From the NCBI RefSeq assembly GCF_024298765.1, contig NZ_CP101210.1: DNA of 64,000 nucleotides; one strand, 5' to 3'. A program made the translations under genes and the position numbers. How positions within the stretch are numbered: position 1 is the first letter of the stretch; the number at the start of each line of letters is the position of its first letter. Positions 1-64,000 of the stretch are shown one piece after another. The stretch comes from Escherichia coli (lineage in GTDB: Bacteria > Pseudomonadota > Gammaproteobacteria > Enterobacterales > Enterobacteriaceae). The notes below the pieces were generated by a model, which ran no database searches, had not been told where the DNA came from, and saw nothing but the letters and a program-made list of their open reading frames with translations.

Positions 1-788
1 ATAGGCCTGTCTTCTTCATACACAGCTGTTTTACCAACAAGTTCCTTACTGTTAGTACGATTGAAAAGAAGATCGCCTTCTTTAACCAAATATTTATCCT
101 TTTCTTTTACACTGAGATCAAGATATTTTAAATCTGTAAAATCCCACCTACCTTGATATGTTATATTACCCATCCGTAATATAGGATATTCACCAGAATC
201 AATAGAGGCTTTTGCTGAAGTTCCATAATTTACTGAATCAACCAAGTCGCGAATCGTTCCTTTCGGGAAACGATGTATGTTGTTTGCAGGAGTTCCAAAC
301 ATCTCTAGAAACTTAGCCCGCAAAAAATCATCAGCCAGTTTGATGGCTTGTTCGCGTTTTTGGCGTATACCCTCAGCTTTATCGAGAAGATCCACAATTC
401 GTTTCTGCTCTTCAAAAGGTGGTAATTTAATAAATGTATCATAGAGATCGTCTCTATTTAATCCAGGAATACTTGTGGTAATCGTTTTCTTAGTGAGATC
501 AATTCCGCTCAGAATATAAAACAAGTATCGGAGATCTAACTTATTATTATCTTTGATCTCAACGTAATAAGCAGTATCAATGATCCAACCTCCGTCAGGA
601 GCCCAGGTAATAGCACCAACGCTGCCTTTGCGACCAATAATTATCGTGGGATAGCTGCAAAGCGTTTTATCGTGGTTGCCGACAATTCCTGAACTACCAA
701 AAACATGGACACTTCCATTCGATACTCGCTGATCAGCTTTTAATGCTTTTCCGTAGTGAACATTAATAACATCCCCTAACTTCACCAT
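1..788 (-). CDS. hsdS: Type I restriction-modification specificity subunit HsdS (3' end beyond window)
   Basis: Reverse-strand ATG at 788-786, 8 bp downstream of hsdM stop; translation MVKLGDVINVHYGKALK... has TRD/conserved-spacer architecture; reading frame runs off the window start. Confidence 0.7.
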   Translation of the reverse strand, partial: MVKLGDVINVHYGKALKADQRVSNGSVHVFGSSGIVGNHDKTLCSYPTIIIGRKGSVGAITWAPDGGWIIDTAYYVEIKDNNKLDLRYLFYILSGIDLTKKTITTSIPGLNRDDLYDTFIKLPPFEEQKRIVDLLDKAEGIRQKREQAIKLADDFLRAKFLEMFGTPANNIHRFPKGTIRDLVDSVNYGTSAKASIDSGEYPILRMGNITYQGRWDFTDLKYLDLSVKEKDKYLVKEGDLLFNRTNSKELVGKTAVYEEDRP

Positions 789-796
789 CGCCGAAC

Positions 797-2431
797 TCAC
801 AGCATACCCTCCAGCTCATCCAGATCCGCCAGAATTTCTTTTTCCAAATCTTTTAAGCGCTTTAGTATCACCTTCGGATCTTCATATTCCTCCGCCTGAT
901 ACACCACTTCTTTATAACGATTGATAGAGAGATCGTATTTCTGCGCAGCAATATCCGCTTTCGGTACAACAAACGCCGCCTGCGTGCGATCTTTAAAATC
1001 AACGCCAGCATCAATCCCTTCCGGGTACTGCTGTTTAAGCAACGAGGCTAACTTCTCACCCATAAAGTTATCAACCGGTAGCCCGCGTAAAGTACGGTAA
1101 TGCTTCCAGCTTGCCAGCAGATGCGGCAGATCGTTGTCTTTTATCGGGTTGCGCTTATCATCCAGGCTGTAGCCATCATTTTGCAGATCGTAGAACCAGA
1201 CCTCATCCGTTTGACCGCCTTTGGTAAAGATCAGGATCGCCGTCGCCACGCCAGCGTAAGGTTTAAATACACCAGAAGGCAGATTGATCACCGCTTCCAG
1301 TTGGTTATCTTCCACCAGCGTTTTGCGAAGTGACTGGTGCGCCTTGCTGGAGCCAAACAGCACGCCCTGCGGCACGATAGTGGCACTGCGCCCGCCCACT
1401 TTCAGCATTTGCAGAATACGCGCCAGGAACAGCAGTTCGGTTTTTTTGGTTTTCACCATTGCCGACAACGTGGAGTCGATATCTTCCTCGTCCAGTGAAC
1501 CGGTAAAAGGCGGGTTCGCCAGAATCAGATTGAAAGCGTTTTTACTGGCCTGAGGGAAGTTAGTGCTGAAGCTCTGGCTCATGGTGTCCTGATAGTGAAT
1601 ATCCGGCGCTTCCACACCGTGCATAATCAGGTTCATAGCGGCGATACGCAGCATGGTGGTATCAAAATCGTAACCGTGGAACATATTGTTATCTACATGG
1701 TTACGCCACGGTGTCAGCAGATCGCCGGTAAAGATTTTTTGCTCTTCCAGTTCGCCACGTTCGTTGGTGCCAATCTCAGTATGGATGGATTCCAGCGAGC
1801 TGTACTTCTCCAGAAGATATTCATAGCTGGTTGCCAGAAAACCACCGGTGCCACAGGCGGGATCACAAATCGTCTCGCCGCGGGCCGGGTTCGGCTCCAT
1901 CATTTCAACCATCGTGCGGATAATGTGGCGCGGCGTGCGGAACTGACCGTTGATTCCGGCAGTGGTCAGCTTGCTTAACAGGTATTCGTAAAGGTCGCCT
2001 TTGGTGTCGCCACGATCCAGCGGCAGGTTTTTGATCACCTCAACCGCTTTGGTCAGTAATGACGGCTTAACAATCTCCAGACGAGCATCTTTCATAAAGT
2101 TGCCCAGCAGCGTCACCTTCGACGCATCGGCCTGGCCAAGCTGACGAAAATGCTGGAATACGCCATCGCGCACCACTTCCATCATCTCATCCGAGCCAAG
2201 ATTGCTATAGTGACTGAAACGGAACTCCTGCTGTTCTGGCGCAAAACGCGGTTTAAAATCAATTCCCGCGATTTGTTTACGCTTCTCGTCGCGTTGTTCC
2301 TGGGTATCCAGCATCCGGGAATACATCAGATAGGTGATCTGTTCGATTACGGTCAGCGGGTTGGTGATACCACCCACCCAGAAATCTTCCCACAGGCCGT
2401 CGATTTTACTTTTTAAGTCACCAGTGATCAT
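797..2431 (-). CDS. hsdM: Type I restriction-modification DNA methyltransferase subunit HsdM
   Basis: 544-aa ORF with ATG start; N6-adenine methyltransferase motifs ([10 protein letters not shown] AdoMet site, NPPF catalytic motif); gene order hsdR-hsdM-hsdS. Confidence 0.9.
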
Positions 2432-2449
2432 TGTTAGCGTTTATATCCT

Positions 2450-2483
2450 GTTTTAAATACAAAAGCCCCGCTGTCGGGGCTTG
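2450..2483 (-). terminator. Hairpin plus T-run between hsdR stop and hsdM start
   Basis: GCCCCG-CTGT-CGGGGC stem-loop (2465-2480) followed on the minus strand by a U-rich tract; lies in the 63-bp hsdR-hsdM gap. Confidence 0.35.
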
Positions 2484-2494
2484 TCATGTGCGTA

Positions 2495-5400
2495 TTATAC
2501 CGTCGCTGCGTCGGTCACAACACCCAGCTCTTCGACTATCTTTTGCAGGCGGGCGATCTGCTCTATATCCGGGAACACACCGGTAACGCCTTCGTTGTGG
2601 ATATGCGTAAAAGGCTGTTCAAAGAGCTGCCGCATTTCAATGGTGCCGTAATCGCGAATGTGGTTTTTCAGCAATGACAGGAAGCGCAGTTGTTGGCTGG
2701 TCAGACTGTTATCAGCGGCGAACTGAGCAAAGCGCACTTCCACCGCGTCGCTGTCCATCCCGATGATGGTACGCAAAAGTTTATCCAGGCTGGCAGTTGC
2801 CTGCGGATAGAACTCTTTCAGTGCCCGGATATCAACGTTGGGGTTCTGGATCAGCACCAGCTTCGCCAGCTCATCCAGCTCGTTTTGCGTGACTGGCTCA
2901 CCGTTGCGGATTTTCTTCAGCACCGGATTTTGCTGGAACAGCGGCTCCAACGCTCCCTGAACCTGCTGGCGATAGAGTTTGAAATCAATCGAGCGGATAT
3001 TAGTTTTGCGGGTCTCTGTCTGGATCAGGTTCGCATCTTCGGTAATATCTACCTGTATCGAACCAAATTTTGGCGTCGCGTCTTTTTCCATCAGGTGCAT
3101 GATGCCGCGCAGATGAATGCGGATATCTTCCAGCTCTTCCAGGCTGGCCTGCTTCCACCAGCCTAAATCACGAAGCTGATTGATCCGCGGTCCTTGCTGT
3201 TGGACCTGCGCCAAATGCGGCGGCAGGCGCTCCACTTTTTCGACGATGACCGGCCAGAGCACATCCAGCTCTTCCGGGTTGGTATAACGGGCAGTTTGCG
3301 CCGCCAGAATATCCATATCAAAGCGCATAGCGTCGCTTTGCCCGCGCACGTCCAGCCACTGCATCAGCGGGGCCAGGACAGATAGCAAATCCTGCTGTGT
3401 TTTCGGGGAAAGCTGGCGCAGCACTTTTTCATCGCTGTACTGCGCTTTTTGATGCCACTTTTCCTGGACGGCAATCGACTTTTCATCCAGTGCATTGATT
3501 TGCTCGCGTAGCTGGTGAGCAACTAAATCCACCGCCTGTTTGTCGAATTTACGTTGCGCAGCGGCCCCCAGCATAACCCACGCTTCGAAGCGTTTTTGTG
3601 CAAGCGATTTTGTCGCTGTGACTTCGGCCTCTTCGGTATGCAGTTCGTGATACTCAAAATTGCCCCAGTGATCGAAAATGCGGAATTTCTGTTTATCCAG
3701 AGGTTTGCCGTTATCGTCGTAACCGTACAACCCCGGACAGAGGCGCGTACCACGGCCAATCATCTGCCAGAACTTCACTTTTGATTTGACCGGTTTGGCA
3801 AAGACCAGATTCACAATTTCCGGGACATCAATACCGGTATCGAGCATGTCAACGGAGATAGCGATGGTCAGCTCTTTGTTGGTGCTTTCATCCAGCCCTT
3901 TAAAATCATCAATCAGTTGCTCGGCGCGGGGATCGTAATTGTCGATGACCTGGCAGAAGCGCCCGGCAAACTGCGGGTACATATCGTCGAATAATTCATT
4001 CAACAGCAGCGCGTGTTTGTGGTTACGGGCGAAAATGATGGTTTTACCTGGCAACTGGCCGTCCCGATCTTTCAGGCCATTTTCCATCAGGTTACGCAGG
4101 ATATAGCGGTTGGTGTCTTTGTTGTAGATCGCCTCATCCAGCGCCTTGCCATCAAACTCCAGCGTATTGGGATCTATGCCTTGTTCTTCCAGCTCGCGGA
4201 TTTGTGCGTCGCTTAATTTCTCCCGTTTGATGCCTTCGCGCAGGAATTCTGTGGTGTGCGTGACAACCTCATAGGGAACCAGATTGTTATCGGCGATGGC
4301 ATCTTCCAGGCTGTAGTTGGCGGTAGGAATACGTCCTTCACAACCAAACAGGCCGAAAGTGGTTTTACTCACCATGTCAATCGGCGTGGCCGTCAGGCCA
4401 ATCTGGAGGGCATCAAAATACTTAAACAGATCGCCGTAAACGTTGTAGATAGAGCGATGGGATTCATCGGCGATGATCAAATCGAAATAACCAACATCGA
4501 AATGGTCCATGATTTTCATCATACCAGGATAGGTGGCGATGTAGATCCTAGCATTCTGCCTGTCTGCTTTTTTCGATTTCCCGACCACATACAGCGGCTC
4601 ATTGGTGAATTGATTAAAGGCATTCGCCGCCTGTTTACGTAGTTCCTTGCGGTCGCAAAGAAACAGGACGCGTTTTACCCAGCGGGCATCAATCATCAGT
4701 TTGCTTAGCGCTATTGCCACGCGGGTTTTGCCTGTACCCGTAGCCTGAACAATTAGCGATTGCCGGTATTTGTTGGTAAACCGCTCGCTGACACGGGCAA
4801 TGGTTTCAAGCTGGTACAAACGTCCGGCAACGGCCTTACCTTCGTTATCTTTTACGTGCGGCACACTGTTCAGCGGAAGACGGGTTTCACGCTGTTGAAT
4901 AAGATATTGCAGGCTTTCCTTGCTGTAGAAGCCAAACACCCGACGCGGGGGATAACCATGAGTTTTATGGTCATCCCACAGCCAGATATCATAGCCGTTG
5001 GTGTAGAAGATGATCGGACGCTGGCCGTATTCTTTTTCCAGCCAGTCTGCATACAGCCGGGCCTGAATTCGTCCTTGCTCGGCATTGACGCTGGTTTTTT
5101 TTGCTTCCACCACCGCCAGCGGTTTGTGTGCCTCATCCCACAAGACATAGTCCGCATAACCGTCTCCGGTCGCGGTAGGTTGTTCTTTAACGGGATGTTC
5201 CTGCGTAACCTGATCGGTATTTTTAAGGCCTTCGCCTACATTCCAGTCAGCAGCAAGCAGGCGAGAGTCAATCAGGCGACGGCGGGTTTCCGCTTCATCA
5301 ATAGAGAGAATATCGGCAACATGCTGGTTACGCGCTCTGGCTTCATTCAGGCGTTGAGTGAGGTGTTCGGCCTTTTCCTGTTCTTGCTGTAGTGCGCGTT

Positions 5401-5911
5401 GCAGCGCCAGTTCGCGCTCACGGCTTTCATCCTGAGCCCTGATTGCATCTTCCAGACGTTTTTCATCTGCACGACCTGAAGATTGTGTTAATGGAGGGAG
5501 TGTAAATTTGGGGCAGTCATCAACATTACCGTGGGCGTAGCGAACATACAGCCAAATTCCCAACAAATACGCTTCTTTGAGCAGCCAGTAAGTATCTTTA
5601 GCTTTGATACGTCCGCCGTGCGCGGCACGGTTGCCATGGATACGCAGCGCATCCATTTTCATGATGATGGCTTCCGGCATCATGCTGGTAAAGACATCAG
5701 CATTCATTAAATCGTAAAGATTAGCCTTAATACCTTCCGGCAACCGCTCCTGACGATACAACCAGCGCACCATCAATTCGGTGTAGTTGCGCAGCTTGAC
5801 CAGACAGCTTTCCGGATCGGAGTGAACATAGCGTTCCGCCATACACGCGAGTTCAGCCAGTTCCGGCCACTGGCTGCGCAACATTTCAAAATTGAGAGAC
5901 TGCTCCATCAA
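2495..5911 (-). CDS. hsdR: Type I restriction enzyme endonuclease/helicase subunit HsdR
   Basis: 1138-aa ORF; N-terminus MMEQSLNFEML resembles EcoKI-type HsdR; PD-(D/E)xK-like segment (DYVLWDE...VVEAKK), Walker A QATGTGKT and DESH helicase motifs. First codon in track is TTG; ATG is the second codon (5908). Confidence 0.9.
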   Translation of the reverse strand: MMEQSLNFEMLRSQWPELAELACMAERYVHSDPESCLVKLRNYTELMVRWLYRQERLPEGIKANLYDLMNADVFTSMMPEAIIMKMDALRIHGNRAAHGGRIKAKDTYWLLKEAYLLGIWLYVRYAHGNVDDCPKFTLPPLTQSSGRADEKRLEDAIRAQDESRERELALQRALQQEQEKAEHLTQRLNEARARNQHVADILSIDEAETRRRLIDSRLLAADWNVGEGLKNTDQVTQEHPVKEQPTATGDGYADYVLWDEAHKPLAVVEAKKTSVNAEQGRIQARLYADWLEKEYGQRPIIFYTNGYDIWLWDDHKTHGYPPRRVFGFYSKESLQYLIQQRETRLPLNSVPHVKDNEGKAVAGRLYQLETIARVSERFTNKYRQSLIVQATGTGKTRVAIALSKLMIDARWVKRVLFLCDRKELRKQAANAFNQFTNEPLYVVGKSKKADRQNARIYIATYPGMMKIMDHFDVGYFDLIIADESHRSIYNVYGDLFKYFDALQIGLTATPIDMVSKTTFGLFGCEGRIPTANYSLEDAIADNNLVPYEVVTHTTEFLREGIKREKLSDAQIRELEEQGIDPNTLEFDGKALDEAIYNKDTNRYILRNLMENGLKDRDGQLPGKTIIFARNHKHALLLNELFDDMYPQFAGRFCQVIDNYDPRAEQLIDDFKGLDESTNKELTIAISVDMLDTGIDVPEIVNLVFAKPVKSKVKFWQMIGRGTRLCPGLYGYDDNGKPLDKQKFRIFDHWGNFEYHELHTEEAEVTATKSLAQKRFEAWVMLGAAAQRKFDKQAVDLVAHQLREQINALDEKSIAVQEKWHQKAQYSDEKVLRQLSPKTQQDLLSVLAPLMQWLDVRGQSDAMRFDMDILAAQTARYTNPEELDVLWPVIVEKVERLPPHLAQVQQQGPRINQLRDLGWWKQASLEELEDIRIHLRGIMHLMEKDATPKFGSIQVDITEDANLIQTETRKTNIRSIDFKLYRQQVQGALEPLFQQNPVLKKIRNGEPVTQNELDELAKLVLIQNPNVDIRALKEFYPQATASLDKLLRTIIGMDSDAVEVRFAQFAADNSLTSQQLRFLSLLKNHIRDYGTIEMRQLFEQPFTHIHNEGVTGVFPDIEQIARLQKIVEELGVVTDAATV

Positions 5912-6004
5912 TCATCGCCTTATGTCGTGGATACAACAGCATTTCTGGAAAGAATATCACACTAATTTGGCCGACGAAGTGAGCCGGAAAGGGCGGAATT
6001 ACCA

Positions 6005-6337
6005 TTAATTCTCATATTTAAAGTCGATGTTTATTTTGAGTGTTTCAATATTCACAGTGACTTCGCAACCATGCCAGAATGGCTTTTCTTGTGATTTAAA
6101 GTTATCCACAAACAAATTTCTTAGTTCCACCAAAAGATCTAAAAGTCTTTCACTGGCATCTGCGGTTTCAGTGATCCAATGTTGATTGCCCTGTTTATCT
6201 ACATAGTCATAAGTAAACTCACCACAGTCGCTTTCCGGTTCTAACTTTGCACACAGAATGATTTTGACTGCATCACTAGGAGTGATCGATAGCAACACCG
6301 AACCAATGTCATTATAAATATCCTGATCAGAACGCAT
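6005..6337 (-). CDS. Putative CdiI-type immunity protein for the adjacent CdiA-CT nuclease
   Basis: 110-aa ORF whose ATG (6337-6335) overlaps the TAA stop of the toxin ORF (TAATG coupling); small acidic protein, AT-rich; position typical of cdiI. Confidence 0.55.
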   Translation of the reverse strand: MRSDQDIYNDIGSVLLSITPSDAVKIILCAKLEPESDCGEFTYDYVDKQGNQHWITETADASERLLDLLVELRNLFVDNFKSQEKPFWHGCEVTVNIETLKINIDFKYEN

Positions 6338-9300
6338 TATTTACCTCCGGGTGCATTGTTAAATACTTTTTCAATCGGGCGACCTCCATCTATCGAATAT
6401 ACTACTTTAAATTTAGCAGGTCTGACACTATCCCCAATATACGATGGCTGAATGTTGACCTTAACCTCTTTTCCTTCACCCAATGCTTTTGCCCAAGTAT
6501 TTTCCATCTGCTTCCAGGCTCCTTTGTTCAGATTTCCATCCATTGGAACAAGGTTCAATTTTTCACCAGGACCATTAAAAATACTGGCTATTAAATGACC
6601 ACCCTCATCTCCATCAAGGCCACACTTACCTGCTTTACATTGTTGATAGCCATTTCTATCCTTTACATTAGGACTAAGAGTTGCTTCAACCTGGCTTGGC
6701 CTTGCCTGAGCATCAGTTTTATAAATTTTATCACCATCTACATGATAAACTTTATTCGGCTGTGGGTTATTTAGCTCTTTGCTCCAGTTCCCTTTACCAC
6801 CTGAGTCTAGCATCAGCTTTTCAAGTGACTCCGCACTGATTTTCTGACCTGTCTGTTTTTCAACAGCCATTAGAGCCTTCAACTCTGACAACTCGCTGGC
6901 AGACATTTTACCAACCGCCGCTACTGTCAGGCCCGCTGGAAGAGCATCGCCAGCGACCATTTCCGCAACCCAGATACTAACTTCATTTGCACACAGCACA
7001 GTATTCGCACCACAGGCACTGACTGCTGCCTGGGCGGCTGCAATTGCTTCCGGAGTCAGAGCAATCACTACCCCACCTGTAGCCCCCCCAACAAGCGCTG
7101 CTGCAATCGCTTTGTTTACAGCCTCACCGCGTTTACATTCAGCCCCGCCAGGGTTAGTCGAGCAGGACGCAATATCTTTGCCATGCTCCTGCACGAACTT
7201 GGTCTGAGTGTCTTCATTACCACCCAGCAGGTTATTCTCAACAACATTCTTCCCAGCAGCAGCTCCGGTAGCCACACCCGCAGTATTCCCACCTGCAACA
7301 CCACCCGCCATACCTGCTGAGATACTCGCCAGCGTACTTAGCGTCTGCTTCTGGTCCTCGGTCAGCTTCGACAGGTCTTTCTCATCCGGATATAAAACCT
7401 TCGCGATTGCACCTGCGATAAGTTCACCGCTCACCGCACCGACTGAACCTGCTGCGGCATTATTTCCCTGAAGAGCCGCAGTCACACCGCCGAGAATGGC
7501 ATGAGCAATGGCTTTCGCTGCATCGTTATCATTAATTCCAGCATTGTGCCCTATGAAGTTTGCCAGTTCCGGTGCAGAAGCTCCGGCCAGAGCACCCGCT
7601 AAATTCCCCCCAGCCAGTCCCTGAAGCGCGGCTGTCGCGGCCTGGATACCCCGCTGCATATCGCTACCGGTACCATACTTTTCCTGTTCCTTTTTGTATT
7701 CCGGCGTATCACGCAGTTTTGCCAGATATGCCTGCCGCTGTTCTTCCGTCGTATCCGCCGGAACAGGCCCATATTTATCCTGCGCAGCCTTCAACGCATT
7801 CAGTTCACCCTGCGTCCGCGCGATATCCGCCACCTGACTGCCTATGTCACTGATAAGCCCCACTGTCTGCAGACGCCTCTGCTCTTTCTCCTTGTCAAAT
7901 ATCGGGCTGATACTGTCGTTGGCGTGTTCCGGGTCACGGCTCAGGTTCGCCAGATTCTGCTTCTGATTGTCCCTGTCCCGGATGGTGATAGTGCCTTCTG
8001 CCACTGCGGCCTGAGTCGTTCCTTCCGCATGTCCGCTGTGACCTCCGGCGGATATCATGCCACCCGGCATGTTACCCTGAAATTTATCCCCGAAGCTGCC
8101 ACCACCGCTCAGACTGATTCCACTGTGACTGACTTTATAATCCGCTTCGTTGTGAAGGTCACTGAACCCCAGCGTTCCGGTATCCAGGTGGTTTTTATCC
8201 GGTGTGGCAGTGGAGGCAATCACCGCACCATCCAGTTGGGTATGTTTACCCACTGTGATGTCGAAGCCGCCGTCACCGGCAAACATTCCGGTTTGTTCAG
8301 CAACGGAGTCAAAGCGGCTCTTCATCTTATCCCGGGAGGCAGCGATGTAACCTGAGCCGGTCATGGAGCCAAAGGTAAAACTGCCGCCGGCAGCCACGCT
8401 GGTCTGTTTACTGTCGTACTTACTGGTGTCCTGCTGGCTGCTTATCAGCAGGTCGTGGCCCACATCGGCGATAATCCTGTTGCCGTTGACCTGAGCACCG
8501 TTCAGTACCGTATCCCGACCACTGTTGATGGTGACGGTTTTACCGCTGTCTATTGTGGTTTCAGTCCACTCAGTACCGTTACCTTTCTCGCTGCCTTTTG
8601 CCGCATTAACGCTGGCAAAGACACTGATACCGGCACCGTTACCACCGGCACCGATACTGACACCCACGCCACCGCCACTGCTGCTGTTCCTGCCCGTTGT
8701 TTTTTGTGTGTTTGCCGCGCCACTCAACAGAACATCATTCGCAGCATCCAGGTTTGTGTTACCACCGGCCTTAAGCTGGCTTCCGGCAATCACAATATCT
8801 CCGCGGTTATCGCCCCTGTTTTTACCGGTTGCGACAACAGACAGATTATTCCCGGCATTCAGCGTACTGCCGGATACTGTGTCACTTTCAGAATGTTGTT
8901 GTGATTTCGATTTCTGGGTGGTGAGCGACAGGCTGACTCCCATCGCATTCGGGTCACCGGTTGCGGAGGCCATTGCCGCAGCCTGTCCGGCCTGCACACC
9001 AGACAGCGCTGTCTTTGTAGCCTGCAGGGTTTTCAGACGGCTGTCACTGCTCTCCTTCGTCTCCTGTGCACTGGTGACCGCATTATTGATGGCACTGCCC
9101 ACTGTGCCGGAAAGGGCAACCGTCAGCCCGCTTTTCTTCTGCTCAAATTTTTCGTCCACAGTACGACGGTCATGCCCCGGGTCAACCACCACACTGTCAC
9201 CGGTAATGCTGATATCCCGGTTCGCAATCACATCCGAACCGCTGATATGAGCCTGTTTGCCCGCGGTAATACTGACATTACCGGCAGTGGAGCCGATGGT

Positions 9301-9801
9301 ACTGGCACTCTGACTCTGCGTTGTCCCGGCCTCGCGGCGGTCGTGCGTTGTCTTACTGCTGCCAATGGTGAAGCCAATACCGCCGGTACCCATCAGACCG
9401 GATTTCTTCGTTTCCTTAAAGCGCCAGGACGTATCTGTACTGGTGGCAGCAAGAACATCAACATGGTTACCCGCCGCCAGTGACACATCCCGGTCAGCCA
9501 CCACATCCGAACCCTCTACCGTCAGGTTATCACCGGCGTTAACGGTCACGCGGTTCCCCGACAGCAGGGAGCCTGCTTCACGGGAGGCACTGTTCTCACT
9601 GATGGTGTGGGTGGTTTTCTTACTGAGAAAACCTCCGCTTTTTTTCTTCGTTTCCAGATAGTGATAGTCACTTTCTGTCGCCGTGGTCAGGGCGACATCA
9701 CGACCGGCATTCACACTGATATTGCCGGTTGCGGTAACGGATGACGCAACAGCGGTGATACGCATACTGAAGAGCATTCCGTATAAAGATTCAGCTGGCA
9801 A
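6337..9801 (-). CDS. cdiA: 5'-truncated CdiA (contact-dependent inhibition toxin) fragment: FHA-repeat region, pretoxin-VENN, C-terminal nuclease toxin domain
   Basis: Gly/Ser/Thr-rich filamentous-haemagglutinin-type repeats; [16 protein letters not shown]...AGKNVVENN pretoxin-VENN motif (VENN codons at 7231-7242); 297-aa CT with GHLIAS...[14 protein letters not shown] resembling the Serratia nuclease / Endonuclease_NS active-site region. No signal peptide or TPS domain; frame opens at a stop with TTG as first codon, no cdiB nearby. Confidence 0.8.
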
Positions 9802-10032
9802 AACTTTATCAGTCCATAAAAATCAACGGAAGCGCAGATGGTTCACACGTCCATTACCAACTGATTGTTGTCACAACCGGTAACACAAAGTACTGAACGA
9901 CTGTTTTTAACAGCGGTGTTGCGTCATCCACCACCGTGAAACAACGCTGTGCAGGGAATCGTCCGCATCCCCATAACGGTCAAACATCGTGGCGTTGACA
10001 GAATGACCGACGAAAAGCCAGAAAGCGCTGAT

Positions 10033-10581
10033 TCACTGAGCTGTAATCAATGTACAGCGCTGTACCGGACGATGGGTAATGGCGGTCACAACCGGTAACC
10101 CCAGAGACAATGCGACTGTTTTTAACGCAACATACTGACCGGATGTATCACCCCGGGCAACCCGAAAACACCTTTCCACCCGGCATTGTCCGCCAGCACT
10201 TATCACCTGCCAGCTATGTTGCAGTAAATCCACCACTTGCGAACATTGTTCATCAACTGTGACACAGGCTCGCGGGTGACAAATACTCGTCTGGCTGAGC
10301 AGCAACAGGCATCGAATTGTTGCTCCTCCATGTTGTTCCCGCAACCAGCGTAATACCACCGACGATGATGGACTGGCAGTGTGATTGCTCTCAGTAATAC
10401 GTTCATGCAGTTGTCGATAAAAGGAAGTACAGAATGCATGAATCTGTTGCCCGTTGATATTTCCTTCTGCCGAATGGAGTGTGAAGTAAAATGCCAGCAA
10501 ATGCGGCCAGTGGTCCACCGCCTGCTGAACAAAACGCCGGATGTCTCCCGGCTCTGAAATTAAGGCTTCGGTTATTTGCAC
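10033..10581 (-). CDS. Hypothetical protein (possible remnant at the cdiA truncation junction)
   Basis: 182-aa ORF with overlapping alternative frame; no recognisable motifs; low coding confidence. Confidence 0.2.
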   Translation of the reverse strand: MQITEALISEPGDIRRFVQQAVDHWPHLLAFYFTLHSAEGNINGQQIHAFCTSFYRQLHERITESNHTASPSSSVVLRWLREQHGGATIRCLLLLSQTSICHPRACVTVDEQCSQVVDLLQHSWQVISAGGQCRVERCFRVARGDTSGQYVALKTVALSLGLPVVTAITHRPVQRCTLITAQ

Positions 10582-11026
10582 GAAATGTTCCTTTTCAAAC
10601 CCTGTTGGATTTTGTCAAGACGGTACAGACACAGTAAAGCGCGCATCAACACCTGAAAGGTACGATACAAACACAAGTTACAAACAATAAGAACGGAAGG
10701 ACAATTAATCAGTGAGGAATAATAACTAAATTAACCAAAAGAATGTTACTGACAATACCACCAATACTTAAATAGCAATATATTAATTAATGTAAGAACA
10801 GATGCCCGGTAAGACATATACACAATACATCCACAAACACACTCTTTTCATTAAATAAATCACCTGATTAAACCATGAAAGTGTGATGTAAGTCAAAATT
10901 ACTGACACAATCAATTGATAATGATTATCTCTATCATTATCGTGAAATTCGAGAATGAAAGGAGAAGTAGTCATTATAAGTCTTTTATAAATCGTCATCA
11001 TCATAGTAAAGTAGAACACTTTTTAT

Positions 11027-11485
11027 ATGAGTTACTATATGAAAATATACTGGACAAGAAAAAACATTCCTGAACTTTCAGCACTTCCACCTTCATTAAG
11101 AAAGAAAAATTTTACTGACGCATATAATGCTGCATCTTCCCATATCGAATACTGGATAGGTGCTGGCGTCTCATTTATCTCGATGATGATTTTATTCAAA
11201 GTATATGACTTTCTTTTACCCGCCCAAGATACTTTCCCGGGTGATATCATAAGAAGTTTATGTGTTGTGTGTCCATCCATATTAATCTGGTTTCAGTTTT
11301 CGGTATATGTCATGAGGAAATATTACAGACATATTCTGGAACGAGGTAAGGAAACCGAAACCATTTCAGAAAGGTTGATACGTGAGGCTGATACACGAGA
11401 ATATGAATTATGGCGTCCGGCCCATCGCTTTTTCTCCATTATTCTATTAGTTTGCATTCATTCACTGATAACAACTATAAAATAA
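11027..11485 (+). CDS. Hypothetical small membrane protein (microcin-locus accessory)
   Basis: 152-aa ORF with ATG start, two or more hydrophobic segments; AT-rich, adjacent to the CPBP gene and microcin genes. Confidence 0.4.
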   Translation: MSYYMKIYWTRKNIPELSALPPSLRKKNFTDAYNAASSHIEYWIGAGVSFISMMILFKVYDFLLPAQDTFPGDIIRSLCVVCPSILIWFQFSVYVMRKYYRHILERGKETETISERLIREADTREYELWRPAHRFFSIILLVCIHSLITTIK

Positions 11486-11584
11486 AAGTTATGGCTGTTC
11501 TGATACAGGAAAATAAACGTTCATTCTATGGTTACCTCTTCCTGTTATATAAAAGAATTTTAAACAACAAGTAAGGGAATATAA

Positions 11585-12271
11585 ATGGAAATAACAAAAA
11601 ATAAAAATGCAACTATAAAAAAACAGTCATCAGCCGGCTGCTTTTCAATGTTTACTTTATCATTTTCCATTACCTTTATTCCTGCATTTCTTACAAACAG
11701 GCAGGAACTTATATCCAGGGGGCTTCTTGTTCCAGCATTATTTCTTGCTGAATTTCTAATTCTTGTTCCACTGTATTTTATTTTCTTCCGAAAAAGAGAA
11801 GGATTAGGAAGAGGTTCTTTTCGACTGGATGTTTTTTTTACTCTTTTCTCTTTAATAATGATTATTCAGTTATTTGTCCCTTATCTGCTGGCAGTGAGGA
11901 AAACGGAAGAATGGATGATCTCGCAAATGTCTTTTTCCGGGGCCATTTTATGGATTAATATATTTTCTTCCGTACTTCTTGTTCCTGTATATGAAGAGAT
12001 TGTATTTCGAGGGTGTCTTTTTAACTCTTTTAAATTCTGGTTTAATGACAATATTTACATCTCTGCTATTGTAACATCAGTCATATTTTCTGCATTACAT
12101 CTACAATATACTGACTTTCGTACATTTTTGATGCTCTTTCTGATATCGTTAGTTCTTATCAGTGCAAAAATAAAGTCGAATGGCCTGTTAATGCCCATAT
12201 TACTTCACATGGCGATGAATGCAGTCATAACAGGAATACAATATACGTTACAATATCACATAACAGTCTGA
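11585..12271 (+). CDS. CPBP-family (CAAX protease / Abi) intramembrane metalloprotease-like protein, putative bacteriocin self-immunity
   Basis: 228-aa polytopic membrane protein with family motifs EEIVFRG, FSALHL and LLHMAMN; ATG preceded by AAGGGAA Shine-Dalgarno. Confidence 0.75.
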   Translation: MEITKNKNATIKKQSSAGCFSMFTLSFSITFIPAFLTNRQELISRGLLVPALFLAEFLILVPLYFIFFRKREGLGRGSFRLDVFFTLFSLIMIIQLFVPYLLAVRKTEEWMISQMSFSGAILWINIFSSVLLVPVYEEIVFRGCLFNSFKFWFNDNIYISAIVTSVIFSALHLQYTDFRTFLMLFLISLVLISAKIKSNGLLMPILLHMAMNAVITGIQYTLQYHITV

Positions 12272-12695
12272 AATTGTTATTATGAGATATCTATAACACC
12301 TGAAGTTGGAAAAAGAAGCAAATAATTCCTTATAAGGAATCGTTTACTAATATATTTAGATGATCTCATATTTGTTTATGATATACATCTGATTAAGATA
12401 TAATGGATTATAAATTACTCAAAGGTGAACAAATATCTTCGCCTTTTCTCGTAGAAAGAGACTTGAAACTTATAATACATCTATATAAACGTGATTTAAA
12501 TCACGATTTGCAGTAAAAGCAATTGGTATAATTCATTGGTATTACTATTATTTCATCTATTGCACGAACTATTTTACAACAATAAAAAAGATATACAAAC
12601 AGCAAGAAGTAAAAATATTCGGATAAATAAAAATTTTTGCTACCTTGGTTTCTATAGTCTTTATTTCTAAGTTTTTCATAAGCACTCAAAGACTC

Positions 12696-12881
12696 ATGTA
12701 TAGGGACGGTTTAATAATGAAACTATTTTTTTATTTCTCGTTGTTCTTTATAATACAACTTATAAATTCAGACTTAGACACATTAACCCTTTATCTTTTC
12801 ATAAAGAAAATAATTCTTTCGTTACTTGCGAGTGTACTGTTTTTATTTGTTTTATCTTTCTTTAATAAAAAGAGGAAATAA
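12696..12881 (+). CDS. Putative microcin immunity protein (small hydrophobic membrane peptide)
   Basis: Hydrophobic ORF ending 1 nt before the microcin-like ATG; the track starts it at a TTG (12645); in-frame ATGs at 12696 and 12717; resembles MchI/McmI-class immunity peptides in size and position. Confidence 0.5.
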   Translation: MYRDGLIMKLFFYFSLFFIIQLINSDLDTLTLYLFIKKIILSLLASVLFLFVLSFFNKKRK

Positions 12882-12882
12882 C

Positions 12883-13206
12883 ATGAGAAATATAACAACC
12901 GATGAACTTGCTTTAATACATGGTGCAGGATTAGATAAAGATGCATCCGTTGCAATAGGTACTGCGGCTGGTGGTTTTTTAGGTAAAGCAACAAAAATCC
13001 CTGGTGCGGATATAGCAGGAAGTGCAATTGGAGGATATATTGGAGGAGTTATTGCTGATGGTTCAAATAGGACAATAACAATACCATCAAACGGTATTAA
13101 CTATAATCCGGGTATAGGACTTGGAAGTTTTAATCCAAACTACAATGGAGGTTTATTAAACTCAGGATTTAACTCATCAACATCCTCTTCTAGTAGTGGA
13201 AGTTGA
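12883..13206 (+). CDS. Class IIb (siderophore-type) microcin-like precursor, not assignable to a named microcin
   Basis: 107-aa ORF; leader MRNITTDELALIHGA|G of double-glycine type; Gly/Ala/Ile-rich core; C-terminal Ser-rich tail SSTSSSSSGS as in salmochelin-modified microcins; AAGAGG Shine-Dalgarno overlaps the upstream stop; convergent on mchF. Confidence 0.7.
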   Translation: MRNITTDELALIHGAGLDKDASVAIGTAAGGFLGKATKIPGADIAGSAIGGYIGGVIADGSNRTITIPSNGINYNPGIGLGSFNPNYNGGLLNSGFNSSTSSSSSGS

Positions 13207-13215
13207 TTAATTTCT

Positions 13216-13253
13216 AAAGCAGCATAGCTTATTATGCAGCAATGCTGCTTTTA
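13216..13253 (+). terminator. Rho-independent terminator after the microcin-like gene
   Basis: AAGCAGCAT...ATGCTGCTT inverted repeat followed by TTTT, 10 bp after the stop. Confidence 0.45.
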
Positions 13254-13266
13254 GTGATATATTATC

Positions 13267-15369
13267 CTAATTTGTAATTCTAAAAATCCGATCAACTGTT
13301 CTTAAAGTTGTCTCTCTATGTGCAATAATCACCCGGGTGATATTCATCTTTTTTATAGCAGCATTCACGAAACGTTCACTTTCTGTATCAAGAGAACTTG
13401 TAGCCTCATCCATAAATAATATTCCAGGTTTCCGGTATAAAGCTCGGGCAATGAATATACGCTGTTTTTGACCGCCGGAAAGACCTTCCCCCAGTTCACC
13501 TATTAACGTTTCATACCCCATTGGCATTTTCATTATCACATCATGAATATGACTTGCTCTGGCACATTCTGTCATCCATTCGTCGTCTGTTTCTTCTGCA
13601 AACCCACAGATATTTTCACGAATTGATCCTGAAAATAGCCGGTCGTCCTGCATAACACAGGCTATCATACGGTGATAATTATTTATTCCAAGTTGACGTA
13701 TATCCGTGCCATTAACCAGTACTTTTCCACTATCTGGTTCAAACAGTCCACATAATACTTTCATTAATGTGGTTTTTCCGGCACCGGAGGCACCAGTTAT
13801 AGCCACACTTTCTCCCGGAGCCACAGACAAATTCAGACCACTGAATACCTGTGCTGACTGGCTGTCATACCGGTAGCTTAAATCAGTGGTTTCCAGTGAA
13901 ACCGGGCTCATGTCAGCAACGATTTCAATTTCCGGTTTCTTTTCTTCCTTTTCATGTAGTGCAATATCTGCAATGCGCTCATTATGCAGACTCATTATTC
14001 TCAGTTGAAGAAGAAAACTGGTCAGCGAAGCAACCCGATCCGAAAACTGCCCACGAAAAGAACCAAATGCCACAAACATCCCTATTGTCATCTGATTATC
14101 GATCACAAGGCTTGCACCCAGCCATAAAATCGCCACCTGATCACAGGCGGCAACAAAAGTATTTATCCCCCCGAAGAGCAAATCCATCCTGGTTAACTTA
14201 ATACCTGAATTGATCGCATCTATTTTCAGGTTAAGCCAGTGTGTTCCCCGAATCCCAGCCATACCCTGGATTTTTACCGTGGCAATACCATACAGGCTTT
14301 CCATAAAATAGGAGCTGGCCCGGGCCCCCCTGACAAGAGTTTCTTCCGATATTTGCCGGTAATAGCCGTATGTCACCAGACGAATAAGAACGTAAACCAT
14401 GGTAAAACCGAGCACTATCCAGGTAAGATATCCTCCATATAACAGCATCATCACAAAAACACCCACAACCATAATACTGTCCATGATTGCCCCAACAACA
14501 CAGGTGGTAAAGGTGGCCCTCAAAGTGTCAAGGGAGCCAAAACGCGACTGGATATCACCTAATTTACGGCGTTCAAAAAACGCCAGCGGCAGTCTGAGAA
14601 GATGGTTAAACAGACCCGACTGCCACTGTATATTGATGAGCGTGCTCATAACCAGTGAGGACCATGCACGCAGCATACTCACCGCGGCCCTGAGCAATAT
14701 AAAGAACATCAGGCCAGCAGAAATAAGCGTCAGCAGCCCTCTGTCCCCCGCCGGAATCGCATGATCCATAACCAGCTGAGTTCCCACCGGCATTACCAGA
14801 TTGATTGCTTCAATTACAACTGACAGACAGAAAATTTTCGCCAGTGTTCTTTTAATACCGTAAATACTGTTAATCAGTGAACGGAGACTTATGCGGGTCT
14901 GCTGGGTTTCCGCCAGGAATTCACTTCCGGGCCAGACCTCAAGTGCAATGCCCGTAAAATACCGGCTCATTTCCTCCCGACCGAGATATCTTCTGCCTCT
15001 GGCCGGATCATGCAGTACATAACGGTTACGCTTTACGCTGACCAGCACGACGAAGTGACTGAAATCCCAGTGGAGAATACACGGCATTTTGAGGGCACCA
15101 AGTTCATCCAGCTCCAGTGAAAGAGCCCGGGTGACCATCCCCAGCTGCTCCGCTATTCCATTGATTCCTGCAAGGTTTGCTCCACGGGCCGAGAGATTAA
15201 ACTTCCGGCGAAGAGATATCAGGTCAATATTCTTACCAAAATGACCGCATATCATTGCCAGGCAGGCCAGTCCACATTCAGCGGTCTCCGTCTGATGAAT
15301 AACCGGAACACGACGTCGCCAGCGCATATCAAGCTGATTTATAATTTGTCTGAAATTCCCGTTAGTCAT
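13267..15369 (-). CDS. mchF: Microcin ABC exporter with N-terminal C39 peptidase domain (CvaB/MchF family)
   Basis: C39 peptidase motif [15 protein letters not shown], six TM segments, Walker [13 protein letters not shown] signature LSGGQKQR. Track start 15387 is GTG; ATG at 15369 gives [10 protein letters not shown]. Confidence 0.9.
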
Positions 15370-16636
15370 TGAGCGGTCCTGTTGCACTGTGTTTCATGTC
15401 ATAGAAAGGAGAAAGCATCCACTGGTAAATACGCCTTTTTTCCAGAAATAGTGTACTTTCGGCTTTCATTCCATTTTCCAGAGGGAGGTATTTTTCGTCA
15501 TATCTGATAATCTGCTTTTCAGGCATCGCAATGACTTTATACCAGGGAACAGAGTCGCCCGGCGTATTCTGTGGTGCTCCCTTATAGGTCAACATTTCCT
15601 GTGTTGACGCAGGAGTCCTGGATATAGTTTTAACCGTAGCAGAGAACTGCCCAAATTTTTCTGCCGGAAAGGCTTCATAACGAATATTCACTTTGTCACC
15701 AGCCGAAATATAAGGAACAGCATCATTCGGGACCCAGAGAATAAGATAATAGTTTTCAATGTTCTCAGGAATAACCTGCAGAAGGCTGTCTCCGGTATTG
15801 ACCATTTGCCCGACAGTGACACTCAAGGAGTCAACTTTCCCGTCAGTCAACGCCCGGATAATGATTTCGCCCTCCACATCAGTGTTAACCAGTTCTTTCT
15901 GTAACTCATACCGTTGCAGTTCCATCTGGTAGATACGGTTATCAAAATCTGCAGCCTGAGTCTGAATCTGACTCTCCAGAGTGGTTATCTGCAGGGCATT
16001 CTGTTCGTTCTGTCCGCTCAGGCTGAGAAGATTGTTTTGTTGCTGATAATATAATGCCACCTGGTTAGTTAACTGATCTTTATTAATCAGCCCTTTTGCC
16101 TGATAGTTTCTGTAATTCTCCATATTGTTTTTCATTATTTTTATCCCTTCCTCTGCACGCTGTATAATATCTGATGAGCGACGAAACGCATCTGTGTATT
16201 GCAGGCGTTGTTTTTCCAGGGTATCTAGCGTTATTTTTTTACTTTCTTCCAGACGGGAAATAATGTTGTCCACACGAACCAACTGGTTTTCTATATCCCG
16301 ACGATGATTATCAGTGACAATACCACTACGTGTACTTTTACTGATGTCAATCAGATAAACAGGATCCCCTTTTTTTATCAACTGTCCTTCATGAACAAAC
16401 TGCCTGACAACAAATCCCTGTACACCTGAATATATATTGACAGCTCTTGGCCAGGTTGTGACCTCACCACTGACATTAACACGGCGGCTATAGGTACCAA
16501 CAATAATGAACATCAGAAATGCCGTAATAAACACTATGCTTCCCAGCATGATTAACCATAGTGGTATTCCGGGAAGTAATATTGCCCGTCCCTGCCACTT
16601 CATTTTTCTGTTTTCTAAAGCATCCTGACGAAACAA
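15362..16636 (-). CDS. mchE: Microcin secretion membrane-fusion protein (CvaA/MchE, HlyD family)
   Basis: 424-aa [30 protein letters not shown]..., single N-terminal TM plus coiled-coil; overlaps mchF start by 8 bp; first codon is TTG. Confidence 0.9.
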
Positions 16637-16788
16637 AATAGCTCCTCTTACTCACACTTTTCCTGTAATACCTTCACTGGTTAACCGAAATGCTATAATC
16701 AAAGCCAGAAAATATAGAGTCCTGTTAAAATAGTATCAGCGATGCATTTACCCCGTAATTTACAATTATCTCTGTATCTTCAGAGGTA

Positions 16789-17241
16789 CTACGTTTTATG
16801 CAGCCGCTCAGGGATGTATGTCACAATTTTCTTTCGCCTGCTTAACCATCGTACTTCTCCTTCTCCCCATGGCTGAAGCTGTATGAGATAGTCAATAACT
16901 TTTCGACCAAAGCCTGGTTTACAACAGAAATCCAGAATCCAAATCCTTCCATCTTCATTCCATTCAGACGGATGCAACCTGAATTCTGGATCCCTGAGCA
17001 GGCGCGCTTCTGTATCAGCCTCAAGATATGCCCAGGTAATATACGCCAGTGGAAAACCTCGTGAATCAAACAGGAATTTAATCTGATTATGCTGTATCGC
17101 ATATTCAGTCCAGTATTGAATGGTTAACACCGGATACAGACTGTAATTACGATTGTAGAGCATACAACTGACCGCAAAACCGATCTGTTCATAAACAGTC
17201 CATTCATCTTTTCCTCTGATGTTTTCCCTTATATAAGACAT
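16789..17241 (-). CDS. mchD: Microcin maturation protein MchD (MceI-like, HlyC-type acyltransferase family)
   Basis: 150-aa ORF with ATG start directly downstream of mchC; HlyC/toxin-activating acyltransferase-like sequence. Confidence 0.75.
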   Translation of the reverse strand: MSYIRENIRGKDEWTVYEQIGFAVSCMLYNRNYSLYPVLTIQYWTEYAIQHNQIKFLFDSRGFPLAYITWAYLEADTEARLLRDPEFRLHPSEWNEDGRIWILDFCCKPGFGRKVIDYLIQLQPWGEGEVRWLSRRKKIVTYIPERLHKT

Positions 17242-17266
17242 GATTACTATTTCCCTTATATATTTT

Positions 17267-18817
17267 TTACACTGTGTTTCTTATCGGTTCAAGATATCCA
17301 AATGCATCTCTGGAAAACTTAAGCATAAAATTTTTCATATCAGAAATTGCTTCTTGTAAAAAAAGGGGATCATCGCCATGATTATCCAGCAGGATGGCAA
17401 TTTTTTCGCACATATTCTCTTTCCTCAGCTCTTCCCTGGGTTGCAGCCTTTTCATGGTATGATGTTCAATTTCTTTCAGGAGTAATGAGGCATTTATCTG
17501 ACGTCTGGTACTGCCTTGCGTCAGCCAGTGGATGGCCTGGGAAAAACACTGTTGTGCAACGGTGAAATAAACATCATTCTTGATGCTACTATTCAGTGCC
17601 TGCTTTTGATTATGCCTATGATGGATTAGCGTCACAACCAACTTTTGCAATGGTGAACCATCCTGATTGACAATATCTTGGGCATGTGATTTCTCGCAGT
17701 ATTGATTGAGTAATGCAACAAAACTGTTAACCAGTTCTTTCAATATATCAGGTATCTCTTTTTGTGTTATAAATTCTCCAGGAATACCCAACAGTTCTAG
17801 ATAACAGTAATAACATGCTTCATGAAAAGTTTTCTGAAATATCTCCTCAACCTTCAAACGGGCTGCAAGAGTGAAGTCAGGGTCAAACATATATTTTCCG
17901 ATATACAAGCAGAGATCAGACAGCCCTTGCATAAGTACCATCGGTTCTTTTGCCAGTTCAGCTAATCTTAGTTTATACCCAAAATCAGCTGGGGAATCTC
18001 CCGGAAACAGACAACTGAGTCCGCTAAAATCCATTAATCTGCCATCCATTGCAATATTAGAAGGAGAAGTTGTCAATCTCAGGAAACGTGTTCGACAAAA
18101 TGCCATTTGCCAGGCCTCACGACGTGCCAGTTCACATAACCCCTCAATGCAATAAATCCGGGGATCAGTTCGTGCTTCAGCATCAATTTCTTCCGGTGGT
18201 ACAGGTAGATATCCTGGCAGCTTGTGGATCACAGATCTAACCCGACAGGCATCGTGAATTAACAGACTGGAATACTCCGGTTTTACTTGGAAGTAAGGTG
18301 CCCGTTCAAAATGCGCCGGACGAACAACAGGCTCACGTACCAACAGGGCTCTTCGTGATTTCCTACCGGAGCGCTCAAATGCCTTTTCAGTATAGAGATC
18401 TGTAAGTAAAACCGCCCGAACCCGCACAGCACTATAAGGTAATATTTGAGCCAGTACTTCTCCCCACAAAGCCTCATATATTGCATGAACAGCGCCGAGT
18501 GCACCATTAGAATGACGTTCGTCAGTACCTTCGCCAACCAACGGATTACTTCCTATTCCTTTAACCTGGTAGTTACCATCAAACCCACAACGTGCACCAC
18601 CTCCATTACGCTGAATACCACTGCCACCATAGCGCTCTGCATGGAACACTTTGGCAGAAGCTGTACTGCCAGGATCGATAATATAACTGCAGGCATTTTG
18701 CAGCTCGTCTGGATTTCTGACATCCTCTGCACACCAGATTAATGAGGCCTTGATCTGCCTGGCAGTGAAAGGCACCAGGTTTTCATTCAGTTCAGAAAGT
18801 GAACACTGATGACTCAT
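17267..18817 (-). CDS. mchC: Microcin maturation protein MchC (MceJ-like)
   Basis: 516-aa ORF with ATG start, immediately downstream of mchB in the mchIBCDEF order. Confidence 0.8.
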   Translation of the reverse strand: MSHQCSLSELNENLVPFTARQIKASLIWCAEDVRNPDELQNACSYIIDPGSTASAKVFHAERYGGSGIQRNGGGARCGFDGNYQVKGIGSNPLVGEGTDERHSNGALGAVHAIYEALWGEVLAQILPYSAVRVRAVLLTDLYTEKAFERSGRKSRRALLVREPVVRPAHFERAPYFQVKPEYSSLLIHDACRVRSVIHKLPGYLPVPPEEIDAEARTDPRIYCIEGLCELARREAWQMAFCRTRFLRLTTSPSNIAMDGRLMDFSGLSCLFPGDSPADFGYKLRLAELAKEPMVLMQGLSDLCLYIGKYMFDPDFTLAARLKVEEIFQKTFHEACYYCYLELLGIPGEFITQKEIPDILKELVNSFVALLNQYCEKSHAQDIVNQDGSPLQKLVVTLIHHRHNQKQALNSSIKNDVYFTVAQQCFSQAIHWLTQGSTRRQINASLLLKEIEHHTMKRLQPREELRKENMCEKIAILLDNHGDDPLFLQEAISDMKNFMLKFSRDAFGYLEPIRNTV

Positions 18818-19088
18818 CTGGCAGTATTCTCCGTTTCAATTTTCATAAAAGAGTGTTCATAAAAGAGCAAGTAAGTGTCCTGACAGCTTCTTCCTTATTA
18901 CAGTAAAACTCTATTAATTACACATAAATTAAAAAATTATTTATCAACGACTGTAAATCATATCTTCATCAGTAAAGTGTTGAACATAAAAACACACTTA
19001 TAAATGGATCTTCTATCTGTTTTAAACAAAAAGGATATATTTTACAGGTACTACCGAAAAAGTGCCTGTAAAATAAATAAAAATATAA

Positions 19089-19316
19089 TTAGCTACCGCC
19101 ACCAGCAGAAGAACTGGCACTACCACTTCCCACGGTCGAGCCAATTGCTGTTGTCAAACCGGCAGATACGGCTCCAACTACAACCCCAAGTGGACCACCA
19201 GGTATTCCGGCGAGAGCTCCAACAATAGCTGCAGCACCTGCAGCATTAGCTGAAGTCGCTGGCGCACCTCCCGCCCCGGAAATATATCTTAACTGTGATT
19301 CTGTTATTTCTGGCAT
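19089..19316 (-). CDS. mchB: Microcin H47 precursor
   Basis: 75-aa ORF MPEITESQLRYISGAGGAPATSANAAGAAAIVGALAGIPGG...GSGSASSSAGGGS: double-glycine leader, Ala/Gly-rich core and Ser-rich tail matching MccH47 as I recall it (recalled residue 2 is R, here P). Confidence 0.9.
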   Translation of the reverse strand: MPEITESQLRYISGAGGAPATSANAAGAAAIVGALAGIPGGPLGVVVGAVSAGLTTAIGSTVGSGSASSSAGGGS

Positions 19317-19343
19317 ATAAACTGCATATAAACTCCATCATAT

Positions 19344-19553
19344 TTAACTTCCGTTTTTCCAGTCTGACCAGACCAGAATCCTTCGAATCCCATGAATCAG
19401 CTCAATAAAACCAAGAAATATTATAAAGCTTAGAAAAACGTCAACATAAGAATTCCCTTCGCCAACAATCCGAAGGGATGAAAGTGAAACCAATAAGATA
19501 GTAATAGGTAAACTGAATATAGCCGTCAATTGGGACAGTTTTTTATAACTCAT
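19344..19553 (-). CDS. mchI: Microcin H47 immunity protein
   Basis: 69-aa hydrophobic two-TM peptide immediately upstream of mchB; ATG start. Confidence 0.85.
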   Translation of the reverse strand: MSYKKLSQLTAIFSLPITILLVSLSSLRIVGEGNSYVDVFLSFIIFLGFIELIHGIRRILVWSDWKNGS

Positions 19554-19964
19554 TAATCCCTACCTGTTGCTTTATTTTCATTATGAAAAGTTACCAAATC
19601 TTAGCACCTCAGTCAGGAGAGTCAGGTCATCGATAAAGAATATTCCAGTAGAGTGGCGCTCATGATCAAAGATAACAGCAAAGTTGATGACAGTGCTGAC
19701 CGACTGTCATTTACAGAAACCCTGTTTGTAGCAAATTCCATCTTACCTGACCTCACCCAGACAAAGACAAAAGAGAATGATTGTTATTTACTTTTCAAAA
19801 AAAGTGTCATATTGTCCATATAAAGTCAAGAGGTATTTTACGTTATGTCACTGATGCAATTGTTAGTCAGGATCTCATGGTTGTCGCTCATGTATAACCT
19901 GAGACTTGAACGCACACTAATAGCGCTGACGGTCATACATCGGGAAATGTGAGGAGGCATAAGA

Positions 19965-20210
19965 ATGAATTGTGATAATAATCACAGAAATGAAGAATTC
20001 ATTGTTACCTTTGATAAAGGCAACAAGCAAGACAATTCAAGACGAAAACACGATAATTTTCCTATAGAGGTAGAATCCTCCGTAGAGCAGGAGACACACT
20101 GTATCACAAATAATAAGTCAGCTTCCGGTATAGTAACACATGACTATGATGCCGATTATATTTGTGGTTGTGGTGAAATTATGTGTCCTGGTTGCGGTCA
20201 TGACCTATAA
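19965..20210 (+). CDS. mchS4: Small Cys-rich protein, mchS4-like
   Basis: 81-aa ORF with strong GAGGAGG Shine-Dalgarno 8 nt upstream; C-terminal CGCGEIMCPGCGH cluster; position matches mchS4 in the H47 locus order as I recall it. Confidence 0.5.
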   Translation: MNCDNNHRNEEFIVTFDKGNKQDNSRRKHDNFPIEVESSVEQETHCITNNKSASGIVTHDYDADYICGCGEIMCPGCGHDL

Positions 20211-20365
20211 CAAACATTTTTGCAAACTGATACCTGATCAGGTACAAGCCTGTTGATTATTATGCTGAATATTTCATGTTATAAAACCATCGATATAAAC
20301 ATTAACAAGAAAAAACATATATTGTTTATCTGAACATTTATCGATGGAAAACCAAAGGGGAAAGT

Positions 20366-20800
20366 ATGTATCTTACGAAAAAGATTATAATAAGTATGAT
20401 GTTTATATTACCATCTGCTGCATTTTCATCAGATCCACCTCCCCTTCAACAATCGTTAGAAAAAACAACCTATTTTTCTATAGGTATGAATGGGTTTATA
20501 GGCTATCAGAGCGAAGGGGAAAAATTATACACACACATTCTTACATTAGATAATCCCGAAGAGATATTTAAAAATATAATAGAAAATAGAAAGTCAACTA
20601 AGGAGTCTAAAATTTATGCTGCTTGTGGGCTATATTATTTAAACGTAGAAAATATAGAGTCATTGTTTAATGAAAATGATAAACAAGAATATATGTCTGT
20701 CTTAAGAGGGGATATTTTAACAAAAATAAAACTGAATGATATTCTGAATTCTGTGATAATAAATGGTTGCAACACCAAATTAATATCTGAACATAAATGA
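20366..20800 (+). CDS. mchS3: Signal-peptide protein upstream of the I47-like microcin gene (candidate mchS3)
   Basis: 144-aa ORF with N-terminal signal peptide MYLTKKIIISMMFILPSAAFS; AAAGGGG Shine-Dalgarno; sits where an immunity gene would be expected. Confidence 0.5.
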   Translation: MYLTKKIIISMMFILPSAAFSSDPPPLQQSLEKTTYFSIGMNGFIGYQSEGEKLYTHILTLDNPEEIFKNIIENRKSTKESKIYAACGLYYLNVENIESLFNENDKQEYMSVLRGDILTKIKLNDILNSVIINGCNTKLISEHK

Positions 20801-20816
20801 GCAGGAGGTTTTTAAA

Positions 20817-21053
20817 ATGAGAGAAATATCAGATCACATGCTTGATTTCGTGAAAGGAGGGATGAATCTTAATGGATTACCTAGTTCTACTAATGTAATA
20901 GATCTACGAGGAAAAGATATGGGAACATATATTGATGCTAATGGAACATGCTGGGCTCCGGGTACTCCATCCATCATCATGTATCCGGGGGGAAGTGGAC
21001 CTTCTTATAGTATGAGTAGTTCCACATCCAGCGTAAACAGCGGCACATCATAA
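20817..21053 (+). CDS. mchS2: Microcin I47-like precursor
   Basis: 78-aa ORF MREISDHMLDFVKGG|MNLNGLPSSTNVIDLRGKDMGTYIDANGTCWAPGTPSIIMYPGGSGPSYSMSSSTSSVNSGTS: double-glycine leader, Ser-rich tail; closely resembles MccI47 as recalled; GCAGGAGG Shine-Dalgarno. Confidence 0.75.
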   Translation: MREISDHMLDFVKGGMNLNGLPSSTNVIDLRGKDMGTYIDANGTCWAPGTPSIIMYPGGSGPSYSMSSSTSSVNSGTS

Positions 21054-21085
21054 ATACCCTCCGGCATGGCCGGAGGGTATTTATG
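21054..21085 (+). terminator. Rho-independent terminator after mchS2
   Basis: Perfect 11-bp stem TACCCTCCGGC/GCCGGAGGGTA with 3-nt loop, then T-rich tract, starting 1 nt after the stop. Confidence 0.5.
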
Positions 21086-21337
21086 ATGTGCCTGTAAGAC
21101 TCTACTTCTGTCGTCTCTTTACAAAGGCATATGATCTGTCATTTTGTACCAGACATCTTAACGAGAGCCTTTTCATATATTACTTACATACGTGAAATCT
21201 ACAGTATAAAGCAAAAATTTTATTAAACCTGTTTTATATTTATCATCAATACAACAGATTTAATTCCGGAAAGTCACTCATCATCCCTTGAATGAACGTC
21301 ATTTGATGTATTATTCTTACACTTGGATTAATTTAAG

Positions 21338-22612
21338 ATGATACCTATGAAAAACTATCTTTTCCAGACTCCCGAAGATATTTGTGTACAGTTAAAAAAA
21401 ATGACACATCCTGTCACAATAAGAACAACAGATATTGCTAATTTCTGGCACTATCTTGAGTCAGCAACACTTCCAGTGATCACAAAAAGCACCACTACAG
21501 AAAATCGGGAGGTTACATTTCTGTGGCGCTCAGAGAAAGCACTGCAAGGCGTATATCTTCGCCTGAATCGTGTTACAGATAAAAAAGACGTCAAAAAAGG
21601 ACTAATGACTCATATCCCTTCGACAGATATCTGGATGCTGACACTGGTGTTACCAGCTTCATATCGGGGCTCATACTCATTTATAGAAATTCCCACAGAT
21701 ATGACACAAAAAGACATATTTCAACTAGGAAGTCGCTTCTCTCCATTACCCGGTAAATCTGATCCATTTAACAAAACAGCAGAAATAAATATACGAGGAT
21801 TCGGAGAATCAGTCCTTTCTCTTGATATGGCTCCTGAACAAAAGGAATGGGATGATACTTCCCATAAATGTACAGGTATTCTTTCAATATTACATTCCTT
21901 TGTTGCAGGATATCAACGCCGGATTCGTTTATATTTCCCCCTGAATCCAACATCAGTACCTCTTGGATTACTTGTGTTACCTGATGCTGAAACATGGTTT
22001 GACCGGATAGATATTACCCGGGCATTAGATATGGCCATCACCACTGGTCGTATCACGCCAATGGCAATTATGGGGATAGACAATATTAATGAATCTGATC
22101 GTATGAATATACTGGGAGGCAATAAAGAACTCATCTTTGATATAGCGGAAAATCTGATACCCCAGTTATACAGAGACTATCCGGATATCGTATGGGCTGG
22201 TCGCTCTAATACTGTACTGGCCGGGCAGAGCCTCGGTGGAGTGACAGCACTGATGGCAGCTATATATGCGTCGACAACATTTGGTACAATCATTAGTCAC
22301 TCACCTTCAATGTGGTGGAACCCTGACCAGGGCAGCCCGATCTTGTTTACTGAGAATAATACCTCCTGGGTAAGTGAGCAGATACTTTCAGCGCCTCCGA
22401 AAGATGTAAATATCCGACTTGGAGTCGGTTCTTTAGAAGGTACAACCGTCTCACATGTTCAGCGATTGCATCATTCGTTAATCGCAGCTGGTTTGGAAAG
22501 TAACCTCACTGTCTATACCGGTGGTCACGATTATGCTTGGTGGCGCGGAGCAATTATTGATGAATTAGCAAATTATAATTGCAGGAAGGTATCAAATAAT
22601 AACTCTGTGTAA
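21338..22612 (+). CDS. mchS1: Enterobactin/salmochelin esterase homologue (IroD/Fes-like)
   Basis: 424-aa ORF with serine-hydrolase motif GQSLGG; position between mchS2 and mchA in the H47 locus. Confidence 0.8.
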   Translation: MIPMKNYLFQTPEDICVQLKKMTHPVTIRTTDIANFWHYLESATLPVITKSTTTENREVTFLWRSEKALQGVYLRLNRVTDKKDVKKGLMTHIPSTDIWMLTLVLPASYRGSYSFIEIPTDMTQKDIFQLGSRFSPLPGKSDPFNKTAEINIRGFGESVLSLDMAPEQKEWDDTSHKCTGILSILHSFVAGYQRRIRLYFPLNPTSVPLGLLVLPDAETWFDRIDITRALDMAITTGRITPMAIMGIDNINESDRMNILGGNKELIFDIAENLIPQLYRDYPDIVWAGRSNTVLAGQSLGGVTALMAAIYASTTFGTIISHSPSMWWNPDQGSPILFTENNTSWVSEQILSAPPKDVNIRLGVGSLEGTTVSHVQRLHHSLIAAGLESNLTVYTGGHDYAWWRGAIIDELANYNCRKVSNNNSV

Positions 22613-22753
22613 AATATCGTTTTATCGTCCGATAACTCTTTCTGCAATATTATTATGGGAGACTGTCTCATTTATTTAGTGATGTCCTTCATTTATGTGA
22701 TGAAGGACATTATATTACTCATAACATTTCTCGTTGAAAATTTCAGCAATACG

Positions 22754-23878
22754 CTACAATTGTTTCCCGTTGTTTTTTAATTTTCTCATCAAAACCTCTG
22801 CGATCTCTGCAGGAGTGGGTTGTTCAGCCATTTCAGCGGCTACCTGATCTGAACAGAAGCGTAGTGAATCATCATAAAGCAGGCGATTTACCAAATCACT
22901 GGTCAGTCCATGCTTGTCCGGAATAATCCCACACCCACGCTTCGCAACAATTTCTGCATTAACAGAGCGATCTGCACCTTCTCCAAACACAATCTGTGGT
23001 ATTCCACTATACAGCGCTGTCAGGGTATTACCTGCGCCACCGTGATGAATAAATCCATCAGCTCCATTAAGGAATACACCCATAGGTATCCAGTCAACCA
23101 GACGTACATTTGATGGTAGTTTTCGTAATCCAGTACGAGCATTTATTGCAAGTTGCAAAATGATATCAGCATCAACTTCATTTGCTGAATCCATAACCCA
23201 TGAAATCAGCTCCAGACCATCAACCATTGGTTTTACAGTGCCAAGGCTGATGAGTAAACGTTTCCGATCAGAATCCCTGTCCCACCATGTTTCCTTTACA
23301 GCACCTCCGTTATAAGGAATATATCGCATTGAGATAATCGGTTCTTCAGCATTTTTAAGAATGCTCATACTTGGGGGAGCAACATCAATCCATGCTAAAT
23401 CACATAGTGGACCGCTGACTCCATGCCGCCTGTAAGCATTGCTTAAAGAACGGTTTAACATCTGAATATGGGCAGATGTATGCGCGAATCCAACAGCCAG
23501 CATCACTGAAGAAATTCTATATTTAGCAGCAACCAATGGGCCTGCCGGACCAAGCGGGGGATAGACTATTAAATCTGGCCTCCATTTTCCTGCAAAATCG
23601 ATGAGGTTATCTGCCATTTCATCGCTAAAAAAAGAGAAATGACCAATAATATTACTTTTTTTCCTCAACTCTTCCTGATGACGATATCCAGCCTCTGAAT
23701 CTAAACTTGGAGCTGCATCAAAAACAACCAGTCCAGCTTCTGCTGCTTTATTCGCGAATTTGCCAGCGCTACTAATTACTACATCATGTCCGATTACACG
23801 AAAGGCCTGAGCCAGAGAAATCAATGGGTATAACAAACCGTACAGCGGAGGGCCAATAAAAAGAATACGTTTTCGCAT
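22754..23878 (-). CDS. mchA: Enterobactin C-glycosyltransferase homologue (IroB-like)
   Basis: 374-aa GT-B glycosyltransferase-like ORF (MRKRILFIGPPLYGLLYP..., C-terminal HHGGAGNT nucleotide-sugar motif). Confidence 0.85.
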   Translation of the reverse strand: MRKRILFIGPPLYGLLYPLISLAQAFRVIGHDVVISSAGKFANKAAEAGLVVFDAAPSLDSEAGYRHQEELRKKSNIIGHFSFFSDEMADNLIDFAGKWRPDLIVYPPLGPAGPLVAAKYRISSVMLAVGFAHTSAHIQMLNRSLSNAYRRHGVSGPLCDLAWIDVAPPSMSILKNAEEPIISMRYIPYNGGAVKETWWDRDSDRKRLLISLGTVKPMVDGLELISWVMDSANEVDADIILQLAINARTGLRKLPSNVRLVDWIPMGVFLNGADGFIHHGGAGNTLTALYSGIPQIVFGEGADRSVNAEIVAKRGCGIIPDKHGLTSDLVNRLLYDDSLRFCSDQVAAEMAEQPTPAEIAEVLMRKLKNNGKQL

Positions 23879-24554
23879 TAAAAAAGTCCGTCTTCTGCTT
23901 ACCTGTTTATTTTTCTATCGCTAAGAAAACATAATTAATATTATTTTTATGTGAGCTTATGCACAAAAATAACAAAGTATCTTATCTTCTGGTAGAGATA
24001 CAGGATACAGTTTGTAGGAGCTTTCTTTTTTTGAACAATGATTTGCAGGACAGTTATGCCAACCTAGCAGAATCAGTATCACAACAATAAATGACAGATC
24101 ATACCTGAAATTTGAATTAACAGGCATCATGAATGTCAATAGTCTAAGCGGTTACTACTTACATCGCTTGCATAAATACTAAACACTGACTAGAAAAGTA
24201 TTGGATAACCCCGTCACTAAAAGTAACACTTCGGTTATTTGCTCGGAATGTATCAACGCCAAGATTGTTAGCCGTTACGCCTTATATCACTGGCGCTGAC
24301 AAATGTTTCTTTTCTAATTTACTGAACCGGCGCAGACTTACAGAAAAACACTCCGGCACCGGTGTAATGCCAGTTATAAACAATGTGAATGGAATGACGA
24401 ATCAGTCAGGAAAGAGCTACAATCTGCTGGCTGACCGGAGAGGGTCAGCAGGAAGATGAACGGTAATGTCGCCAGCACCAGGGGCAGGGCCGGGTTCCAC
24501 AATACCAGCGCCGGCATTTTGCACATTGCCAGCGTACCGGCATCACAACACGTT

Positions 24555-24791
24555 TCATGCAGCTGCTCCTCGTGATTCCTCAATTCGCTGCTGCATCCAC
24601 TGCTCCACTTCACTTTTGTACCAGCGGCTGCTGCGGCCCAGCTTGATGGGTTTCGGGAAATGGCCTTCACTGATCAGCTTGTAAAACCATTTATCTGTCA
24701 TACCGGTGAAACTGGTGATGTAGTTCATGTCGATCAGGGGATCGTCGGCACGCAGCAACACGCAGTCGTGGCCTGTCATTGAGGTCAACAT
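24555..24791 (-). CDS. alpA: AlpA-family phage/island transcriptional regulator
   Basis: 78-aa ORF with the AlpA-type HTH signature ...ISEGHFPKPIKLGRSSRWYKSEVEQW. Confidence 0.75.
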   Translation of the reverse strand: MLTSMTGHDCVLLRADDPLIDMNYITSFTGMTDKWFYKLISEGHFPKPIKLGRSSRWYKSEVEQWMQQRIEESRGAAA

Positions 24792-24859
24792 GGTCAGAAT
24801 ATCCTCTGTGAGATTTATGAAGGTTGTGCGAATGCGGGGAAAGGTGCTGAGCCGTATTC

Positions 24860-25567
24860 TCAGAACGGTCCTGCAGATCCGGGATAGCCGGGATTACCGG
24901 CGAGGCAACGGGCTTCCGGATCGCACACACCACGACGATCGCGGGCGAAATCACTGAACGCCCAGATCAAATCTTTGAGGATGTCTTCGCAGTCCGGTGA
25001 ACGACTGTCCAGCACCACATCCCGGGTTATCTGTTTCTGGTACGGTGCCGCTTCCCCCGGTGACGCGAAGCCCAGTACGTTGCTCCAGGCATCCAGAATC
25101 AGCCGGTCCAGTTCGGGGCCGTCGAAATACTCCTGTCTGACGCACAGCACCACGTGGTATTCCGGCTTTTCCGGATGACGGGTCAGGAGCCAGCAAAGGT
25201 CGCGTCCGGGTTTCGCATTCATCAGCGCACTGACGGTTTCGATAAAATCCATACCAAACCAGGTCTGTCTGCTGTTGAAGGCGTTGTCATGTTCCCACGG
25301 CAGACGAAGCAGGATCCGCCGTATCCGTGAGCCGGACTGCTCACGCAGCGCACGCTCAAGGACGCCGATGACTTTGTTCTGATAAGATGGCCAGAAGGGT
25401 GCCAGGCTATAGTCGAAATAAGGAATAGCATTCATAAGATATGTTCCGTTATGCGCAGCCCACAATGCGTCCTGCCCGTGAATGAGCTGACGTGTTATGG
25501 CTTGCGGATGAGATTGATGGAATAAGTGAAGAACTGAAGCAGAACGGGAAGATAAGGGACAGAACAC
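24860..25567 (-). CDS. Inovirus Gp2-family (YfjJ/YagK-like) protein, paralogue 1; start uncertain
   Basis: Similarity to the two other paralogues in the window; track start is GTG, first in-frame ATG is at 25435 (MNAIPYFDYS...). Confidence 0.55.
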   Translation of the reverse strand: MFCPLSSRSASVLHLFHQSHPQAITRQLIHGQDALWAAHNGTYLMNAIPYFDYSLAPFWPSYQNKVIGVLERALREQSGSRIRRILLRLPWEHDNAFNSRQTWFGMDFIETVSALMNAKPGRDLCWLLTRHPEKPEYHVVLCVRQEYFDGPELDRLILDAWSNVLGFASPGEAAPYQKQITRDVVLDSRSPDCEDILKDLIWAFSDFARDRRGVCDPEARCLAGNPGYPGSAGPF

Positions 25568-25681
25568 CGGATTCAGGTTCAGGATGAATGATCTCCGTTG
25601 ACTTCAGTTCACATCATTAATCAATGCGGTAAGTTTTTACCGACGGAGTGTTTCCAGGAGCGGAGGCTCAGGCCTTAAGCT

Positions 25682-26248
25682 TCAGAAGTGAGGCTTACGA
25701 GGACGCCCTGCAGCAGGACGTTCAGGAACTTCATTGCAGCCGTAGGCACACAGCCCGTCTTTTTGTTCTTCTTTCGCCAGATAATGCAGGGCACCGCGAA
25801 TATTATCGATGCTTTCAGGATCGTTGTGGCGCACAGGAATGTTGATGTTGTATGCATAATGCGGCTGATATGTACAGCGGTGCGCCGAACCACAGTTATA
25901 CGTAATTGCCTGCCAGCATTCCGCTATCCGCTCCGCAAAGGGATATATTTTTTTAACCCTCTGACGATCGATCCAGAAAACGACATGCGCATGAAAACCA
26001 TGATCAGCCGTCCATTCAATCACCCAGAAGAAACCAACGATATTTTCAAATTGTTCCACCTGCTCCAGCAGCATACGCAACTGTAATTCAAGCCAGCGAT
26101 GATCAGGTTGTAAGAAATCGGGCGTATCTTTCCTGTAGAAGAAATCCATCCGTAAGGCCCGCAGGCAGGAATAGCGTGCCATCATTTGATTGATGTGATT
26201 GTCAAGTAAAGCGGTAAAAAACCAGTTTGGTGTGTAAGATTTAGGCAT
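25682..26248 (-). CDS. Inovirus Gp2-family (YfjJ/YagK-like) protein, paralogue 2
   Basis: 188-aa ORF with family-typical core (...GFFWVIEWTADHGFHAHVVFW...); tandem with paralogue 1 downstream of alpA. Confidence 0.6.
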   Translation of the reverse strand: MPKSYTPNWFFTALLDNHINQMMARYSCLRALRMDFFYRKDTPDFLQPDHRWLELQLRMLLEQVEQFENIVGFFWVIEWTADHGFHAHVVFWIDRQRVKKIYPFAERIAECWQAITYNCGSAHRCTYQPHYAYNINIPVRHNDPESIDNIRGALHYLAKEEQKDGLCAYGCNEVPERPAAGRPRKPHF

Positions 26249-27665
26249 GTTGATGACTCCTGAAAGTTAATGATGTTTTAAGCTCTGTGAGCGAATTAAT
26301 GCTTTCGCTCATAATCAGATCTAAAACGGTAATAACTTACAGATGGTATTTATCAGGCATGCTGTAACAGAATGGATACGACGGATTATTAACGACACAC
26401 AGCGTTGTGCTGAAGGGTATGAGTTATCTGATGGCATTGTCTATAGAGATGAGATAAACGAGGTGCGAAGAAAATACAGATTCAATACAACACAGTGAAA
26501 TACAGAAAAATACGAACTGTAATCCCGCTGCCAGGCGGTTAGGAAACATATTACAACTATAAGCTCATGATTTGTAAATTTGCTCTCAGTGAGTCTGAAA
26601 AAACGTTTATAAGGTCACCACAATAAACTCACACGCGCTTATTCAATCTGTTTTCCAGGATATGAACGTTAACGACACACGATAGCATAAGACAACATAC
26701 AATGGATGAATAATTTTCACCCAGTACCTTAAACAATACAACCGGCAACAAATATAATCAGAAATTCACTCTGTTAATTCTGTTGTTTATCCTGCGCTGT
26801 TAAACATGACGGAATCATGGATACCTTATCAAAGAGTAAACATTCAGTTAATCTGTGATGACAGAGAAATTGTTTCCAACCAGAATAGTTAAAACACTTC
26901 AGATAAACAATCATTGTTAAGCAAATACAGTTCATGATGGATAAGATTAAAATCAATTGCTGTTTCACTGAAAATGAGAACAGATGGATATCAGCAATAG
27001 CGTAGTAGAGAATAACTTATCCGAACATCATATGAGTTACAGTAATTATGATTGAGGGGGATGGAGTGGATACGATAACAAGAGTAAATAAAGACAGAGT
27101 AAAAGTAAAGGGCAAGTGTAATAATAGTAATAAACCTAAATTAAAATTATCCATGTTTGATGTAAAAATAATAATATACTGACAACCATGAAGGTAAGAA
27201 AAAGAGAGTGCAGGTATCAGGAAGATCTCAGGATATGAAGATTCCCACAGCACAGATTTAAAATTAGTCGAATATAATAAATTTAAAAACCTTAATTAAA
27301 ATGTAATCTCATCCATGGTTAACATGCTCCTGAAAAGGAAAGTTACAAATACCGTATGCTACCAACTAATTACAACAATGATATATGTACATTCAGTAAG
27401 AATACAGATAAAATATTAATACCAACTTCCAGTATCAAGATCGTATCGCGAACTTCAGATGCGCTATGAGGCAGTTCAATTTTTAACTTTCGTTTTCCTC
27501 TTCCTCCCTGGCTTCATATGCATAAGCGACTTGAAAGACCCGATGATAGTTACAATTTCAGGTTGTGGCATGACGATCAATTTGTAACTGAAACAATGAA
27601 CGGTAACGCTGCCATATAAACATCAAAATGCGAGCATTACAGCGACATTGAACCGATTAGATGTA

Positions 27666-28421
27666 TCACTCATAATCAGAACAAGATGATGTATCCTGAG
27701 ATATAAGAAAATCATCAAGAGAACCTCCGGCTTTTATTGCTTCTGCAATAACATTAGGCCGACGACCTTGTCCACTCCAGTACATTGTTTGACCGTTATA
27801 CTCATATCTGTATTTATGCCCTCCTGACACACTTTTTCTGCCTGCCTGTAATTTTTTGCCAAATTCACGTTCGTCGATCATGGTAATGATATAGCGACGC
27901 ATTTCACCCATTCTGAGCTCAATGGCGTCCATCCCAATGAGCTCACCGGTCTTTACCAGACGGTAGTGCTTTGGCCGGTGGGGTTTGGCGGTTCGCTTTT
28001 TGACAAGCAGAGCCTTACCCCGCGAGCTCAGACGTACTGGTACCATCCGCATTTTATCGTGTGCGGTGGCGATCATTCTGCCGATGGTGGAAACACTCGG
28101 GCAGGTCAGATGGCGCTGTGCGCACCAGGGCTTCAGGCGAACAAAAATCTGCTCTTTACCGAGGTTTGGCAGCTCTGTCCTGAGGCGTCGAATCTCTTTC
28201 AGCACATCGGGATGCCAGTGCTTTTTTCGTCGCACCAGAGGTGCCTTACTGTGCGGGATTAGCCCCTCAGGTCCTCCCTTGTTCAGTAACTGACGCCACC
28301 AGTAAAGCGTGCGGCAGGACACGCCAAAGGCTTCAGAAGCCGCAGAAATACCGTGTTTATCCCAGAAGTGCAGAGCCTTCATTCTCATTGTTGCTATATC
28401 AGCCATCACTGAAAGCCTCAA
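27666..28421 (-). mobile_element. IS transposase remnant (IS3/IS481-like N-terminal HTH, truncated catalytic core)
   Basis: N-terminal MKALHFWDKHGISAASEAFGVSCRTLYWWRQLL typical of IS transposase HTH; DDE core begins then is lost to an unrelated C-terminus; track start is TTG, ATG at 28406; no inverted repeats identified. Confidence 0.5.
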
Positions 28422-28899
28422 CGCATAATCGGCCGTTTAGGATAGCCAACCATCAGATGCTGCATTTGCATAGTGCAATCTCCCCTTACTTATCCGGAGG
28501 CAATTGCAATATCTCTGTGAACTTACACACAGGTATAATCAATAAGGGCGTACGGAGATTGCCCGTTATTGCTGCAGGATCGGCAGACTGGTTCCCGTCC
28601 TTGCGCATATAACTGTACAACCACAGAGAAAAGCATCAATGCACGCTTTATGTTGCGTCAGGGCAGCGAACGACTCCTTTTGTTGACGACACATATCACC
28701 TTCTGTACTGCCAATTATGGCATTCAGCGTCTCCCCGAGTTTTAAGCTCCTGCTCTTACGAACCAGCGACAAGCAATAAATAACTATGGCAATGAATCTA
28801 ATAACAGCATAAATATGAGACTCATCGATACTCATCGTGATTAGTATAATCGGGGCAGAATTATATTCACTGTCTGATTTATTATTGAGTTAAATATAA

Positions 28900-29352
28900 T
28901 TAAAGTGTTCTCAAAAGTCTGGCTGGATTACCGGCATACACGCCTTTTACCAGCACGGGCTTTGTAACCACACTACCAGCACCAATCACTGCTCCACTGC
29001 AAATTTCTGTGGTTAAAATGGTCGCTCCGCTACCCACTGTTACAGTGTTACCTAATACGATGCGTATCCAGCTTTCTGCAGAGGCATCGGGACCACCACA
29101 CTTAAAAAGATCATTAGCAAAAGTTACGCCATGACCGATGAAACAGCCATCACCTAAAATGACGTTCTCACAGATGAAACTGTGGGACTGAATTCGGCTC
29201 CGGTTGCCAATGATACATCCCTTCTGTATTTCCACAAAGGGACCGATAAAAACATCATCCCCCAGTTCACATTCATAGAGGTTTACTGGCATGACGACTT
29301 TCACATTTTCACCAAATTTCACATCACGAATGCGGCTGTCAATAACGTTCAT
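28900..29352 (-). CDS. Hexapeptide-repeat (left-handed beta-helix) acetyltransferase
   Basis: 150-aa ORF with repeated [LIV]G-x4 hexapeptide pattern (IGNRSRIQSHSFICENVILGDGCFIGHGVTF...); ATG start. Confidence 0.75.
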   Translation of the reverse strand: MNVIDSRIRDVKFGENVKVVMPVNLYECELGDDVFIGPFVEIQKGCIIGNRSRIQSHSFICENVILGDGCFIGHGVTFANDLFKCGGPDASAESWIRIVLGNTVTVGSGATILTTEICSGAVIGAGSVVTKPVLVKGVYAGNPARLLRTL

Positions 29353-29861
29353 ATCCGTTGTATCCTCCCTCAGGATGATTCTTATCAGAACATTTCACCT
29401 GTCAGAATATTCCCGGTAATGTGATACAAGAGCCAGTCTCACCGGGTACCATGTGTTATTGCTCGTATCCTTTTGCCCGTTACGAGTGTACAACCGGTTT
29501 TATATTTTGCAATCCAGGCCTGTTACACCAGAGCATCCTCTCACTGCCCCCTCACTGGTCAATCCGGGATTCAAAGTCATCCTCCAGCACTAAACCCCAT
29601 ACCAGTCCTGAACCTTCCCTCGCCAGCAGCCAGACTCCTACTGTTCACCACAATCCTCTTCCGTGAATGGCCGTAAGTGCGCAGCACCAAAATAAATCGG
29701 TACTTCCGATGACAGACAGTGAAAGCGTCAGAGAAATATGAACATGAGAATGGAAGCAGATACATGACTTCAGGACGACTTTTTCAGAAAACGAGCTAAG
29801 GGCGTCAGCCAACGACCTTACCGTGGTATACGCTCAGGCGCCGGATGCCGTTTTACCCGGT

Positions 29862-30593
29862 TCACCTGCCATCCAGCAAACGCCCCGGCCCACGACTGCA
29901 ACCATAATTACGTTGCCCGGAACCGTCATGCTGCTTCGTCTCATATTTCACGAGATAACTGGCTCTGTTCCGGGCTTTCTGCATCGCTTCCACATCACCA
30001 CGCTTGATCCAGAGAACAGCGGCTTCACCAGACTTTTTGTCTGAAGCCTTCCAGGTATCAGAACATCCACCCGACAAAGGCGTGTCATCGGAAGAAGGGC
30101 GAACATCAGACGATGCTGGTTTACGGGAAGGCGTCCACCTGGAAAAATGGACCAGGCCATCGCCTTGCCAGGGCTCAAGATGCAGGGCGCTGCACCATGC
30201 CTCCTGGATCATCGTCGCCAGCGAAGACGGTTCGCTGAAATCCCCGAGCGAGCACCAGGTATCTTTGTTGAGCAGTAATATCACGTGATAATGTTTCCTG
30301 CCATACATCTTGCCGAACTCCCGGCACCAGAAATAACCCAGGCTGGTTGCATGCACACGCTGATTGGCACATCTTTTTTTCCGCTGGTAAGCCTGAATTT
30401 TGGCTTTCAGGGATGCAAAAAAACGAGAAATCACCGCTGAATCCGGATCGGGATCCATGATGGTGACAGGCATATACTCAGGGAAACGTAAATCCACCCG
30501 GATTAACGAGACGGCACGGTGCTGCGCCAGGGCACTGTCGAGAAGGCTGTCAAAACGGGATAACCAGTAAGCATTGTGTATTGGTTGATTCAT
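29862..30593 (-). CDS. Inovirus Gp2-family (YfjJ/YagK-like) protein, paralogue 3
   Basis: 243-aa ORF, ATG start, conserved HYHVILLLNKD segment; conserved leader motif immediately upstream (30601-30648). Confidence 0.7.
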   Translation of the reverse strand: MNQPIHNAYWLSRFDSLLDSALAQHRAVSLIRVDLRFPEYMPVTIMDPDPDSAVISRFFASLKAKIQAYQRKKRCANQRVHATSLGYFWCREFGKMYGRKHYHVILLLNKDTWCSLGDFSEPSSLATMIQEAWCSALHLEPWQGDGLVHFSRWTPSRKPASSDVRPSSDDTPLSGGCSDTWKASDKKSGEAAVLWIKRGDVEAMQKARNRASYLVKYETKQHDGSGQRNYGCSRGPGRLLDGR

Positions 30594-30984
30594 GATGAGA
30601 GATCTCCGTTGATTTGGATTGACTTCACATCATTAATCAACGCAGTAAAACTTTACGGCATCCGACATTGAGCAATACTACAACTCTCTGATTAAGAGTG
30701 ATTGAAACGGAACAAACCATCCCGGAACGAAAAGATAATCCTGCACACAGCAGCAAAATACGCAACAACAGCATGAATGGATTTAAAAACGACATGGACG
30801 ACGAGAAAAGTCTGAAGGGAAAAGGAGCCACAGAACATTCGAACAAAACACCAGAAATGCAACCAGAACGCTTCCTGGCAATGCAAATCAACAACAACGC
30901 CAAAACCTACAACTTAATCACACAACTCAATCACGGATGCGAATGACACGCTTAAAACCTGTTTACAGATAACGCCGTAACACG

Positions 30985-31026
30985 ATCATCACCATCACCA
31001 TCACCATCACCATCACCATCACCATC
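30985..31026. repeat. Hexanucleotide simple-sequence repeat (ACCATC)x6 with flanking ATC
   Basis: Read directly: gatcatc(accatc)6ag; no start codon in the poly-His frame (a TAA lies immediately upstream). Confidence 0.85.
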
Positions 31027-31461
31027 AGAATCGATTTTCTCATCCCGAAAATGTTACGTTTCACTACGCACCATAAAAACGATTAACCATCGATAACGTA
31101 AATCTCATCTGAATCAAAACACCAAAACCGTTCATCACACTTTCGCAATGCAAGAAGAAACCTCATGACAAAAAGAATGACCTTACACGGAAAAGAAAAA
31201 CGTCAGGAATCGTTAATGCCTCAATCTGATTGTTATCAAAACATCCAGAAAGTCGTTTAACAGAATCGTCGTAAGCACATCGAAAAGAACGTCAGATTAC
31301 TTCAGGAAAGTTCGGGTTGATTTAGCGTAAAGATACTTTTCTCAAGCTAACGTCGAAACTCGAAATCTCAGGAAAGGTTAAACGTAACATCAGTAAAATC
31401 GAATAGCAGATTGATTGCTTAAACAGAAAGGTTTTACAGCAGCATTAAACTGATTTAGTTA

Positions 31462-31497
31462 ACGTAAAGATTTACTAAACGTAAAGATTTACTAAAC
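31462..31497. repeat. Tandem duplication of a 17-bp unit (cgtaaagatttactaaa)
   Basis: Read directly in the ORF-poor segment; about 100 bp downstream are three spaced copies of acgtgtat(a) (near 31572, 31606, 31636). Confidence 0.7.
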
Positions 31498-32593
31498 TGG
31501 ATGTGTATCAGATCAAACAATGTGTACAGCAATGCTTAATGAAAATACTTGTAGAATTGTTTATGAGAAAGCGTGTATAACACTTACTGAAATGCTTAGT
31601 TAAATACGTGTATGTTTGGTAAAACACTTAAGTAAAATACGTGTATAGTACCATTCCCGACATTCTCAACATCTTCAGACATCCATGCAGACTGAGTGTT
31701 GATTTCAGTTTTTCACGGCCAGCATGGATCTTTACTGTTTAAAAAACATACAGATTTACTCTGAAATTATTTACCCAGGCCTCCCTGAAAAGACCATCCG
31801 GAGCATCCCGTTCGTCAGCTTCCATGTTGTCTTTTACCCCGGAAAGTGATCGCATTTTCCAGCCAGAATGACAGCCATACTGATTATGACGTCTCTCCGG
31901 CCCCTTCACATATAACATTCATGTCAGTCATTTCTTACTGCCTCACTCACCGGAATTCTCCATGCCGGATGAAGCAATTGTTCTGAACTGAGCAGAAGCA
32001 TAACAGCACACAAGGAAACGACTGTGCTATAGATCCTGGAATCAGGATCTTAATGTCAGGAAAACAATGACGACCGGGGATAACCAACAACAACCTGAGT
32101 ACAGAAGAAAGCTTTCCCGCGCACGCCATCATCTTATGTAAGAGGATATGATGCCACCCCCACCTCAGAAGAACCGTCTCCGGGAGAACTTCACTGCATC
32201 CAAAATCCTTTTGCTGAGTTCTCATTCCCCATCATGGCAGCTACAGACATGCCCTGACAGAGCGTATGCGCATTGAGAGAAATAACCATAAATGATGAGA
32301 AGACACTCTATATAACGACAGCATGTTGAGGCATCAAAAATATTCATATAAATATTTTAAGAAAATTTTTTATTGCAAACTACAGGAAATAACATGATGT
32401 CAATATAATTTTTTAAAAAACGTGATATTAATCACATTGTAATTTTCTGTGTTTTTATGTAAATCAGAGAAAAGAGTCCATGAACGTTATTGCATTTTTT
32501 CTGATGTATGGATAAAAGGGGATTCAGGCGAAATTTACTGACAGAGGTGATAAGAGGGGGGTTAAAGAGTTCTATAGAGTTGGTTGTGCATTT

Positions 32594-33463
32594 ATGCCCA
32601 GGGAGTTCATGTCTGTGCATTCACCAGATGAATCTGATCATGTTTTTAGTCGGATGGAATATGAATATTACCGACATAACGATAAATCACCTTCTGTTAA
32701 TGCTGATAATGCAGGCAGAGACGTTGTTCCGGAGTGGGTGCAAAAAGACCCTGTAGCCGCATTCTGGGTATGGATGTTTATATATCATGTTCCTGACAGT
32801 ATTGTCCGACTCTCAGGTGAGCAATATGCAGATTACGGAATTTCCTGTCTGTATGCCAGACTGTTTGCCACAGAAGCAGCTCCAGCTAATCATCAGGCAA
32901 GGATTCGTGTGACGAGAAAATGGCTACAGGAGCTTATAAGGCTAACCGGGACAGAAAATGTATCTGACTTCTTGTATGTCGTTCATTTTTTATGGTCATA
33001 TGCTGAAAAAGTGAACCCCATGACATGGCTTGGTTCCCGGCGGATACATATCAAATGGGCATGGGCGTATCTGCAAAAACATTGCACTGACGAAGAACGT
33101 CACTGTCCTGATATTTCAGAATTTAAAGCTTCAGGGGAGTCACGTCTGTTCATAATAGCTTATGTGCGCCGTGTCTTCATGAAAATCTATTCTGTCGGTA
33201 CTGAACCTCAAAAGTTAAAAGAATTAGTTTATCAGCAGAATGATTTTCTCAGGCGCATGAAGTGCTCATACCAGAAAATGTTCCGGTATGAGAAAACCGA
33301 TTCCCGGGTACAGATAAGTGCCCTGATTTCTCCGGAAGCCAGGAATGCACTCCGGAAAATGGCAAAAAAGAATAATCTGACGCAGGCTGAAATCCTGGAT
33401 AAACTCATCTTATCAGCTGATCGTCTGTTTATGCAGAAAACAGCAGGGGATTATTCCCGTTAA
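32594..33463 (+). CDS. Uncharacterised protein with C-terminal ribbon-helix-helix-like segment
   Basis: 289-aa ORF with ATG start; C-terminal VQISALISPEARNALRKMAKKNNLTQAEILDKLIL fits a beta-strand/helix/helix (CopG/Arc-like) pattern; no other family recognised. Confidence 0.5.
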   Translation: MPREFMSVHSPDESDHVFSRMEYEYYRHNDKSPSVNADNAGRDVVPEWVQKDPVAAFWVWMFIYHVPDSIVRLSGEQYADYGISCLYARLFATEAAPANHQARIRVTRKWLQELIRLTGTENVSDFLYVVHFLWSYAEKVNPMTWLGSRRIHIKWAWAYLQKHCTDEERHCPDISEFKASGESRLFIIAYVRRVFMKIYSVGTEPQKLKELVYQQNDFLRRMKCSYQKMFRYEKTDSRVQISALISPEARNALRKMAKKNNLTQAEILDKLILSADRLFMQKTAGDYSR

Positions 33464-34449
33464 TGAGTTCCACCAGAACCGTTTTTCTTTTTGCTGCTGT
33501 TTTTGCGTTTATGCTGTTCGTACCTTTCTTTTGACGTACAAAGGAATCTTCCATAAACATTGCGGATATATGAGTTGATATACTCCAGCATTCTCTCTTT
33601 TCGTGATTTCCCTTTTTCCTTCGAATCTTCACTTTGAACATTAATGTCCATCAGTTCTTTTATAAACTTATCCAGATTTTCCATGTCATAAAGCAGCATG
33701 AAAAACATCACATTTCCCAGTGATTCCAGTAACTGAGATTCAACCCAGTCCCCATATTTTCTGAAACTTAGCCCTGTTAAAAACTGTTCAAACATTACCC
33801 CTGATACAAAAAGAGATTTTAATCCCAGTCGCTTATATTCCTGGTAAAAAAGTTCAAACGTCGGGGATTCTGAACGGCAAATAAACGAAGACAGCGCCCA
33901 TGGATCAAAATCTGTAACACGCCTCCCCTCCCACACTTCCTGCCGTGTCAGCGGCGGTTCAGCAAACCAGGCGTCCAGCTCAGCCGAATCGCTGTCCCTG
34001 CTCAAAACCTTATACAAACTGCCCGTGAACGGTTGAGGCGGATTTTTGGTTGCTTCATCTTCTGATTGTCTGGATTGTCTGGATTGTCTGGATTGTCTGG
34101 ATTGTCTGAATCCGTCCACTTTTCTCCGGATATTACGCGGGATCAGCATAAAAGGCGGGACATTAAGTGATAAACGTTTACCCGTCATGCGATACCATTG
34201 CCCCACCTCAACCTTAATCCGTGTATCTGACTTTAGCTCAAGTGCCATTATGTTAAGCAGGTACAGATAACGCACCGTATAACAGTCAAAATGTTTCTCC
34301 GGATCAAACGGCTCTGACCGTTCTCTGCACACGAGTCCGCTGCGCTTCAGTATTCGCTGGGTATCTTTCCAGGCCTTACACTGAAGAATGGTGGTAACTC
34401 TGGCCTTATTAGCAATCTCACGCAGCGCATCACTTTGTTGTGCCGTCAT
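33460..34449 (-). CDS. Uncharacterised protein with internal (RQS)5 repeat
   Basis: 329-aa ORF, ATG start preceded by GGGAGGTGAG Shine-Dalgarno; contains an in-frame 9-bp tandem repeat (34062-34106); stop overlaps the stop of the convergent 32594 gene (TTAA). Confidence 0.55.
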   Translation of the reverse strand: MTAQQSDALREIANKARVTTILQCKAWKDTQRILKRSGLVCRERSEPFDPEKHFDCYTVRYLYLLNIMALELKSDTRIKVEVGQWYRMTGKRLSLNVPPFMLIPRNIRRKVDGFRQSRQSRQSRQSRQSEDEATKNPPQPFTGSLYKVLSRDSDSAELDAWFAEPPLTRQEVWEGRRVTDFDPWALSSFICRSESPTFELFYQEYKRLGLKSLFVSGVMFEQFLTGLSFRKYGDWVESQLLESLGNVMFFMLLYDMENLDKFIKELMDINVQSEDSKEKGKSRKERMLEYINSYIRNVYGRFLCTSKERYEQHKRKNSSKKKNGSGGTH

Positions 34450-34554
34450 CTCACCTCCCGCACTCTGTCACTCCAGATTTTTTCACGTCCATATTACCTG
34501 AATGATAAGCCGGATTAGTGTGATCCGGTTCAGCGAAATCAACAGGATAACGGT

Positions 34555-35439
34555 ATGTCATTCAGCCATTCTTCCCTCTCCGCACAAGTGAAATCACATC
34601 TGACGTTTCTTCCTGAAGAAATTCGCCAGAAAATCCTTGAACATCTCCACAGTGTTATTCATTACGAGCCCGTGATTGGCATTATGGGTAAATCCGGAAC
34701 AGGCAAAAGCAGTCTGTGTAATGCCATTTTTCAGTCCCGTATCTGCGCCACACATCCTCTGAACGGCTGCACCCGCCAGGCTCATCGTCTTACCCTGCAG
34801 TTCGGTGAACGCAGAATGACGCTGGTCGATCTGCCCGGCATTGGTGAAACACCGCAGCATGATCAGGAATACCGGACACTTTATCGTCAGCTGCTACCGG
34901 AACTGGATCTGATTATCTGGATCCTGCGGGCTGATGAACGTGCGTATGCTGCTGATATTGCCATGCATCAGTTTTTACTGAATGAAGGCGCAGATCCCTC
35001 GCGTTTTCTGTTTGTTCTCAGCCATGCCGATCGCGTGTTTCCTGCTGAAGAATGGAATGCCACAGAAAAATGCCCGTCCCGTCAGCAGTCGCTCTCACTG
35101 GCGACGGTGACAGCCCGGGTGGCAACCCTGTTCCCTTCATCATTTCCGGTACTCTCCGTTGCTGCACCTGTCGGCTGGAACCTTCCGGCGTTTGTGTCGC
35201 TGATGATCCACGCACTGCCACCACAGGCAACCAGCGCGGTGTATTCACATATCCGGGGAGAAAACCGCTCTGAACAGGCCCGGAAACACGCACAACAGAC
35301 TTTTGGTGAAACCATCGGGAAAAGTTTTGACGACGCCGTTGCCCGTTTCAGTTTTCCGGCCTGGATGTTACAGCTTCTGCGCAAAACCCGGGACCGCATT
35401 ATCCACCTGCTGGTCACACTGTGGGATCACCTGTTCTGA
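34555..35439 (+). CDS. YeeP/YkfA/YfjP-family GTPase
   Basis: 294-aa ORF with P-loop GKSGTGKSSLCNAIF and DLPGIGE (G3) motifs; position typical of CP4-44/CP4-57-like elements. Confidence 0.8.
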   Translation: MSFSHSSLSAQVKSHLTFLPEEIRQKILEHLHSVIHYEPVIGIMGKSGTGKSSLCNAIFQSRICATHPLNGCTRQAHRLTLQFGERRMTLVDLPGIGETPQHDQEYRTLYRQLLPELDLIIWILRADERAYAADIAMHQFLLNEGADPSRFLFVLSHADRVFPAEEWNATEKCPSRQQSLSLATVTARVATLFPSSFPVLSVAAPVGWNLPAFVSLMIHALPPQATSAVYSHIRGENRSEQARKHAQQTFGETIGKSFDDAVARFSFPAWMLQLLRKTRDRIIHLLVTLWDHLF

Positions 35440-35557
35440 ACGCCCCGGAGTCCCCCGTGGCAACCGTATACCTTTACACGACAACGGATTACGGTAACCA
35501 CTGCCGTATACCGTCTGTCATTATCAATAACACGCTCTTTAATTTCAGAGGTCAGTC

Positions 35558-36235
35558 ATGAATACCAGAATTCTTTTTCCCCTGCTGTTCACTGTGGCAT
35601 CATTCTCCGCCTCCGCCGGCAACTGGGCTGTCAAAAACGGCTGGTGTCAGACCATGACGGAAGATGGTCAGGCGCTGGTAATGCTGAAAAATGGCACGAT
35701 TGGTATTACCGGCCTGATGCAGGGATGCCCGAATGGTGTACAGACGCTCCTGGGCAGCCGTATCAGTATTAACGGTAACCTGATCCCCACATCACAAATG
35801 TGTAATCAGCAGACGGGATTCAGGGCTGTTGAGGTGGAAATCGGACAGGCGCCGGAAATGGTCAAAAAAGCCGTTCACTCCATAGCAGAGCGTGATGTGT
35901 CCGTTTTACAGGCATTTGGTGTACGAATGGAATTCACCCGCGGTGATATGCTGAAGGTCTGTCCGAAATTTGTCACATCACTTGCCGGTTTTTCCCCGAA
36001 ACAGACGACCACTATTAATAAAGATTCCGTCCTGCAGGCTGCCCGGCAGGCATACGCCCGGGAATATGACGAGGAAACAACAGAAACCGCTGATTTTGGC
36101 TCTTACGAAGTAAAAGGCAATAAGGTTGAGTTTGAAGTATTCAATCCTGAAGACCGTGCGTACGACAAAGTGACCGTCACGGTTGGTGCTGACGGTAATG
36201 CCACCGGCGCCAGCGTTGAATTTATCGGAAAATAG
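35558..36235 (+). CDS. Secreted/periplasmic hypothetical protein
   Basis: 225-aa ORF with cleavable signal peptide [20 protein letters not shown]; ATG start. Confidence 0.6.
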
Positions 36236-36240
36236 CCGGT

Positions 36241-36474
36241 ATGTCGGACTGCCACCCTGTTTTATTGCCCGAAGGCCCTTTCTCACGCGAACAGGCGGTT
36301 GCCGTCACAACAGCTTACCGCAATGTGCTTATTGAGGATGACCAGGGAACGCATTTCCGGCTGGTTATCCGCAATGCCGAAGGGCAGCTACGCTGGCGGT
36401 GCTGGAATTTTGAACCTGATGCCGGAAAACAGCTAAATTCGTATCTCGCCAGTGAGGGAATTCTCAGGCAATAA
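36241..36474 (+). CDS. DUF905-like small protein (YkfF/YpjJ-like)
   Basis: 77-aa ORF; [55 protein letters not shown] resembles the YkfF family as recalled. Confidence 0.5.
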
Positions 36475-36563
36475 ACGTCTTCATTTCATCCATCAGGCCG
36501 CGTCTTCTCCGGGAGACGCGGCCTTTTCGTTTATACCGCTAATTCATTCATAAGGAGCAAAGT

Positions 36564-37382
36564 ATGCAATTAGCCAGTCGTTTTGGTCATGTAAATCAGA
36601 TCCGTCGGGAGCGCCCACTGACACGCGAAGAACTGATGTACCACGTCCCGAGTATTTTTGGAGAAGACCGGCACACCTCCCGCAGTGAACGGTATGCGTA
36701 CATTCCCACCATCACCGTCCTGGAAAATCTGCAGCGGGAAGGCTTTCAGCCGTTCTTCGCCTGCCAGACCCGTGTGCGCGACCAGAGCCGCCGGGAATAT
36801 ACCAAACATATGCTGCGTCTGCGGCGGGCCGGACAGATAACTGGTCAGCATGTGCCTGAAATTATTCTGCTCAACTCCCATGACGGTTCATCCAGCTACC
36901 AGATGTTACCCGGATATTTTCGTGCCATTTGTACCAATGGACTGGTCTGCGGTCAGTCTCTGGGAGAATTGCGTGTTCCACACCGGGGAAATGTGGTGGA
37001 GAAAGTTATTGAAGGGGCTTACGAGGTGGTGGGCGTGTTTGACCGGATAGAGGAGAAGCGTGATGCCATGCAGTCGCTGGTCCTGCCGCCACCGGCACGC
37101 CAGGCGCTGGCACAGGCGGCACTGACTTACCGTTATGGTGACGAACATCACCCCGTCACCACCGCCGACATTCTGACGCCACGACGCCGGGAGGATTACG
37201 GTAAGGACCTGTGGAGTACTTATCAGACCATCCAGGAGAATATGCTGAAAGGCGGAATTTCCGGTCGCAGTGCCAGAGGAAAACGTATCCACACCCGTGC
37301 CATTCACAGCATCGACACCGACATTAAGCTCAATCGCGCATTGTGGGTGATGGCAGAAACGCTACTGGAGAGCCTGCGCTGA
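36564..37382 (+). CDS. DUF932-like protein (YfjQ/YafZ-like)
   Basis: 272-aa ORF in the conserved position upstream of the anti-restriction/radC genes; family assignment from memory. Confidence 0.55.
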   Translation: MQLASRFGHVNQIRRERPLTREELMYHVPSIFGEDRHTSRSERYAYIPTITVLENLQREGFQPFFACQTRVRDQSRREYTKHMLRLRRAGQITGQHVPEIILLNSHDGSSSYQMLPGYFRAICTNGLVCGQSLGELRVPHRGNVVEKVIEGAYEVVGVFDRIEEKRDAMQSLVLPPPARQALAQAALTYRYGDEHHPVTTADILTPRRREDYGKDLWSTYQTIQENMLKGGISGRSARGKRIHTRAIHSIDTDIKLNRALWVMAETLLESLR

Positions 37383-37647
37383 TGCAATCTGTCCCTGAAG
37401 GCGTGATTCAGGCACCAGAATCACCCGACGCCCCGGAGAACTCAGTCTGTGCAGACTGAGTACAGGCAATGGCATCTTCTGGCCATCCGTCTGTGACCGG
37501 AACGGTTACGCGTACGGCTGTCCGGAATTTCAGCCGAATATCATTCATCCCTGATATTGCCGGGTCTCACGGTCAGTGATGAACGTGATGTTGTCAGCCC
37601 CCGGCCTTTATTTCCTCTCATTTATACACATTGTAAGGATTTCACTC

Positions 37648-38127
37648 ATGAAAATCGTTTCTCAGAACACAACTGCTCTTTCTTCAGCCACAGCACCAGG
37701 GAATAACCAGCCCCAACTGGTTGCTACTCCCGTCCCTGATGAACAACGTATCAGCTTCTGGCCGCAGCATTTTGGCCTCATTCCACAGTGGGTGACCCTG
37801 GAGCCCCGTGTCTTCGGCTGGATGGACCGTCTGTGCGAAGACTACTGCGGGGGCATCTGGAATCTGTACACCCTGAACAACGGCGGGGCATTTATGGCCC
37901 CCGAACCGGATGATGATGATGACGAAACATGGGTACTGTTCAATGCCATGAACGGTAACCGCGCTGAAATGAGCCCGGAAGCCGCCGGCATTGCCGCCTG
38001 TCTGATGGCGTACAGCCATCACGCCTGTCGTACAGAGAATTATGCCATGACGGTTCATTATTACCGGCTGCGGGATTATGCCCTGCAGCATCCGGAATGC
38101 AGCGCCATTATGCGCATCATCGACTGA
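37648..38127 (+). CDS. KlcA/ArdB-type anti-restriction protein (YfjX/YafX-like)
   Basis: ATG at 37648 preceded by TAAGGAT Shine-Dalgarno (track ORF starts upstream at 37576); family-like FWPQHFGLIPQW segment. Confidence 0.7.
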   Translation: MKIVSQNTTALSSATAPGNNQPQLVATPVPDEQRISFWPQHFGLIPQWVTLEPRVFGWMDRLCEDYCGGIWNLYTLNNGGAFMAPEPDDDDDETWVLFNAMNGNRAEMSPEAAGIAACLMAYSHHACRTENYAMTVHYYRLRDYALQHPECSAIMRIID

Positions 38128-38619
38128 ATGGAGGCAGGGACAATGCAGCAGCTTTCCTTTCTGCCCGGAGAGATGACACCCGGCGAGCGCAGCCTCATTC
38201 AGCGGGCCCTGAAAGCCCTGGACCGCCATCTTCATGAACCCGGCGTGGCCTTCACCTCCACGCATGCGGCACGGGAATGGCTGATTCTGAACATGGCGGG
38301 ACTGGAGCGTGAAGAATTCCGGGTGCTGTATCTGAATAACCAGAATCAGCTGATTACCGGTGAAACCCTCTTCACTGGCACCATCAACCGCACAGAAGTC
38401 CATCCCCGGGAGGTGATTAAACGCGCCCTGTACCACAATGCCGCTGCCGTGGTGCTGGCGCACAATCACCCGTCCGGTGAAGTCATCCCCAGCAAGGCAG
38501 ACCGCCTTATCACGGAACGTCTGGTACAGGCACTGGGCCTAGTGGATATCCGGGTGCCGGACCATCTGATAGTCGGTGGCAGCCAGGTTTTCTCCTTTGC
38601 CGAACATGGTCTGCTTTAA
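38128..38619 (+). CDS. RadC-like JAB-domain protein (YeeS/YfjY/YkfG family)
   Basis: 163-aa ORF with JAMM-type HNHPSG motif; alternative start at 38143 after a GGAGG Shine-Dalgarno. Confidence 0.85.
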   Translation: MEAGTMQQLSFLPGEMTPGERSLIQRALKALDRHLHEPGVAFTSTHAAREWLILNMAGLEREEFRVLYLNNQNQLITGETLFTGTINRTEVHPREVIKRALYHNAAAVVLAHNHPSGEVIPSKADRLITERLVQALGLVDIRVPDHLIVGGSQVFSFAEHGLL

Positions 38620-38681
38620 CCCGTCACAACCACATCACACCTGTTTTCACTTTTATCTTCTGTCTTCAGAGGTATCCCATT

Positions 38682-38903
38682 ATGAAAATTATCACCCGTG
38701 GTGAAGCCATGAGTATTCACCAACAACATCCGACATCCCGTCTTTTTCCGTTCTGTACCGGTAAATACCGCTGGCACGGCAGTGCTGAGGCGTATACCGG
38801 TCGTGAAGTGCAGGATATTCCCGGTGTGCTGGCTGTATTTGCAGAACGCCGTAAGGACAGTTTTGGCCCGTATGTCCGGCTGATGAGCGTCACCCTGAAC
38901 TGA
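38682..38903 (+). CDS. YeeT-like protein (DUF987)
   Basis: 73-aa ORF in the conserved position between the radC-like gene and the TA module. Confidence 0.6.
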   Translation: MKIITRGEAMSIHQQHPTSRLFPFCTGKYRWHGSAEAYTGREVQDIPGVLAVFAERRKDSFGPYVRLMSVTLN

Positions 38904-38921
38904 ATCAGAAAGGGGATTCTG

Positions 38922-39550
38922 ATGAGCAGCATTATCACCATCACAGTGTATACGCTGGATGAACTTTCCTGCCCGGTACGGGGAAAAGCCCGCGACGGGT
39001 ACCGTCAGCATCATGCTGACAGCAACTGGTATGAAAACGTGTATGAGGACTTCAGGGCGGTCTGTGACATTTTCGGAATTGACCTCCGCCAGCGCGTTTT
39101 CCGGCTCAGCCAGGTTTATGGAAGAGCCGTGCATCTGGTTCAGCGGATGCTGCAGCCAGGGGGACGGAGCCTGTTTTGAAGGACGCTGGCACTGGCAGCC
39201 GGCGACAGCCCGGATAATCCGGAAGTATGCCCCACAGGAGCATGAACTCCATCGTATCGCGGATGCCCTGCAGGCGGTGCAGAAACGTAACTTCTGGCAA
39301 CTGCAGGCTGAAATCCACCACCGGGGACGTTACTGCCATCCGTTATCACTGTTACCCGGAACAGTCCGACTGGTCAGGCTATGACAGCCGATGCGGAAGC
39401 CGCTGTCAGCGAAGCCCTGCGCGACCTGGCCTTCTGGCTGTACCGTCAACTGGAAAACGAGTACGACCAGATGACCTCAGACGCCGCTGTGGATGAGGCC
39501 ATTCTCATCAATGCATACATCTTCACCGAAACCGGTCAGCGCACCGGCTG
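38922..39550 (+). pseudogene. Frameshifted gene remnant between yeeT-like gene and cbeA
   Basis: Coding potential passes through three overlapping frames (38922-39179, 38959-39384, 39383-39550) with no single long ORF. Confidence 0.3.
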
Positions 39551-39600
39551 ACCTGTCATCGTTAAACCATTCTTAACCACTTTTCAGAGAGGATTTTATC

Positions 39601-39969
39601 GTGTCAGACACACTCTCCGGGATAACTCATCCCGACGACAATCACGACCGCCCCTGGTGGGGGCTTCCCTGCACAGTGAGGCCCTGTTTTGGCGCCCGTC
39701 TGGTGCAGGAGGGTAACCGCCTGCATTACCTTGCCGACCGCGCCGACATCAGAGGCCGGTTCAGCGATGCGGATGCATACCATCTGGACCAGGCCTTTCC
39801 GCTGCTGATGAAACAACTGGAACTCATGCTCACCAGCGGTGAACTGAATCCCCGCCATCAGCATACCGTCACGCTGTATGCAAAAGGGCTGACCTGCGAA
39901 GCCGACACCCTCGGCAGTTGTGGTTACGTTTATCTGGCTGTTTATCCGACGCCCGAAACGAAAAAGTAA
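39601..39969 (+). CDS. cbeA: CbeA/YeeU-family antitoxin (type IV TA)
   Basis: 122-aa ORF MSDTLSGITHPDDNHDRPWWGLPCTV...; very close to K-12 YeeU as recalled; GTG start. Paralogues (yafW, yfjZ) exist, so the symbol is by best resemblance. Confidence 0.8.
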   Translation: MSDTLSGITHPDDNHDRPWWGLPCTVRPCFGARLVQEGNRLHYLADRADIRGRFSDADAYHLDQAFPLLMKQLELMLTSGELNPRHQHTVTLYAKGLTCEADTLGSCGYVYLAVYPTPETKK

Positions 39970-40059
39970 ACCACCGGAATAACCTTCTGCTCCGGCCAGG
40001 TGTTTTCACCACGCCACTCTCCCCATAATTTAATCTCTCATATCAGGAAAATCTTCAGT

Positions 40060-40470
40060 ATGAAATTATTACCCGACACACATGTACGGGAGGCATCGTG
40101 CTGCCCGTCTCCCGTCACCATCTGGCAGACACTGCTCATCCGTCTGCTGGACCAGCACTATGGCCTCACACTGAATGACACACCGTTCGCTGATGAACGT
40201 GTGATTGAGCAGCATATTGAGGCCGGCATTTCACTGTGCGATGCGGTGAACTTTCTCGTTGAAAAATACGCACTGGTACGTACCGACCAGCCGGGATTCA
40301 GCGCAGGAGCCCCGTCGCAGTTAATCAACAGCATCGATATTCTCCGGGCCCGCCGGGCAACAGGCCTGATGACACGTAATAACTACAGAATGGTAAATAA
40401 CATTACCCTGGGTAGCATCCGGGGGCGAAACGATGAAACTTTCCCTGACGCTGGAAGCCGACAGCATTAA
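40060..40470 (+). CDS. cbtA: CbtA/YeeV-family toxin (type IV TA), C-terminus divergent
   Basis: ATG at 40060 gives [11 protein letters not shown]...[62 protein letters not shown] matching YeeV-family; last ~20 residues differ from the K-12 sequence I recall. Confidence 0.8.
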
Positions 40471-40855
40471 CGTGCAGGCACTGAACATGGGGCGCATTGT
40501 CGTTGACATTGATGGTGTAAATCTCGCTGAACTGATTAACAAGGTCGCTGAATACGGTTATTCACTCCGCGTGGTGGATGAACGTGACGCTACCGAAACA
40601 CCGGCGACTTCTGCCAGCTCTCATCAGTTGCCGGAAGACAATACAGTGATACAGAGCGTGATGCCATTAACCACTGAAACAGCGCTGGATATCCTCATTG
40701 CGTGGCTGCAGGACAATATCGACTGCGGGTCCGGAATTATTTTCGACAACGATGAGGATAAAACGGATTCGGCAGCACTGCTGCCCTGTATTGAACAGGC
40801 CAGGGAGGATATCCGTACCCTGCACCAACTGCAACTTCTGCACCAGAACCGGTGA
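40433..40855 (+). CDS. Hypothetical protein downstream of cbtA (YeeW position)
   Basis: 140-aa acidic ORF, ATG start, overlaps cbtA 3' end by 38 bp. Confidence 0.4.
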
Positions 40856-40939
40856 ATCTCACTCACCAGACTTCATTCTCCTGACGCCAGCCTGAACAGA
40901 GCTGGCGTTTTCGTTTATAAACAGAAAGGAAACCCCATA

Positions 40940-41725
40940 ATGTCATATATCACAATCCCCCACCCGAACGCGGTCAACGGACATACAGCCGTTATCTGTT
41001 CCACAAGTATCAGACACATCCTGGCTGTACGAAAGAGTACACTGCTGCAAATCGACACGCTTATCCGGCAACTGACAGAAATCTCAGCACTGACGGAAAG
41101 TATTGGCGGTAAAGCCGCCCCGGACTGGGCGATGAAACAGAATTTTCGCTGTGGTTGCTGGCTGATGGAGAAACCAGAAACAGCAATGAAAGCCATTACC
41201 CGGAATCTTGACCGCGAAATCTGGCGTAACCTGATGCAGCGTTCCGGGATGCTTTCCTTAATGGATGCACAGGCACGTGATACATGGTACAGGTCACTGG
41301 AATATGATAATTTTCCGGAAATCAGTGAAGCGAACATTCTGAGCACATTTGAACAACTGCACCAGAATAAGGATGAAGTGTTTGAGCGGGGGGTGATCAA
41401 CCTCTTCAAAGGGCTGAGCTGGGATTACAAAACCAACTCACCCTGTAAATTTGGCAGTAAAATTATCGTCAACAATCTGGTGAGGTGGGACCAGTGGGGA
41501 TTTCATCTTATCAGTGGAATGCAGGCAGATCGCCTGGCTGACCTGGAAAGAATGTTGCATCTGCTCAGCGGTAAACCGATCCCCGACAACCGGGGAATAT
41601 CACCATTAATCTGGATGACCACATACAGTCCGTTCAGGGTAAAGGACGCTATGAAGATGAGATGTTCATCATTAAATACTTTAAGAAGGGAGCTGCACAC
41701 ATCACTTTCAAAAGGCTGGAGCTGA
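40940..41725 (+). CDS. Hypothetical island-end protein (DUF4942-like, tentative)
   Basis: 261-aa ORF with ATG start; last gene before the att remnant. Confidence 0.45.
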   Translation: MSYITIPHPNAVNGHTAVICSTSIRHILAVRKSTLLQIDTLIRQLTEISALTESIGGKAAPDWAMKQNFRCGCWLMEKPETAMKAITRNLDREIWRNLMQRSGMLSLMDAQARDTWYRSLEYDNFPEISEANILSTFEQLHQNKDEVFERGVINLFKGLSWDYKTNSPCKFGSKIIVNNLVRWDQWGFHLISGMQADRLADLERMLHLLSGKPIPDNRGISPLIWMTTYSPFRVKDAMKMRCSSLNTLRRELHTSLSKGWS

Positions 41726-41891
41726 TTGACAGAATTAACGATATAATAGCCAGGCACTTTCCTTCTGTGCTCTCAGCCTGACCCCGAGTTTGATTCCCTT
41801 TCGATATCAAAAGGGACTGCGGGTACAAAAGAGGGTACATCTTTCACCAAACCAAACAAAATAAACCAATATCAACATGATAGAAGCATTC

Positions 41892-41913
41892 TTCGATTCC
41901 GAGTCCGGCACCA
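41892..41913 (+). repeat. 3'-terminal fragment of tRNA-Phe (att-site remnant); not an intact tRNA gene
   Basis: TTCGATTCCGAGTCCGGCACCA matches the T-arm/acceptor 3' end of E. coli tRNA-Phe with one G fewer than I recall; upstream sequence is not tRNA-like. Confidence 0.6.
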
Positions 41914-41924
41914 AATTCATATAA

Positions 41925-41952
41925 ACGGACCTCCACGGAGGTCCGTTTTTCG
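41925..41952 (+). terminator. Rho-independent terminator (native pheU downstream terminator)
   Basis: 10-bp perfect stem ACGGACCTCC/GGAGGTCCGT with 2-nt loop, then TTTTT. Confidence 0.55.
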
Positions 41953-42529
41953 TTTCAGGACGCCACGATTTAAGCGTCCTGCCGCCAAATCAATTCTACC
42001 GAACTCAACCAGATTCTCCCCACATCACCAGCAATTTACGGGCATATTCCAATTCGGGAAAATTTGTTTCTGAGCTATAGCGCTGACTGACGTGAAATGT
42101 CGTGCGGCCCCGTGATGCTGTTGAACGTCAAATGACGTCATCAGGAGCGTAACGCACCCATAAAGCACAACATCGGGCAGAACGCCAACTGATGAGATTT
42201 TCTGAATAAGAACAAAGAGAAATGTATCAGTCCGTTTGCTCATGCAAAGACTAACAATCCATTAAAATAGTAAGCGCTCCGGACAATTTTTCATGGATTA
42301 TTTTCTGAACATTTTTCTTTGGCAAAGATGATGAATTTTGATGGTAAGGAAAATTACTTCTGGTTCTCAGTAAAATCCTTTCGTAATACTATGTAATCAA
42401 GAAGTTTATGGCGGGTAAAAATAACGTCCTACATTCACCAATAATATGTAAATAAACCCATCTATAGATGGAAAAAATAGGTTATGGCAATTATCATTGC
42501 ATCATTCCCTTTTCGAATGAGTTTCTATT

Positions 42530-44068
42530 ATGCAACAACCTGTAGTTCGCGTTGGCGAATGGCTTGTTACTCCGTCCATAAACCAAATTAGCCGCAATGG
42601 GCGTCAACTTACCCTTGAGCCGAGATTAATCGATCTTCTGGTTTTCTTTGCTCAACACAGTGGCGAAGTACTTAGCAGGGATGAACTTATCGATAATGTC
42701 TGGAAGAGAAGTATTGTCACCAATCACGTTGTGACGCAGAGTATCTCAGAACTACGTAAGTCATTAAAAGATAATGATGAAGATAGTCCTGTCTATATCG
42801 CTACTGTACCAAAGCGCGGCTATAAATTAATGGTGCCGGTTATCTGGTACAGCGAAGAAGAGGGAGAGGAAATAATGCTATCTTCGCCTCCCCCTATACC
42901 AGAGGCGGTTCCTGCCACAGATTCTCCCTCCCACAGTCTTAACATTCAAAACACCACAACGCCACCTGAACAATCCCCAGTTAAAAGCAAACGATTCACT
43001 ACCTTTTGGGTATGGTTTTTTTTCCTGTTGTCGTTAGGTATCTGTGTCGCACTGGTAGCGTTTTCAAGTCTTGAAACACGTCTTCCTATGAGTAAATCGC
43101 GCATTTTGCTCAATCCACGCGATATTGACATTAATATGGTTAATAAGAGTTGTAACAGCTGGAGTTCTCCGTATCAGCTCTCTTACGCGATAGGCGTGGG
43201 TGATTTGGTGGCGACATCACTTAACACCTTCTCCACCTTTATGGTGCATGACAAAATCAACTACAACATTGATGAACCGAGCAGTTCCGGTAAAACATTA
43301 TCTATTGCGTTTGTTAATCAGCGCCAATACCGTGCTCAACAATGCTTTATGTCGGTAAAATTGGTAGACAATGCAGATGGTTCAACCATGCTGGATAAAC
43401 GTTATGTCATCACTAACGGTAATCAGCTGGCGATTCAAAATGATTTGCTCCAGAGTTTATCAAAAGCGTTAAACCAACCGTGGCCACAACGAATGCAGGA
43501 GATGCTCCAGCAAATTTTGCCGCATCGTGGTGCGTTATTAACTAATTTTTATCAGGCACATGATTATTTACTGCATGGTGATGATAAATCATTGGATCGT
43601 GCCAGTGAATTATTAGGTGAGATTGTTCAATCATCCCCAGAATTTACCTACGCGAGAGCAGAAAAAGCATTAGTTGATATCGTGCGCCATTCTCAACATC
43701 CTTTAGACGAAAAACAATTAGCAGCACTGAACACAGAAATAGATAACATTGTTACACTACCGGAATTGAACAACTTGTCCATTATATATCAAATAAAAGC
43801 GGTCAGTGCCCTGGTAAAAGGTAAAACAGATGAGTCTTATCAGGCGATAAATACTGGCATTGATCTTGAAATGTCCTGGCTAAATTATGTGTTGCTTGGC
43901 AAGGTTTATGAAATGAAGGGGATGAACCGGGAAGCAGCTGATGCATATCTCACCGCCTTTAATTTACGCCCAGGGGCAAACACCCTTTACTGGATTGAAA
44001 ATGGTATATTCCAGACTTCTGTTCCTTATGTTGTACCTTATCTCGACAAATTTCTCGCTTCAGAATAA
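42530..44068 (+). CDS. cadC: CadC, membrane-integrated transcriptional activator of cadBA
   Basis: 512-aa ORF MQQPVVRVGEWLVTPSINQISRNGRQLTLEPRLIDLL... with N-terminal winged-helix DNA-binding region, single TM and periplasmic sensor. Confidence 0.95.
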   Translation: MQQPVVRVGEWLVTPSINQISRNGRQLTLEPRLIDLLVFFAQHSGEVLSRDELIDNVWKRSIVTNHVVTQSISELRKSLKDNDEDSPVYIATVPKRGYKLMVPVIWYSEEEGEEIMLSSPPPIPEAVPATDSPSHSLNIQNTTTPPEQSPVKSKRFTTFWVWFFFLLSLGICVALVAFSSLETRLPMSKSRILLNPRDIDINMVNKSCNSWSSPYQLSYAIGVGDLVATSLNTFSTFMVHDKINYNIDEPSSSGKTLSIAFVNQRQYRAQQCFMSVKLVDNADGSTMLDKRYVITNGNQLAIQNDLLQSLSKALNQPWPQRMQEMLQQILPHRGALLTNFYQAHDYLLHGDDKSLDRASELLGEIVQSSPEFTYARAEKALVDIVRHSQHPLDEKQLAALNTEIDNIVTLPELNNLSIIYQIKAVSALVKGKTDESYQAINTGIDLEMSWLNYVLLGKVYEMKGMNREAADAYLTAFNLRPGANTLYWIENGIFQTSVPYVVPYLDKFLASE

Positions 44069-44433
44069 GTAACTCCCGGATTGATTCATGCTCGGGAATA
44101 TTTGTTGTTGAGTTTTTGTATGTTCCCGTTGGTATAATATGTTGCGGCAATTTATTTGCCGCATGATTTTTATTACATAAATTTAACCAGAAGATGTCAC
44201 ATAACACATTGTAAATATTGAATGTTTATCTTTTCATGATATCAACTTGCGATCCTGATGTGTTAATAAAAAACCTCAAGTTCTCACTTACAGAAACTTT
44301 TGTGTTATTTCACCTAATCTTTAGGATTAATCCTTTTTTCGTGAGTAATCTTAGCGCCAGTTTGGTCTGGTCAGGAAATAGTTATACATCATGACCCGGA
44401 CTCCAAATTCAAAAATGAAATTAGGAGAAGAGC
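44069..44433 (+). promoter_or_regulatory. cadBA promoter/CadC-binding region
   Basis: AT-rich 365-bp intergenic region between cadC and cadB; by established knowledge carries Pcad with CadC and H-NS sites. Individual sites not mapped here. Confidence 0.4.
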
Positions 44434-45768
44434 ATGAGTTCTGCCAAGAAGATCGGGCTATTTGCCTGTACCGGTGTTGTTGCCGGTAATATGATGGGGA
44501 GCGGTATTGCATTATTACCTGCGAACCTAGCAAGTATCGGTGGTATTGCTATCTGGGGTTGGATTATCTCTATTATTGGTGCAATGTCGCTGGCATATGT
44601 ATATGCCCGACTGGCAACAAAAAACCCGCAACAAGGTGGCCCAATTGCGTATGCCGGAGAAATTTCTCCTGCATTTGGTTTTCAGACAGGTGTTCTTTAT
44701 TACCATGCTAACTGGATTGGTAACCTGGCAATTGGTATTACCGCTGTATCTTATCTTTCCACCTTCTTCCCAGTATTAAATGATCCTGTTCCGGCGGGTA
44801 TCGCCTGTATTGCTATCGTCTGGGTATTTACCTTTGTAAATATGCTCGGCGGTACCTGGGTAAGCCGTTTAACCACTATTGGTCTGGTGCTGGTTCTTAT
44901 TCCTGTGGTGATGACTGCTATTGTTGGCTGGCATTGGTTTGATGCAGCAACTTATGCAGCTAACTGGAATACTGCGGATACCACTGATGGTCATGCGATC
45001 ATTAAAAGTATTCTGCTCTGCCTGTGGGCCTTCGTGGGTGTTGAATCCGCAGCAGTAAGTACTGGTATGGTTAAAAACCCGAAACGTACCGTTCCGCTGG
45101 CAACCATGCTGGGTACTGGTTTAGCAGGTATTGTTTATATCGCTGCGACTCAGGTGCTTTCCGGTATGTATCCGTCTTCTGTAATGGCAGCTTCCGGTGC
45201 TCCGTTTGCAATCAGTGCTTCAACTATCCTCGGTAACTGGGCTGCGCCGCTGGTTTCTGCATTCACCGCCTTTGCGTGCCTGACTTCTCTGGGCTCCTGG
45301 ATGATGTTGGTAGGCCAGGCAGGTGTACGTGCCGCTAACGACGGTAACTTCCCGAAAGTTTATGGTGAAGTCGACAGCAACGGTATTCCGAAAAAAGGTC
45401 TGCTGCTGGCTGCAGTGAAAATGACTGCCCTGATGATCCTCATCACTCTGATGAACTCTGCCGGTGGTAAAGCATCTGACCTGTTCGGTGAACTGACCGG
45501 TATCGCAGTACTGCTGACTATGCTGCCGTACTTCTACTCTTGCGTTGACCTGATTCGTTTTGAAGGCGTTAACATCCGCAACTTTGTCAGCCTGATCTGC
45601 TCTGTACTGGGTTGCGTGTTCTGCTTCATCGCGCTGATGGGCGCAAGCTCCTTCGAGCTGGCAGGTACCTTCATCGTCAGCCTGATTATCCTGATGTTCT
45701 ACGCTCGCAAAATGCACGAGCGCCAGAGCCACTCAATGGATAACCACACAGCGTCTAACGCACATTAA
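44434..45768 (+). CDS. cadB: Lysine/cadaverine antiporter
   Basis: 444-aa polytopic APC-family permease directly upstream of cadA. Confidence 0.95.
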   Translation: MSSAKKIGLFACTGVVAGNMMGSGIALLPANLASIGGIAIWGWIISIIGAMSLAYVYARLATKNPQQGGPIAYAGEISPAFGFQTGVLYYHANWIGNLAIGITAVSYLSTFFPVLNDPVPAGIACIAIVWVFTFVNMLGGTWVSRLTTIGLVLVLIPVVMTAIVGWHWFDAATYAANWNTADTTDGHAIIKSILLCLWAFVGVESAAVSTGMVKNPKRTVPLATMLGTGLAGIVYIAATQVLSGMYPSSVMAASGAPFAISASTILGNWAAPLVSAFTAFACLTSLGSWMMLVGQAGVRAANDGNFPKVYGEVDSNGIPKKGLLLAAVKMTALMILITLMNSAGGKASDLFGELTGIAVLLTMLPYFYSCVDLIRFEGVNIRNFVSLICSVLGCVFCFIALMGASSFELAGTFIVSLIILMFYARKMHERQSHSMDNHTASNAH

Positions 45769-45847
45769 TTAAAAGTATTTTCCGAGGCTCCTCCTTTCAT
45801 TTTGTCCCATGTGTTGGGAGGGGCCTTTTTTACCTGGAGATATGACT

Positions 45848-47995
45848 ATGAACGTTATTGCAATATTGAATCACATGGGGGTTTATTTTAAAGAAGAACC
45901 CATCCGTGAACTTCATCGCGCGCTTGAACGTCTGAACTTCCAGATTGTTTACCCGAACGACCGTGACGACTTATTAAAACTGATCGAAAACAATGCGCGT
46001 CTGTGCGGCGTTATTTTTGACTGGGATAAATATAATCTCGAGCTGTGCGAAGAAATTAGCAAAATGAACGAGAACCTGCCGTTGTACGCGTTCGCTAATA
46101 CGTATTCCACTCTCGATGTAAGCCTGAACGACCTGCGTTTACAGATTAGCTTCTTTGAATATGCGCTGGGTGCTGCTGATGATATTGCTAACAAGATCAA
46201 GCAGACCACTGACGAATATATCAACACTATTCTGCCTCCGCTGACCAAAGCACTGTTTAAATATGTTCGTGAAGGTAAATATACTTTCTGTACTCCTGGT
46301 CACATGGGCGGTACTGCATTCCAGAAAAGCCCGGTAGGTAGCCTGTTCTATGATTTCTTTGGTCCGAACACCATGAAATCTGATATTTCCATTTCAGTAT
46401 CTGAACTGGGTTCTCTGCTGGATCACAGTGGTCCACACAAAGAAGCAGAACAGTATATCGCTCGCGTCTTTAACGCAGACCGCAGCTACATGGTGACCAA
46501 CGGTACTTCCACTGCGAACAAAATTGTTGGTATGTACTCTGCTCCGGCAGGCAGCACCATTCTGATTGACCGTAACTGCCACAAATCGCTGACCCACCTG
46601 ATGATGATGAGCGATGTTACGCCAATCTATTTCCGCCCGACCCGTAACGCTTACGGTATTCTTGGTGGTATCCCACAGAGTGAATTCCAGCACGCTACCA
46701 TTGCTAAGCGCGTGAAAGAAACACCAAACGCAACCTGGCCGGTACATGCTGTAATTACCAACTCTACCTATGATGGTCTGCTGTACAACACCGACTTCAT
46801 CAAGAAAACACTGGATGTGAAATCCATCCACTTTGACTCCGCGTGGGTGCCTTACACCAACTTCTCACCGATTTACGAAGGTAAATGCGGTATGAGCGGT
46901 GGCCGTGTAGAAGGGAAAGTGATTTACGAAACCCAGTCTACTCACAAACTGCTGGCGGCGTTCTCTCAGGCTTCCATGATCCACGTTAAAGGTGACGTAA
47001 ACGAAGAAACCTTTAACGAAGCCTACATGATGCACACCACCACTTCTCCGCACTACGGTATCGTGGCGTCCACTGAAACCGCTGCGGCGATGATGAAAGG
47101 CAATGCAGGTAAGCGTCTGATCAACGGTTCCATTGAACGTGCGATCAAATTCCGTAAAGAGATCAAACGTCTGAGAACGGAATCTGATGGCTGGTTCTTT
47201 GATGTATGGCAGCCGGATCATATCGATACGACTGAATGCTGGCCGCTGCGTTCTGACAGCACCTGGCACGGCTTCAAAAACATCGATAACGAGCACATGT
47301 ATCTTGACCCGATCAAAGTCACCCTGCTGACTCCGGGGATGGAAAAAGACGGCACCATGAGCGACTTCGGTATTCCGGCCAGCATCGTGGCGAAATACCT
47401 CGACGAACATGGCATCGTTGTTGAGAAAACCGGTCCGTATAACCTGCTGTTCCTGTTCAGCATCGGTATCGATAAGACCAAAGCACTGAGCCTGCTGCGT
47501 GCTCTGACTGACTTCAAACGTGCGTTCGATCTGAACCTGCGTGTGAAAAACATGCTGCCGTCTCTGTATCGTGAAGATCCTGAATTCTATGAAAACATGC
47601 GTATTCAGGAACTGGCTCAGAATATCCACAAACTGATTGTTCACCACAATCTGCCGGATCTGATGTATCGCGCATTTGAAGTTCTGCCGACGATGGTAAT
47701 GACTCCGTATGCTGCGTTCCAGAAAGAGCTGCACGGTATGACCGAAGAAGTTTACCTCGACGAAATGGTAGGTCGTATTAACGCCAATATGATCCTTCCG
47801 TATCCGCCGGGAGTTCCTCTGGTAATGCCGGGTGAAATGATCACCGAAGAAAGCCGTCCGGTTCTGGAGTTCCTGCAGATGCTGTGTGAAATCGGCGCTC
47901 ACTATCCGGGCTTTGAAACCGATATTCACGGTGCATACCGTCAGGCTGATGGCCGCTATACCGTTAAGGTATTGAAAGAAGAAAGCAAAAAATAA
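45848..47995 (+). CDS. cadA: Inducible lysine decarboxylase
   Basis: ATG at 45848 gives MNVIAILNHMGVYFKEEPIRELHRALERLNFQIVYPN..., 715 aa; track ORF begins 13 codons upstream. Confidence 0.95.
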   Translation: MNVIAILNHMGVYFKEEPIRELHRALERLNFQIVYPNDRDDLLKLIENNARLCGVIFDWDKYNLELCEEISKMNENLPLYAFANTYSTLDVSLNDLRLQISFFEYALGAADDIANKIKQTTDEYINTILPPLTKALFKYVREGKYTFCTPGHMGGTAFQKSPVGSLFYDFFGPNTMKSDISISVSELGSLLDHSGPHKEAEQYIARVFNADRSYMVTNGTSTANKIVGMYSAPAGSTILIDRNCHKSLTHLMMMSDVTPIYFRPTRNAYGILGGIPQSEFQHATIAKRVKETPNATWPVHAVITNSTYDGLLYNTDFIKKTLDVKSIHFDSAWVPYTNFSPIYEGKCGMSGGRVEGKVIYETQSTHKLLAAFSQASMIHVKGDVNEETFNEAYMMHTTTSPHYGIVASTETAAAMMKGNAGKRLINGSIERAIKFRKEIKRLRTESDGWFFDVWQPDHIDTTECWPLRSDSTWHGFKNIDNEHMYLDPIKVTLLTPGMEKDGTMSDFGIPASIVAKYLDEHGIVVEKTGPYNLLFLFSIGIDKTKALSLLRALTDFKRAFDLNLRVKNMLPSLYREDPEFYENMRIQELAQNIHKLIVHHNLPDLMYRAFEVLPTMVMTPYAAFQKELHGMTEEVYLDEMVGRINANMILPYPPGVPLVMPGEMITEESRPVLEFLQMLCEIGAHYPGFETDIHGAYRQADGRYTVKVLKEESKK

Positions 47996-48006
47996 TTAGC
48001 TCGTAC

Positions 48007-48037
48007 AAGGGAAGTGGCTTGCCACTTCCCTTTTTTG
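48007..48037 (+). terminator. Rho-independent terminator after cadA
   Basis: AAGGGAAGTGGC-TTG-CCACTTCCCTT stem-loop followed by TTTTTT, about 12 bp after the stop. Confidence 0.55.
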
Positions 48038-48053
48038 CTCATAAGGAGAACAC

Positions 48054-49511
48054 ATGAAAACACCCTCACAGCCGCGCGCGATATACTATATCGTGGCGAT
48101 CCAAATCTGGGAGTACTTCAGTTTTTACGGCATGCGTGCCTTACTCATTCTCTATCTCACCCATCAGCTTGGTTTTGATGATAACCATGCCATCAGCCTG
48201 TTCAGCGCATATGCTTCTCTGGTTTACGTTACCCCTATTCTCGGCGGCTGGCTTGCCGACCGCCTGCTCGGCAACCGCACTGCAGTGATTGCCGGCGCGC
48301 TGTTAATGACCCTTGGCCATGTGGTGCTGGGCATTGATACAAATTCAACCTTTAGCCTGTATCTGGCGCTGGCAATCATTATTTGTGGCTACGGTTTATT
48401 CAAATCAAACATCAGCTGTTTGCTTGGCGAGCTCTACGACGAGAACGATCATCGACGTGATGGCGGTTTTTCGCTGCTATATGCTGCGGGCAATATCGGT
48501 TCTATCGCCGCGCCCATCGCCTGCGGCCTGGCTGCTCAGTGGTATGGATGGCATGTTGGCTTTGCCCTTGCGGGAGGCGGCATGTTTATCGGTTTGTTGA
48601 TTTTCTTAAGTGGTCATCGTCATTTCCAGTCCACGCGTAGTATGGATAAAAAAGCGCTCACTAGCGTCAAATTTGCCTTACCAGTATGGAGCTGGTTAGT
48701 GGTGATGCTCTGTTTAGCCCCAGTATTTTTTACCCTGCTGCTGGAGAACGACTGGTCCGGATATTTGCTGGCGATCGTTTGCCTCATTGCAGCACAAATC
48801 ATTGCCCGCATGATGATCAAATTCCCCGAACACCGCCGTGCTCTTTGGCAAATTGTATTGTTGATGTTTGTCGGGACGTTGTTCTGGGTACTGGCACAAC
48901 AGGGCGGCAGTACCATCAGCTTGTTTATCGATCGCTTTGTGAATCGTCAGGCATTCAATATTGAAGTACCTACAGCACTATTCCAGTCGGTGAATGCTAT
49001 TGCGGTGATGCTCGCTGGGGTTGTTCTGGCCTGGCTGGCGTCGCCAGAAAGCCGCGGCAATTCAGCATTGCGCGTCTGGCTGAAGTTTGCCTTTGGCCTA
49101 CTGCTGATGGCTTGTGGCTTTATGTTGCTGGCATTTGATGCCCGACATGCAGCGGCTGGCGGTCAAGCGTCAATGGGCGTGATGATATCCGGGCTGGCGC
49201 TAATGGGCTTTGCTGAACTCTTTATTGACCCGGTGGCGATTGCGCAAATCACGCGTCTGAAAATGTCTGGCGTATTAACCGGTATTTATATGCTGGCAAC
49301 AGGCGCGGTCGCCAACTGGCTGGCAGGCGTCGTGGCACAGCAGACGACAGAGTCGCAAATTAGCGGTATGGCAATTGCCGCTTACCAGCGATTCTTTTCT
49401 CAGATGGGAGAGTGGACGTTGGCTTGTGTCGCGATCATCGTGGTATTGGCCTTTGCTACCCGTTTTCTGTTTAGCACGCCGACGAATATGATACAGGAGA
49501 GCAACGATTAA
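48054..49511 (+). CDS. dtpC: Dipeptide/tripeptide:H+ symporter (POT family), DtpC/YjdL
   Basis: 485-aa polytopic POT-family transporter in the cadA-lysU interval. Confidence 0.9.
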
Positions 49512-49747
49512 CTGTCGTAAAAACAATTGGTTATGAATAAATTAACTTTCAGTTTATCACACTAGCAAATCGAGATTAATAAGTCATTTAAACCATTTTT
49601 ATGGTTATTTATTAGTGATATCAACTTGAGGTAAGCGTTAGTTTCGATAAGATAAACTGAGTTATTAATAGTCGAGGCAGATAATACAGTGTACCGATCT
49701 GTCTCTTTATCTACGCTAAATTGAAAGCTGGATTTAGAGGAACCAAA

Positions 49748-51265
49748 ATGTCTGAACGAGAAACACGGGGAGCCAATGAGGCTATTGATTTTAACGATGA
49801 ACTGAGAAATCGCCGCGAAAAACTGGCGGCACTACGTCAGCAAGGTGTGGCGTTTCCCAATGATTTTCGCCGCGACCATACCTCTGACCAGTTGCACGAA
49901 GAGTTTGATGCGAAGGATAACCAGGAACTGGAATCCTTAAACATTGAAGTCTCGGTTGCTGGCCGAATGATGACCCGTCGTATTATGGGGAAAGCCTCCT
50001 TTGTAACGTTGCAGGATGTCGGTGGCCGTATTCAACTGTACGTTGCAAGAGATAGCCTGCCAGAAGGTGTTTATAACGATCAGTTTAAAAAATGGGATCT
50101 GGGTGACATTATCGGTGCCCGCGGTACGCTGTTTAAGACGCAAACGGGTGAGCTTTCCATTCACTGTACTGAGCTGCGCCTGCTGACTAAAGCACTACGT
50201 CCTTTACCAGATAAATTCCATGGTCTGCAGGATCAGGAAGTCCGTTATCGTCAACGTTATCTGGACCTCATCGCTAACGATAAATCCCGTCAAACGTTTG
50301 TTGTCCGTTCAAAAATTCTGGCCGCTATCCGTCAGTTCATGGTCGCTCGCGGCTTTATGGAAGTAGAAACCCCGATGATGCAGGTAATTCCAGGTGGAGC
50401 ATCTGCTCGCCCGTTTATTACCCATCATAACGCTCTGGATTTAGATATGTACCTGCGTATCGCGCCGGAGCTATATCTGAAACGTCTGGTTGTAGGTGGT
50501 TTTGAACGGGTATTCGAAATCAACCGTAACTTCCGTAATGAAGGTATTTCTGTTCGTCATAATCCTGAGTTCACGATGATGGAACTCTACATGGCGTATG
50601 CGGATTACCACGATTTGATTGAACTGACGGAATCACTGTTCCGCACTCTGGCACAAGAGGTACTGGGTACCACTAAAGTCACTTATGGCGAGCATGTGTT
50701 TGATTTCGGCAAACCGTTTGAAAAACTCACCATGCGCGAAGCAATCAAAAAATATCGTCCAGAAACCGATATGGCGGATCTGGATAATTTTGATGCTGCT
50801 AAAGCATTAGCTGAATCTATCGGAATTACGGTAGAGAAAAGCTGGGGGTTGGGACGCATTGTCACGGAGATCTTTGATGAAGTGGCAGAAGCACATCTGA
50901 TTCAGCCAACCTTTATCACGGAATATCCGGCAGAAGTGTCACCGCTGGCGCGCCGTAATGATGTTAACCCGGAAATCACCGACCGTTTTGAATTCTTCAT
51001 CGGTGGTCGTGAAATTGGTAATGGTTTTAGCGAATTAAACGACGCAGAAGATCAGGCTGAACGTTTCCAGGAACAGGTTAACGCTAAAGCTGCAGGTGAC
51101 GACGAAGCCATGTTCTATGACGAAGATTACGTAACTGCGCTGGAATATGGTCTGCCGCCAACCGCTGGTCTGGGTATTGGTATCGACCGAATGATTATGC
51201 TGTTTACAAACAGTCATACTATTCGCGACGTTATTCTCTTCCCGGCGATGCGCCCACTGAAATAA
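49748..51265 (+). CDS. lysU: Lysine--tRNA ligase, heat-inducible
   Basis: ATG at 49748 gives [33 protein letters not shown]..., 505 aa, class II aaRS motifs; track start is TTG upstream. Confidence 0.95.
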
Positions 51266-51280
51266 ATTTCACTTTAATGA

Positions 51281-51310
51281 ACGAAGCAGTCAGGCGACTG
51301 CTTCGTTCGT
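51281..51310 (+). terminator. Putative terminator after lysU
   Basis: ACGAAGCAGT-CAGGCG-ACTGCTTCGT stem-loop 15 bp after the stop; weak T-run. Confidence 0.4.
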
Positions 51311-51383
51311 CATTCCGCAAATCCAGTTTTGAGGAGAGACGCTTCGTTTCAAGATAACCAGCGGGTCCACTCAACTACAGCTC

Positions 51384-51557
51384 CTAAAAGAGAGAAAAAA
51401 GTAATGCCACAGGCAGACTCATTGGCCAGGTTATTCCGACCAGAAATGCACTAAGTAAACGAATATGTGTTTTCTCATGTGAGATAAACCAGATAATGAC
51501 AAAGGATATGTTCACACCAATCACATAAAAAATTAATATTTTAGAGAATAGTGCCAT
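51384..51557 (-). CDS. ghoT: GhoT membrane toxin (type V toxin-antitoxin)
   Basis: 57-aa ORF (below the ORF-track cutoff) read on the minus strand: starts MALFSK..., ends ...LPVALLFSLF; immediately downstream of ghoS. Confidence 0.7.
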   Translation of the reverse strand: MALFSKILIFYVIGVNISFVIIWFISHEKTHIRLLSAFLVGITWPMSLPVALLFSLF

Positions 51558-51584
51558 TTTTTATGTTCTTCTTATCCTTCCTGG

Positions 51585-51881
51585 CTACTTGTAAAACTGA
51601 CGGAAATAGTCATCAACTGTCATAATGTTGAGGTCAAAGTCAATATCCGGTAAGTCTAAGCATTTAAGCCTGATTAAATCTTCGATTTCACTTGCGGCTA
51701 ACGATGTCGTTATTGCGAAGGAGTTTTCATTCAGTTGTCGTGGTATCCCATATTCATCAGCCACGATAGAGGAGAAACTCATATCATACATCAATGATCT
51801 TAACCTTAAGAACACTGAGGAATAAGATGATGGATAATCAAAAGAAACAACATAAGTATTGAACTTGTTTTTACCTTCCAT
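51585..51881 (-). CDS. ghoS: GhoS antitoxin (endoribonuclease, type V TA)
   Basis: 98-aa ORF MEGKNKFNTYVVSFDYPSSYSSVFLRLRSLMYDMSF... matching GhoS length and position. Confidence 0.8.
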   Translation of the reverse strand: MEGKNKFNTYVVSFDYPSSYSSVFLRLRSLMYDMSFSSIVADEYGIPRQLNENSFAITTSLAASEIEDLIRLKCLDLPDIDFDLNIMTVDDYFRQFYK

Positions 51882-52107
51882 AATATGACTCCTATCAATA
51901 TTAAACGCTCTGGGGACGCAAAACTTATTAACCCCGATTGATGATTCTCATATAGGAGATATTCTTTTTTTTGCTCAGTAAAGGGGATGACTTGGGACAA
52001 AAAAACGCGCTCTCTGCCCATTCTTTGTGCATCCCCCTACCCTTCAGATGCTCTCCTGCATCACACCGCGGAGAGCATGAAAAATATCGTGACTCTGTAC
52101 TCTCCCA

Positions 52108-52380
52108 TCAACTGCGAATATCATCATACTCCCGCGTTTTATCAAATTCGTGTTTCGCAAATGGGCATAGTGGGATAATTTTTCGTTTTTCCCGACGCAT
52201 TTTTTCCACGACTTTCGCAACCAGCTGTTTACCAATCCCTTGCCCTTTCAGGCTTTCATCGACATCGGTATGTTCGATAATCGCTAAATTCTCTCCGGTC
52301 GGCACAAAGACAATTTCAGCGATTTGCTTGCCCTGTTCGTCATTAATGTAAAATTTATTGTGGCCTTCGCGTATTTCCAT
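52108..52380 (-). CDS. yjdJ: GNAT-family N-acetyltransferase YjdJ
   Basis: 90-aa ORF with acetyl-CoA-binding-like segment [13 protein letters not shown]; conserved position. Confidence 0.75.
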
Positions 52381-52391
52381 TTTACCCTCGC

Positions 52392-52622
52392 TTATTTATG
52401 ACGGTATTTCAGCGCGCCGCTCGGGCACGTATCAATCACTTTAACCACAGTGGCGACGTCGACTTCATCCGGCATGATCCACGGCTTTCGTTTGAGATTA
52501 AATAACTTGCCGTTGCCACGTACGCAATTGCCAGAATGCTGACATATCGCAGTGTTGAAATAGACATCGATCTTTTCGCCGGTATAACAGCGATAACCCC
52601 TGTCCAGTAGCGCCTGATCCAT
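52392..52622 (-). CDS. yjdI: Small Cys-containing protein YjdI
   Basis: 76-aa ORF with Cys residues (CYTGE, CQHSGNC, CPSGAL); conserved position next to yjdJ. Confidence 0.7.
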
Positions 52623-52801
52623 GACCTTCCCTCTCTCATCAGTATGGTTTTCACTATAAGCATAGCCCTGGAATCTTCATACAGCACTGGCAGTTTCCGT
52701 TGCCAGAGTCTCTTCCCCTATATGCCAATCATTCTTACTCCCTTTGAATTACCCGCCTCATCAGAGATAATGCTTAAGAAATTTGTCACACAAGGAAGCT
52801 G

Positions 52802-54433
52802 ATGAGACATTCATTGCCCTACCGCATGTTACGCAAACGTCCGATGAAATTGAGTACCACAGTGATCTTAATGGTCAGCGCGGTACTGTTCTCGGTGCTA
52901 TTGGTGGTGCATCTGATTTACTTCTCGCAAATCAGTGATATGACGCGAGACGGGCTAGCTAACAAGGCACTGGCAGTAGCGCGTACCCTCGCCGACTCGC
53001 CGGAAATCCGTCAGGGCTTGCAGAAAAAACCACAGGAGAGTGGAATCCAGGCCATCGCGGAAGCCGTGCGCAAACGCAACGATCTGCTGTTTATTGTCGT
53101 TACCGATATGCAAAGTCTTCGCTACTCGCATCCTGAAGCCCAGCGTATTGGTCAGCCATTTAAAGGTGATGACATCCTTAAAGCGCTGAATGGCGAAGAA
53201 AATGTCGCTATCAATCGCGGTTTTCTGGCGCAGGCTTTACGCGTATTTACCCCCATCTACGATGAAAATCATAAACAAATTGGCGTGGTGGCGATCGGCC
53301 TTGAGTTAAGTCGCGTGACCCAACAGATCAATGACAGTCGCTGGAGCATCATCTGGTCGGTATTATTTGGCATGCTGGTCGGGCTGATTGGCACCTGCAT
53401 TCTGGTTAAGGTACTGAAAAAAATCCTTTTCGGCCTGGAACCCTACGAAATCTCCACGCTGTTTGAGCAACGCCAGGCTATGTTGCAGTCCATCAAAGAA
53501 GGCGTCGTTGCCGTGGACGATCGCGGTGAAGTCACGCTGATCAACGATGCCGCACAAGAATTGCTGAATTACCGTAAGTCGCAGGACGATGAGAAGCTGT
53601 CGACGCTAAGCCACTCGTGGTCACAGGTGGTAGATGTCTCGGAAGTGTTACGCGACGGTACCCCGCGGCGCGACGAAGAGATTACGATTAAAGACCGGCT
53701 ATTACTGATCAACACCGTTCCGGTGCGCAGTAATGGCGTTATCATCGGTGCCATTTCAACCTTCAGGGACAAAACTGAAGTACGTAAACTGATGCAGCGA
53801 CTCGATGGTCTGGTCAACTATGCTGACGCACTTCGTGAACGATCCCACGAATTTATGAATAAATTGCACGTGATTCTCGGATTATTGCATCTGAAGAGTT
53901 ATAAGCAGTTGGAAGATTACATTCTCAAAACAGCCAATAACTATCAAGAAGAGATTGGCTCTCTGCTGGGTAAGATCAAATCTCCGGTTATCGCTGGTTT
54001 TTTAATCAGTAAGATTAACCGCGCGACCGATTTAGGCCATACGCTGATTTTAAACAGTGAAAGCCAGTTGCCAGACAGCGGCAGTGAAGACCAGGTCGCG
54101 ACGCTGATTACCACGCTGGGAAATCTGATAGAAAACGCGCTGGAGGCATTAGGACCGGAACCCGGTGGCGAAATTAGCGTAACATTGCACTACCGTCACG
54201 GCTGGCTGCACTGTGAAGTTAACGATGATGGACCGGGGATCGCACCCGACAAAATCGATCACATTTTTGACAAAGGTGTCTCGACAAAAGGAAGCGAGCG
54301 AGGCGTCGGTTTAGCACTTGTCAAACAACAGGTAGAAAATCTCGGCGGCAGCATCGCCGTGGAATCGGAACCCGGGATTTTCACACAATTTTTTGTCCAG
54401 ATACCCTGGGACGGGGAGAGGTCGAACAGATGA
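52802..54433 (+). CDS. dcuS: C4-dicarboxylate sensor histidine kinase
   Basis: 543-aa ORF with two TM segments, periplasmic PAS-like sensor, PAS, and HisKA/HATPase regions. Confidence 0.95.
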   Translation: MRHSLPYRMLRKRPMKLSTTVILMVSAVLFSVLLVVHLIYFSQISDMTRDGLANKALAVARTLADSPEIRQGLQKKPQESGIQAIAEAVRKRNDLLFIVVTDMQSLRYSHPEAQRIGQPFKGDDILKALNGEENVAINRGFLAQALRVFTPIYDENHKQIGVVAIGLELSRVTQQINDSRWSIIWSVLFGMLVGLIGTCILVKVLKKILFGLEPYEISTLFEQRQAMLQSIKEGVVAVDDRGEVTLINDAAQELLNYRKSQDDEKLSTLSHSWSQVVDVSEVLRDGTPRRDEEITIKDRLLLINTVPVRSNGVIIGAISTFRDKTEVRKLMQRLDGLVNYADALRERSHEFMNKLHVILGLLHLKSYKQLEDYILKTANNYQEEIGSLLGKIKSPVIAGFLISKINRATDLGHTLILNSESQLPDSGSEDQVATLITTLGNLIENALEALGPEPGGEISVTLHYRHGWLHCEVNDDGPGIAPDKIDHIFDKGVSTKGSERGVGLALVKQQVENLGGSIAVESEPGIFTQFFVQIPWDGERSNR

Positions 54434-55149
54434 TCAATGTATTAATTATCGATGACGACGCAATGGTCGCGGAGCTGAATCGCCGATACGTGGCACAAAT
54501 CCCAGGCTTTCAATGCTGTGGAACGGCTTCGACGCTGGAGAAAGCCAAAGAGATTATCTTCAATAGCGATACGCCTATCGACCTGATATTGCTCGATATC
54601 TATATGCAAAAAGAGAACGGGCTCGATTTACTGCCTGTCCTGCATAACGCGCGTTGCAAAAGTGATGTGATTGTCATCTCCTCCGCAGCCGATGCGGCAA
54701 CCATTAAAGATTCGCTGCATTACGGTGTCGTGGATTACCTGATCAAACCCTTCCAGGCTTCCCGCTTTGAAGAGGCGCTCACCGGCTGGCGGCAAAAGAA
54801 AATGGCGCTGGAAAAACATCAGTATTATGACCAGGCCGAGCTTGATCAGCTAATCCACGGCAGCAGCTCCAACGAGCAGGATCCTCGTCGCTTGCCAAAA
54901 GGCTTAACGCCGCAGACGTTACGCACGCTGTGTCAGTGGATTGACGCGCATCAGGACTATGAGTTTTCAACCGACGAGCTGGCTAACGAGGTTAACATTT
55001 CGCGTGTTTCCTGCCGTAAATACCTCATCTGGCTGGTCAACTGCCACATCTTGTTCACCAGTATCCATTATGGCGTCACGGGGCGTCCGGTTTACCGTTA
55101 CCGTATTCAGGCAGAACACTACTCACTACTGAAACAATATTGCCAATAA
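54430..55149 (+). CDS. dcuR: C4-dicarboxylate response regulator
   Basis: 239-aa ORF with receiver domain (MINVLIIDDD, D-56-like LLDIYM) and C-terminal HTH; start overlaps dcuS stop by 4 bp. Confidence 0.95.
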   Translation: MINVLIIDDDAMVAELNRRYVAQIPGFQCCGTASTLEKAKEIIFNSDTPIDLILLDIYMQKENGLDLLPVLHNARCKSDVIVISSAADAATIKDSLHYGVVDYLIKPFQASRFEEALTGWRQKKMALEKHQYYDQAELDQLIHGSSSNEQDPRRLPKGLTPQTLRTLCQWIDAHQDYEFSTDELANEVNISRVSCRKYLIWLVNCHILFTSIHYGVTGRPVYRYRIQAEHYSLLKQYCQ

Positions 55150-55719
55150 CGGATCGCTGGTTATCTGTAAGTAATAATTATTACTGTAATGCAAAATACC
55201 CCTGGCACAAGTTACATCCTTCATCAGTAAAACTTGTGCCAGATCAAATATAATTATCCCTCCATCATCGCTAAAAATTAATATCTCTTCAGGTGAACGG
55301 TGTTTTTAATTTCAAAACGCTAACAAAAGTTAATTAACTATTATGTCACCCGTATTATGTGTATTTTTACCTACAAATGGGTAGATCAGATTAATCTATA
55401 AACCTAATGATATCTGCCCTGAGAACAAAAAATAGACCGATAAATATCAATAAGATAACAGCAAACAAAACATTAACATCTGCGCAGTACAAACTATAAA
55501 CCCATCGCCAGAGAGTTTTTCTCTCTGAAAAAGCCGCTTATCACAGTGCATAAATTTGCCGCTGCTTTAATCAGCCAATATTCACTGTGAGGTATTTGCT
55601 CAAGCCGGTAACGACCAAACGGATATTTAGTCAGGCTCTGAAAACAGTTCATACAAAACAGAACGTGACTGTGATCTATTCAGCAAAAATTTAAATAGGA
55701 TTATCGCGAGGGTTCACAC

Positions 55720-57060
55720 ATGTTATTTACTATCCAACTTATCATAATACTGATATGTCTGTTTTATGGTGCCAGAAAGGGTGGTATCGCGCTGGGTTTA
55801 TTAGGCGGTATCGGTCTGGTCATTCTGGTCTTCGTCTTCCACCTTCAGCCAGGTAAACCACCGGTTGATGTCATGCTGGTTATCATTGCGGTGGTGGCAG
55901 CATCGGCGACCTTGCAAGCTTCGGGCGGTCTTGATGTCATGCTGCAAATTGCCGAGAAGCTGCTGCGCCGCAACCCGAAATATGTCTCAATTGTCGCGCC
56001 GTTTGTGACCTGTACGCTGACCATTCTTTGCGGTACGGGTCATGTGGTTTACACCATTCTGCCGATCATCTACGACGTCGCCATTAAGAACAACATCCGT
56101 CCGGAACGCCCGATGGCGGCAAGTTCTATCGGTGCACAGATGGGGATTATCGCCAGTCCGGTGTCGGTTGCAGTCGTGTCTCTGGTTGCGATGCTGGGTA
56201 ATGTCACCTTTGATGGTCGCCATCTTGAGTTCCTCGACCTGCTGGCAATCACCATTCCATCGACGTTAATCGGTATCCTGGCGATCGGTATCTTCAGCTG
56301 GTTCCGCGGTAAAGATCTGGATAAAGACGAAGAGTTCCAGAAATTCATCTCCATACCGGAAAACCGTGAGTATGTTTACGGTGATACCGCGACGCTGCTC
56401 GATAAAAAACTGCCGAAAAGCAACTGGCTTGCAATGTGGATCTTCCTCGGGGCAATCGCTGTAGTCGCACTTCTTGGTGCTGATTCGGACCTGCGTCCAT
56501 CCTTCGGTGGCAAACCGCTGTCGATGGTACTGGTTATTCAGATGTTTATGCTGCTGACCGGGGCGCTGATTATTATCCTGACCAAAACCAATCCCGCGTC
56601 TATCTCAAAAAACGAAGTCTTCCGTTCCGGTATGATCGCCATCGTGGCGGTGTACGGTATCGCATGGATGGCTGAAACCATGTTCGGTGCGCATATGTCT
56701 GAAATTCAGGGCGTACTGGGCGAAATGGTGAAAGAGTATCCGTGGGCCTATGCCATTGTTCTGCTGCTGGTTTCCAAGTTTGTAAACTCTCAGGCTGCGG
56801 CGCTGGCGGCGATTGTTCCGGTCGCGCTGGCGATCGGCGTTGATCCGGCATACATCGTGGCTTCAGCACCGGCTTGCTACGGTTATTACATCCTGCCGAC
56901 TTATCCGAGCGATCTGGCAGCGATTCAGTTTGACCGTTCCGGCACCACCCACATCGGTCGCTTCGTCATCAACCACAGCTTTATTCTGCCGGGGTTGATT
57001 GGTGTGAGCGTATCGTGCGTCTTCGGCTGGATCTTCGCCGCGATGTACGGGTTCTTATAA
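55720..57060 (+). CDS. dcuB: Anaerobic C4-dicarboxylate antiporter
   Basis: 446-aa polytopic Dcu-family transporter; 570-bp upstream regulatory region. Confidence 0.95.
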
Positions 57061-57137
57061 ATGCACTTTGCGTGCCGCCCGTGACTACGCGGCACGCCAT
57101 TTTCGAATAACAAATACAGAGTTACAGGCTGGAAGCT

Positions 57138-58784
57138 ATGTCAAACAAACCCTTTATCTACCAGGCACCTTTCCCGATGGGGAAAGACAATACCGAATAC
57201 TATCTACTCACTTCCGATTACGTTAGCGTTGCCGACTTCGACGGCGAAACAATCCTGAAAGTGGAACCAGAAGCCCTGACTCTGCTGGCGCAGCAAGCCT
57301 TTCACGACGCTTCTTTCATGCTCCGCCCGGCACACCAGAAACAGGTCGCGGCTATTCTTCACGATCCAGAAGCCAGCGAAAACGACAAGTACGTGGCGCT
57401 GCAATTCTTAAGAAACTCCGAAATCGCCGCCAAAGGCGTGCTGCCGACCTGCCAGGATACCGGCACCGCGATCATCGTCGGTAAAAAAGGTCAGCGCGTG
57501 TGGACCGGTGGCGGTGATGAAGAAGCGCTGTCGAAAGGCGTCTATAACACCTATATCGAAGATAACCTGCGCTATTCACAGAACGCGCCGCTGGACATGT
57601 ATAAAGAGGTCAACACCGGCACGAACCTGCCTGCACAAATCGACCTGTACGCGGTAGATGGCGATGAGTACAAATTCCTCTGTGTCGCTAAAGGCGGCGG
57701 CTCTGCCAACAAAACGTATCTCTACCAGGAAACCAAAGCCCTGCTGACGCCCGGCAAACTGAAAAACTTCCTCGTCGAGAAAATGCGTACCCTCGGTACG
57801 GCAGCTTGCCCGCCGTACCATATCGCGTTTGTGATTGGCGGTACGTCTGCGGAAACCAACCTGAAAACCGTCAAGTTAGCAAGCGCTCACTATTACGATG
57901 AACTGCCGACGGAAGGGAACGAACATGGTCAGGCGTTCCGCGATGTCCAGCTGGAACAGGAACTGCTGGAAGAGGCCCAGAAACTCGGTCTTGGCGCGCA
58001 GTTTGGCGGTAAATACTTCGCGCACGACATTCGCGTTATCCGTCTGCCACGTCACGGCGCATCCTGCCCGGTAGGCATGGGCGTCTCCTGCTCCGCAGAC
58101 CGTAACATTAAAGCGAAAATCAACCGCGAAGGTATCTGGATCGAAAAACTGGAACACAACCCAGGCCAGTACATTCCACAAGAACTGCGCCAGGCCGGTG
58201 AAGGCGAAGCGGTGAAAGTTGACCTTAACCGCCCGATGAAAGAGATCCTCGCCCAGCTTTCGCAATACCCGGTATCCACCCGTTTGTCGCTCACCGGCAC
58301 CATTATTGTGGGTCGAGATATTGCACACGCCAAGCTGAAAGAGCTGATTGACGCCGGTAAAGAACTGCCGCAGTACATCAAAGATCACCCGATCTACTAC
58401 GCGGGTCCGGCGAAAACGCCTGCCGGTTATCCATCAGGTTCACTTGGCCCAACCACCGCAGGTCGTATGGACTCCTACGTGGATCTGCTGCAATCCCACG
58501 GCGGCAGCATGATCATGCTGGCGAAAGGTAACCGCAGTCAGCAGGTTACCGACGCGTGTCATAAACACGGCGGCTTCTACCTCGGTAGTATCGGCGGTCC
58601 GGCGGCGGTACTGGCGCAGCAGAGCATCAAGCATCTGGAATGCGTCGCTTATCCGGAGCTGGGTATGGAAGCTATCTGGAAAATCGAAGTAGAAGATTTC
58701 CCGGCGTTTATCCTGGTCGATGACAAAGGCAACGACTTCTTCCAGCAAATCGTCAACAAACAGTGCGCGAACTGCACTAAGTAA
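57138..58784 (+). CDS. fumB: Class I fumarate hydratase, anaerobic
   Basis: 548-aa Fe-S fumarase, C-terminal Cys cluster (CHKHGG, CANC); directly downstream of dcuB. Confidence 0.95.
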
Positions 58785-58906
58785 CCTCTTCGGCCCAGCG
58801 CCTGGCAGCATGCTGCCAGGTGATCCCCCTGGGCCACCTCTTTTGCGATTGTAATTTCACGCTTGCTGGTGAATAGTCAGTATTTTCCCTGACTTGCGAA
58901 CGCACC

Positions 58907-59536
58907 ATGACCCGCACACTCAAGCCGTTAATTCTTAACACCGGCGCACTGGCGCTAACGTTAATCCTGATTTATACCGGCATTTCGGCCAATGACAAAC
59001 TCACCTGGCTGATGGAAGTGACACCGGTGATTATTGTCGTGCCGCTACTGCTTGCCACCGCTAAACGTTATCCGTTAACGCCGCTGCTCTATACGCTCAT
59101 TTTCTTTCACGCCATCATCCTGATGGTCGGCGGACAATACACCTACGCGAAAGTCCCCGTTGGTTTTGAGGTGCAGGAATGGCTGGGGTTGAGTCGTAAT
59201 CCGTATGACAAACTGGGGCATTTTTTCCAGGGGCTGGTGCCTGCACTGGTGGCACGAGAGATCCTTGTGCGCGGGATGTACGTTCGCGGACATAAGATGG
59301 TGGCGTTTCTGGTCTGCTGCGTGGCGCTGGCGATAAGCGCGATGTATGAATTAATCGAGTGGTGGGCAGCGCTGGCAATGGGTCAGGGAGCGGATGATTT
59401 TCTCGGCACCCAGGGCGACCAGTGGGACACGCAATCCGATATGTTCTGCGCGCTGCTTGGCGCATTAACGACGGTGATATTCCTCGCTCGCCTTCACTGT
59501 CATCAGTTACGGCGCTATGGCTTGATAACCAGATGA
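58907..59536 (+). CDS. yjdF: Inner-membrane protein YjdF
   Basis: 209-aa polytopic membrane ORF in conserved position. Confidence 0.8.
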   Translation: MTRTLKPLILNTGALALTLILIYTGISANDKLTWLMEVTPVIIVVPLLLATAKRYPLTPLLYTLIFFHAIILMVGGQYTYAKVPVGFEVQEWLGLSRNPYDKLGHFFQGLVPALVAREILVRGMYVRGHKMVAFLVCCVALAISAMYELIEWWAALAMGQGADDFLGTQGDQWDTQSDMFCALLGALTTVIFLARLHCHQLRRYGLITR

Positions 59537-59674
59537 CAACGTGCGCTTTGTTGATGCCGGATGCGGCGTGAATTCCTTATCCGGTCTACAAAATTTGCAA
59601 ATCCAAAGCATTACATTAAGACGTGGCCTGATAAACATATCGCATCAGGCCATTTTCGTTAGCTATTGTCCACG

Positions 59675-61096
59675 TCAGGCTTTCACATCACTCACTGCAC
59701 CGACCGGAATATCAGCATGAACAGGCTCGGGCGGTACTTTGCGATATTTATCCAGAAGATGGATCTGGATCCTGCGCAGCGTGTCACCATTGAGGCGATA
59801 GAAACGGAAGTAGAGAATCAGCGTAACCATGAAGAACAGAGCAGGTAGAGCAATCATAATAAACTGCATACCTAATAGGGCTTGCGTAGACTGTTCAACA
59901 TTCGGTACATAGCCAATCATCCCTAACACAACCGCAATGAAAAAAGCCGCAAAGGCTGAACCGCCCTTCACCACCATAGTCTGCACGGAGTAAGCGATGC
60001 TTTCACAGCGTACGTGCAGTTTATATTCACCGTAATCAACGGTATCTGCCACCATGATGACCTGTAATACCCAGAAAAGCGCCGTTCCCACATTCAGCAA
60101 GATACCCGCAATCACAATGAGGACGACGTTGTGATAGCTCATTAATGCCATTAACAGGAGAACACCACAGCTTAACACCGGAAGAATAGATGCTCCGGCC
60201 CATAAAATGCGTCGGGATAATGATTTAACTAAGCGTGGGAAGAATACTAACGTCACCAGGTTAGCAGCTCCCGCATACGACAGATAATAGGGGAACAGAT
60301 CCGCATCACCGATAACATATGAGAAATAATAGATAGCAAAGCCGGTAATAATATTGCTGGCTACATTATAAGCAAGAGCCATACCCAAGAGGCATGAAAG
60401 CTGATCGTTTTTATAAATAAGCGCAACGATGGCTTTAAGTGTCAGATGGCTTCCTTCAGCAGACGGTTGATTGTCTGACGAAAAGACTTCATGCACATTG
60501 CGCAGAGTGATGATGGTTGAAACAATAAAAAAGGCGATCAGTACCAGAGTGAACATCTGAAAGCCAAATCCCCGATCGCCACCGCCGATATAATTAACAA
60601 ATGGTAGCGTCACACCTGCCGTAACAAAGCCTGCCAGACTGGCAAAAAAACGCGGATAAGGAACCAGTTGTTCGCGCTCACGTTTATCGAGCGTTATGGT
60701 TGGAACCAGCGACCAGAAGGGAATATCCATAATGGTGTAAGTCATGCCCCAGAGGATGTAGGTCACGCAAACAAAGACAATCTGAGTAGTACCTTCAAAC
60801 AGATGCGCACTAAAGAGGAGAAATAAGATTACAGAGTTTGCCAACGTACCGATCAGGATCCAGGGTTTGAACTTACCCCATCGCGATCGCGTAGCATTTA
60901 CAATCCATCCCATAATCGGATCGTTAATAGCATCCCAGATCCTCGCCACCAGAAACAAAGTACCGACCAAACCCACAGACAGCCCGACGACATCGGTGTA
61001 GTAATACATGAGGTACATATACACAATGCCGATCGCAAAATCCTTCCCGAACGCTCCAAATCCATAACTGAGTTTTGTAGTCATTGAAATGCTCAT
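59675..61096 (-). CDS. melB: Melibiose:cation symporter
   Basis: ATG at 61096 gives [35 protein letters not shown]..., 473 aa; track ORF begins 8 codons upstream. Confidence 0.95.
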
Positions 61097-61198
61097 AGGG
61101 TATCGGGTCGCTGTTACCAACGCCCGCCTTCTGTTATTGGTATCGTCAGAGGTGTGCGCCGGAATAAATCCCCCGGCGCAGTAGCGTTTAGTCGCGTT

Positions 61199-62554
61199 TT
61201 AACGGTGCAACCAGCCTGGCAGCCAGTCGCCGTGGGCGGCAATCAGGTCGTCAACAAGAGCATATATTTCATCAATGCCCAGCACGGCGGCAGTATGCGG
61301 GTCCATCATCGCGGCGTGGTAAACACGGTCGCGATTTTCCGTAAGAATGGCTTCAGTCAGCAGCGTCTGTACGTTGATGTTGGTTTGCATCAAGGCGGCC
61401 AGATGCGAAGGTAGCGTACCGACTTTGGTCGGCTGAATGCCATTAGCATCAACCAGACAGGCTACTTCCACGCAACATCCTTGTGGCAGGTTATCAATCA
61501 ATCCATCGTTACGGACGTTGCCGTAAATCACACTCGGCTCGCCAGTCCAGATAGCGTTCATGATTGTGCTGGCATATTCCCGTGACGGTTTAATATCAAT
61601 CCGGGAGGCGTTCTTATACTCCTCCAGCTCTTTATGCCAGTTCGCCAGCTGCTCGACGCAGCGTTTCGGGTACTCATCCAGCGGTACTTTATAACGCTCA
61701 ATCAAATCCTCACGACCTGGCTTAATAAACCACGGCGTGTACTCAGCAAAATGTTCTGACGATTCCGTGACGAAGTAGCCCAGCTTTTTGAACATTTCGT
61801 AGCGCACAATATTCTGGCAGCGAGTATTGCCATGAATATTCGGCTTCGGTGCCTGCCCTGCTTCATAAACCGCCAGCAGTTCCGGGTAGAGATTCACGTA
61901 ACTGCCGTCGGCGGTTTTGCGCTCCAGTTCCAGGTAAAACGCCATATGGTTGATACCTGCGCAACGGTAACGCAGCGTAGCCGGGTCGATATTGAGGTCA
62001 CGCGCCAGCTCTTCCGCCGTTCCCTGCACTGAATGGCACAGCCCTACCTGTTTGATATGCGGATAGCGGGCATACATCGCCCAGGTATTCATCGCCATTG
62101 GGTTAACGTAGTTGAGCATGGTGGCATCGGGGCAGACTTCCGTCATGTCCTCGCAAATTTGCCACAGATGCGGAATGGTACGTAGCGCGCGCATAATACC
62201 GCCCGGCCCCAACGTATCGGCAATGGTTTGTTCCAGACCATGTCGCTTACAGACCTCGAAATCAGTCACCGTGCAAGGTTCATAACCGCCAATCTGAAAT
62301 GCCACCACGACAAAATCAGCATCCTGTAAGGCTTCTTTCTGTTGGGTGTGGCAGGTGATTTTGCCGCTGGCCCCTGCTGAATCCATCAGCTTACGCACCA
62401 CAATGTGCGACTCTTCCAGGCGGGTGGGATCAATGTCCATCAGGGCAATATGCGCCGTTTTCAGCGCCTCGCGATGGAACACATCACCAAGAATATTTTT
62501 AACGAAAATCGTCGAACCAGCGCCGATAAATGTAATTTTGGGTGCAGACATCAT
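61199..62554 (-). CDS. melA: Alpha-galactosidase (NAD/Mn-dependent, GH4)
   Basis: 451-aa ORF MMSAPKITFIGAGSTIFVKNILGDV... with N-terminal Rossmann GxGS motif. Confidence 0.95.
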   Translation of the reverse strand: MMSAPKITFIGAGSTIFVKNILGDVFHREALKTAHIALMDIDPTRLEESHIVVRKLMDSAGASGKITCHTQQKEALQDADFVVVAFQIGGYEPCTVTDFEVCKRHGLEQTIADTLGPGGIMRALRTIPHLWQICEDMTEVCPDATMLNYVNPMAMNTWAMYARYPHIKQVGLCHSVQGTAEELARDLNIDPATLRYRCAGINHMAFYLELERKTADGSYVNLYPELLAVYEAGQAPKPNIHGNTRCQNIVRYEMFKKLGYFVTESSEHFAEYTPWFIKPGREDLIERYKVPLDEYPKRCVEQLANWHKELEEYKNASRIDIKPSREYASTIMNAIWTGEPSVIYGNVRNDGLIDNLPQGCCVEVACLVDANGIQPTKVGTLPSHLAALMQTNINVQTLLTEAILTENRDRVYHAAMMDPHTAAVLGIDEIYALVDDLIAAHGDWLPGWLHR

Positions 62555-62836
62555 GCAGATCTCCTGGCTTGCTTGAATAACTTCATCATGGCAGGCGAAT
62601 CTGCAGAAAACCTCCGTCTTCCAGGTTGAGCATTCCCATAAACTCAGATCCTGCGTGAAGCAGCAGTAAATCTGAGTTTATGGGAATAAGTTACCTGAAA
62701 AGCAGAGTTTTCGGCCTCATGATGCTCGGACGCTCCCCTCGCCGCTGTGGGAAGAGGGTGAAAACCGTGCTCCCACTCGCAGTCATCCTCCCTCACTCCT
62801 GCCATAATTCTGATATTCCAGGAAAGAGAGCCATCC
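62555..62836. promoter_or_regulatory. melR-melAB divergent promoter region (MelR and CRP sites expected)
   Basis: 282-bp divergent intergenic region; assignment by established knowledge of the mel regulon, sites not individually mapped. Confidence 0.4.
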
Positions 62837-63745
62837 ATGAATACAGATACGTTTATGTGCAGCAGCGACGAAAAACAGACCCGCAGCCCGCTGTCGCTGT
62901 ATTCGGAATACCAGCGGATGGAGATTGAGTTTCGCGCACCGCATATCATGCCCACCAGCCACTGGCATGGTCAGGTCGAAGTGAATGTGCCTTTCGATGG
63001 CGATGTGGAATACCTGATCAACAATGAAAAAGTGAATATCAATCAGGGTCATATCACGCTGTTCTGGGCCTGTACACCGCACCAACTAACAGATACCGGA
63101 ACCTGTCAGAGCATGGCGATTTTTAATCTGCCGATGCATCTGTTTCTCTCCTGGCCGCTGGATAAAGACCTGATTAACCACGTTACTCACGGCATGGTGA
63201 TCAAATCACTGGCGACACAGCAACTTAGCCCGTTTGAAGTGCGCCGCTGGCAGCAGGAATTGAACAGTCCGAACGAGCAAATTCGCCAGCTCGCCATTGA
63301 TGAAATTGGCCTGATGCTCAAGCGATTTAGCCTCTCTGGCTGGGAACCGATTCTGGTCAATAAAACCTCGCGCACACACAAAAACAGCGTCTCGCGCCAT
63401 GCGCAATTTTATGTCAGCCAGATGCTGGGCTTTATTGCCGAAAACTATGATCAGGCACTGACCATCAACGATGTGGCTGAGCACGTCAAACTTAACGCCA
63501 ACTATGCAATGGGGATATTCCAGCGGGTCATGCAATTGACGATGAAACAGTACATTACCGCGATGCGCATCAACCACGTTCGCGCGTTACTGAGCGATAC
63601 CGATAAAAGTATTCTCGATATTGCCCTGACGGCAGGCTTTCGTTCGAGTAGCCGTTTTTACAGCACGTTCGGCAAATATGTCGGCATGTCACCGCAACAA
63701 TACCGCAAACTTAGCCAACAGCGCCGCCAGACGTTTCCCGGCTAA
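62837..63745 (+). CDS. melR: Melibiose operon activator (AraC/XylS family)
   Basis: 302-aa ORF with C-terminal AraC-type HTH pair. Confidence 0.9.
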   Translation: MNTDTFMCSSDEKQTRSPLSLYSEYQRMEIEFRAPHIMPTSHWHGQVEVNVPFDGDVEYLINNEKVNINQGHITLFWACTPHQLTDTGTCQSMAIFNLPMHLFLSWPLDKDLINHVTHGMVIKSLATQQLSPFEVRRWQQELNSPNEQIRQLAIDEIGLMLKRFSLSGWEPILVNKTSRTHKNSVSRHAQFYVSQMLGFIAENYDQALTINDVAEHVKLNANYAMGIFQRVMQLTMKQYITAMRINHVRALLSDTDKSILDIALTAGFRSSSRFYSTFGKYVGMSPQQYRKLSQQRRQTFPG

Positions 63746-63942
63746 AGACGATATCAGTATCAGCCAAAAAAATAGTTTAGCCGTCGATAATAAGCAGTGA
63801 AAATAATTTAAAATAATCACATAACATATTGTTTATAAAAACAAATATTTCAAAAATGTTTGTTTTTCACGCGCTTTACAGCCCGAAAAGGCCGGAAGAT
63901 ACTTGCCCGCAACGAAGATTCCTTCATAACCGGGTAAGCAAT

Positions 63943-64000
63943 GATGAAAGTATTAATTGTTGAAAGCGAGTTTCTCCATCAAGACACCTGGGTCGGTAAC
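63943..64000 (+). CDS. adiA: Biodegradative arginine decarboxylase, 5' end only (continues beyond window)
   Basis: Translation MKVLIVESEFLHQDTWVGN matches the AdiA N-terminus; expected neighbour of melR. Confidence 0.6.

Follow-up and report, generated by a model that had tools for sequence, protein, structure and literature searches.

The mchS4 locus

The open reading frame at 19965-20210 of the window (the whole 64,000-nucleotide stretch of Escherichia coli DNA analysed here) is, with near certainty, mchS4 of the microcin H47/I47 genomic island. Its product is identical to UniProt entry Q712P8, 'MchS4 protein', in 80 of 81 positions; Q42L is the sole difference. Originally the gene had been named by position alone. 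The match to Q712P8 therefore confirmed this positional guess by sequence. The gene itself was already known and the present one is an allele of it. The exact protein of the window (Q42 allele) was found on more than 1000 contigs of a public collection, where it clusters with Q712P8. Open reading frames and family matches for every neighbour placed mchS4 between mchX and mchS3. Family scans and the RefSeq annotation of an identical region gave the island order mchF-E-D-C-B-I-X / S4-S3-S2-S1 / mchA, with the following features:

13267-15387, minus strand: mchF
15362-16636, minus strand: mchE
16789-17241, minus strand: mchD, HlyC family
17267-18817, minus strand: mchC
19089-19316, minus strand: mchB
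19344-19553, minus strand: mchI
19622-19741, minus strand: mchX, 39 aa from the ATG at 19741 (the list of open reading frames gives a GTG start, 19622-19756)
19757-19964, no strand: space between mchX as listed and mchS4 (223 nt, 19742-19964, when measured from the mchX ATG at 19741)
19773-19791, minus strand: Fur box, GTAAATAACAATCATTCTC on the mchX strand, 14/19 to the consensus (consensus scan)
19951-19957, plus strand: Shine-Dalgarno sequence GAGGAGG, 7-nt spacer to the mchS4 ATG (direct reading)
19965-20210, plus strand: mchS4 coding sequence, ATG start, 81 aa plus stop (list of open reading frames and match to Q712P8)
20157-20207, plus strand: family-defining tail Y65-L81, YICGCGEIMCPGCGHDL (alignments)
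20239-20252, plus strand: weak terminator-like hairpin (consensus scan; its 5-bp stem and poor T tail are not evidence of termination)
20366-20800, plus strand: mchS3, NCBIfam MchS3 family
20817-21053, plus strand: mchS2, MccI47 precursor
21338-22612, plus strand: mchS1, enterobactin-esterase homologue (Pfam Enterochelin_N and Esterase)
22754-23878, minus strand: mchA, glycosyltransferase

The 81-codon frame encodes MNCDNNHRNEEFIVTFDKGNKQDNSRRKHDNFPIEVESSVEQETHCITNNKSASGIVTHDYDADYICGCGEIMCPGCGHDL. The protein starts with MNCDNNHRNEEFIVTFDKGNKQ, ends with GCGHDL and has a mass of 9.1 kDa, a pI of 4.8 and a GRAVY of -0.90, i.e. it is acidic and strongly hydrophilic. It contains six Cys, five His and no Trp, and a signal peptide is absent. 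The hydrophilic 81-aa protein of the original prediction was thus recovered with its sequence, as was the C-terminal cysteine cluster, CGCGEIMCPGCGHDL in the translation of 19965-20210. The very strong ribosome-binding site was borne out as well: GAGGAGG, 7 nt before the ATG, is present as a single copy when both strands of the 64-kb window are scanned. The shorter AGGAGG occurs at nine sites, two of which lie 4-10 nt 5' of an open reading frame of at least 50 aa, those of mchS4 and mchS2. The G+C content of mchS4 is 37% vs 41% for the cluster. Just within the 5' end of the frame, at 19971-19986, there is an imperfect 16-nt palindrome, TGTGATAATAATCACA, which is invariant in all alleles and matches the Fur consensus in 12/19 positions. 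It could be a second weak Fur site or merely constrained coding sequence. A search of 19300-20900 against Rfam gave no RNA family.

The original prediction had put mchS4 at the head of an accessory operon. By position this is supported, as mchS4 comes first in the plus-strand string mchS4-mchS3-mchS2-mchS1, a putative operon. However, the gap between mchS4 and mchS3 is 155 nt and holds the weak hairpin, and PMC6071977 describes mceE, the homologue in Klebsiella, as monocistronic. Of seven siderophore-microcin clusters, six have a member of the same family as the first gene on the strand with the esterase and/or glycosyltransferase genes, and at locus L020 a 52-aa homologue lies 40 nt upstream of esterase-glycosyltransferase genes.

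An 801-bp region of this locus was found in 291 of 5426 complete E. coli genomes and was chromosomal in every case. MchB, the microcin H47 precursor (19089-19316, minus strand), carries Pro at residue 2 (MPEITES...), a change in the leader peptide which it has in common with strain ACN002; most genomes read MREITES.... The 78-aa product of mchS2 (20817-21053, plus strand) is a divergent allele of the microcin I47 precursor and differs from the alleles at L003-L005 by about seven substitutions and one extra C-terminal residue. This gene has a perfect AGGAGG upstream and lacks PGAP annotation in the identical ACN002 sequence. The island flanks correspond to 1-13200 and 24000-64000 of the window. 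One contains a fragment of CdiA (contact-dependent inhibition), a type I restriction-modification system and a CPBP-family mcmM-like gene, the other AlpA/CP4-like mobile-element genes followed by the core cadCBA-dtpC-lysS-dcuS-fumB region. The IS2 element downstream of mchA in ACN002 is absent from the window.

The MchS4/MceE family and its cysteine tail

A single-sequence search of a 5.8-billion-protein index retrieved near-identical E. coli copies and frameshift variants only. An exhaustive phmmer search against 1.84 billion representatives gave no relative beyond these, and tblastn against plasmids and phages, as well as a search of GTDB species representatives, yielded no further homologue. 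The large matches P0023 and P0024 were rejected as repeat-summation artefacts. The family was reached by another route, from homologues of MchC/MceJ to their genomic contexts and from there to the small proteins at the mchS4 position. These end in an MchS4-like extreme C-terminus. The tail of Klebsiella MceE reads ...NYICGCGCESCCGCGHDL, that of the Salmonella protein is the same, a Raoultella relative has ...EYICGCGCDCCCGCGHDL and a K. oxytoca relative ...EYICGCGCACCCGCGHDF. A profile built from five members retrieved about 40 sequence clusters, the MchS4 cluster with an E-value of 1e-20. All clusters with a named source belong to Enterobacterales (E. coli, Klebsiella, Salmonella, Raoultella, Cedecea, Rouxiella, Dryocola).

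In the family alignment (29 sequences, 52-134 aa) C67, G68, C69, G70, C74, G76 and C77, in MchS4 numbering, are invariant in 29/29 members. They form the core CGCG-x3-C-x-GC at the extreme C-terminus, and GCGHDL is the usual carboxy end. Conservation is loose at the N-terminus (MN[CGS].K.H[KR]), and the middle part differs strongly between members. Of all members MchS4 is the poorest in cysteine, with four in the tail vs six to seven in its relatives; E71 and P75 occupy positions that are Cys in most of these. The family was not found in three more distant MchC-containing clusters and is therefore not essential for siderophore-microcin systems. A cluster of Brenneria goodwinii (L018, 3991-9569) lacks an MchS4-like gene. 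In it, an EntF-like NRPS of 1337 aa (C-A-PCP-TE) and the start of the MchC homologue overlap by 4 nt. To all appearances this cluster carries its own siderophore-assembly enzyme instead of a booster of the host pathway.

Sequence searches of Pfam, NCBIfam and PDB with MchS4, MceE, the family profile and the tail alone gave no relative. The homology check that went with the original prediction has led to a family, MchS4/MceE, which was found through genomic context. AF2 modelled MchS4 with a pLDDT of 34 without an MSA and of 54 with the 29-member MSA; the latter model had no secondary structure and no folded knuckle. From these models MchS4 is best described as a putatively disordered acidic protein which carries a compact C-x-C-x4-C-x2-C(-x-H) cluster.

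Several known protein classes were considered and rejected. The zinc-ribbon-like fold, which had been put forward for the cysteine cluster, was not sustained: there is a single compact CxC...CxxC cluster within 11 residues, no zinc-ribbon family of Pfam or NCBIfam matched, and the AF2 model with MSA had no strands. Nor is it a rubredoxin-type knuckle (CxxCG ... CPxCG). The CPGCG motif is confined to MchS4, as position 75 outside MchS4 is Cys in most members and Ser or Phe in a few of the 29 aligned sequences, and a second CxxC knuckle is absent. An MbtH-like protein was rejected because neither PF03621 nor any other Pfam family matched at E <= 0.01 or at E <= 1, and because Trp is absent. MbtH-like proteins depend on conserved Trp residues.

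Does the frame at 19965-20210 encode a protein under selection? Doubt could arise from its annotation, since PGAP calls it in just 1 of 10 fetched RefSeq loci, from the failure of single-sequence searches to yield a homologue and from the occurrence of frameshifted variants. Against this stands the pattern of variation. The gene is intact in 10/10 alleles examined and varies among eight E. coli alleles at 3/246 sites (1.2%), the lowest value of the locus, vs about 3.9% in the rest of it (Fisher p = 0.02) and 7.1% in the downstream gap. The divergent neighbour mchX is among the most variable coding segments (10/135 sites, 7.4%, in eight E. coli alleles). Across genera the Cys motif is kept via synonymous codons. 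At nine loci each of the seven invariant residues is encoded by two to four synonymous codons; both TGT and TGC are used at each invariant Cys and three to four codons at each invariant Gly. Whole-gene dN/dS was about 0.3 in three orthologue pairs. The perfect Shine-Dalgarno sequence, the presence of Shine-Dalgarno sequences at the homologues too, and the recurrence of the exact protein on more than 1000 contigs point in the same direction. In addition, mchS4 was kept intact in the decayed islands of Nissle and CFT073, which have lost mchS3-S1 and mchA. Judged from the aligned sequences, the cysteine tail is the constrained element of mchS4, and MchS4 is a translated, selectively maintained small acidic protein. 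A real and functional product is very probable.

In truncated islands of the Nissle/CFT073 type an additional gene for DAHP synthase, c1220 (1528-2562 in the CFT073 locus L010, 8988-10022 in the Nissle locus L007), is located about 3 kb away from the intact mchS4. Fur represses c1220 directly, and in a fur mutant its derepression is about 147-fold (PMC7157518). The encoded DAHP synthase is a second island function and could supply the synthesis of catechol siderophores.

Divergent mchX and the Fur box

In 9/9 loci the MchS4-like gene has a divergent neighbour that encodes an MchX/MceX-like peptide. The peptide C-terminus is ...ALIMTATLLEYSLSMF, with ...LLEYSLSMF across the nine. Between the two genes lies the Fur box, which in the window is upstream of both, at a distance of 192 nt from the mchS4 ATG and 32 nt from that of mchX. 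The Klebsiella MccE492-type locus has exactly the same box sequence. A box with 13-15/19 matches was present in eight of the nine loci, 125-216 nt upstream of the MchS4-like ATG; in the ninth, L019, the region covered was cut short. In the alignment, the conserved core of the intergenic region consists of the Fur box and the mchX-side promoter.

In CFT073 a Fur ChIP-seq peak of height 625 is located at 1176371 (PMC7157518 supplement). This position maps to about 19778 in the window, i.e. on the Fur box. Fur binds the mchX-mchS4 box in vivo in CFT073. In the same study the fur mutant showed about 12-fold derepression of mchBCDEF (PMC7157518). The CFT073 locus tag c1226, which denotes mchS4 or mchI, shares this Fur peak. 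For Klebsiella, PMC6071977 describes in vivo binding of Fur to the mceE/mceX intergenic region and a second Fur box which overlaps the mceE promoter. Upstream of mchS4 nothing corresponds to this promoter-overlapping box of Klebsiella and Salmonella, which scores 13/19 and lies about 47 nt before the ATG at L011 and L013; the best proximal match in the window is 12/19. On the mchS4 side a sigma-70 scan gave no match of at least 9/12, and a relaxed scan reached 8/12 only. Fur control of mchS4 itself is plausible, going by the arrangement of the region.

The divergent MchX-like/MchS4-like pair with a Fur box (14-15/19) was also observed in a second setting, on two metagenome/Logan contigs (L022, 8753-9405; L021, 5192-5792). 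The neighbouring operon there encodes an AMP-forming ligase, a PLP-dependent decarboxylase of the Orn/DAP type, a protein of no known kind, an ABC exporter and a free-standing condensation domain. The exporter is without a C39 peptidase domain, MchC and MchD are absent at this operon, and the surroundings are a mobile-element context with ArdC/DUF1281.

Proposed role and comparison with known systems

In the H47 system enterobactin overproduction has been credited to mchS4, with the mechanism unknown, according to secondary sources that cite Azpiroz & Lavina 2004 (PMID 15047525), among them PMC6071977. The same accounts report the phenotype for mchS4 alone, without the microcin maturation genes. 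The original statement that the biochemical role is unknown agrees with this literature. Enterobactin is, according to the literature, the precursor of the catecholate moiety which is attached to the microcin by MchA, MchS1, MchC and MchD.

From the phenotype and the cysteine tail we propose, tentatively and at somewhat less than an even chance, that MchS4 is a metal-binding small protein which relieves Fur repression and so supplies enterobactin for microcin maturation. Together with nearby His and Asp, the four invariant cysteines could build a compact site that accommodates Fe, an Fe-S cluster or Zn. Either by capturing metal or by contacting Fur itself, MchS4 would lessen the repression of the ent regulon by Fur-Fe, and the producer would then make enough enterobactin to mature microcins through the MchA/MchS1/MchC/MchD pathway. 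The mchX-mchI-mchB operon is likewise Fur-repressed, so the action of MchS4 would reinforce microcin expression too. The parts of this proposal do not stand equally firm. That the tail binds metal is somewhat more probable than not; that MchS4 acts through Fur or the iron pool is possible, yet on the unlikely side. Points against the proposal are the AF2 model without a knuckle, the lack of a PDB match, the four tail cysteines vs six to seven in relatives, and the lack of a proximal Fur box and of a convincing sigma-70 promoter at mchS4.

The main rival among the alternatives ascribes the enterobactin overproduction largely to Fur titration: clones of mchS4 that include its upstream region bring the strong Fur box along, and this DNA in multicopy would derepress the ent regulon, and the MchS4 protein would be real and have another role, for example in regulating the microcin genes together with MchX. 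Such titration has a precedent in fragments of about 240 bp from the mceE/mceX intergenic region, which were FURTA-positive on pACYC184, i.e. titrate Fur in vivo (PMC6071977), and the mceX box in the MccE492-type cluster has the same sequence as the one at 19773-19791. The strong CFT073 peak on the box speaks for titration as well, and the pairing of mchS4 with mchX in all nine loci fits a shared regulatory job. However, the secondary sources name the gene mchS4 itself, which suggests that overproduction was lost when the gene was disrupted. The product matters, as its conservation at the protein level shows, and the natural system is chromosomal and single-copy, with the frame intact even in decayed islands. 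This reading is unlikely.

In another alternative, MchS4 acts directly on biosynthesis as a small accessory subunit or chaperone of enterobactin or maturation enzymes and raises flux in the manner of MbtH; EntF, other Ent enzymes, the MchA glycosyltransferase and the MchS1 esterase would be candidate partners. MbtH-like proteins act on NRPS adenylation domains, and the family members, at 52-134 aa, are within the size range of NRPS accessory proteins. Gene order gives some support, i.e. the common direction with esterase and/or glycosyltransferase genes in six of seven clusters, the spacing of 40 nt in L020, and the position of the L021/L022 members beside a different operon with an adenylating enzyme and a condensation domain. 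This has to be set against the lack of any Pfam or NCBIfam match, MbtH included, the missing Trp and the predicted disorder of the body. Moreover, the phenotype was ascribed to mchS4 alone, without maturation genes, and the Nissle and CFT073 islands retain mchS4 while lacking mchS1 and mchA. A direct biosynthetic role is accordingly improbable.

Still less can be said for the idea that MchS4 gives rise to a Cys-rich peptide that is modified or secreted, e.g. a RiPP or a metallophore-like product. A conserved C-terminal 'core' behind a variable N-terminal part would suit a precursor, as would the location in a peptide-antibiotic island with an ABC exporter and the operon with AMP-ligase, decarboxylase, condensation domain and ABC exporter near the L021/L022 members. 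The original prediction had considered a modified-peptide substrate, which now appears very unlikely: the protein is strongly hydrophilic and acidic without a signal peptide, and the window cluster has no cyclodehydratase, MNIO, radical-SAM or other Cys-modifying enzyme. As a class IIb (siderophore) microcin precursor MchS4 was rejected since, unlike MchB and MchS2, it has neither a double-glycine leader of about 15-19 aa nor a Ser-rich C-terminus for siderophore attachment. The chance that the frame is spurious or decaying is practically negligible; this reading is effectively refuted because the motif is conserved through synonymous codons, and a genetic phenotype has been published.

To return to the metal and Fur proposal, a wider version of it would see MchS4/MceE and MchX/MceX as a portable, Fur-gated two-gene cassette. 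In it, the partner with the Cys tail would sense iron or metal and counteract Fur repression; as it would itself be repressed by Fur, such an 'anti-Fur' would give positive feedback. The pair would have been attached horizontally to different secondary-metabolite operons, namely to siderophore-microcin clusters and to the operon with AMP-ligase, decarboxylase, condensation domain and ABC exporter. Taken as a whole this is speculative and has a low probability.

Siderophore-microcins, e.g. those of strain Nissle 1917, are under development as narrow-spectrum antibacterials, and their activity needs the enterobactin supply of the producer. mchS4 is the sole island gene linked to this supply; its mechanism has been blank for two decades and the gene is often absent from RefSeq annotation. 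If it is true that MchS4 antagonises Fur, a global iron regulon would be open to modulation by a small, horizontally mobile protein. The C-terminal similarity of MchS4 and MceE is already noted in one sentence of PMC6071977. Added here are an explicit family definition with its invariant residues and the protein-level selection on them, the universal pairing with mchX and the Fur box, the mapping of the in vivo Fur peak to this box, and the cassette beside a different biosynthetic operon. The alignment offers C67, C69, C74 and C77 as residues to mutate, MchX as a conserved partner, and the Fur box 192 nt upstream as a confound.

Among known systems, MbtH-like proteins such as E. coli YbdZ resemble MchS4 in their small size, their tie to enterobactin output and the siderophore-related biosynthetic genes in their neighbourhood. 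They differ in that MchS4 has no PF03621 match, no Trp and a Cys-rich tail. In CopY-type repressors and in yeast Mac1/Ace1, binding of Zn(II) or Cu(I) to C-terminal CxCx4CxC metal-thiolate motifs switches the activity of the regulator. MchS4 shares with them a compact Cys cluster starting with CxCx4C at or near the C-terminus and an adjacent His. The spacing is different, CxCx4CxxC in MchS4 and CxCx4CC in most members, and a DNA-binding domain is missing; compared with solved structures, the family profile and the tail had no sequence or profile similarity.

The nearest counterpart is MchS4 of E. coli H47 and CA46 (Q712P8; Azpiroz & Lavina 2004), which has the same position between mchX and mchS3 and the same island architecture; besides Q42L nothing material differs. 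MceE of the Klebsiella pneumoniae microcin E492 system, the function of which is called 'undefined' in a 2020 review (PMC7680869), is longer (114 aa vs 81) and has six tail cysteines vs four, and with about 33% overall identity it is undetectable by phmmer. According to PMC6071977, mceE has its own FURTA-positive Fur box over its -10, to which mchS4 has no counterpart. The two proteins are alike at both ends, with the tail YICGCG...C.GCGHDL and the N-terminus MNC/G.K.H. Like mchS4, mceE is divergent from its partner gene, mceX, across a region that holds the identical Fur box, and its strand continues with a microcin/immunity pair and an esterase gene.

Follow-up and report, generated by a model that had tools for sequence, protein, structure and literature searches.

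What does the DNA between a microcin gene cluster and an alpA gene represent when neither an integrase nor an attachment site seems to accompany them? The question arises from a 676-bp gap in a stretch of Escherichia coli DNA of 64,000 nucleotides, analyzed here as a whole (the window). We conclude that this gap is very probably the right-hand junction of a ~13.7-kb H47-type siderophore-microcin islet that lies within a larger pheU pathogenicity island. This junction has already been described, and the finding is real but ordinary.

Composition and Content of the Gap

The gap and the genes next to it are arranged as follows.

22754-23878, minus strand: mchA-like glycosyltransferase gene, whose start codon borders the gap
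23879-24554: the gap, 676 bp, between the mchA-like glycosyltransferase and AlpA-family genes
23879-24209: first part of the gap, islet DNA 5' of mchA, 34-39% GC
24210-24412, plus strand: second part of the gap, hybrid repeat (the "attL" of Azpiroz et al.)
24413-24554: third part of the gap, native 3' flank of alpA, 49-54% GC, overlapping the 50-aa ORF
24374-24526, minus strand: hypothetical ORF of 50 aa inside the gap, from the RefSeq annotation of identical sequences
24555-24791, minus strand: AlpA-family helix-turn-helix (HTH) protein of 78 aa (Pfam Phage_AlpA, PF05930, E = 2e-10, 40.8 bits, cut-off 21)
24860-25435, minus strand: hypothetical protein of 191 aa, between Gp2 and alpA
25682-26248, minus strand: Gp2 or YagK/YfjJ-like protein of 188 aa

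The coordinates 23879-24554 given for the gap in the initial annotation are exact; the gap runs from the start codon of the mchA-like gene to the stop codon of alpA, and the RefSeq annotation of a 100% identical sequence (E. coli FDAARGOS_1287) has the same two genes at its borders. Because the order on the minus strand is Gp2, hypothetical gene, alpA, and gap, the gap lies 3' of alpA and not 5' of it. The GC content climbs from ~35% to ~54% over 24200-24400.

The absence of an integrase from the gap, as initially noted, was upheld by tblastn and by a Pfam scan of the reading frames of the gap. The island's own 421-aa pheU integrase gave nothing above noise when compared with the gap by TBLASTN, its best match (E = 0.13 against 1 kb) being located inside mchA, and no Pfam family matched at E ≤ 10 any of the ten longest stop-to-stop frames, a set that covers every frame of at least 39 aa in the gap. 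No RNA family was detected by Rfam at E ≤ 1 in the region 23000-26500, and family support for the 50-aa ORF at 24374-24526 was absent in both Pfam and NCBIfam.

The segment 23879-24209 is presumably the mchA promoter region. A Fur box upstream of mchA was considered and rejected, its best match (13 of 19 positions at 23930-23948) being weak and within the window background. A promoter and terminator scan of 23700-24900 gave counts not above those of shuffled sequences; one terminator-like hairpin (24373-24353, minus strand) is located within the right repeat copy and may terminate the alpA operon. In the RefSeq record of the ACN002 chromosome, an IS2 copy (record positions 4538246-4539474) is found in the islet-internal part of the gap, at ~23900-24236; the window is without IS2.

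Imperfect Direct Repeats Bracket the Microcin Cluster

The gap had been described as free of any att repeat, and the finding of an att site there had been named as an observation that would speak against a fusion of islands. This description proved wrong, since 24210-24412 repeats 10547-10719 imperfectly in direct orientation, and an att site is thus present in the gap. In a gapped local alignment the two segments score 76, while 200 shuffles gave 25.2 ± 3.5 with a maximum of 37. A 42-nt direct-repeat core (10547-10588 versus 24210-24251) has 81% identity at a spacing of 13,663 bp, and the two repeat copies bracket the ~13.7-kb microcin H47 cluster.

10033-10581, minus strand: UCP030791 family putative phage-derived protein of 182 aa, the native gene left of the insertion site (RefSeq annotation)
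10547-10719, plus strand: left repeat copy (the "attR" of the published island), from the repeat search, local alignment, and empty-site alignments
10720-24209: body of the H47-type islet, 26-50% GC, delimited by RefSeq annotation, NCBIfam, the mchB translation, and composition

Both copies are composite. In the left copy, the left part is identical to empty sites, and the right part is a diverged homologue carried by the islet. The right copy has its islet-derived part on the left and its native part from ~24325 rightwards; the islet-derived part includes, on the minus strand, what is left of a UCP030791-like N-terminus (EQITEVLL versus VQITEALI). The left repeat covers the initial 35 nt of the UCP030791 gene, and the 182-aa protein has no Pfam or NCBIfam match. 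In gene terms, the site of the islet is the ~266-bp spacer between alpA and the UCP030791 gene, together with the first codons of the latter.

The Junction Is That of the H47 Genomic Island

The MccH47 system (E. coli H47, AJ009631) was described as a 12.6-kb "H47 genomic island" of 12,635 bp (Azpiroz, Bascuas & Lavina, PLoS One 2011, PMC3191183). That island is flanked by imperfect direct repeats of 148 and 144 bp with 76% identity, encodes no recombinase, and is also found in GI-2 of E. coli 042 (PMC3191183). The repeats share four identity segments of 13, 11, 20, and 17 bp, which are the crossover sites (Azpiroz & Lavina, PeerJ 2017, PMC5426353). The window was searched, with up to 3 mismatches, for the published primers out1, out2, in1, and in2 (sequences from PMC3191183), the orientation of the window being opposite to that in the paper of Azpiroz et al.

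10443-10465, plus strand: primer out2 site, 1 mismatch
24010-24032, plus strand: primer in1 site, 1 mismatch
24442-24463, minus strand: primer out1 site, 1 mismatch

The sites of out1, out2, and in1 have the positions and orientations expected from the paper; in2 had no match in the window within 3 mismatches. E. coli 042 has the same genes around the same cluster at the same junction, and its repeats are 75.5% identical over 143 columns, with exact runs of 17, 20, 11, and 13 bp that equal the published values. Since the 042 repeats with their identity runs and three of the four primer sites match the published island, the gap contains the "attL" of that study. The missing integrase is therefore expected and is no sign of rearrangement or loss, because the junction is the published H47 attachment region and the lack of an integrase is a published hallmark of the islet.

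The window and the H47 island share the microcin gene set, the insertion site between the UCP030791 gene and alpA, long imperfect direct repeats, the lack of an integrase, and hybrid empty sites. They differ in size, the repeat spacing of the window being 13,663 bp versus 12,635 bp for the published island, and at the left end, where the window has an intact CPBP gene together with the 107-aa microcin-like ORF and strain H47 has truncated mcmI/mcmA. Further differences are the diverged center of the gap copy, which is 43 nt longer, the survival of only one of the four identity segments (14 of 17 bp), and the absence of the in2 site.

Related arrangements are known. Siderophore-microcin clusters have been reviewed as small genomic islands with such repeats, "an islet inside an island" (PMC7472721). 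A truncated cluster, found at serX on genomic island I of Nissle 1917, CFT073, and ABU83972 (Poey 2006, cited in PMC7472721), is likewise a microcin islet nested in a tRNA-borne island; as described in that review, the Nissle 1917-type cluster is shorter, has transposase genes on one side, and is without modification genes. The decayed islet of O157:H7 and other EHEC, in the ter/iha island, resembles the window in its gap-repeat variant (99% over 102 nt), its mchA-like gene, and its position beside an alpA-like gene; it differs in the loss of most of the cluster (CPBP gene through esterase gene) to an IS1 element, and in an alpA flank of 81% identity.

The Window Carries a Common, Diverged Repeat Variant

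Aligned over 232 columns with gaps, the two repeats of the window share only about 49% identity. Compared with 042, the center of the gap copy has been exchanged for diverged sequence and is 43 nt longer. The two copies now share a single identity run of at least 8 bp, CTTCGGTTATTTGC (14 bp); it represents 14 of the 17 bp of one published identity segment, and the other three segments are lost. The variant center (24236-24345) is matched at ≥99% in 616 records and with at least 80% query coverage in 635 genomes, and its carriers include O157:H7, O145, O111, O103, and O104:H4. The shortfall in identity segments is thus a feature of the variant and is no bar to membership in the H47 island. With three of the four crossover segments lost, the published excision behavior may not apply to the variant of the window; given the diverged center of the gap copy and the single 14-bp run, the islet in the window is probably fixed in place.

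Empty Sites Define the Insertion and Join the Flanking Blocks

A synthetic empty-site junction, made by joining window positions 9800-10588 to 24252-25100, was searched in 5,426 complete E. coli genomes. It is contiguous in about 490-504 of them, with a best match of 94.1%. Strain 4/0 shows the gene order cdiI-cdiA-cdiB-hyp-hyp-UCP030791 gene-[266 bp]-alpA-hyp-Gp2. AVS0967 has the same arrangement (cdiA-cdiB-hyp-hyp-UCP030791-[266-bp site]-alpA-hyp-Gp2), and its block runs on through the full CP4-like set (genes for GTPase, DUF932, antirestriction, RadC-like, CbeA/CbtA, and DUF4942 proteins) to an integrase remnant and cadC. Because it ends in the same integrase remnant and cadC, the empty-site backbone of AVS0967 lies at pheU.

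Alignments show that the empty sites (attC) are hybrids: they match the left copy as far as about ...CCTGTTGAATTTTGTCAA, and beginning with CACCGGTGTAATGCCAGTTATAA they match the gap copy. In 042 and O157:H7, the islet-internal stretch of the gap (23879-24209) has identities of 97.9% and 96.7%, respectively; empty-site genomes lack it. The alpA flank is 99.3% identical to the window in 042, 90.5-90.7% in the empty-site strains, and 81% in O157:H7. Such uniform identity of the islet part (96.7-97.9%) next to an alpA flank that varies between 81 and 99% shows the boundary to be a real recombination junction. That occupied sites always share their flanks was also considered and is ruled out by the O157 flank, only 81% identical. 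The islet is found at different loci, namely, pheU in ACN002, GI-2 in 042, and the ter/iha island in O157. AVS0967 has an occupied microcin junction elsewhere in its chromosome (96.6% identical) in addition to the empty site in its pheU island, and donor and target sites thus coexist in one genome.

These genomes bear directly on the proposal that an hsd/cdiA/microcin block and a CP4-like block had been fused. The cdi and alpA/Gp2/CP4-like blocks adjoin each other directly in the ~500 empty-site genomes, which contradicts their being fused islands. Comparison with strains carrying only one of the two modules at pheU had been suggested; AVS0967 instead has the cdi genes and the alpA/Gp2/CP4-like backbone together at the pheU site, without the microcin cluster. 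Because the cdi and alpA/CP4-like blocks are contiguous where the islet is absent, the hsd/cdi and CP4-like blocks form one backbone into which the microcin cluster alone was inserted. Cargo insertion, the other origin proposed initially, is thus correct for the microcin cluster (~10.6-24.3 kb) and incorrect for the hsd/cdiA block, which is not part of the insert.

Gene Content of the Islet

The islet contains a 152-aa ORF, a CPBP protease, a 107-aa microcin-like ORF, mchF, mchE, mchD, mchC, mchB, mchI, a probable mchS2, mchS3, an mchS1-like esterase, and an mchA-like glycosyltransferase. The genes for MccH47 production, immunity, maturation, and export are accordingly present (mchA, mchS1, mchS3, mchI, mchB, mchC, mchD, mchE, and mchF). 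The NCBIfam match to MchS3 (E = 2.4e-40) is above cut-off, and an enterochelin-esterase-like match was also obtained. Annotation, and tblastn with a P4-type integrase over the whole window, revealed no integrase or excisionase gene inside the islet.

Two features at the left of the islet are set apart from the published island.

11027-12271, plus strand: left end of the islet, with an intact membrane-like ORF of 152 aa and an intact CPBP/Rce1-like protease gene of 228 aa
12883-13206, plus strand: ORF of 107 aa

The 107-aa ORF, annotated everywhere as a hypothetical protein, is found on at least 1000 contigs. Its product combines a leader of the double-glycine type (MRNITTDELALIHGAG) with a core rich in Gly and a C-terminus rich in Ser (SSTSSSSSGS), and thereby looks like a putative class IIb siderophore-microcin precursor. 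Its Pfam match to MccV is weak (E = 0.025), and MccH47 itself obtains E = 0.022. It received no NCBIfam name, and a literature search for the C-terminal peptide string retrieved no paper. The 228-aa CPBP/Rce1-like protease resembles a bacteriocin immunity protein. In E. coli 042 this left-end position holds frameshifted remnants, and in O157:H7 a copy truncated by IS1.

The Surrounding pheU Island

ACN002 matches the window at 100% over 1-12000, and its tRNA-Phe gene (pheU) with an adjacent intact tyrosine integrase is located ~9 kb to the left of window position 1. The opposite end of the island is within the window.

41892-41913, plus strand: attR of the whole pheU island, 22 nt of the tRNA-Phe 3' end with a 1-nt deletion (TTCGATTCCGAGTCCGGCACCA)
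42111-42267, plus strand: C-terminal remnant (aa 359-420) of a P4-type integrase, tblastn E = 5e-8 and RefSeq annotation, equivalent to K-12 yjdQ

This attR was found by blastn against the pheU region of K-12; a substitution-only search found nothing. It is followed by the tRNA terminator, the yjdQ-like integrase remnant, and cadC, as in K-12, and in the tblastn search 42111-42267 is the only integrase-like sequence in the whole window.

The cdi genes of this island are incomplete. cdiA (6337-9801, minus strand) is truncated to a C-terminal fragment of 1154 aa, and the ACN002 annotation records its N-terminus as missing. About 9.4 kb, comprising the cdiA N-terminus, cdiB, and two hypothetical genes, is missing at about 9760-10030 and present in FDAARGOS_1287 and others; among the matches listed, ACN002 alone has this ~9.4-kb deletion in common with the window.

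The alpA and Gp2 Genes Compared with CP4-57

The initial annotation had presumed that alpA and Gp2-family genes normally sit beside a P4-type integrase. This premise is weak, as no integrase adjoins alpA in the contexts inspected: no tyrosine integrase is annotated within 9-20 kb of the alpA/Gp2 lineage in FDAARGOS_1287, 042, O157:H7, or 4/0, and in ACN002 the nearest intact integrase is ~33 kb from alpA, at pheU.

The 78-aa AlpA-family protein is 25% identical to K-12 AlpA (BLASTP) and has a weak match to an "excise" domain, below cut-off. The 188-aa Gp2-like protein reaches 26.1 bits for YagK/YfjJ (PF11726; cut-off 27.8) and 20.5 bits for REP_ORF2-G2P (PF23343; cut-off 25.8), and is about 21% identical to K-12 YfjJ. 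A second protein of this type is encoded further to the right.

29862-30593, minus strand: second Gp2 or YagK/YfjJ-like protein, 243 aa, passing the Pfam cut-off with 122 bits

BLASTP comparisons among the 188-aa Gp2-like, 191-aa hypothetical, 182-aa UCP030791, and 243-aa Gp2-like proteins gave marginal similarities, the best with E = 0.004. Inspection of the translations by eye revealed HUH-like (HAH, HYH) and YxxK-like (YLAK, YLVK) motifs in both Gp2-like proteins. Motifs of these two kinds are typical of rolling-circle Rep or relaxase-type nucleases.

CP4-57 of K-12 (ssrA-intA-yfjH-alpA-yfjI-yfjJ) and the window are alike in having an AlpA-family HTH protein near a Gp2/YagK-YfjJ-like protein on a tRNA-borne island. 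They differ in gene order, which is reversed in the window (Gp2, 191-aa hypothetical, and alpA on the minus strand), and in yfjI, a DUF3987 primase-like gene of CP4-57 for which no DUF3987 match was found among the scanned ORFs beside alpA in the window. The integrase of CP4-57 is adjacent to alpA, whereas that of the window lineage is ~33 kb away at the tRNA gene.

How the Islet Was Inserted and Whether It Moves

The present analysis demonstrates the repeat and the primer sites, the hybrid nature of empty sites, the lack of any integrase, and the direct adjacency of the cdi and alpA/CP4-like blocks in genomes without the islet. As for the insertion itself, the islet would have arrived in circular form, and the site carried on this circle would have recombined with its chromosomal counterpart. 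The target would have been the site in the alpA/UCP030791 spacer, and the result would be the islet as it now lies between two diverged site copies, at 10547-10719 and 24210-24412.

Published experiments detected excision and integration by PCR, independently of RecA and with the crossover in short identity runs (PMC3191183, PMC5426353). Also dispensable were all 16 site-specific recombinases of K-12 and many genes of homologous recombination, and excision in K-12 could still be detected by PCR with flanks of just 71 and 95 bp (PMC3191183, PMC5426353). The confinement of crossovers to identity runs points to short-homology recombination (PMC3191183, PMC5426353). Because the deleted product, or plasmid, was never recovered in vivo (PMC5426353), PCR template switching between the repeats may contribute to the published signal.

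The islet may no longer be self-mobile, the repeats being the relic of one ancient integration after which it spread vertically or by homologous recombination of larger backbone segments, with the empty sites representing an older haplotype; this is a serious possibility, though short of a probable one. The distribution of identities in the alpA flank (99.3% between the window and 042, 90.5-90.7% for empty sites) is consistent with such a history, as are the best empty-site match of only 94.1% among the 5,426 genomes, the single 14-bp identity run left in the variant of the window, the occurrence of occupied and empty sites in the one genome of AVS0967, and the failure to recover an excision product in vivo (PMC5426353). 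However, the islet end in O157:H7 is 96.7% identical beside a flank diverged to 81%, and the islet occupies different islands and loci (pheU in ACN002, GI-2 in 042, ter/iha in O157), both of which argue against this history.

It is improbable that the islet is an active site-specific element whose long repeats are recognized by a recombinase from elsewhere, either of the host or from the AlpA/hypothetical/Gp2 operon. The insertion site is always directly downstream of the Gp2-hyp-alpA operon in the contexts inspected, the AlpA protein has its weak excisionase-domain match, the 188-aa Gp2-like protein has HAH and YLAK motifs, and the islet adjoins flanks as diverged as 81%, all of which would suit such an element; but PCR-detected excision in K-12 with 71 and 95 bp flanks and in mutants of 16 recombinases, and crossovers in identity runs only, which point to short-homology recombination, speak against it (PMC3191183, PMC5426353), as does the low identity (about 21%) of the Gp2-like protein to K-12 YfjJ. 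That the Gp2-hyp-AlpA operon in particular is the trans-acting function that moves the integrase-less H47 islet is more doubtful still, and we consider it very unlikely. The published work in K-12 did not include knockouts of AlpA, YfjJ, or YagK (PMC3191183, PMC5426353), and these distant K-12 paralogues could have stood in for the operon there.

Hardly credible is the proposal of tandem tRNA-borne islands (hsd/cdi/microcin followed by CP4-like), with the integrase and att site beside alpA deleted and the gap as the scar: AlpA and Gp2-like genes do adjoin an integrase in CP4-57 and the island is a mosaic with two Gp2-like genes, pseudogenes, and IS elements, but the gap holds no integrase fragment by tblastn or in its Pfam-scanned frames, neither an integrase remnant nor an internal pheU-type repeat lies between the modules, the cdi and alpA blocks are adjacent in ~500 microcin-free genomes, also at pheU, and the gap is 3' of alpA while the CP4-57 integrase is on its 5' side. 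The sole copy of the pheU 3' end in the window is that at 41892-41913, at the far end of the island, and with no other pheU-type repeat in the window nothing suggests tandem islands.

Significance

For the identification of the gap as the right-hand junction of an H47-type islet, the significance beyond correct annotation is small. A useful by-product of the analysis is that the repeat variant of the window is common and has three of the four crossover segments gone. If excision is driven by short-homology recombination, the variant of the window is expected to excise far less readily; on the 2017 paper's argument that short perfect homology is required, it would be largely immobile. pheU islands with and without the islet are available for direct comparison.

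Follow-up and report, generated by a model that had tools for sequence, protein, structure and literature searches.

The gp2 and alpA genes of a composite Escherichia coli island are accompanied by a short sequence block of roughly 65 bases that occurs twice, and the question this locus raises is what that block does. We studied it in a 64-kb stretch of DNA (the window). Along the minus strand the order is ~1.1 kb of T-rich non-coding DNA, a type B block (copy 2), gp2-243, cargo, y188, a type A block (copy 1), a 157-nt leader, hyp191 and alpA, the cargo between gp2-243 and y188 being an acyltransferase gene together with HTH and H-NS pseudogenes. E. coli GPEC1031 has this region at 100% identity, and the composite island adjoins the microcin H47 cluster. 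Feature positions are collected in Table 1.

Both strings quoted in the original prediction were found at the places given there: GATCTCCGTTGA at 25590-25601 and 30601-30612, and TTCACATCATTAATCAA at 25608-25624 and 30624-30640. For each string, chance alone would yield ~0.25 matches in the window. In both copies TTCACATCATTAATCAA is followed by TGCGGTAA / CGCAGTAA. The shared motif is thus real, but the similarity is longer than the 25590-25632 and 30601-30648 first claimed for it. Copy 1 occupies 25577-25640 and copy 2 30588-30656, both on the minus strand, with ~80% identity and one 5-nt indel (58 aligned bases from 25640 to 25577 against 63 from 30656 to 30588). The difference in length is exactly one 5-nt repeat unit. 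Local alignment of the two 300-nt upstream regions scored 53, against 18.4 +/- 2.4 for 1000 dinucleotide shuffles (z = 14.7), none of which reached 53. The downstream coding sequences resemble each other in DNA only at chance level (23 vs 20.9 +/- 2.1 in shuffles), and the DNA flanking the two copies could not be aligned between them. A profile built from many copies and run over the window matched these two alone. It recognised neither the region upstream of y188 nor the repeats at 31.4 kb, both considered as weak third copies.

The position of the blocks relative to genes differed from what had been proposed. For copy 2, the 8-bp gap to the ATG is 7 bases when measured from the quoted string, and the block itself includes the Shine-Dalgarno (SD) GGAG and runs through the ATG. 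Copy 1 does not adjoin a gene start, as its ATG-equivalent is CTG and the true downstream start lies 157 nt further on. Copy 1 does have a clearly Gp2-like neighbour, at 25682-26248, but upstream of the block rather than downstream.

Table 1. Positions in the window of the two blocks, their parts and the neighbouring genes.
Feature	Position	Strand	Basis or remark
alpA-family small wHTH gene, last of its unit	24555..24791	-	Pfam PF05930, E = 2e-10; 78 aa
hyp191, 191-aa orphan	24860..25435	-	hhalign vs Gp2 profile
Variable non-coding leader, block A to hyp191 start	25436..25576	-	
Type A block	25577..25661	-	25577-25640 alignable with type B
Apparent dead copy of gp2 start region (type A)	25577..25596	-	GGAG 25593-25596, GATC 25590-25593, CTGAAC 25577-25582
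Direct repeats TGATG TGAAC TGAAG TCAAC (type A)	25597..25616	-	read from sequence
12-bp palindrome GTAAAAACTTAC (type A)	25629..25640	-	exact pattern match
Conserved 5' extension GCTCCTGGAAACACTCCGTCG, type A only	25641-25661	-	
y188, second divergent YagK/YfjJ-domain gene	25682..26248	-	weak Pfam matches; BLASTP vs gp2; HAH and YLAK motifs
Palindrome-like GTAAGTTATTAC	26329..26340	-	~80 nt upstream of y188 start
gp2-243, YagK/YfjJ ('inovirus Gp2') family, predicted HUH-nuclease fold	29862..30593	-	
13-nt inverted repeat, 3' arm CATCATGAATCAA, covers start codon	30585-30597	-	
Type B block	30588..30656	-	directly upstream of gp2-243, running into gp2 start; alignment with copy 1
gp2 translation start (type B)	30591..30607	-	GGAG 30604-30607, GATC 30601-30604, ATG 30591-30593
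Direct repeats TGATG TGAAG TCAAT CCAAA TCAAC (type B)	30608..30632	-	read from sequence; one 5-nt unit more than copy 1
13-nt inverted repeat, 5' arm TTGATTAATGATG	30628..30640	-	plus-strand match at 30585-30601
12-bp palindrome GTAAAGTTTTAC, half-sites invariant (type B)	30645..30656	-	exact pattern match
Two exact palindromes GTAAATCTTTAC	31464-31475 and 31481-31492	-	spacing 17 bp; located ~0.85 kb upstream of gp2; repeat family D2

The block is not private to this strain. The original prediction would have been refuted had the motif been nothing but the 3' end of a duplicated coding sequence confined to one strain; instead it is non-coding, and blastn found it in ~1,895-1,900 of 5,426 complete E. 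coli genomes (~35%), almost always on the chromosome and at up to 11 places per genome. Both coding and leader-peptide readings were rejected, as the frames of types A and B differ by the 5-nt indel and the type A leaders are mutually out of frame. An AUG-AUG-UGA mini-ORF was also discarded as a leader peptide, being without an SD. A metagenome pattern scan yielded 120 loci; with the window and fetched E. coli loci added, this made 153 copies of two types, with a gap length of 11 nt in type B and 6 nt in type A. Gene context was uniform. The type B block was directly followed by gp2-243 in all 77 copies with enough flank, and the type A block by hyp191 and then alpA in all 68. Upstream of type A (n = 73) stood y188 in 52 cases and gp2 in 21. 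Compact islands have the order B-gp2-A-hyp191-alpA with the blocks ~935 bp apart; in the others, 4-10 kb of cargo lies between the blocks. No block was found upstream of yfjJ or yagK in K-12, indicating that it is not general to the family. When one genome per species was scanned for the exact pattern, the sole matches were one Enterobacteriaceae MAG and two chance hits.

Read along the minus strand, the block consists of a palindrome GTAAA-NN-YTTAC, a variable spacer of ~8 nt, TTAATGATGTGAA, short repeats and GGAG(ATC). The stretch after the spacer is ~35 nt long and almost invariant, with short direct repeats T(G/C)AA(C/G) and then the GGAG. Amongst type B copies the palindrome was kept in 74/77 and the ATG in 77/77. 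Type A occurs with the palindrome variants GTAAAACCTTAC, GTAAAAATCTAC and GTAAAAAACTAC. Its GTAAA half-site never changes, nor does the terminal TAC; variation falls on one central base (0.33) and, to a small extent, on bases 1 and 2 of the right half-site (0.04 each). The repeats of type B gave a lag-5 autocorrelation of 0.42 (shuffles: 0.25 +/- 0.07; P = 0.014 if only lag 5 is considered, 0.12 after correction for lags), and their 5-nt periodicity is suggestive only. For type A, in which a single repeat position varies (C/T), the values were 0.48 at lag 10 and 0.35 at lag 5. A lag of 5 or 10 was the strongest in type A, type B and the Yersinia-type block described below, with P 0.01-0.1 per sequence, non-significant after lag correction.

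The two types part at their downstream ends. At the place of the type B ATGAAT, type A has CTGAAC (25577-25582), and across 76 copies the ATG-equivalent was CTG in 56, TTA in 13, CTT in 6 and CAG in 1, with a start codon in 0/76. This decay of the start and first codons suggests that type A derives from a duplicate of the gp2 start region. The duplicate seems to have taken in the gp2 5' end with the first two codons and to have lost little since then apart from its start codon. The distance from its GGAG to the hyp191 ATG was 149, 157, 158, 168-170, 172, 173, 182 or 194 nt, values that are not multiples of 3 apart, and the in-frame open stretch ranged from 36 to 198 nt. The type A leaders fall into two unrelated classes. 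A separate start region, AACGGA(A/G)CATATCTTATGAAT (AACGGAGCATATCTTATGAAT), serves hyp191 and resembles that of gp2.

The genes served by the blocks are unequal members of one group. The original prediction placed Gp2 paralogues downstream of both copies. This holds clearly for copy 2, as gp2-243 matches YagK_YfjJ_C (Pfam PF11726) at E = 2.5e-35, but the gene downstream of copy 1 is only a remote relative. The invariant motifs of the Gp2 family are RVDLRxP, HxH and YLxK. A structure model of gp2-243 (pLDDT 74.5) had HUH nucleases as its best matches, namely MVM NS1 (8.1), SIRV1 ORF119 (7.5) and AAV Rep (7.0), with Helitron (6.8) and ISHp608 TnpA (6.5) further down. For hyp191, there was no Pfam match at E <= 0.01, and hhalign against a 14-sequence Gp2 alignment gave a probability of 80.6% (E = 1.3e-5, 123 columns), pairing RRILLRLPWEH with RVDLRFP and PEYHVVL with KHYHVLLL. 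The catalytic motifs are absent: KHYH has become PEYH, and the region of the Tyr motif is unaligned, with AFSDFARD standing there. Having lost the first catalytic His and the Tyr motif, hyp191 is, from the profile alignment, most aptly regarded as a remote relative of Gp2 with a degenerate catalytic site. Its AF2 model (pLDDT 49) is unreliable and too poor for a structure search; the order of secondary-structure elements is the same as in Gp2. Homologues of hyp191 were found only in E. coli or on unnamed metagenome contigs, and gp2-243 and hyp191 are both essentially confined to E. coli. The alpA product is of the recombination-directionality-factor (RDF) type. y188 lies immediately upstream of block A.

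To see how strongly the block is held, divergence from consensus was compared with that of the coding sequences in copies ascertained only through the other block of the same locus. In type B (n = 34), core-22 diverged by 1.2% and the rest of the block by 2.1%, against 3.3% at CDS positions 1+2 and 6.5% at CDS position 3. In type A (n = 27), the corresponding values were 0.17%, 6.6%, 3.7% and 10.3%. Variation was found mainly at one central base of the palindrome, in a 5-nt spacer, at the base before TTAATG and at one repeat base. In two lineages block A is ~97% identical and the coding sequence ~90%, with the DNA upstream and downstream of the block unalignable; the upstream DNA is the 3' end of gp2 in one lineage and that of y188 in the other. 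As judged by these comparisons, the block is under strong purifying selection, changes more slowly than its genes and is the most strongly constrained sequence of the module. The pattern of variation fits half-site recognition of DNA by a protein.

The palindrome recurs beyond the two blocks. Exact matches to GTAAANNYTTAC in the window comprise the two blocks and two sites ~0.85 kb upstream of gp2, where by our own estimate about 0.2 would be expected; sites like the latter pair occur in some related loci only. A palindrome-like site also precedes y188, and the remainder of the y188 leader is different from the blocks and folds by itself (z = -4.1). The site thus has the marks of a palindromic operator, namely dyad symmetry, conserved half-sites and a free centre, and it recurs at genes of the module (4/4 exact sites in the window) and in related elements.

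Synteny of gp2 and alpA extends to Providencia, Morganellaceae, Brenneria and a Yersinia/Pantoea/Rahnella group, and the pair is also reported as a core of Pseudomonas islands (bioRxiv 10.1101/2024.08.29.610337). An AlpA search of viral contigs yielded a single informative new locus (L141). Outside Escherichia the full block was unrecognisable, bar the one Enterobacteriaceae MAG. Two Providencia loci (L133 and L134) have the identical GTAAAGTTTTAC between gp2 and alpA, upstream of alpA, and the Providencia AlpA is 72% identical to that of the window, with an almost identical HTH. Palindromes with one mismatch lie in the gp2/alpA intergenic regions of three further loci (L011, L012 and L135). 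The Gp2 proteins that have the palindrome in common share only 31-38% identity. In the Yersinia/Pantoea/Rahnella group, GTAAAAAATTAC heads a separately conserved block of ~75 nt upstream of gp2 (GATGAACTGAACTCAGTCAGCGAAGGA to the ATG), with divergence further upstream, and a second palindrome-like site followed by GATGTTGAGAAGGAG stands ahead of alpA. By nhmmer alone the Yersinia-type match is non-significant (E = 4.5); it carries weight because of its position, not its score. In two Morganellaceae loci (L137 and L138) there is no palindrome; GATATCCC repeats are found instead, and the AlpA HTH is the same.

Searches for the signals through which such a block might act were largely negative. 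Scans of both strands for sigma-70 consensus sites in and next to both blocks found none, and neither did terminator scans around them. Candidates picked by eye (AATGAT and an antisense TTCACA-16-TAAAAC) are weak and absent from related genera, and promoter scans in the relatives found no promoter common to them. At the homologous place Brenneria carries a strong antisense TTAACA-17-TACAAT that is absent from E. coli. Comparison by eye with known boxes for IHF, CRP, FNR, TyrR, CpxR and sigma-54/E/28 gave no convincing match.

Four other explanations were weighed against a protein-binding operator. The block may act as RNA, either as a 5'-leader or intercistronic element hiding the SD and start codon or as the target of an RNA-binding protein or small RNA. 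The absence of any promoter consensus inside the block makes transcription from further upstream probable, a point in favour of this reading. Folding of the type B RNA gave -24.1 kcal/mol (z = -3.9 vs shuffles), with the AUG paired through the 13-nt inverted repeat and the GGA paired with UCC. The GGAG is conserved in type A too, where an A-specific upstream CUCCG can pair with CGGAG, leaving the GGAG pairable in both types through different partners. However, the type A RNA folds no better than shuffles (z = -0.8, +1.3), types A and B have no common fold beyond a 4-5-bp hairpin, and type A has no start codon to regulate, the hyp191 start being ~157 nt off. Even in type B, the outer stem pairs are lost in common variants (GGTGATT, GGCGATT), and amongst the few core changes one improves pairing and two disrupt it, too little variation for covariation to be judged. 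No Rfam 15 family matched at either block (E <= 1, positions 20000-36000), and the palindrome also stands 0.85 kb upstream, outside any such leader. We therefore regard an RNA element as a doubtful explanation. A Dam-methylation-dependent switch centred on the GATC of GGAGATC is far less probable still. The GATC that the original prediction included in the motif is present in both window copies and frequent elsewhere (75/77 type B and 68/76 type A), but it is missing in 10/153 copies. Each block has a single GATC, natural variants read GGAGGTC, GGAGAGC, GGAGTTC and GGAGAAC, and in the Yersinia-type block GATC lies elsewhere than at the GGAGATC position; the Brenneria upstream region has no GATC nearby. 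This variability, together with the displacement in the Yersinia-type block, makes such a switch very unlikely.

A role in replication would be of a different kind. HUH Rep enzymes bind tandem 4-5-bp repeats that stand beside a small palindrome, in most cases directly ahead of the gene encoding the enzyme. The layout of the block matches this; a single repeat unit separates type A from type B, Gp2 models as an HUH fold, and an HUH-type gene with His-x-His and Tyr adjoins the block. The two copies are direct repeats flanking gp2, with or without cargo. On this account the block is a candidate binding and nicking site (origin) of Gp2 for rolling-circle replication, with the second copy as a second site or terminator. 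Against it, a palindrome with arms of 5 bp around a centre of 2 nt makes a poor hairpin with no exposed nick-site loop, and the single-stranded DNA fold of type B does not extrude it, so that the stem-loop of an origin is lacking. The repeat periodicity is statistically weak, type A heads a paralogue without the catalytic His and Tyr, and the literature searched holds no report of replication for this type of island. An origin is thus unlikely. We consider equally unlikely the fuller version, in which the block would be both Rep-binding element and origin for a family of chromosomal islands with a small HUH nuclease beside their excision factor, Gp2 would bind the repeats, nick close by and replicate the excised circle, and hyp191 would be a non-cutting competitor that sets the switch. 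Finally, the block could be a functionless remnant, left by duplication of the gp2 5' end or by a recombination joint and conserved through recent spread of the islands. The decayed start and first codons of type A (CTGAAC vs ATGAAT) and the sharp block borders with unrelated DNA on either side are in line with this. It is contradicted by the core, which diverges 5- to 60-fold less than synonymous sites do in the neighbouring genes of those loci, whilst the leader that follows the block was replaced or has changed too far to be aligned. Variation limited to a few positions and the analogous two-site arrangement of the Yersinia group also speak against a remnant, which we judge very improbable.

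The explanation we prefer is that the block is a cis control site of the gp2 / hyp191-alpA module (replication-like and excision functions), a putative protein-binding DNA operator, to which we give a probability of roughly 0.45. Invariant half-sites, a free centre and spacer, an invariant repeat core, diverged surroundings and recurrence at two sites are together best fitted by a protein-binding site. The position and build of the block, its gene association, its non-coding nature, its constraint and the recurrence of its palindrome across genera are shown, whereas protein binding, the choice of binder and the sign of regulation are inferred. The binder may be the island's AlpA-type factor, the HUH-fold Gp2, the degenerate paralogue of Gp2, or a host factor; the sequence data favour neither AlpA nor Gp2 cleanly. 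The palindrome does accompany this AlpA subfamily in Providencia and the Yersinia group. In this mechanism, type A would be a copy of the gp2 5' region standing ~160 nt ahead of hyp191-alpA with its start codon decayed. Because it keeps the palindrome, the repeats and the GGAG, both transcription units (gp2 and hyp191-alpA) would answer to the same factor through the block. The type B block would double as the translation start and ribosome-binding region of gp2, and pairing of GAUUAAUGAUG with CAUCAUGAAUC in its mRNA may hide the AUG and add translational control. Several observations do not sit well with an operator. As no sigma-70-type promoter was seen, it has no identified promoter to act on, which counts against it. 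The Morganellaceae have the same AlpA HTH, yet GATATCCC and no palindrome. A DNA operator does not specifically predict that GGAG is kept in type A, where there is no start codon. The 5-nt periodicity is weak and the full block was not seen beyond Escherichia.

Comparison with known systems gave partial likenesses. wHTH-type RDFs (P4 Vis, P2 Cox, KplE1 TorI and ROD21 SEN1998) are reported to bind several sites and modulate expression (PMC8844411). The likeness to their operators is that the type A unit ends in an AlpA-family gene, and that the 72%-identical Providencia AlpA has the same palindrome upstream. Unlike known RDF sites, which are direct repeats in att regions, the block is separated from alpA by 0.8-6 kb and is not found where the island ends, and the Morganellaceae combine the same AlpA HTH with absence of the palindrome. 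Antitermination as by AlpA of Pseudomonas aeruginosa was rejected. That protein is larger, with HTH contact residues numbered 128-142 and a fold like that of 21Q; it binds GGGACG between -35 and -10 and depends on a -10-like pause site (PMC9371919). The island's AlpA, by contrast, is a 78-aa PF05930 wHTH, and no promoter or pause element was found; the two systems have in common just the name of the protein and the presence of a promoter-proximal DNA element.

HUH Rep-binding elements such as the AAV Rep RBE (GCTC)n, the MVM NS1 (ACCA)n and the geminivirus iterons beside the origin stem-loop overlap the promoter or leader of their own gene. The block resembles them as a repeat array with a small palindrome upstream of a gene with a modelled HUH fold, a layout that would allow autoregulation as well as origin function. 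It differs in that its palindrome is too short to expose a nick site in a loop, its periodicity is weak and its second copy precedes a catalytically dead paralogue. Leaders that hide the start codon are also known from plasmid rep genes of the R1 repA and IncB/IncI repZ type. As in these, a conserved leader precedes a replication-type gene and the mRNA can pair the start codon; unlike them, the block showed no sign of an antisense RNA gene, a leader peptide or covariation, and the second copy has no start codon.

A literature search with the sequence strings and family names returned nothing relevant, and no study of gp2-alpA regulation or of the role of an HUH-fold Gp2. The block is therefore undescribed in the literature and databases searched and is probably an ordinary operator or leader in kind. 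The gp2-alpA pair is a conserved core of a widespread class of integrative islands in Enterobacterales and Pseudomonas (bioRxiv 10.1101/2024.08.29.610337). As the most constrained sequence of the module, the block provides a precise handle on the control of island excision and possible replication, and it offers a defined probe of 60-70 bp with predicted critical bases. If it were an origin, pathogenicity-island-type elements in about a third of E. coli genomes would have an autonomous replication step.

The leader of y188, the second and divergent YagK/YfjJ-domain gene, folded far better than shuffled sequences (z = -4.1) and contains a perfect inverted repeat, TGAGCGAA-N8-TTCGCTCA. This y188-type leader is a second shared leader in the island, distinct from the conserved non-coding block found at the gp2 start and ahead of hyp191-alpA. 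Its similar copy (72%) precedes a frameshifted HTH pseudogene.

Positions in the window of further features associated with gp2 and y188
Feature	Position	Strand	Remarks
Insertion of ~45 aa in E. coli gp2-243	29862-30593 (gene)	-	Residues ~153-190; low pLDDT
Annotated 82-aa 'hypothetical protein'	30698-30946	+	Antisense, inside the skewed gp2 upstream leader
Hexanucleotide microsatellite	30987-31032		(GGTGAT)n on minus, CATCAC on plus; upstream of gp2
y188 leader with inverted repeat, and similar copy	26288-26345 and 27649-27680
TTTACGTT-type repeat cluster	31300-31500	-	~0.7-0.9 kb upstream of gp2

Several further features lie upstream of gp2, the YagK/YfjJ ('inovirus Gp2') family gene. The TTTACGTT-type repeats could be additional operator sites or iterons. 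The non-coding DNA around them, ~1.1 kb long, is T-rich and strongly skewed, and their cluster includes two exact GTAAATCTTTAC palindromes spaced 17 bp apart; at the corresponding place, Morganellaceae loci carry TTTACGTAG repeats. Of 73 related loci, only 4 carried perfect (GGTGAT)n runs of at least two units, which indicates that the microsatellite is a strain-specific expansion. The annotated 82-aa protein had no Pfam match and may not be a real gene. Within gp2 itself, the E. coli insertion was absent from the 189-213-aa relatives of other genera.

In the Brenneria locus, the sequence near the gp2 start that most resembles a promoter (L012 2919-2947; TTAACA-17-TACAAT, 10/12) was found on the antisense strand. 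It coincides exactly with the stretch that is homologous to the 5' portion of the E. coli block, and may reflect a divergent or antisense transcript at that place.

Possible translationally coupled ORFs lie on either side of alpA, the small wHTH gene. In the gp2-alpA intergenic region of three loci of the Yersinia/Pantoea/Rahnella group (L141, L150 and L151), an ORF of ~24 codons (GGAG-N5-GTG) starts past the second palindrome-like site. Its terminal TGA, as read from the sequence, overlaps the alpA ATG, which suggests that it is a translationally coupled leader ORF. At the other end of the gene, the stop codon of alpA in the window is overlapped by an ATG (GCATGA, 24540-24560), and an additional downstream ORF may therefore be translationally coupled to alpA.

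Follow-up and report, generated by a model that had tools for sequence, protein, structure and literature searches.

An immobile IS481-family remnant joined in frame to the tail of an H-NS paralogue in a mosaic island of Escherichia coli

Introduction

Ler is an old, conserved and selected regulator of the LEE in which an H-NS-type C-terminal domain is carried on a foreign N-terminus with a coiled-coil of its own. From the transposase side, Tn5 Inh, IS1 InsA and IS911 OrfA are N-terminal transposase derivatives that inhibit transposition and are regular products of intact elements. H-NST, a truncated H-NS of EPEC and UPEC islands, is an experimentally shown antagonist according to the family survey that cites the original work (Williamson & Free 2005, via PMC7544231). 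Among insertion sequences (IS), the closest named element to the one discussed here is ISKpn28, which has been reported in mgrB disruptions in Klebsiella (PMC6101004).

The locus described here lies in a stretch of 64,000 nucleotides of E. coli DNA (the window), in which a chimeric open reading frame (ORF) shares features with each of these systems. Like ISKpn28 and its intact IS481-family relatives, it keeps the helix-turn-helix (HTH) modules of the transposase, with N-terminal 184 residues that are ~80% identical to ISKpn28 and 95% identical to the transposase P0003, and its left inverted repeat (IRL) starts TGT… as in intact copies; unlike them, it is a remnant without residues 205-348, the right repeat or a usable natural start. 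It resembles H-NS and StpA in having a PF00816 domain with a QGR motif and in being 45% identical to the last 55 residues of K-12 H-NS, but it differs from that family in having no PF22470 oligomerisation domain. With H-NST, as far as the survey's account of that protein goes, it shares the character of an island-encoded partial H-NS derivative, although H-NST retains the N-terminal oligomerisation half and has no DNA-binding domain, whereas the chimera retains the DNA-binding half. The arrangement of an H-NS-type C-terminal domain on a foreign N-terminus recalls Ler, and the chimera weakly matches the Ler structure 2lev (E 0.0038), but its N-terminus is a transposase fragment gained in one recent accident. 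Finally, it is like Tn5 Inh, IS1 InsA and IS911 OrfA in being an end-binding HTH transposase fragment without catalysis, and differs from them in that it arose by deletion and bears a foreign DNA-binding domain.

Results

The chimeric open reading frame

The ORF occupies 27666..28421 on the minus strand, with 251 codons from a TTG start at 28421. From the ATG at 28406 it has 246 codons, and this version is an NCBI 'hypothetical protein' (P0001/EFO1645334.1, one residue apart). The peptide KYRYEYNGQTMYWSGQGRRPNVIAEAIKAGG, which was quoted in a preliminary description of the locus, is present in the 251-residue product. In NCBIfam, the model for IS481-family transposases (NF033577) matches residues 13-184 (E 4.6e-23) over profile positions 2-156 of 284, at 82.1 bits against a curated cutoff of 224, and the Pfam models HTH_28, HTH_32 and HTH_23 match within residues 12-116; no integrase-core (rve) domain was found in the chimera with Pfam. 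Only the first 26 residues of the catalytic core are left. The preliminary description had seen here an IS3/IS481-type transposase remnant with its catalytic core cut off, and the partial profile match and the missing rve domain bear out the truncation; of the two families offered, the NF033577 and ISKpn28 matches point to IS481 (ISKpn28-like) and away from IS3. The same description had the ORF run on into unrelated sequence, which is correct insofar as the sequence is non-transposase, but it is not anonymous, since it encodes an H-NS-family linker and DNA-binding domain.

That non-transposase sequence makes up the last 67 residues. PF00816, the H-NS C-terminal domain, matches at residues 203-240 (45.3 bits against a gathering cutoff of 25.6), residues 190-241 match the C-terminal ends of StpA and H-NS in NCBIfam, and the only structures with sequence similarity to the chimera are the C-terminal domains of StpA (2lrx), H-NS (1hnr, 2l93) and, weakly, Ler. 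The chimera's motif YWSGQGRRP pairs with TWTGQGRTP of the StpA and H-NS structures, so that the Q/RGR motif of the family is present as QGR. The Pfam search found no PF22470, the N-terminal dimerisation and oligomerisation domain of the H-NS family, anywhere in the chimera. A leucine-zipper match (PF13011) scores 15.5 bits, below the 22.2 threshold, and is thus too weak to demonstrate a dimerisation surface.

Base composition supports a chimeric origin: the IS part has a GC content of 0.52-0.54, the hns part ~0.39-0.44 and the flank 0.31-0.38. We rejected the idea of a chance ORF, as two genuine coding remnants are fused in frame; the prior chance that two such remnants join in frame is 1 in 3. 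AlphaFold2 predicts residues 1-115 (the HTH region) confidently, with pLDDT 86-97, while the orphan catalytic-core fragment reaches 53-67 and the linker stays below 50, with a pTM of 0.37. A tblastn alignment of K-12 H-NS reaches 18 residues into the transposase part, which we take as chance similarity.

The IS481-family part

The left ~660 bp of a ~1.1-kb ISKpn28-like IS481-family element are found at 27870..28529 (minus strand), 95-97% identical to two intact copies, of which one (L003) lies beside iroB on a ColV-type plasmid and the other (L005) between yegH and galF. The intact parent has imperfect TGT… terminal repeats and encodes the 348-residue transposase P0003; its length in L005 is 1096 bp. 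Its nearest named relative is ISKpn28, at ~80% amino-acid identity. Against the NF033577 cutoff of 224 bits, P0003 itself scores 220.3 and ISKpn28 234.3. The retained portion comprises the IRL, the 5' leader and the transposase gene as far as codon 204 of 348. The rve domain of P0003 extends over residues 179-271, and the chimera stops at parent residue 204; missing are the right ~430 bp, which include the right inverted repeat (IRR) and encode parent residues 205-348, with two of the three catalytic residues among them.

A search for residual inverted repeats, which the preliminary description had proposed, recovered the IRL, TGTGTAAGTTCACAGAGATATTGCAATTGC, at 28500..28529 (minus strand) with one mismatch. 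The 64-kb window has no 30-mer resembling an IRR, even when 7 mismatches are allowed, so the IRL is the only IS end and the element has one terminal repeat in place of two. The natural start of the transposase gene (tnp) is crippled (28418..28471, minus strand): a 10-bp deletion at 28436/28437 has thrown the ATG at 28471 out of frame, so that it opens only a 17-codon leader, MQMQHLMVGYPKRPIMR followed by a stop. The N-terminal extension concerned stays in frame in ISKpn28 and P0003, and PGAP notes the tnp gene here as 'frameshifted'. The leader ends in TGA, 11 nt before the ATG at 28406. The loss of residues 205-348, of the IRR and of a working natural start codon makes the IS remnant unable to transpose. 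Complete E. coli genomes yielded no empty (IS-free) target site.

The 10-bp deletion is common to the window, strain 042 and the ColV-plasmid copy of the IS (L003 ~3560), and the copy between yegH and galF (L005 ~3075) is without it. Judging from these copies, damage to the IS variant, or its use of the internal ATG, may predate its entry into the island.

The H-NS-family part

The rest of the ORF (27666..27869, minus strand) is the 3' 204 bp of an H-NS-family gene, that is, codons 78-144 of 144 and the stop, which encode the basic linker and the C-terminal DNA-binding domain. The parent is a 144-residue island-borne H-NS-like protein (WP_021559484.1/P0092) with PF22470 at residues 14-76 (33.3 bits, cutoff 24.5) and PF00816 at 96-133, and the C-terminal 67 residues of the chimera are identical to it at 66 of 67 positions. 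An intact copy of the gene is carried by L008, a contig from one sequencing run, whose nt 301-504 are 99.5% identical to the remnant and whose nt 301-1037 correspond to window positions 27869-27133 with 99.86% identity over 737 bp. The native 3' flank of the gene (27133..27665, minus strand) is AT-rich, is contiguous with the gene in L008 and lies outside the scar. Among complete E. coli genomes, 205 contain the 5' half that the window lacks, at 95% identity or more. What has been lost, with the first 77 codons, is exactly the H-NS oligomerisation domain.

P0092 is 45% identical to K-12 H-NS, over the C-terminal 55 residues only. A 2020 survey of the H-NS family admitted only homologues of >50% identity (PMC7544231); the P0092-type paralogue falls outside that survey because it is too divergent from H-NS, and hence it is neither Hfp nor HlpC.

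The island-borne H-NS-like gene has mosaic alleles (L007 5199-5549, L004 5201-5551, L012 6070-6504), and it occurs as a 144-residue form and as a 116-residue form that begins at the equivalent of residue 32, the latter annotated in O157:H7 and many further strains. In ECCRA-119 the two halves of the gene belong to different alleles, the 5' half to one and the 3' half to another (100% vs 87.5% identity). In the 042-type copy of the chimera (L006 5267-5473), a patch of ~45 bp just downstream of the junction differs from the window (window 27750-27862; fusion nt 562-600) by 12 differences including a 3-bp indel; the patch corresponds to the O157-type hns-like allele, the remainder to the window allele, and there are only 24 bp of homology between the junction and the patch. 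By its sequence this mosaic could have come from short-patch conversion or from a mosaic ancestor.

The exhaustive search with the 67-residue C-terminus also returned very long proteins of 801-2928 residues with 8-11 tandem H-NS C-terminal domains, along with many of 170-400 residues with 2-4 such domains; P0134, P0136, P0138 and P0265 are among these proteins. For P0136 and six shorter multi-copy proteins, the repeats were confirmed with Pfam.

The junction

A three-way alignment places the deletion junction at 27869..27870, in frame and with one shared base (C). The IS side reads …ATGATCGACGAA[C]ACAGCG…, the hns side …GATTTTTAT[C]GTGAATTTGGC… and the joined sequence …ATGATCGACGAACGTGAATTTGGC…, and the junction-spanning peptide of the chimera is …YIITMIDEREFGKK…. 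By BLAST against the intact relatives, homology to the IS covers 27869-28529 and homology to the hns-family gene runs downward from 27869; partial matches among 1402 E. coli records all end at the junction base. The breakpoint on the IS side is internal to the element, at ~nt 670, and not at an IS end, while that on the hns side falls at parent residue 77/78, the chimera beginning at parent residue 78. This is a domain boundary in the H-NS parent, and both DNA-binding modules therefore remain whole.

Distribution

A 161-bp probe spanning the junction is matched in 151 of 5426 complete E. coli genomes (about 3%), on the chromosome every time. The junction was not found on any of 72,556 plasmids, and a junction 45-mer was absent from all 100,044 GTDB species representatives. 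Strain 042 and JE86-ST02 have the identical junction on a slightly diverged background, and most copies of the chimera are at least 99% identical. Neither the full ORF nor its last 67 residues, used as queries in word-indexed searches, returned another protein that combines a transposase HTH with PF00816, exhaustive phmmer of 1.84 billion representatives returned no other transposase/H-NS fusion, and a Pfam scan found no transposase HTH in nine of the long phmmer matches. The chimera architecture does not recur outside one clonal event. One identical junction, with no other species, plasmid or architecture, points to a single event, and the economical reading of these sequences is that one ancestral event would have been followed by inheritance and by spread with the island.

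The cluster of P0001 has 635 members, but its size does not give the number of chimeras, as it includes N-terminal fragments of other degenerate IS copies. P0291, P0292 and P0294 are among these non-chimera members; P0292 and P0294 end at a Q97* stop, as in the IS copy of the ColV plasmid.

The surrounding island

The locus sits in a mosaic island adjoining cadC, with microcin H47 genes, a CbtA/YeeU module and two YagK/YfjJ (inovirus Gp2-type) genes, and in related islands too the hns position is flanked on both sides by Gp2-type genes. By identity to ACN002, the window consists of adiA/mel/dcu/cad core genes at ~42300-64000 and the mosaic island. Also in the island, besides the CbtA/YeeU module, are an integrase remnant adjoining cadC, an IS2, a DEAD-box helicase, a type I R-M subunit and a truncated hemagglutinin-repeat (CDI-like) gene with an immunity gene; the microcin H47 genes are mchB (~17753-17980), mchI and mchF. 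There are no tRNA genes in the 64-kb window.

Between a Gp2-type gene and the hns remnant is a 1.4-kb AT-rich stretch without annotated genes (26250-27660; GC 0.31-0.38), which is conserved between islands (92-99.9%) and has only short hydrophobic ORFs, for example 27017-27253 (78 aa). The O157 locus is 92% identical over window positions 24357-26984, and no Rfam family matches at gathering thresholds within 22000-33000. On the other side, the spacer from the IS left end to a hexapeptide acyltransferase gene (28900-29352) occupies 28530..28895, and in complete E. coli genomes it is seen only alongside the chimera. In ESY002, the acyltransferase and Gp2 module (window 28896-30779) directly abuts pseudouridine-metabolism genes, an arrangement that indicates a further recombination or island boundary at 28896.

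State of the reading frame

The ORF is intact in every copy that we read without a further insertion (the window, L001, L006, L009-L011, L014 and L015). In the 042 lineage there is an extra frameshifting insertion of 28 bp after codon 3, in ECC-1470 ISEc52 has inserted into the chimera at ~27979, and some genomes hold only pieces of it (H51, H65). The substitutions derived within the chimera lineages are 4 nonsynonymous and 0 synonymous, namely I122V, R143H and P150L in the window lineage and R144W in L009-L011; between IS lineages, there are 7 synonymous and 3 nonsynonymous differences. The probability that all four derived changes are nonsynonymous is 0.34 under neutrality and 0.004 at an omega of 0.1, and the split between the chimera and the history of the IS gives a Fisher p of 0.07-0.10, the counts in both calculations being tiny.

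A consensus scan found no sigma-70-like promoter upstream of the ORF, and the overall count of matches was at shuffle level. GAGG stands 9 nt before the ATG at 28406, and this spacing, together with the leader stop 11 nt upstream of the same ATG, makes translation plausible.

Annotation of the DNA varies. In ACN002, RefSeq/PGAP treats both halves as pseudogene fragments, and in ACN002 and JE86-ST02 PGAP gives the H-NS part as a pseudogene fragment with no CDS called. Elsewhere PGAP calls an 'H-NS family' CDS from an internal ATG, WP_095516826.1 (71 aa) in ECC-1470 and MSHS 133 and WP_255091497.1 (72 aa) in 042, and an 81-residue call, P0281, is made in complete genomes. We found nothing on the locus in the H-NS family survey (PMC7544231), in a paper on the microcin H47 island (PMC3191183) or in literature searches on H-NS/transposase fusion proteins and on ISKpn28.

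Discussion

The sequences show the anatomy of the locus, both of its parents, the breakpoint, the single origin, the immobility of the IS remnant and the loss of the oligomerisation domain, and it is close to certain that the ORF is an immobile IS481-family remnant fused in frame to the tail of an H-NS paralogue. The insertion or deletion scar suggested in the preliminary description is thereby located, with the deletion breakpoint at 27869/27870, although its supposed borders and age need revision. The AT-rich DNA at 26250-27660, which had been regarded as a mark of the scar, is native flank and backbone beside intact copies of the gene (L008 99.9%, O157 92%), and 28430-28529, regarded as scar-flanking DNA, is the left end of the IS with its IRL. 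The scar had also been called old, but with most copies at least 99% identical it is not very old.

As to how it formed, an ISKpn28-like element of ~1.1 kb would once have lain within the island, upstream of the 144-codon H-NS-family gene and in the same orientation. A single illegitimate deletion, with one shared base at the joint, would then have taken ~430 bp from the right end of the IS, IRR included, all that lay between the IS and the hns-family gene, and the promoter and first 77 codons of that gene. The two remnants happen to be in frame, and so an ORF of 246-251 codons survives. Neither the spacer and acyltransferase flank nor the hns 5' half, used as probes, led to a pre-deletion or empty-site intermediate; they gave only chimera loci or unrelated contexts of the intact gene. 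With no such precursor or empty site to go by, we infer the order of events, IS insertion and then one deletion, from the structure of the locus.

Other routes to the same structure have been considered. A local inversion is disfavoured: BLAST with the full IS and the intact hns locus found neither the missing part of the IS, nor the hns 5' part, nor a reciprocal junction elsewhere in the 64-kb window, where only the IRL is left, and the lack of a second IS or hns piece favours deletion. It might also be supposed that the IS first inserted inside the hns-family gene, at codon 77/78, and that a deletion adjacent to an IS end and a second rearrangement followed. IS elements often promote deletions that begin at their ends, and the surroundings of this one are a patchwork; against this, at least two events would be needed, hns 5' sequence is absent upstream of the IRL, and the IS-side breakpoint is internal (~nt 670), away from the IS ends, so that we consider this course of events very improbable. 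Hardly any weight at all can be given to the proposals that an intact protein of some non-IS family is encoded here or that the ORF is an artefact of assembly. A full-length match to such a family would have overturned the preliminary description, but the sole full-length matches are copies of the chimera in E. coli, and the presence of the junction in 151 independently assembled complete genomes refutes an artefact.

Whether the chimera does anything is a separate matter. In our judgement it is quite probably a non-functional relic that is not maintained for a function, and the absence of a selected function is the likely conclusion from the pattern of substitution and damage, although, given the mostly at least 99% identity among copies, the event is too recent for decay of an unselected ORF to be expected. 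The persistence of the ORF does invite the alternative that it is expressed as a new DNA-binding protein, acting as an anti-silencer or competitor or as an inhibitor of transposition. The HTH would bind IS ends, including its own IRL and the related IS copies of ColV-type plasmids, and the H-NS domain would bind AT-rich minor grooves without oligomerisation, by a logic like that of Ler; inhibition of transposition would follow the analogy of the truncated transposases Tn5 Inh and IS911 OrfA. Besides the intact ORF, this proposal can draw on two complete DNA-binding modules that are predicted to fold, on the break at a domain boundary, on a plausible Shine-Dalgarno sequence ahead of the ATG at 28406, and on the abundance of related IS copies in E. 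coli (1402 records match). It has to contend with a single origin and an architecture that recurs nowhere, with four nonsynonymous and no synonymous derived changes, with a 5' end damaged differently in two lineages and an ORF interrupted or partly deleted in some genomes, with the low confidence of AlphaFold2 for the orphan catalytic-core fragment, with a PF13011 leucine-zipper match below threshold, and with the lack of a promoter match by consensus scan and of literature on the locus in the papers and searches listed above. On balance we regard it as unlikely. Scarcely different is our estimate for a two-headed DNA binder expressed from the left end of the IS or, alternatively, for the knock-out of the island's H-NS paralogue as the selected effect, which we also think improbable.

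A smaller product has been annotated, and one could argue that the real protein consists of the H-NS C-terminal domain alone, 71-81 residues from an internal ATG (MIDEREFG… or MGEMRRY…), which as a monomeric H-NS-type DNA binder would modulate silencing. The calls WP_095516826.1, WP_255091497.1 and P0281 fit this proposal, and in ECC-1470 the short frame is left whole by the ISEc52 insertion. The MIDE ATG has no Shine-Dalgarno-like sequence ahead of it (CGCTATATCATTACC-ATG), however, the consensus scan found no promoter of its own, and PGAP leaves the H-NS part as a pseudogene fragment without a CDS in ACN002 and JE86-ST02; isolated H-NS C-terminal domains, moreover, bind DNA weakly. We rate a functional short protein as highly unlikely.

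Taken as a relic, the chimera is an ordinary genomic scar that is well explained, both halves being annotated as pseudogenes in RefSeq already, and it is of little importance in itself. Its real consequences would then be the inactivation of an IS and of the island-borne H-NS paralogue. The relic shows how an island of the microcin H47 and YagK/YfjJ type near cadC is remodelled, by IS insertion and then, as we read it, illegitimate deletion, and it leaves about 3% of complete E. coli genomes, including that of EAEC 042, without the divergent island-borne H-NS paralogue. It also calls for caution with annotation, in that the same DNA appears as two pseudogenes, as a 246-residue hypothetical protein or as a 71-81-residue 'H-NS family protein', depending on the pipeline and genome. 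The finding would be of broader interest only if the chimera were expressed and active, in which case it would be a natural instance of a transposase DNA-binding domain joined to the DNA-binding domain of a xenogeneic silencer, and such a two-headed binder could relieve the silencing of H-NS-repressed island genes, or inhibit or tether related E. coli IS copies in trans.

Follow-up and report, generated by a model that had tools for sequence, protein, structure and literature searches.

The segment under study (positions 30594-32593) is a gene-free spacer of about 2 kb that separates a gene of the Gp2/YagK-YfjJ family on the minus strand from a gene for a 289-aa protein on the plus strand. The whole 64-kb stretch of DNA analyzed, hereafter the window, represents a pheU-integrated island of E. 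coli and is identical to the island of strain ACN002. This tRNA-integrated island is about 50 kb in size, and its right-hand module is CP4-like.

The Gp2 gene (29862-30593, minus strand) encodes a 243-aa protein without a helicase domain. It matches the Pfam family PF23343 (REP_ORF2-G2P), three of its PHROG matches are named "replication initiation protein," and both the conserved HUH motifs and the predicted fold point to an HUH origin-binding nickase. From these data, Gp2 is predicted to be an HUH origin-binding nickase-like protein. The dN/dS ratio of 0.31 (Nei-Gojobori) indicates purifying selection, and the protein is often truncated or interrupted by a stop, as in strain MRE162 and in many partial proteins elsewhere. 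The 289-aa gene (ORF 32594-33463, plus strand; PGAP start at 32609) is named "replication regulatory RepB family protein" by NCBI, with a precomputed PF10723 assignment. Sub-threshold matches to PRK13702 RepA2/CopB, RHH_1, RepB-RCR_reg, RHH_9, and an Arc-like PHROG, together with an RHH-like motif conserved in A3, suggest that its C-terminus is ribbon-helix-helix (RHH)-like; the RHH fold was not confirmed by a monomer model (pTM 0.60), Foldseek, or a PDB profile search.

At every homologous locus, Gp2(-) is followed by a long intergenic region, hypothetical genes, and a GTPase gene (+). This order also occurs in distant islands of Brenneria and Morganellaceae, with an intergenic region of only 400-745 nt, and the 289-aa protein is a distant homologue of the product of the gene directly divergent from Gp2 in Morganellaceae. 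Some lineages carry a 407-aa gene upstream of Gp2 in the same orientation, and the lineages of the E. coli 536 type (L005/L015) lack the RHH-type gene. A second Gp2-type gene within the window likewise keeps a long conserved non-coding upstream stretch. The element is absent from the K-12 islands CP4-57 and CP4-6, and K-12 transcript maps are therefore of no help. Literature searches with inovirus Gp2, YfjJ/YagK, the sequence strings of the segment, and MLVA plus the repeat unit returned nothing on this segment, and no transcript, binding, or replication data were found for it or for any YagK/YfjJ protein.

As the initial annotation had stated, only short ORFs are present between 30593 and 32594, and about 1 kb, now delimited to 30947-31946, has no ORF of at least 60 aa. 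Random DNA may well contain an ORF-free 1 kb; a gene-free 2 kb, by contrast, is unusual for a bacterial genome. The sole RefSeq-annotated gene inside the segment is an 82-aa "hypothetical" (30698-30946), which is known only under this name in E. coli and is disrupted in other lineages by indels of 10, 12, and 1 nt. The ORFs of at least 40 aa in the segment had no family match in Pfam or NCBIfam, and a tblastn search of the segment with neighbor proteins of Brenneria, Morganellaceae, H10407, and L013 revealed no decayed gene.

Conservation and composition of the non-coding core

The first 1,179 nt of the segment (30594-31772) form a non-coding core that is conserved across the family and always adjoins the 243-aa Gp2 gene on its upstream side. 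Megablast located the core at 2,596 places in 1,878 of 5,426 complete E. coli genomes (about a third) with 70%-100% identity. The sub-part 31104-31790 was covered by at least 80% in 1,834 genomes, also with 70%-100% identity, and the annotation under the match was "none" for all but one of the listed matches. The full 2 kb was covered by at least 80% in only 123 records. Cross-lineage alignment breaks down after 31772-31970, and the region 31773-32300 is lineage-specific filler without a conserved gene, which co-varies with the type of the downstream gene and whose ORFs have no family matches. The phage collection contained no match to the segment, the plasmid collection (blastn) yielded only four E. 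coli plasmids, each carrying pieces of the island itself, and IMG/VR contained one matching contig. A genome-contig search with the Gp2 protein gave two near-identical loci only, and the distant Gp2 loci were reached via protein look-ups.

The Jukes-Cantor (JC) distance between allele types of the segment was about 0.23-0.30, compared with dS of 0.08-0.26 for the flanking genes, and the alleles are mosaic. Apart from a few invariant blocks, the segment diverges at about the neutral (synonymous) rate of its neighbors; given this near-neutral divergence overall, most of the 2 kb may be functionless. Since the core is retained as non-coding DNA while diverging approximately neutrally, its retention reflects shared ancestry more than selection. 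The initial annotation had named observations that would refute its reading of the segment. One of them, an intact gene at homologous loci, was not found over the conserved 1,179 nt in the loci examined, where indels between lineages are not multiples of three. Another, a lack of conservation, holds by half: the region is kept as non-coding in about 1,870 genomes, but its divergence is about neutral.

The best-conserved internal block, CATAAAAACGATTAAC...TCATCTGAATCAAAACACCA (31072-31124), contains invariant runs of 16 and 20 nt across 11 lineages, compared with an expected longest run of about 11 nt (P ~0.007 for the 20-nt run). It adjoins a cargo-insertion point: the right boundary of the L013-type insertion lies at about 31104, and the same spot carries a 176-aa gene in L013/L020 and ISVsa5 in H27/H55. 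The right end of the core (31657-31772, plus strand) is also conserved and opens with the invariant CCGACATTCTCAA.

The reported A+C-rich skew of the plus strand was reproduced: A+C is 0.69-0.70 over 30700-31140, the highest 300-nt value of the 64 kb (mean 0.513, sd 0.044). The A/C-rich, G/T-poor block (30700-31202) has an A+C content of 0.69-0.70, an AT skew of +0.41, and a GC skew of -0.33 in all 13 lineages; L013-type lineages have it replaced outright. It is almost structureless on the plus strand, with an MFE of about -9 kcal/mol per 150 nt. The longest stretch of the window with C/G>1.5 (30819-31202) lies within it. If transcribed from left to right, this stretch would be rut-like, being at least 80 nt long with C>G, unstructured, and untranslated. 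Substitutions in the block comprise 66% transitions, equal to the other segments, and A/C identity is not preserved; its composition is thus not maintained by selection.

Both simple repeats described in the initial annotation exist, at corrected positions. The (ACCATC)6 tract, placed originally at 30985-31026, occupies 30991-31026, and TRF delimits the microsatellite as (CATCAC)6.8 at 30987-31027. The 17-bp tandem duplication, given before as 31462-31497, extends over 31452-31497 and comprises 2.7 copies of the unit GATTTACTAAACGTAAA (TRF). The microsatellite is lineage-specific and hypervariable, with 3.7, 5.7, 6.7, 7.7, and 9.7 copies in five strains that otherwise differ by few substitutions and a 17-bp indel; it is absent from other lineages, with about 3 copies in L009. 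One copy of the 17-bp unit is missing in strain MRE162. No ORF spans the hexanucleotide tract, since its His-coding frame lacks a start codon downstream of the stop at 30978-30980, and the sole nearby promoter-like site, TTTACA-16-GATCAT (30962-30989), ends at the 5' edge of the microsatellite. The polymorphic repeat tract expected of a phase-variable locus is therefore present, but it lies in neither a reading frame nor a promoter spacer, and so no switch mechanism is apparent. Both repeats are probably products of slippage in unconstrained DNA.

Candidate signals for expression and replication

The leader of the Gp2 mRNA (30584-30641, minus strand) contains the inverted repeat GTTGATTCATGATG (30584-30597) / CATCATTAATCAAC (30628-30641). 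In the resulting hairpin the start codon is paired in the stem and the Shine-Dalgarno sequence is enclosed; its folding energy is -37.1 kcal/mol (z = -2.5, RNAfold), and its sequence is invariant in seven lineages. Analogous start-codon hairpins of different sequence were found at two distant homologues, the Morganellaceae locus L021 and L024.

No signal of structured RNA was found in the rest of the core, and the suggestion that the segment could be a non-coding RNA is thus not supported. An Rfam scan of 28000-35000 in E-value mode returned only sub-threshold matches, to sR19 (22.9 vs 45 bits), which lies outside the core at 28397-28460, and to STnc410 (20.7 vs 50 bits), a 51-nt fragment. On either strand, the RNAfold z-scores of sliding 150-nt windows between 30650 and 31700 were close to 0, and none of the 200-nt windows analyzed by RNAalifold with column shuffles had a z-score as low as -2.

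An iteron array was found at 31500-31649, with 5-6 copies of the core (AAA)AYGTGTAT, several of them preceded by ACACTTANT. It includes the three spaced acgtgtat(a) copies recognized initially, namely GCGTGTAT (31571-31578) and AAATACGTGTAT (31602-31613 and 31635-31646), as well as the related copies GATGTGTAT (31500-31508) and AATGTGTAC (31519-31527). The exact 12-mer AAATACGTGTAT occurs nowhere else in the window, and the motif is confined to the array region. This zone is 69% A+T. Across lineages there are 4-7 iterons with an irregular spacing of 19-57 nt, and their core is better conserved than the spacers; 3-4 TAAAATGTGT repeats occur in the equivalent region of Brenneria. In the array of the segment, the last copy overlaps a conserved -10-like element, TATAGT (31644-31649, plus strand), which is directly followed by the invariant block that opens the right end of the core.

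Other promoter signals were scarce. A consensus promoter scan found sigma-70-like sites that were weak and fewer than in shuffled sequences, a cross-lineage scan yielded only weak conserved sites, and a terminator scan of the segment found none. The AT-rich promoter region of the 289-aa gene (32300-32593, plus strand; GC = 0.31) contains a CRP-like palindrome, cGTGATATTAATCACA (32421-32436), identified by a motif scan. The corresponding intergenic region of ETEC H10407 contains a CRP ChIP-seq peak (4251326) ahead of the positional homologue (PMC4287617, S3 Table). Scans for ops and Chi motifs found none in the core; counts of IHF and Fis matches seemed unreliable and were disregarded. A CsrA sponge formed by CAGGAA repeats was also considered but was set aside, as other lineages do not conserve these motifs.

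Of the features of a rolling-circle origin (dso), adjacency to an HUH Rep gene was observed, and the 4-7 irregularly spaced repeats with the AYGTGTAT core form a putative Rep-binding locus. A nick hairpin was not found, the one strong hairpin being that at the start codon of Gp2, although a novel nick site is conceivable. A motif scan found none of the phiX/pC194, Ff, pT181, pMV158, and nonanucleotide nick motifs. The F/R388 and RP4 nic motifs were absent from the core, and the plasmid blastn search matched only the four plasmids with pieces of the island. A theta-type origin is not indicated: DnaA boxes are missing from 30594-32593, except for one relaxed match at 32507, and no RepA- or Pi-type initiator is encoded near the iteron zone.

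Possible roles of the segment

We tentatively interpret the segment as a gene-free region that controls two divergent genes of the replication type in the backbone of a CP4-like E. coli island; it may be origin-like, and we regard it neither as an RNA gene nor as a gene remnant. Among the three options of the initial annotation, cis-acting regulation is favored by the divergent HUH Rep-like and RHH-like genes, the start-codon hairpin, the iteron array, the conserved -10-like element, and the CRP-like site, while non-coding RNA and decayed genes are unsupported. In such a control region, the leader hairpin would hide the start codon and the ribosome-binding site of Gp2, keeping its translation low. 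The iterons would most likely be bound by an island-encoded protein. The candidates are Gp2, the only one present in every lineage, and, as the second, the neighboring RHH-type protein, which cannot be the sole binder since lineages of the 536 type keep the iterons without the RHH-type gene. The array would then be the operator of a rightward promoter, with the last iteron overlapping the -10 element, and a role as the "bind locus" of a rolling-circle-type origin is also conceivable. On the right side, the AT-rich promoter with its CRP-type site probably drives the regulator gene. The 500-nt A/C-rich block and the lineage-specific filler would be padding that now evolves neutrally. A rightward transcript across this padding would be C-rich, unstructured, and untranslated, an ideal target for Rho, and the block would thereby insulate the rightward module.

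A somewhat unlikely alternative is that the segment is mostly a functionless spacer, i.e., DNA of foreign or recombinational origin that drifts neutrally and was kept only for its position between two backbone genes, in which the microsatellite, the 17-bp duplication, and repeats of about 33 nt arose by slippage and only the promoter and leader segments at the ends matter. Divergence that equals or exceeds dS of the flanking genes, the normal substitution spectrum without preserved A/C identity, the mosaic alleles, the freely varying repeat copy numbers, the acceptance of cargo and ISVsa5, and the sufficiency of 400-745 nt in distant islands all agree with it. It does not account for invariant runs of 16-20 nt, longer than expected by chance, for an iteron core that outconserves its spacers and ends in a -10-like element, for the retention of the full-length module in 1,834 genomes, or for the similar stretch upstream of the second Gp2-type gene. 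The suggestion that decayed genes left this DNA is extremely unlikely. RefSeq does call the 82-aa ORF, and at locus L012 the neighboring cargo genes have visibly decayed, leaving a 3.7-kb ORF-poor stretch, but none of the homologous loci examined contains an intact gene over the core, neighbor proteins have no tblastn match inside it, its ORFs lack family matches, and the 82-aa "hypothetical" is broken by frame-shifting indels elsewhere. It is also very unlikely that the segment yields a long transcript that is unstructured and serves as a leader or non-coding RNA, be it a rightward, A/C-rich Rho-dependent attenuator of the rightward operon or a leftward, G/U-rich, Rho-resistant Gp2 leader of 1.1 kb. 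The long C/G>1.5 stretch with almost no plus-strand folding energy, the minus strand at 31094-31393, which is less structured than shuffled sequences (z +2.4 to +3.3), and possible read-through from the 407-aa gene of some lineages are consistent with this, but neither transcript is backed by a promoter or terminator signal, the composition is not preserved by selection, and L013-type lineages have the block replaced.

An origin of the rolling-circle type, or an oriT, is unlikely. According to this explanation, after excision of the island Gp2 binds the iterons, nicks one strand nearby, and either starts replication or hands the strand to a helper conjugation machinery, the strand-biased block being a single-strand entry zone. 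Iterons beside a rep gene are the classic layout of the origins of pMV158, geminiviruses, and parvoviruses, and here the segment adjoins a gene whose product is predicted to have the HUH origin-binding fold and whose partner gene is RepB/CopB-like. Displacement would affect the minus strand, which is G/T-rich, as would be expected of a strand frequently in single-stranded form. An oriT lacking a relaxase has been proposed for many pathogenicity islands of E. coli (Ares-Arroyo et al. 2026, bioRxiv 10.64898/2026.01.13.699239), in line with this explanation, but the oriT families of that study are tied to other relaxase types. Further arguments against an origin are that the start-codon hairpin is the only conserved candidate for a loop-nick hairpin, that known nick motifs are missing, that similarity to plasmid and phage DNA is limited to copies of the island itself, that the segment evolves at the neutral rate, and that Gp2 is often truncated or carries a stop. 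The most far-reaching version is decidedly unlikely: the 1.18-kb module and Gp2 would together form an unrecognized rolling-circle-type replication or single-strand mobilization unit of CP4-like islands in about one-third of E. coli genomes, with the iterons as the Rep-binding locus, the strand-biased block as the strand-entry or loading zone, and the hexanucleotide tract tuning Rep binding between strains. The tract contains ACCA repeats, which we take to be reminiscent of parvovirus NS1 binding sites.

CP4-like tRNA islands carry many virulence, microcin, and defense genes of E. coli. The backbone of the island analyzed here holds a gene for an HUH Rep-like nickase facing a long, almost never annotated non-coding module with an iteron array. 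Should this module be the cis site of the nickase, it would give a testable entry point to how classical pathogenicity islands replicate or are mobilized. For most of its length, the substitution data point to a promoter region with drifting DNA as padding; if it is no more than that, the module is ordinary and would serve mainly as a hypervariable typing marker.

Comparison with known systems

The hexanucleotide tract resembles simple-sequence contingency loci in that its copy number differs among near-identical strains; it differs from them in lying outside a reading frame and outside the -35/-10 spacer of a convincing promoter. The long C>G, unstructured, and untranslated stretch on one strand would, if transcribed, be similar to rut regions and to the targets of Rho silencing of horizontally acquired DNA. 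It differs from them in a composition that selection does not maintain.

In the double-strand origin and copG-repB control region of the rolling-circle plasmid pMV158, three regular 11-bp repeats lie at a distance of about 80 bp from a nick hairpin, and a single operon comprises copG and repB. The segment has irregular repeats (19-57 nt apart), no nick hairpin was found in it, its genes are divergent, and the RHH-like domain is at the end of a 289-aa protein. In the RS2 replication/regulation module of the filamentous prophage CTXphi (rstR - ig-2 - rstA) and in the Ff phages (intergenic region upstream of gene II), the gene for an HUH replication nickase of the inovirus G2P type faces a non-coding operator/origin region, with a small divergent repressor gene. 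The gene of Gp2 (PF23343, REP_ORF2-G2P) is similarly divergent from a gene for an RHH-like protein. Unlike CTXphi RS2 and the Ff intergenic region, the locus has no phage structural genes, and no packaging or origin hairpins were found; the segment is 2-4 times longer, is located inside a 50-kb tRNA-integrated island, and its role in replication is only conjectured here. The iOriT families (Ares-Arroyo et al. 2026 preprint) are defined upstream of recognized relaxases (MOB classes), whereas the segment has no blastn similarity to plasmid DNA beyond pieces of the island. It shares with them the nature of a large non-coding region in E. coli pathogenicity islands, next to anti-restriction and defense genes, for which a role as a mobilization cis site has been proposed.

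Distribution and island setting

The gene-free region of 2 kb (30594–32593) is flanked on the left by a minus-strand "inovirus Gp2 family" gene (29862–30593; 243 aa, hereafter Gp2) and on the right by a plus-strand gene for a 289-aa protein (32594–33463). The same segment was found with 100% identity in E. coli ACN002 (NZ_CP007491.1), within a ~52 kb genomic island integrated at tRNA-Phe beside dicD, a site that we read as pheU. The island has genes for a P4-type integrase, a type I restriction system, and microcin H47, as well as a conserved CP4-like module on its right side (GTPase, DUF905, DUF932, anti-restriction protein, RadC/JAB protein, DUF987, YeeU-CbtA toxin-antitoxin pair, and DUF4942). 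A 251-aa ORF at 27666–28421 (minus strand) encodes N-terminal HTH domains and an H-NS C-terminal DNA-binding domain; RefSeq shows two pseudogene fragments there (H-NS family; HTH, frameshifted).

Megablast search with the segment revealed 2596 places in 1878 of the 5426 complete E. coli genomes. The full 2 kb (at least 80% coverage) was present in only 123 records; the part common to relatives is the left 1179 nt (30594–31772, the core), and the sequence past 31772 varies with the type of downstream gene. In 1834 genomes, including UPEC 536 and ETEC H10407, at least 80% of the sub-part 31104–31790 was recovered with identities of 70%–100%, and all but one of the matches listed had no annotation under it. 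Every locus examined had the order Gp2 (minus), a gene-free stretch of 1.5–1.8 kb, one or two hypothetical genes, and the GTPase (plus). The element is absent from K-12 CP4-57 and CP4-6, phage and plasmid DNA showed no similarity to the region beyond island copies, and a literature search found no paper on the region or on YagK/YfjJ function. The region is a real, very widespread, and previously unannotated non-coding module.

In one lineage group, 30780–31104 is swapped for 1155 nt with a 176-aa gene (3801–4331 in locus L013, 2339–2869 in L020), the product of which has a C-terminus weakly similar to NikA-like/ribbon-helix-helix (RHH) domains (E = 0.011) and to the C-terminus of the 289-aa protein. 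Some strains have the IS4-family element ISVsa5 within the intergenic region (hits H27, O177:H21, and H55, 23CRST013). The replacement and the ISVsa5 insertions indicate that the region tolerates insertions. In locus L012, the 176-aa gene and the neighboring 407-aa gene are visibly decayed. The genes separating the non-coding region from the GTPase vary by lineage, encoding 329 aa (33460–34449, minus strand), 407 aa (L005/L015), 345 aa, and other proteins; these genes have no family assignment and at most weak mutual similarity (E of about 0.005–0.09, 25% identity over ~200 aa).

Divergence, composition, and repeats

Between allele types, sub-segments of the region have 74%–82% identity (JC distance of ~0.23–0.30), which is comparable to the flanking synonymous divergence in the same genome pairs (0.08–0.26 for Gp2 and 0.10–0.25 for the GTPase). 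Therefore, the region as a whole diverges at about the neutral rate, and what looks like wide "conservation" stems from common descent, with a small number of old alleles combined in a mosaic. Signs of constraint were limited to short blocks: the 60 nt adjoining Gp2, 31072–31087, 31105–31124 (a 20-nt invariant run, with an expected longest of ~11), and 31657–31669.

The lack of ORFs and the strand skew described in the initial annotation were both reproduced. The stretch 30947–31946 contains no ORF of at least 60 aa. Plus-strand A+C content is higher over 30700–31140 (0.69–0.70) than anywhere else in the window, where it averages 0.513 (sd 0.044), and 30819–31202 is the longest stretch of the window with C/G > 1.5. 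Since all lineages keep the skew (A+C of 0.68–0.70) and the substitution spectrum is ordinary, with transitions making up 66%–70% of the changes in each sub-segment, the A/C-rich block included, the skew looks inherited rather than actively maintained.

The repeats noticed earlier were likewise recovered. TRF identified the hexanucleotide microsatellite as (CATCAC)6.8 at 30987–31027 and the 17-bp tandem duplication as 2.7 copies at 31452–31497, while the spaced "acgtgtat" copies correspond to AAATACGTGTAT at 31602–31613 and 31635–31646, unique to these two sites in 64 kb, and to related copies at 31500, 31519, and 31570. The hexamer tract has 3.7, 5.7, 6.7, 7.7, or 9.7 copies in strains otherwise differing by a few substitutions, one of which lacks the 17-bp duplication, and the alignment contained no hexamer tract at the corresponding site of other lineages. 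These copy-number changes are recent slippage events. A phase-variation role of the hexamer tract is unsupported since neither a reading frame nor a convincing promoter spacer spans it.

Flanking genes and candidate control elements

Gp2 has matches to PF11726 and PF23343 (REP_ORF2-G2P) and weak ones to three phage "replication initiation protein" families. The motifs RVDLRFP, KHYHVILLLNKD (HUH), and RASYLVKY (catalytic Tyr) are kept in relatives down to ~35% identity. In the E. coli clade of 243-aa proteins, an insertion of 45 aa rich in Ser, Pro, and Asp (residues ~150–197), missing from ~195-aa relatives, is predicted to be disordered (pLDDT < 50) and is close to neutral in its evolution (dN/dS = 0.77 versus 0.26 for the remainder of the protein). 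An internal stop in strain MRE162 and many truncated database entries (148–214 aa) indicate that the gene is lost fairly often, although intact copies are subject to purifying selection.

The 289-aa protein is named "replication regulatory RepB family protein" in several NCBI records, and its homologues have a precomputed PF10723 match. Its C-terminus has an RHH-like pattern kept in distant homologues, with sub-threshold matches to five RHH families; since neither a structure model nor a fold search confirmed the pattern, we regard the RHH assignment as probable but unproven.

The Gp2 leader can form a hairpin with a 13/14-bp stem (arms 30584–30597 and 30628–30641), predicted to pair the AUG and enclose the ribosome-binding site (-37 kcal/mol, z = -2.5). 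Its sequence is invariant in all seven lineages compared, and start-codon hairpins of unrelated sequence occur in Morganellaceae and in another distant homologue, which favors the view that translation of the nickase is repressed. The window also contains a second gene of the Gp2 type, a shorter one (25682–26248, minus strand; 188 aa, PHROG 7120). Between it and a downstream 191-aa hypothetical gene, a 76%-identical copy of the leader (30594–30656) at 25583–25640 suggests a duplicated regulatory element or recombination scar. Upstream of this gene lies a 1.4-kb ORF-poor, A-rich stretch (26249–27665; 38% A, 65% A+T) lacking an iteron array; its first ~810–920 nt occur in 1572 of the 5426 genomes at 80%–99% identity, with no annotation under any of the matches listed.

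In the iteron array (31500–31649), each lineage has 4–7 copies of a core, (AAA)AYGTGTAT, frequently after ACACTTANT, and conservation is higher in this core than in the spacers. The last iteron overlaps a -10-like TATAGT, recurrent across lineages, followed by an invariant CCGACATTCTCAA; Brenneria has 3–4 TAAAATGTGT repeats at the equivalent place. The last 300 nt of the region, the AT-rich putative promoter region of the regulator-like gene, contain a near-consensus CRP palindrome, cGTGATATTAATCACA (32421–32436), which lies ~160 nt before the start of the 289-aa gene. For ETEC H10407, a CRP ChIP-seq peak was reported in the corresponding intergenic region (coordinate 4251326, ~3878 in locus L016; PMC4287617), upstream of ETEC_3938, the positional homologue of the 289-aa gene.

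Possible functions of the region

The initial annotation offered a regulatory region, a non-coding RNA, or decayed genes, of which the regulatory option is the best supported. The region is neither a known RNA nor a structured one by these tests: Rfam gave chance-level matches only, 150-nt segments of the core folded with z-scores close to 0 on either strand (plus strand ~30900–31200, only about -9 kcal/mol), and alignment folding with column shuffles never fell below z = -2, being positive (+2.4 to +3.3) on the minus strand at 31094–31393. A long unstructured leader or attenuator RNA appears quite improbable. A detectable gene remnant was rejected because indels were not multiples of three, no relative had an ORF over the core, tblastn with neighbor proteins of distant islands found nothing in the region, and its short ORFs had no family matches; descent from decayed genes is extremely unlikely.

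Gp2 could use the iterons and strand-biased block as an origin of rolling-circle replication or of transfer, given its HUH fold, the RepB-family neighbor, and a recent preprint proposing that oriTs without a relaxase are present in many pathogenicity islands (bioRxiv 10.64898/2026.01.13.699239). However, no nick hairpin or known nick motif was found in the region, divergence is neutral, and Gp2 is frequently truncated, and we consider this origin doubtful. Most of the module's length behaves as neutral DNA, outside the few constrained blocks; that most of the region is a functionless spacer is somewhat unlikely.

Our tentative interpretation is that the region controls two divergent genes of the island backbone, one Rep-like and the other regulator-like. 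The nickase leader would be translationally masked, an operator or iteron array would embed a rightward promoter, and a CRP-type promoter would drive the regulator gene, while the remainder would be neutral padding that, in rightward transcripts, would incidentally serve Rho as an excellent substrate. The main value of the module is that it draws attention, in classical E. coli islands, to an uncharacterized HUH nickase and to the cis sites that this enzyme probably uses. In islands of Morganellaceae, the gene directly divergent from Gp2 encodes a distant homologue of the 289-aa protein, and the intergenic region measures only ~400 nt, which points to an ancestral layout of a short control region between divergent rep-like and regulator-like genes; the E. 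coli region is an expanded version of this layout.
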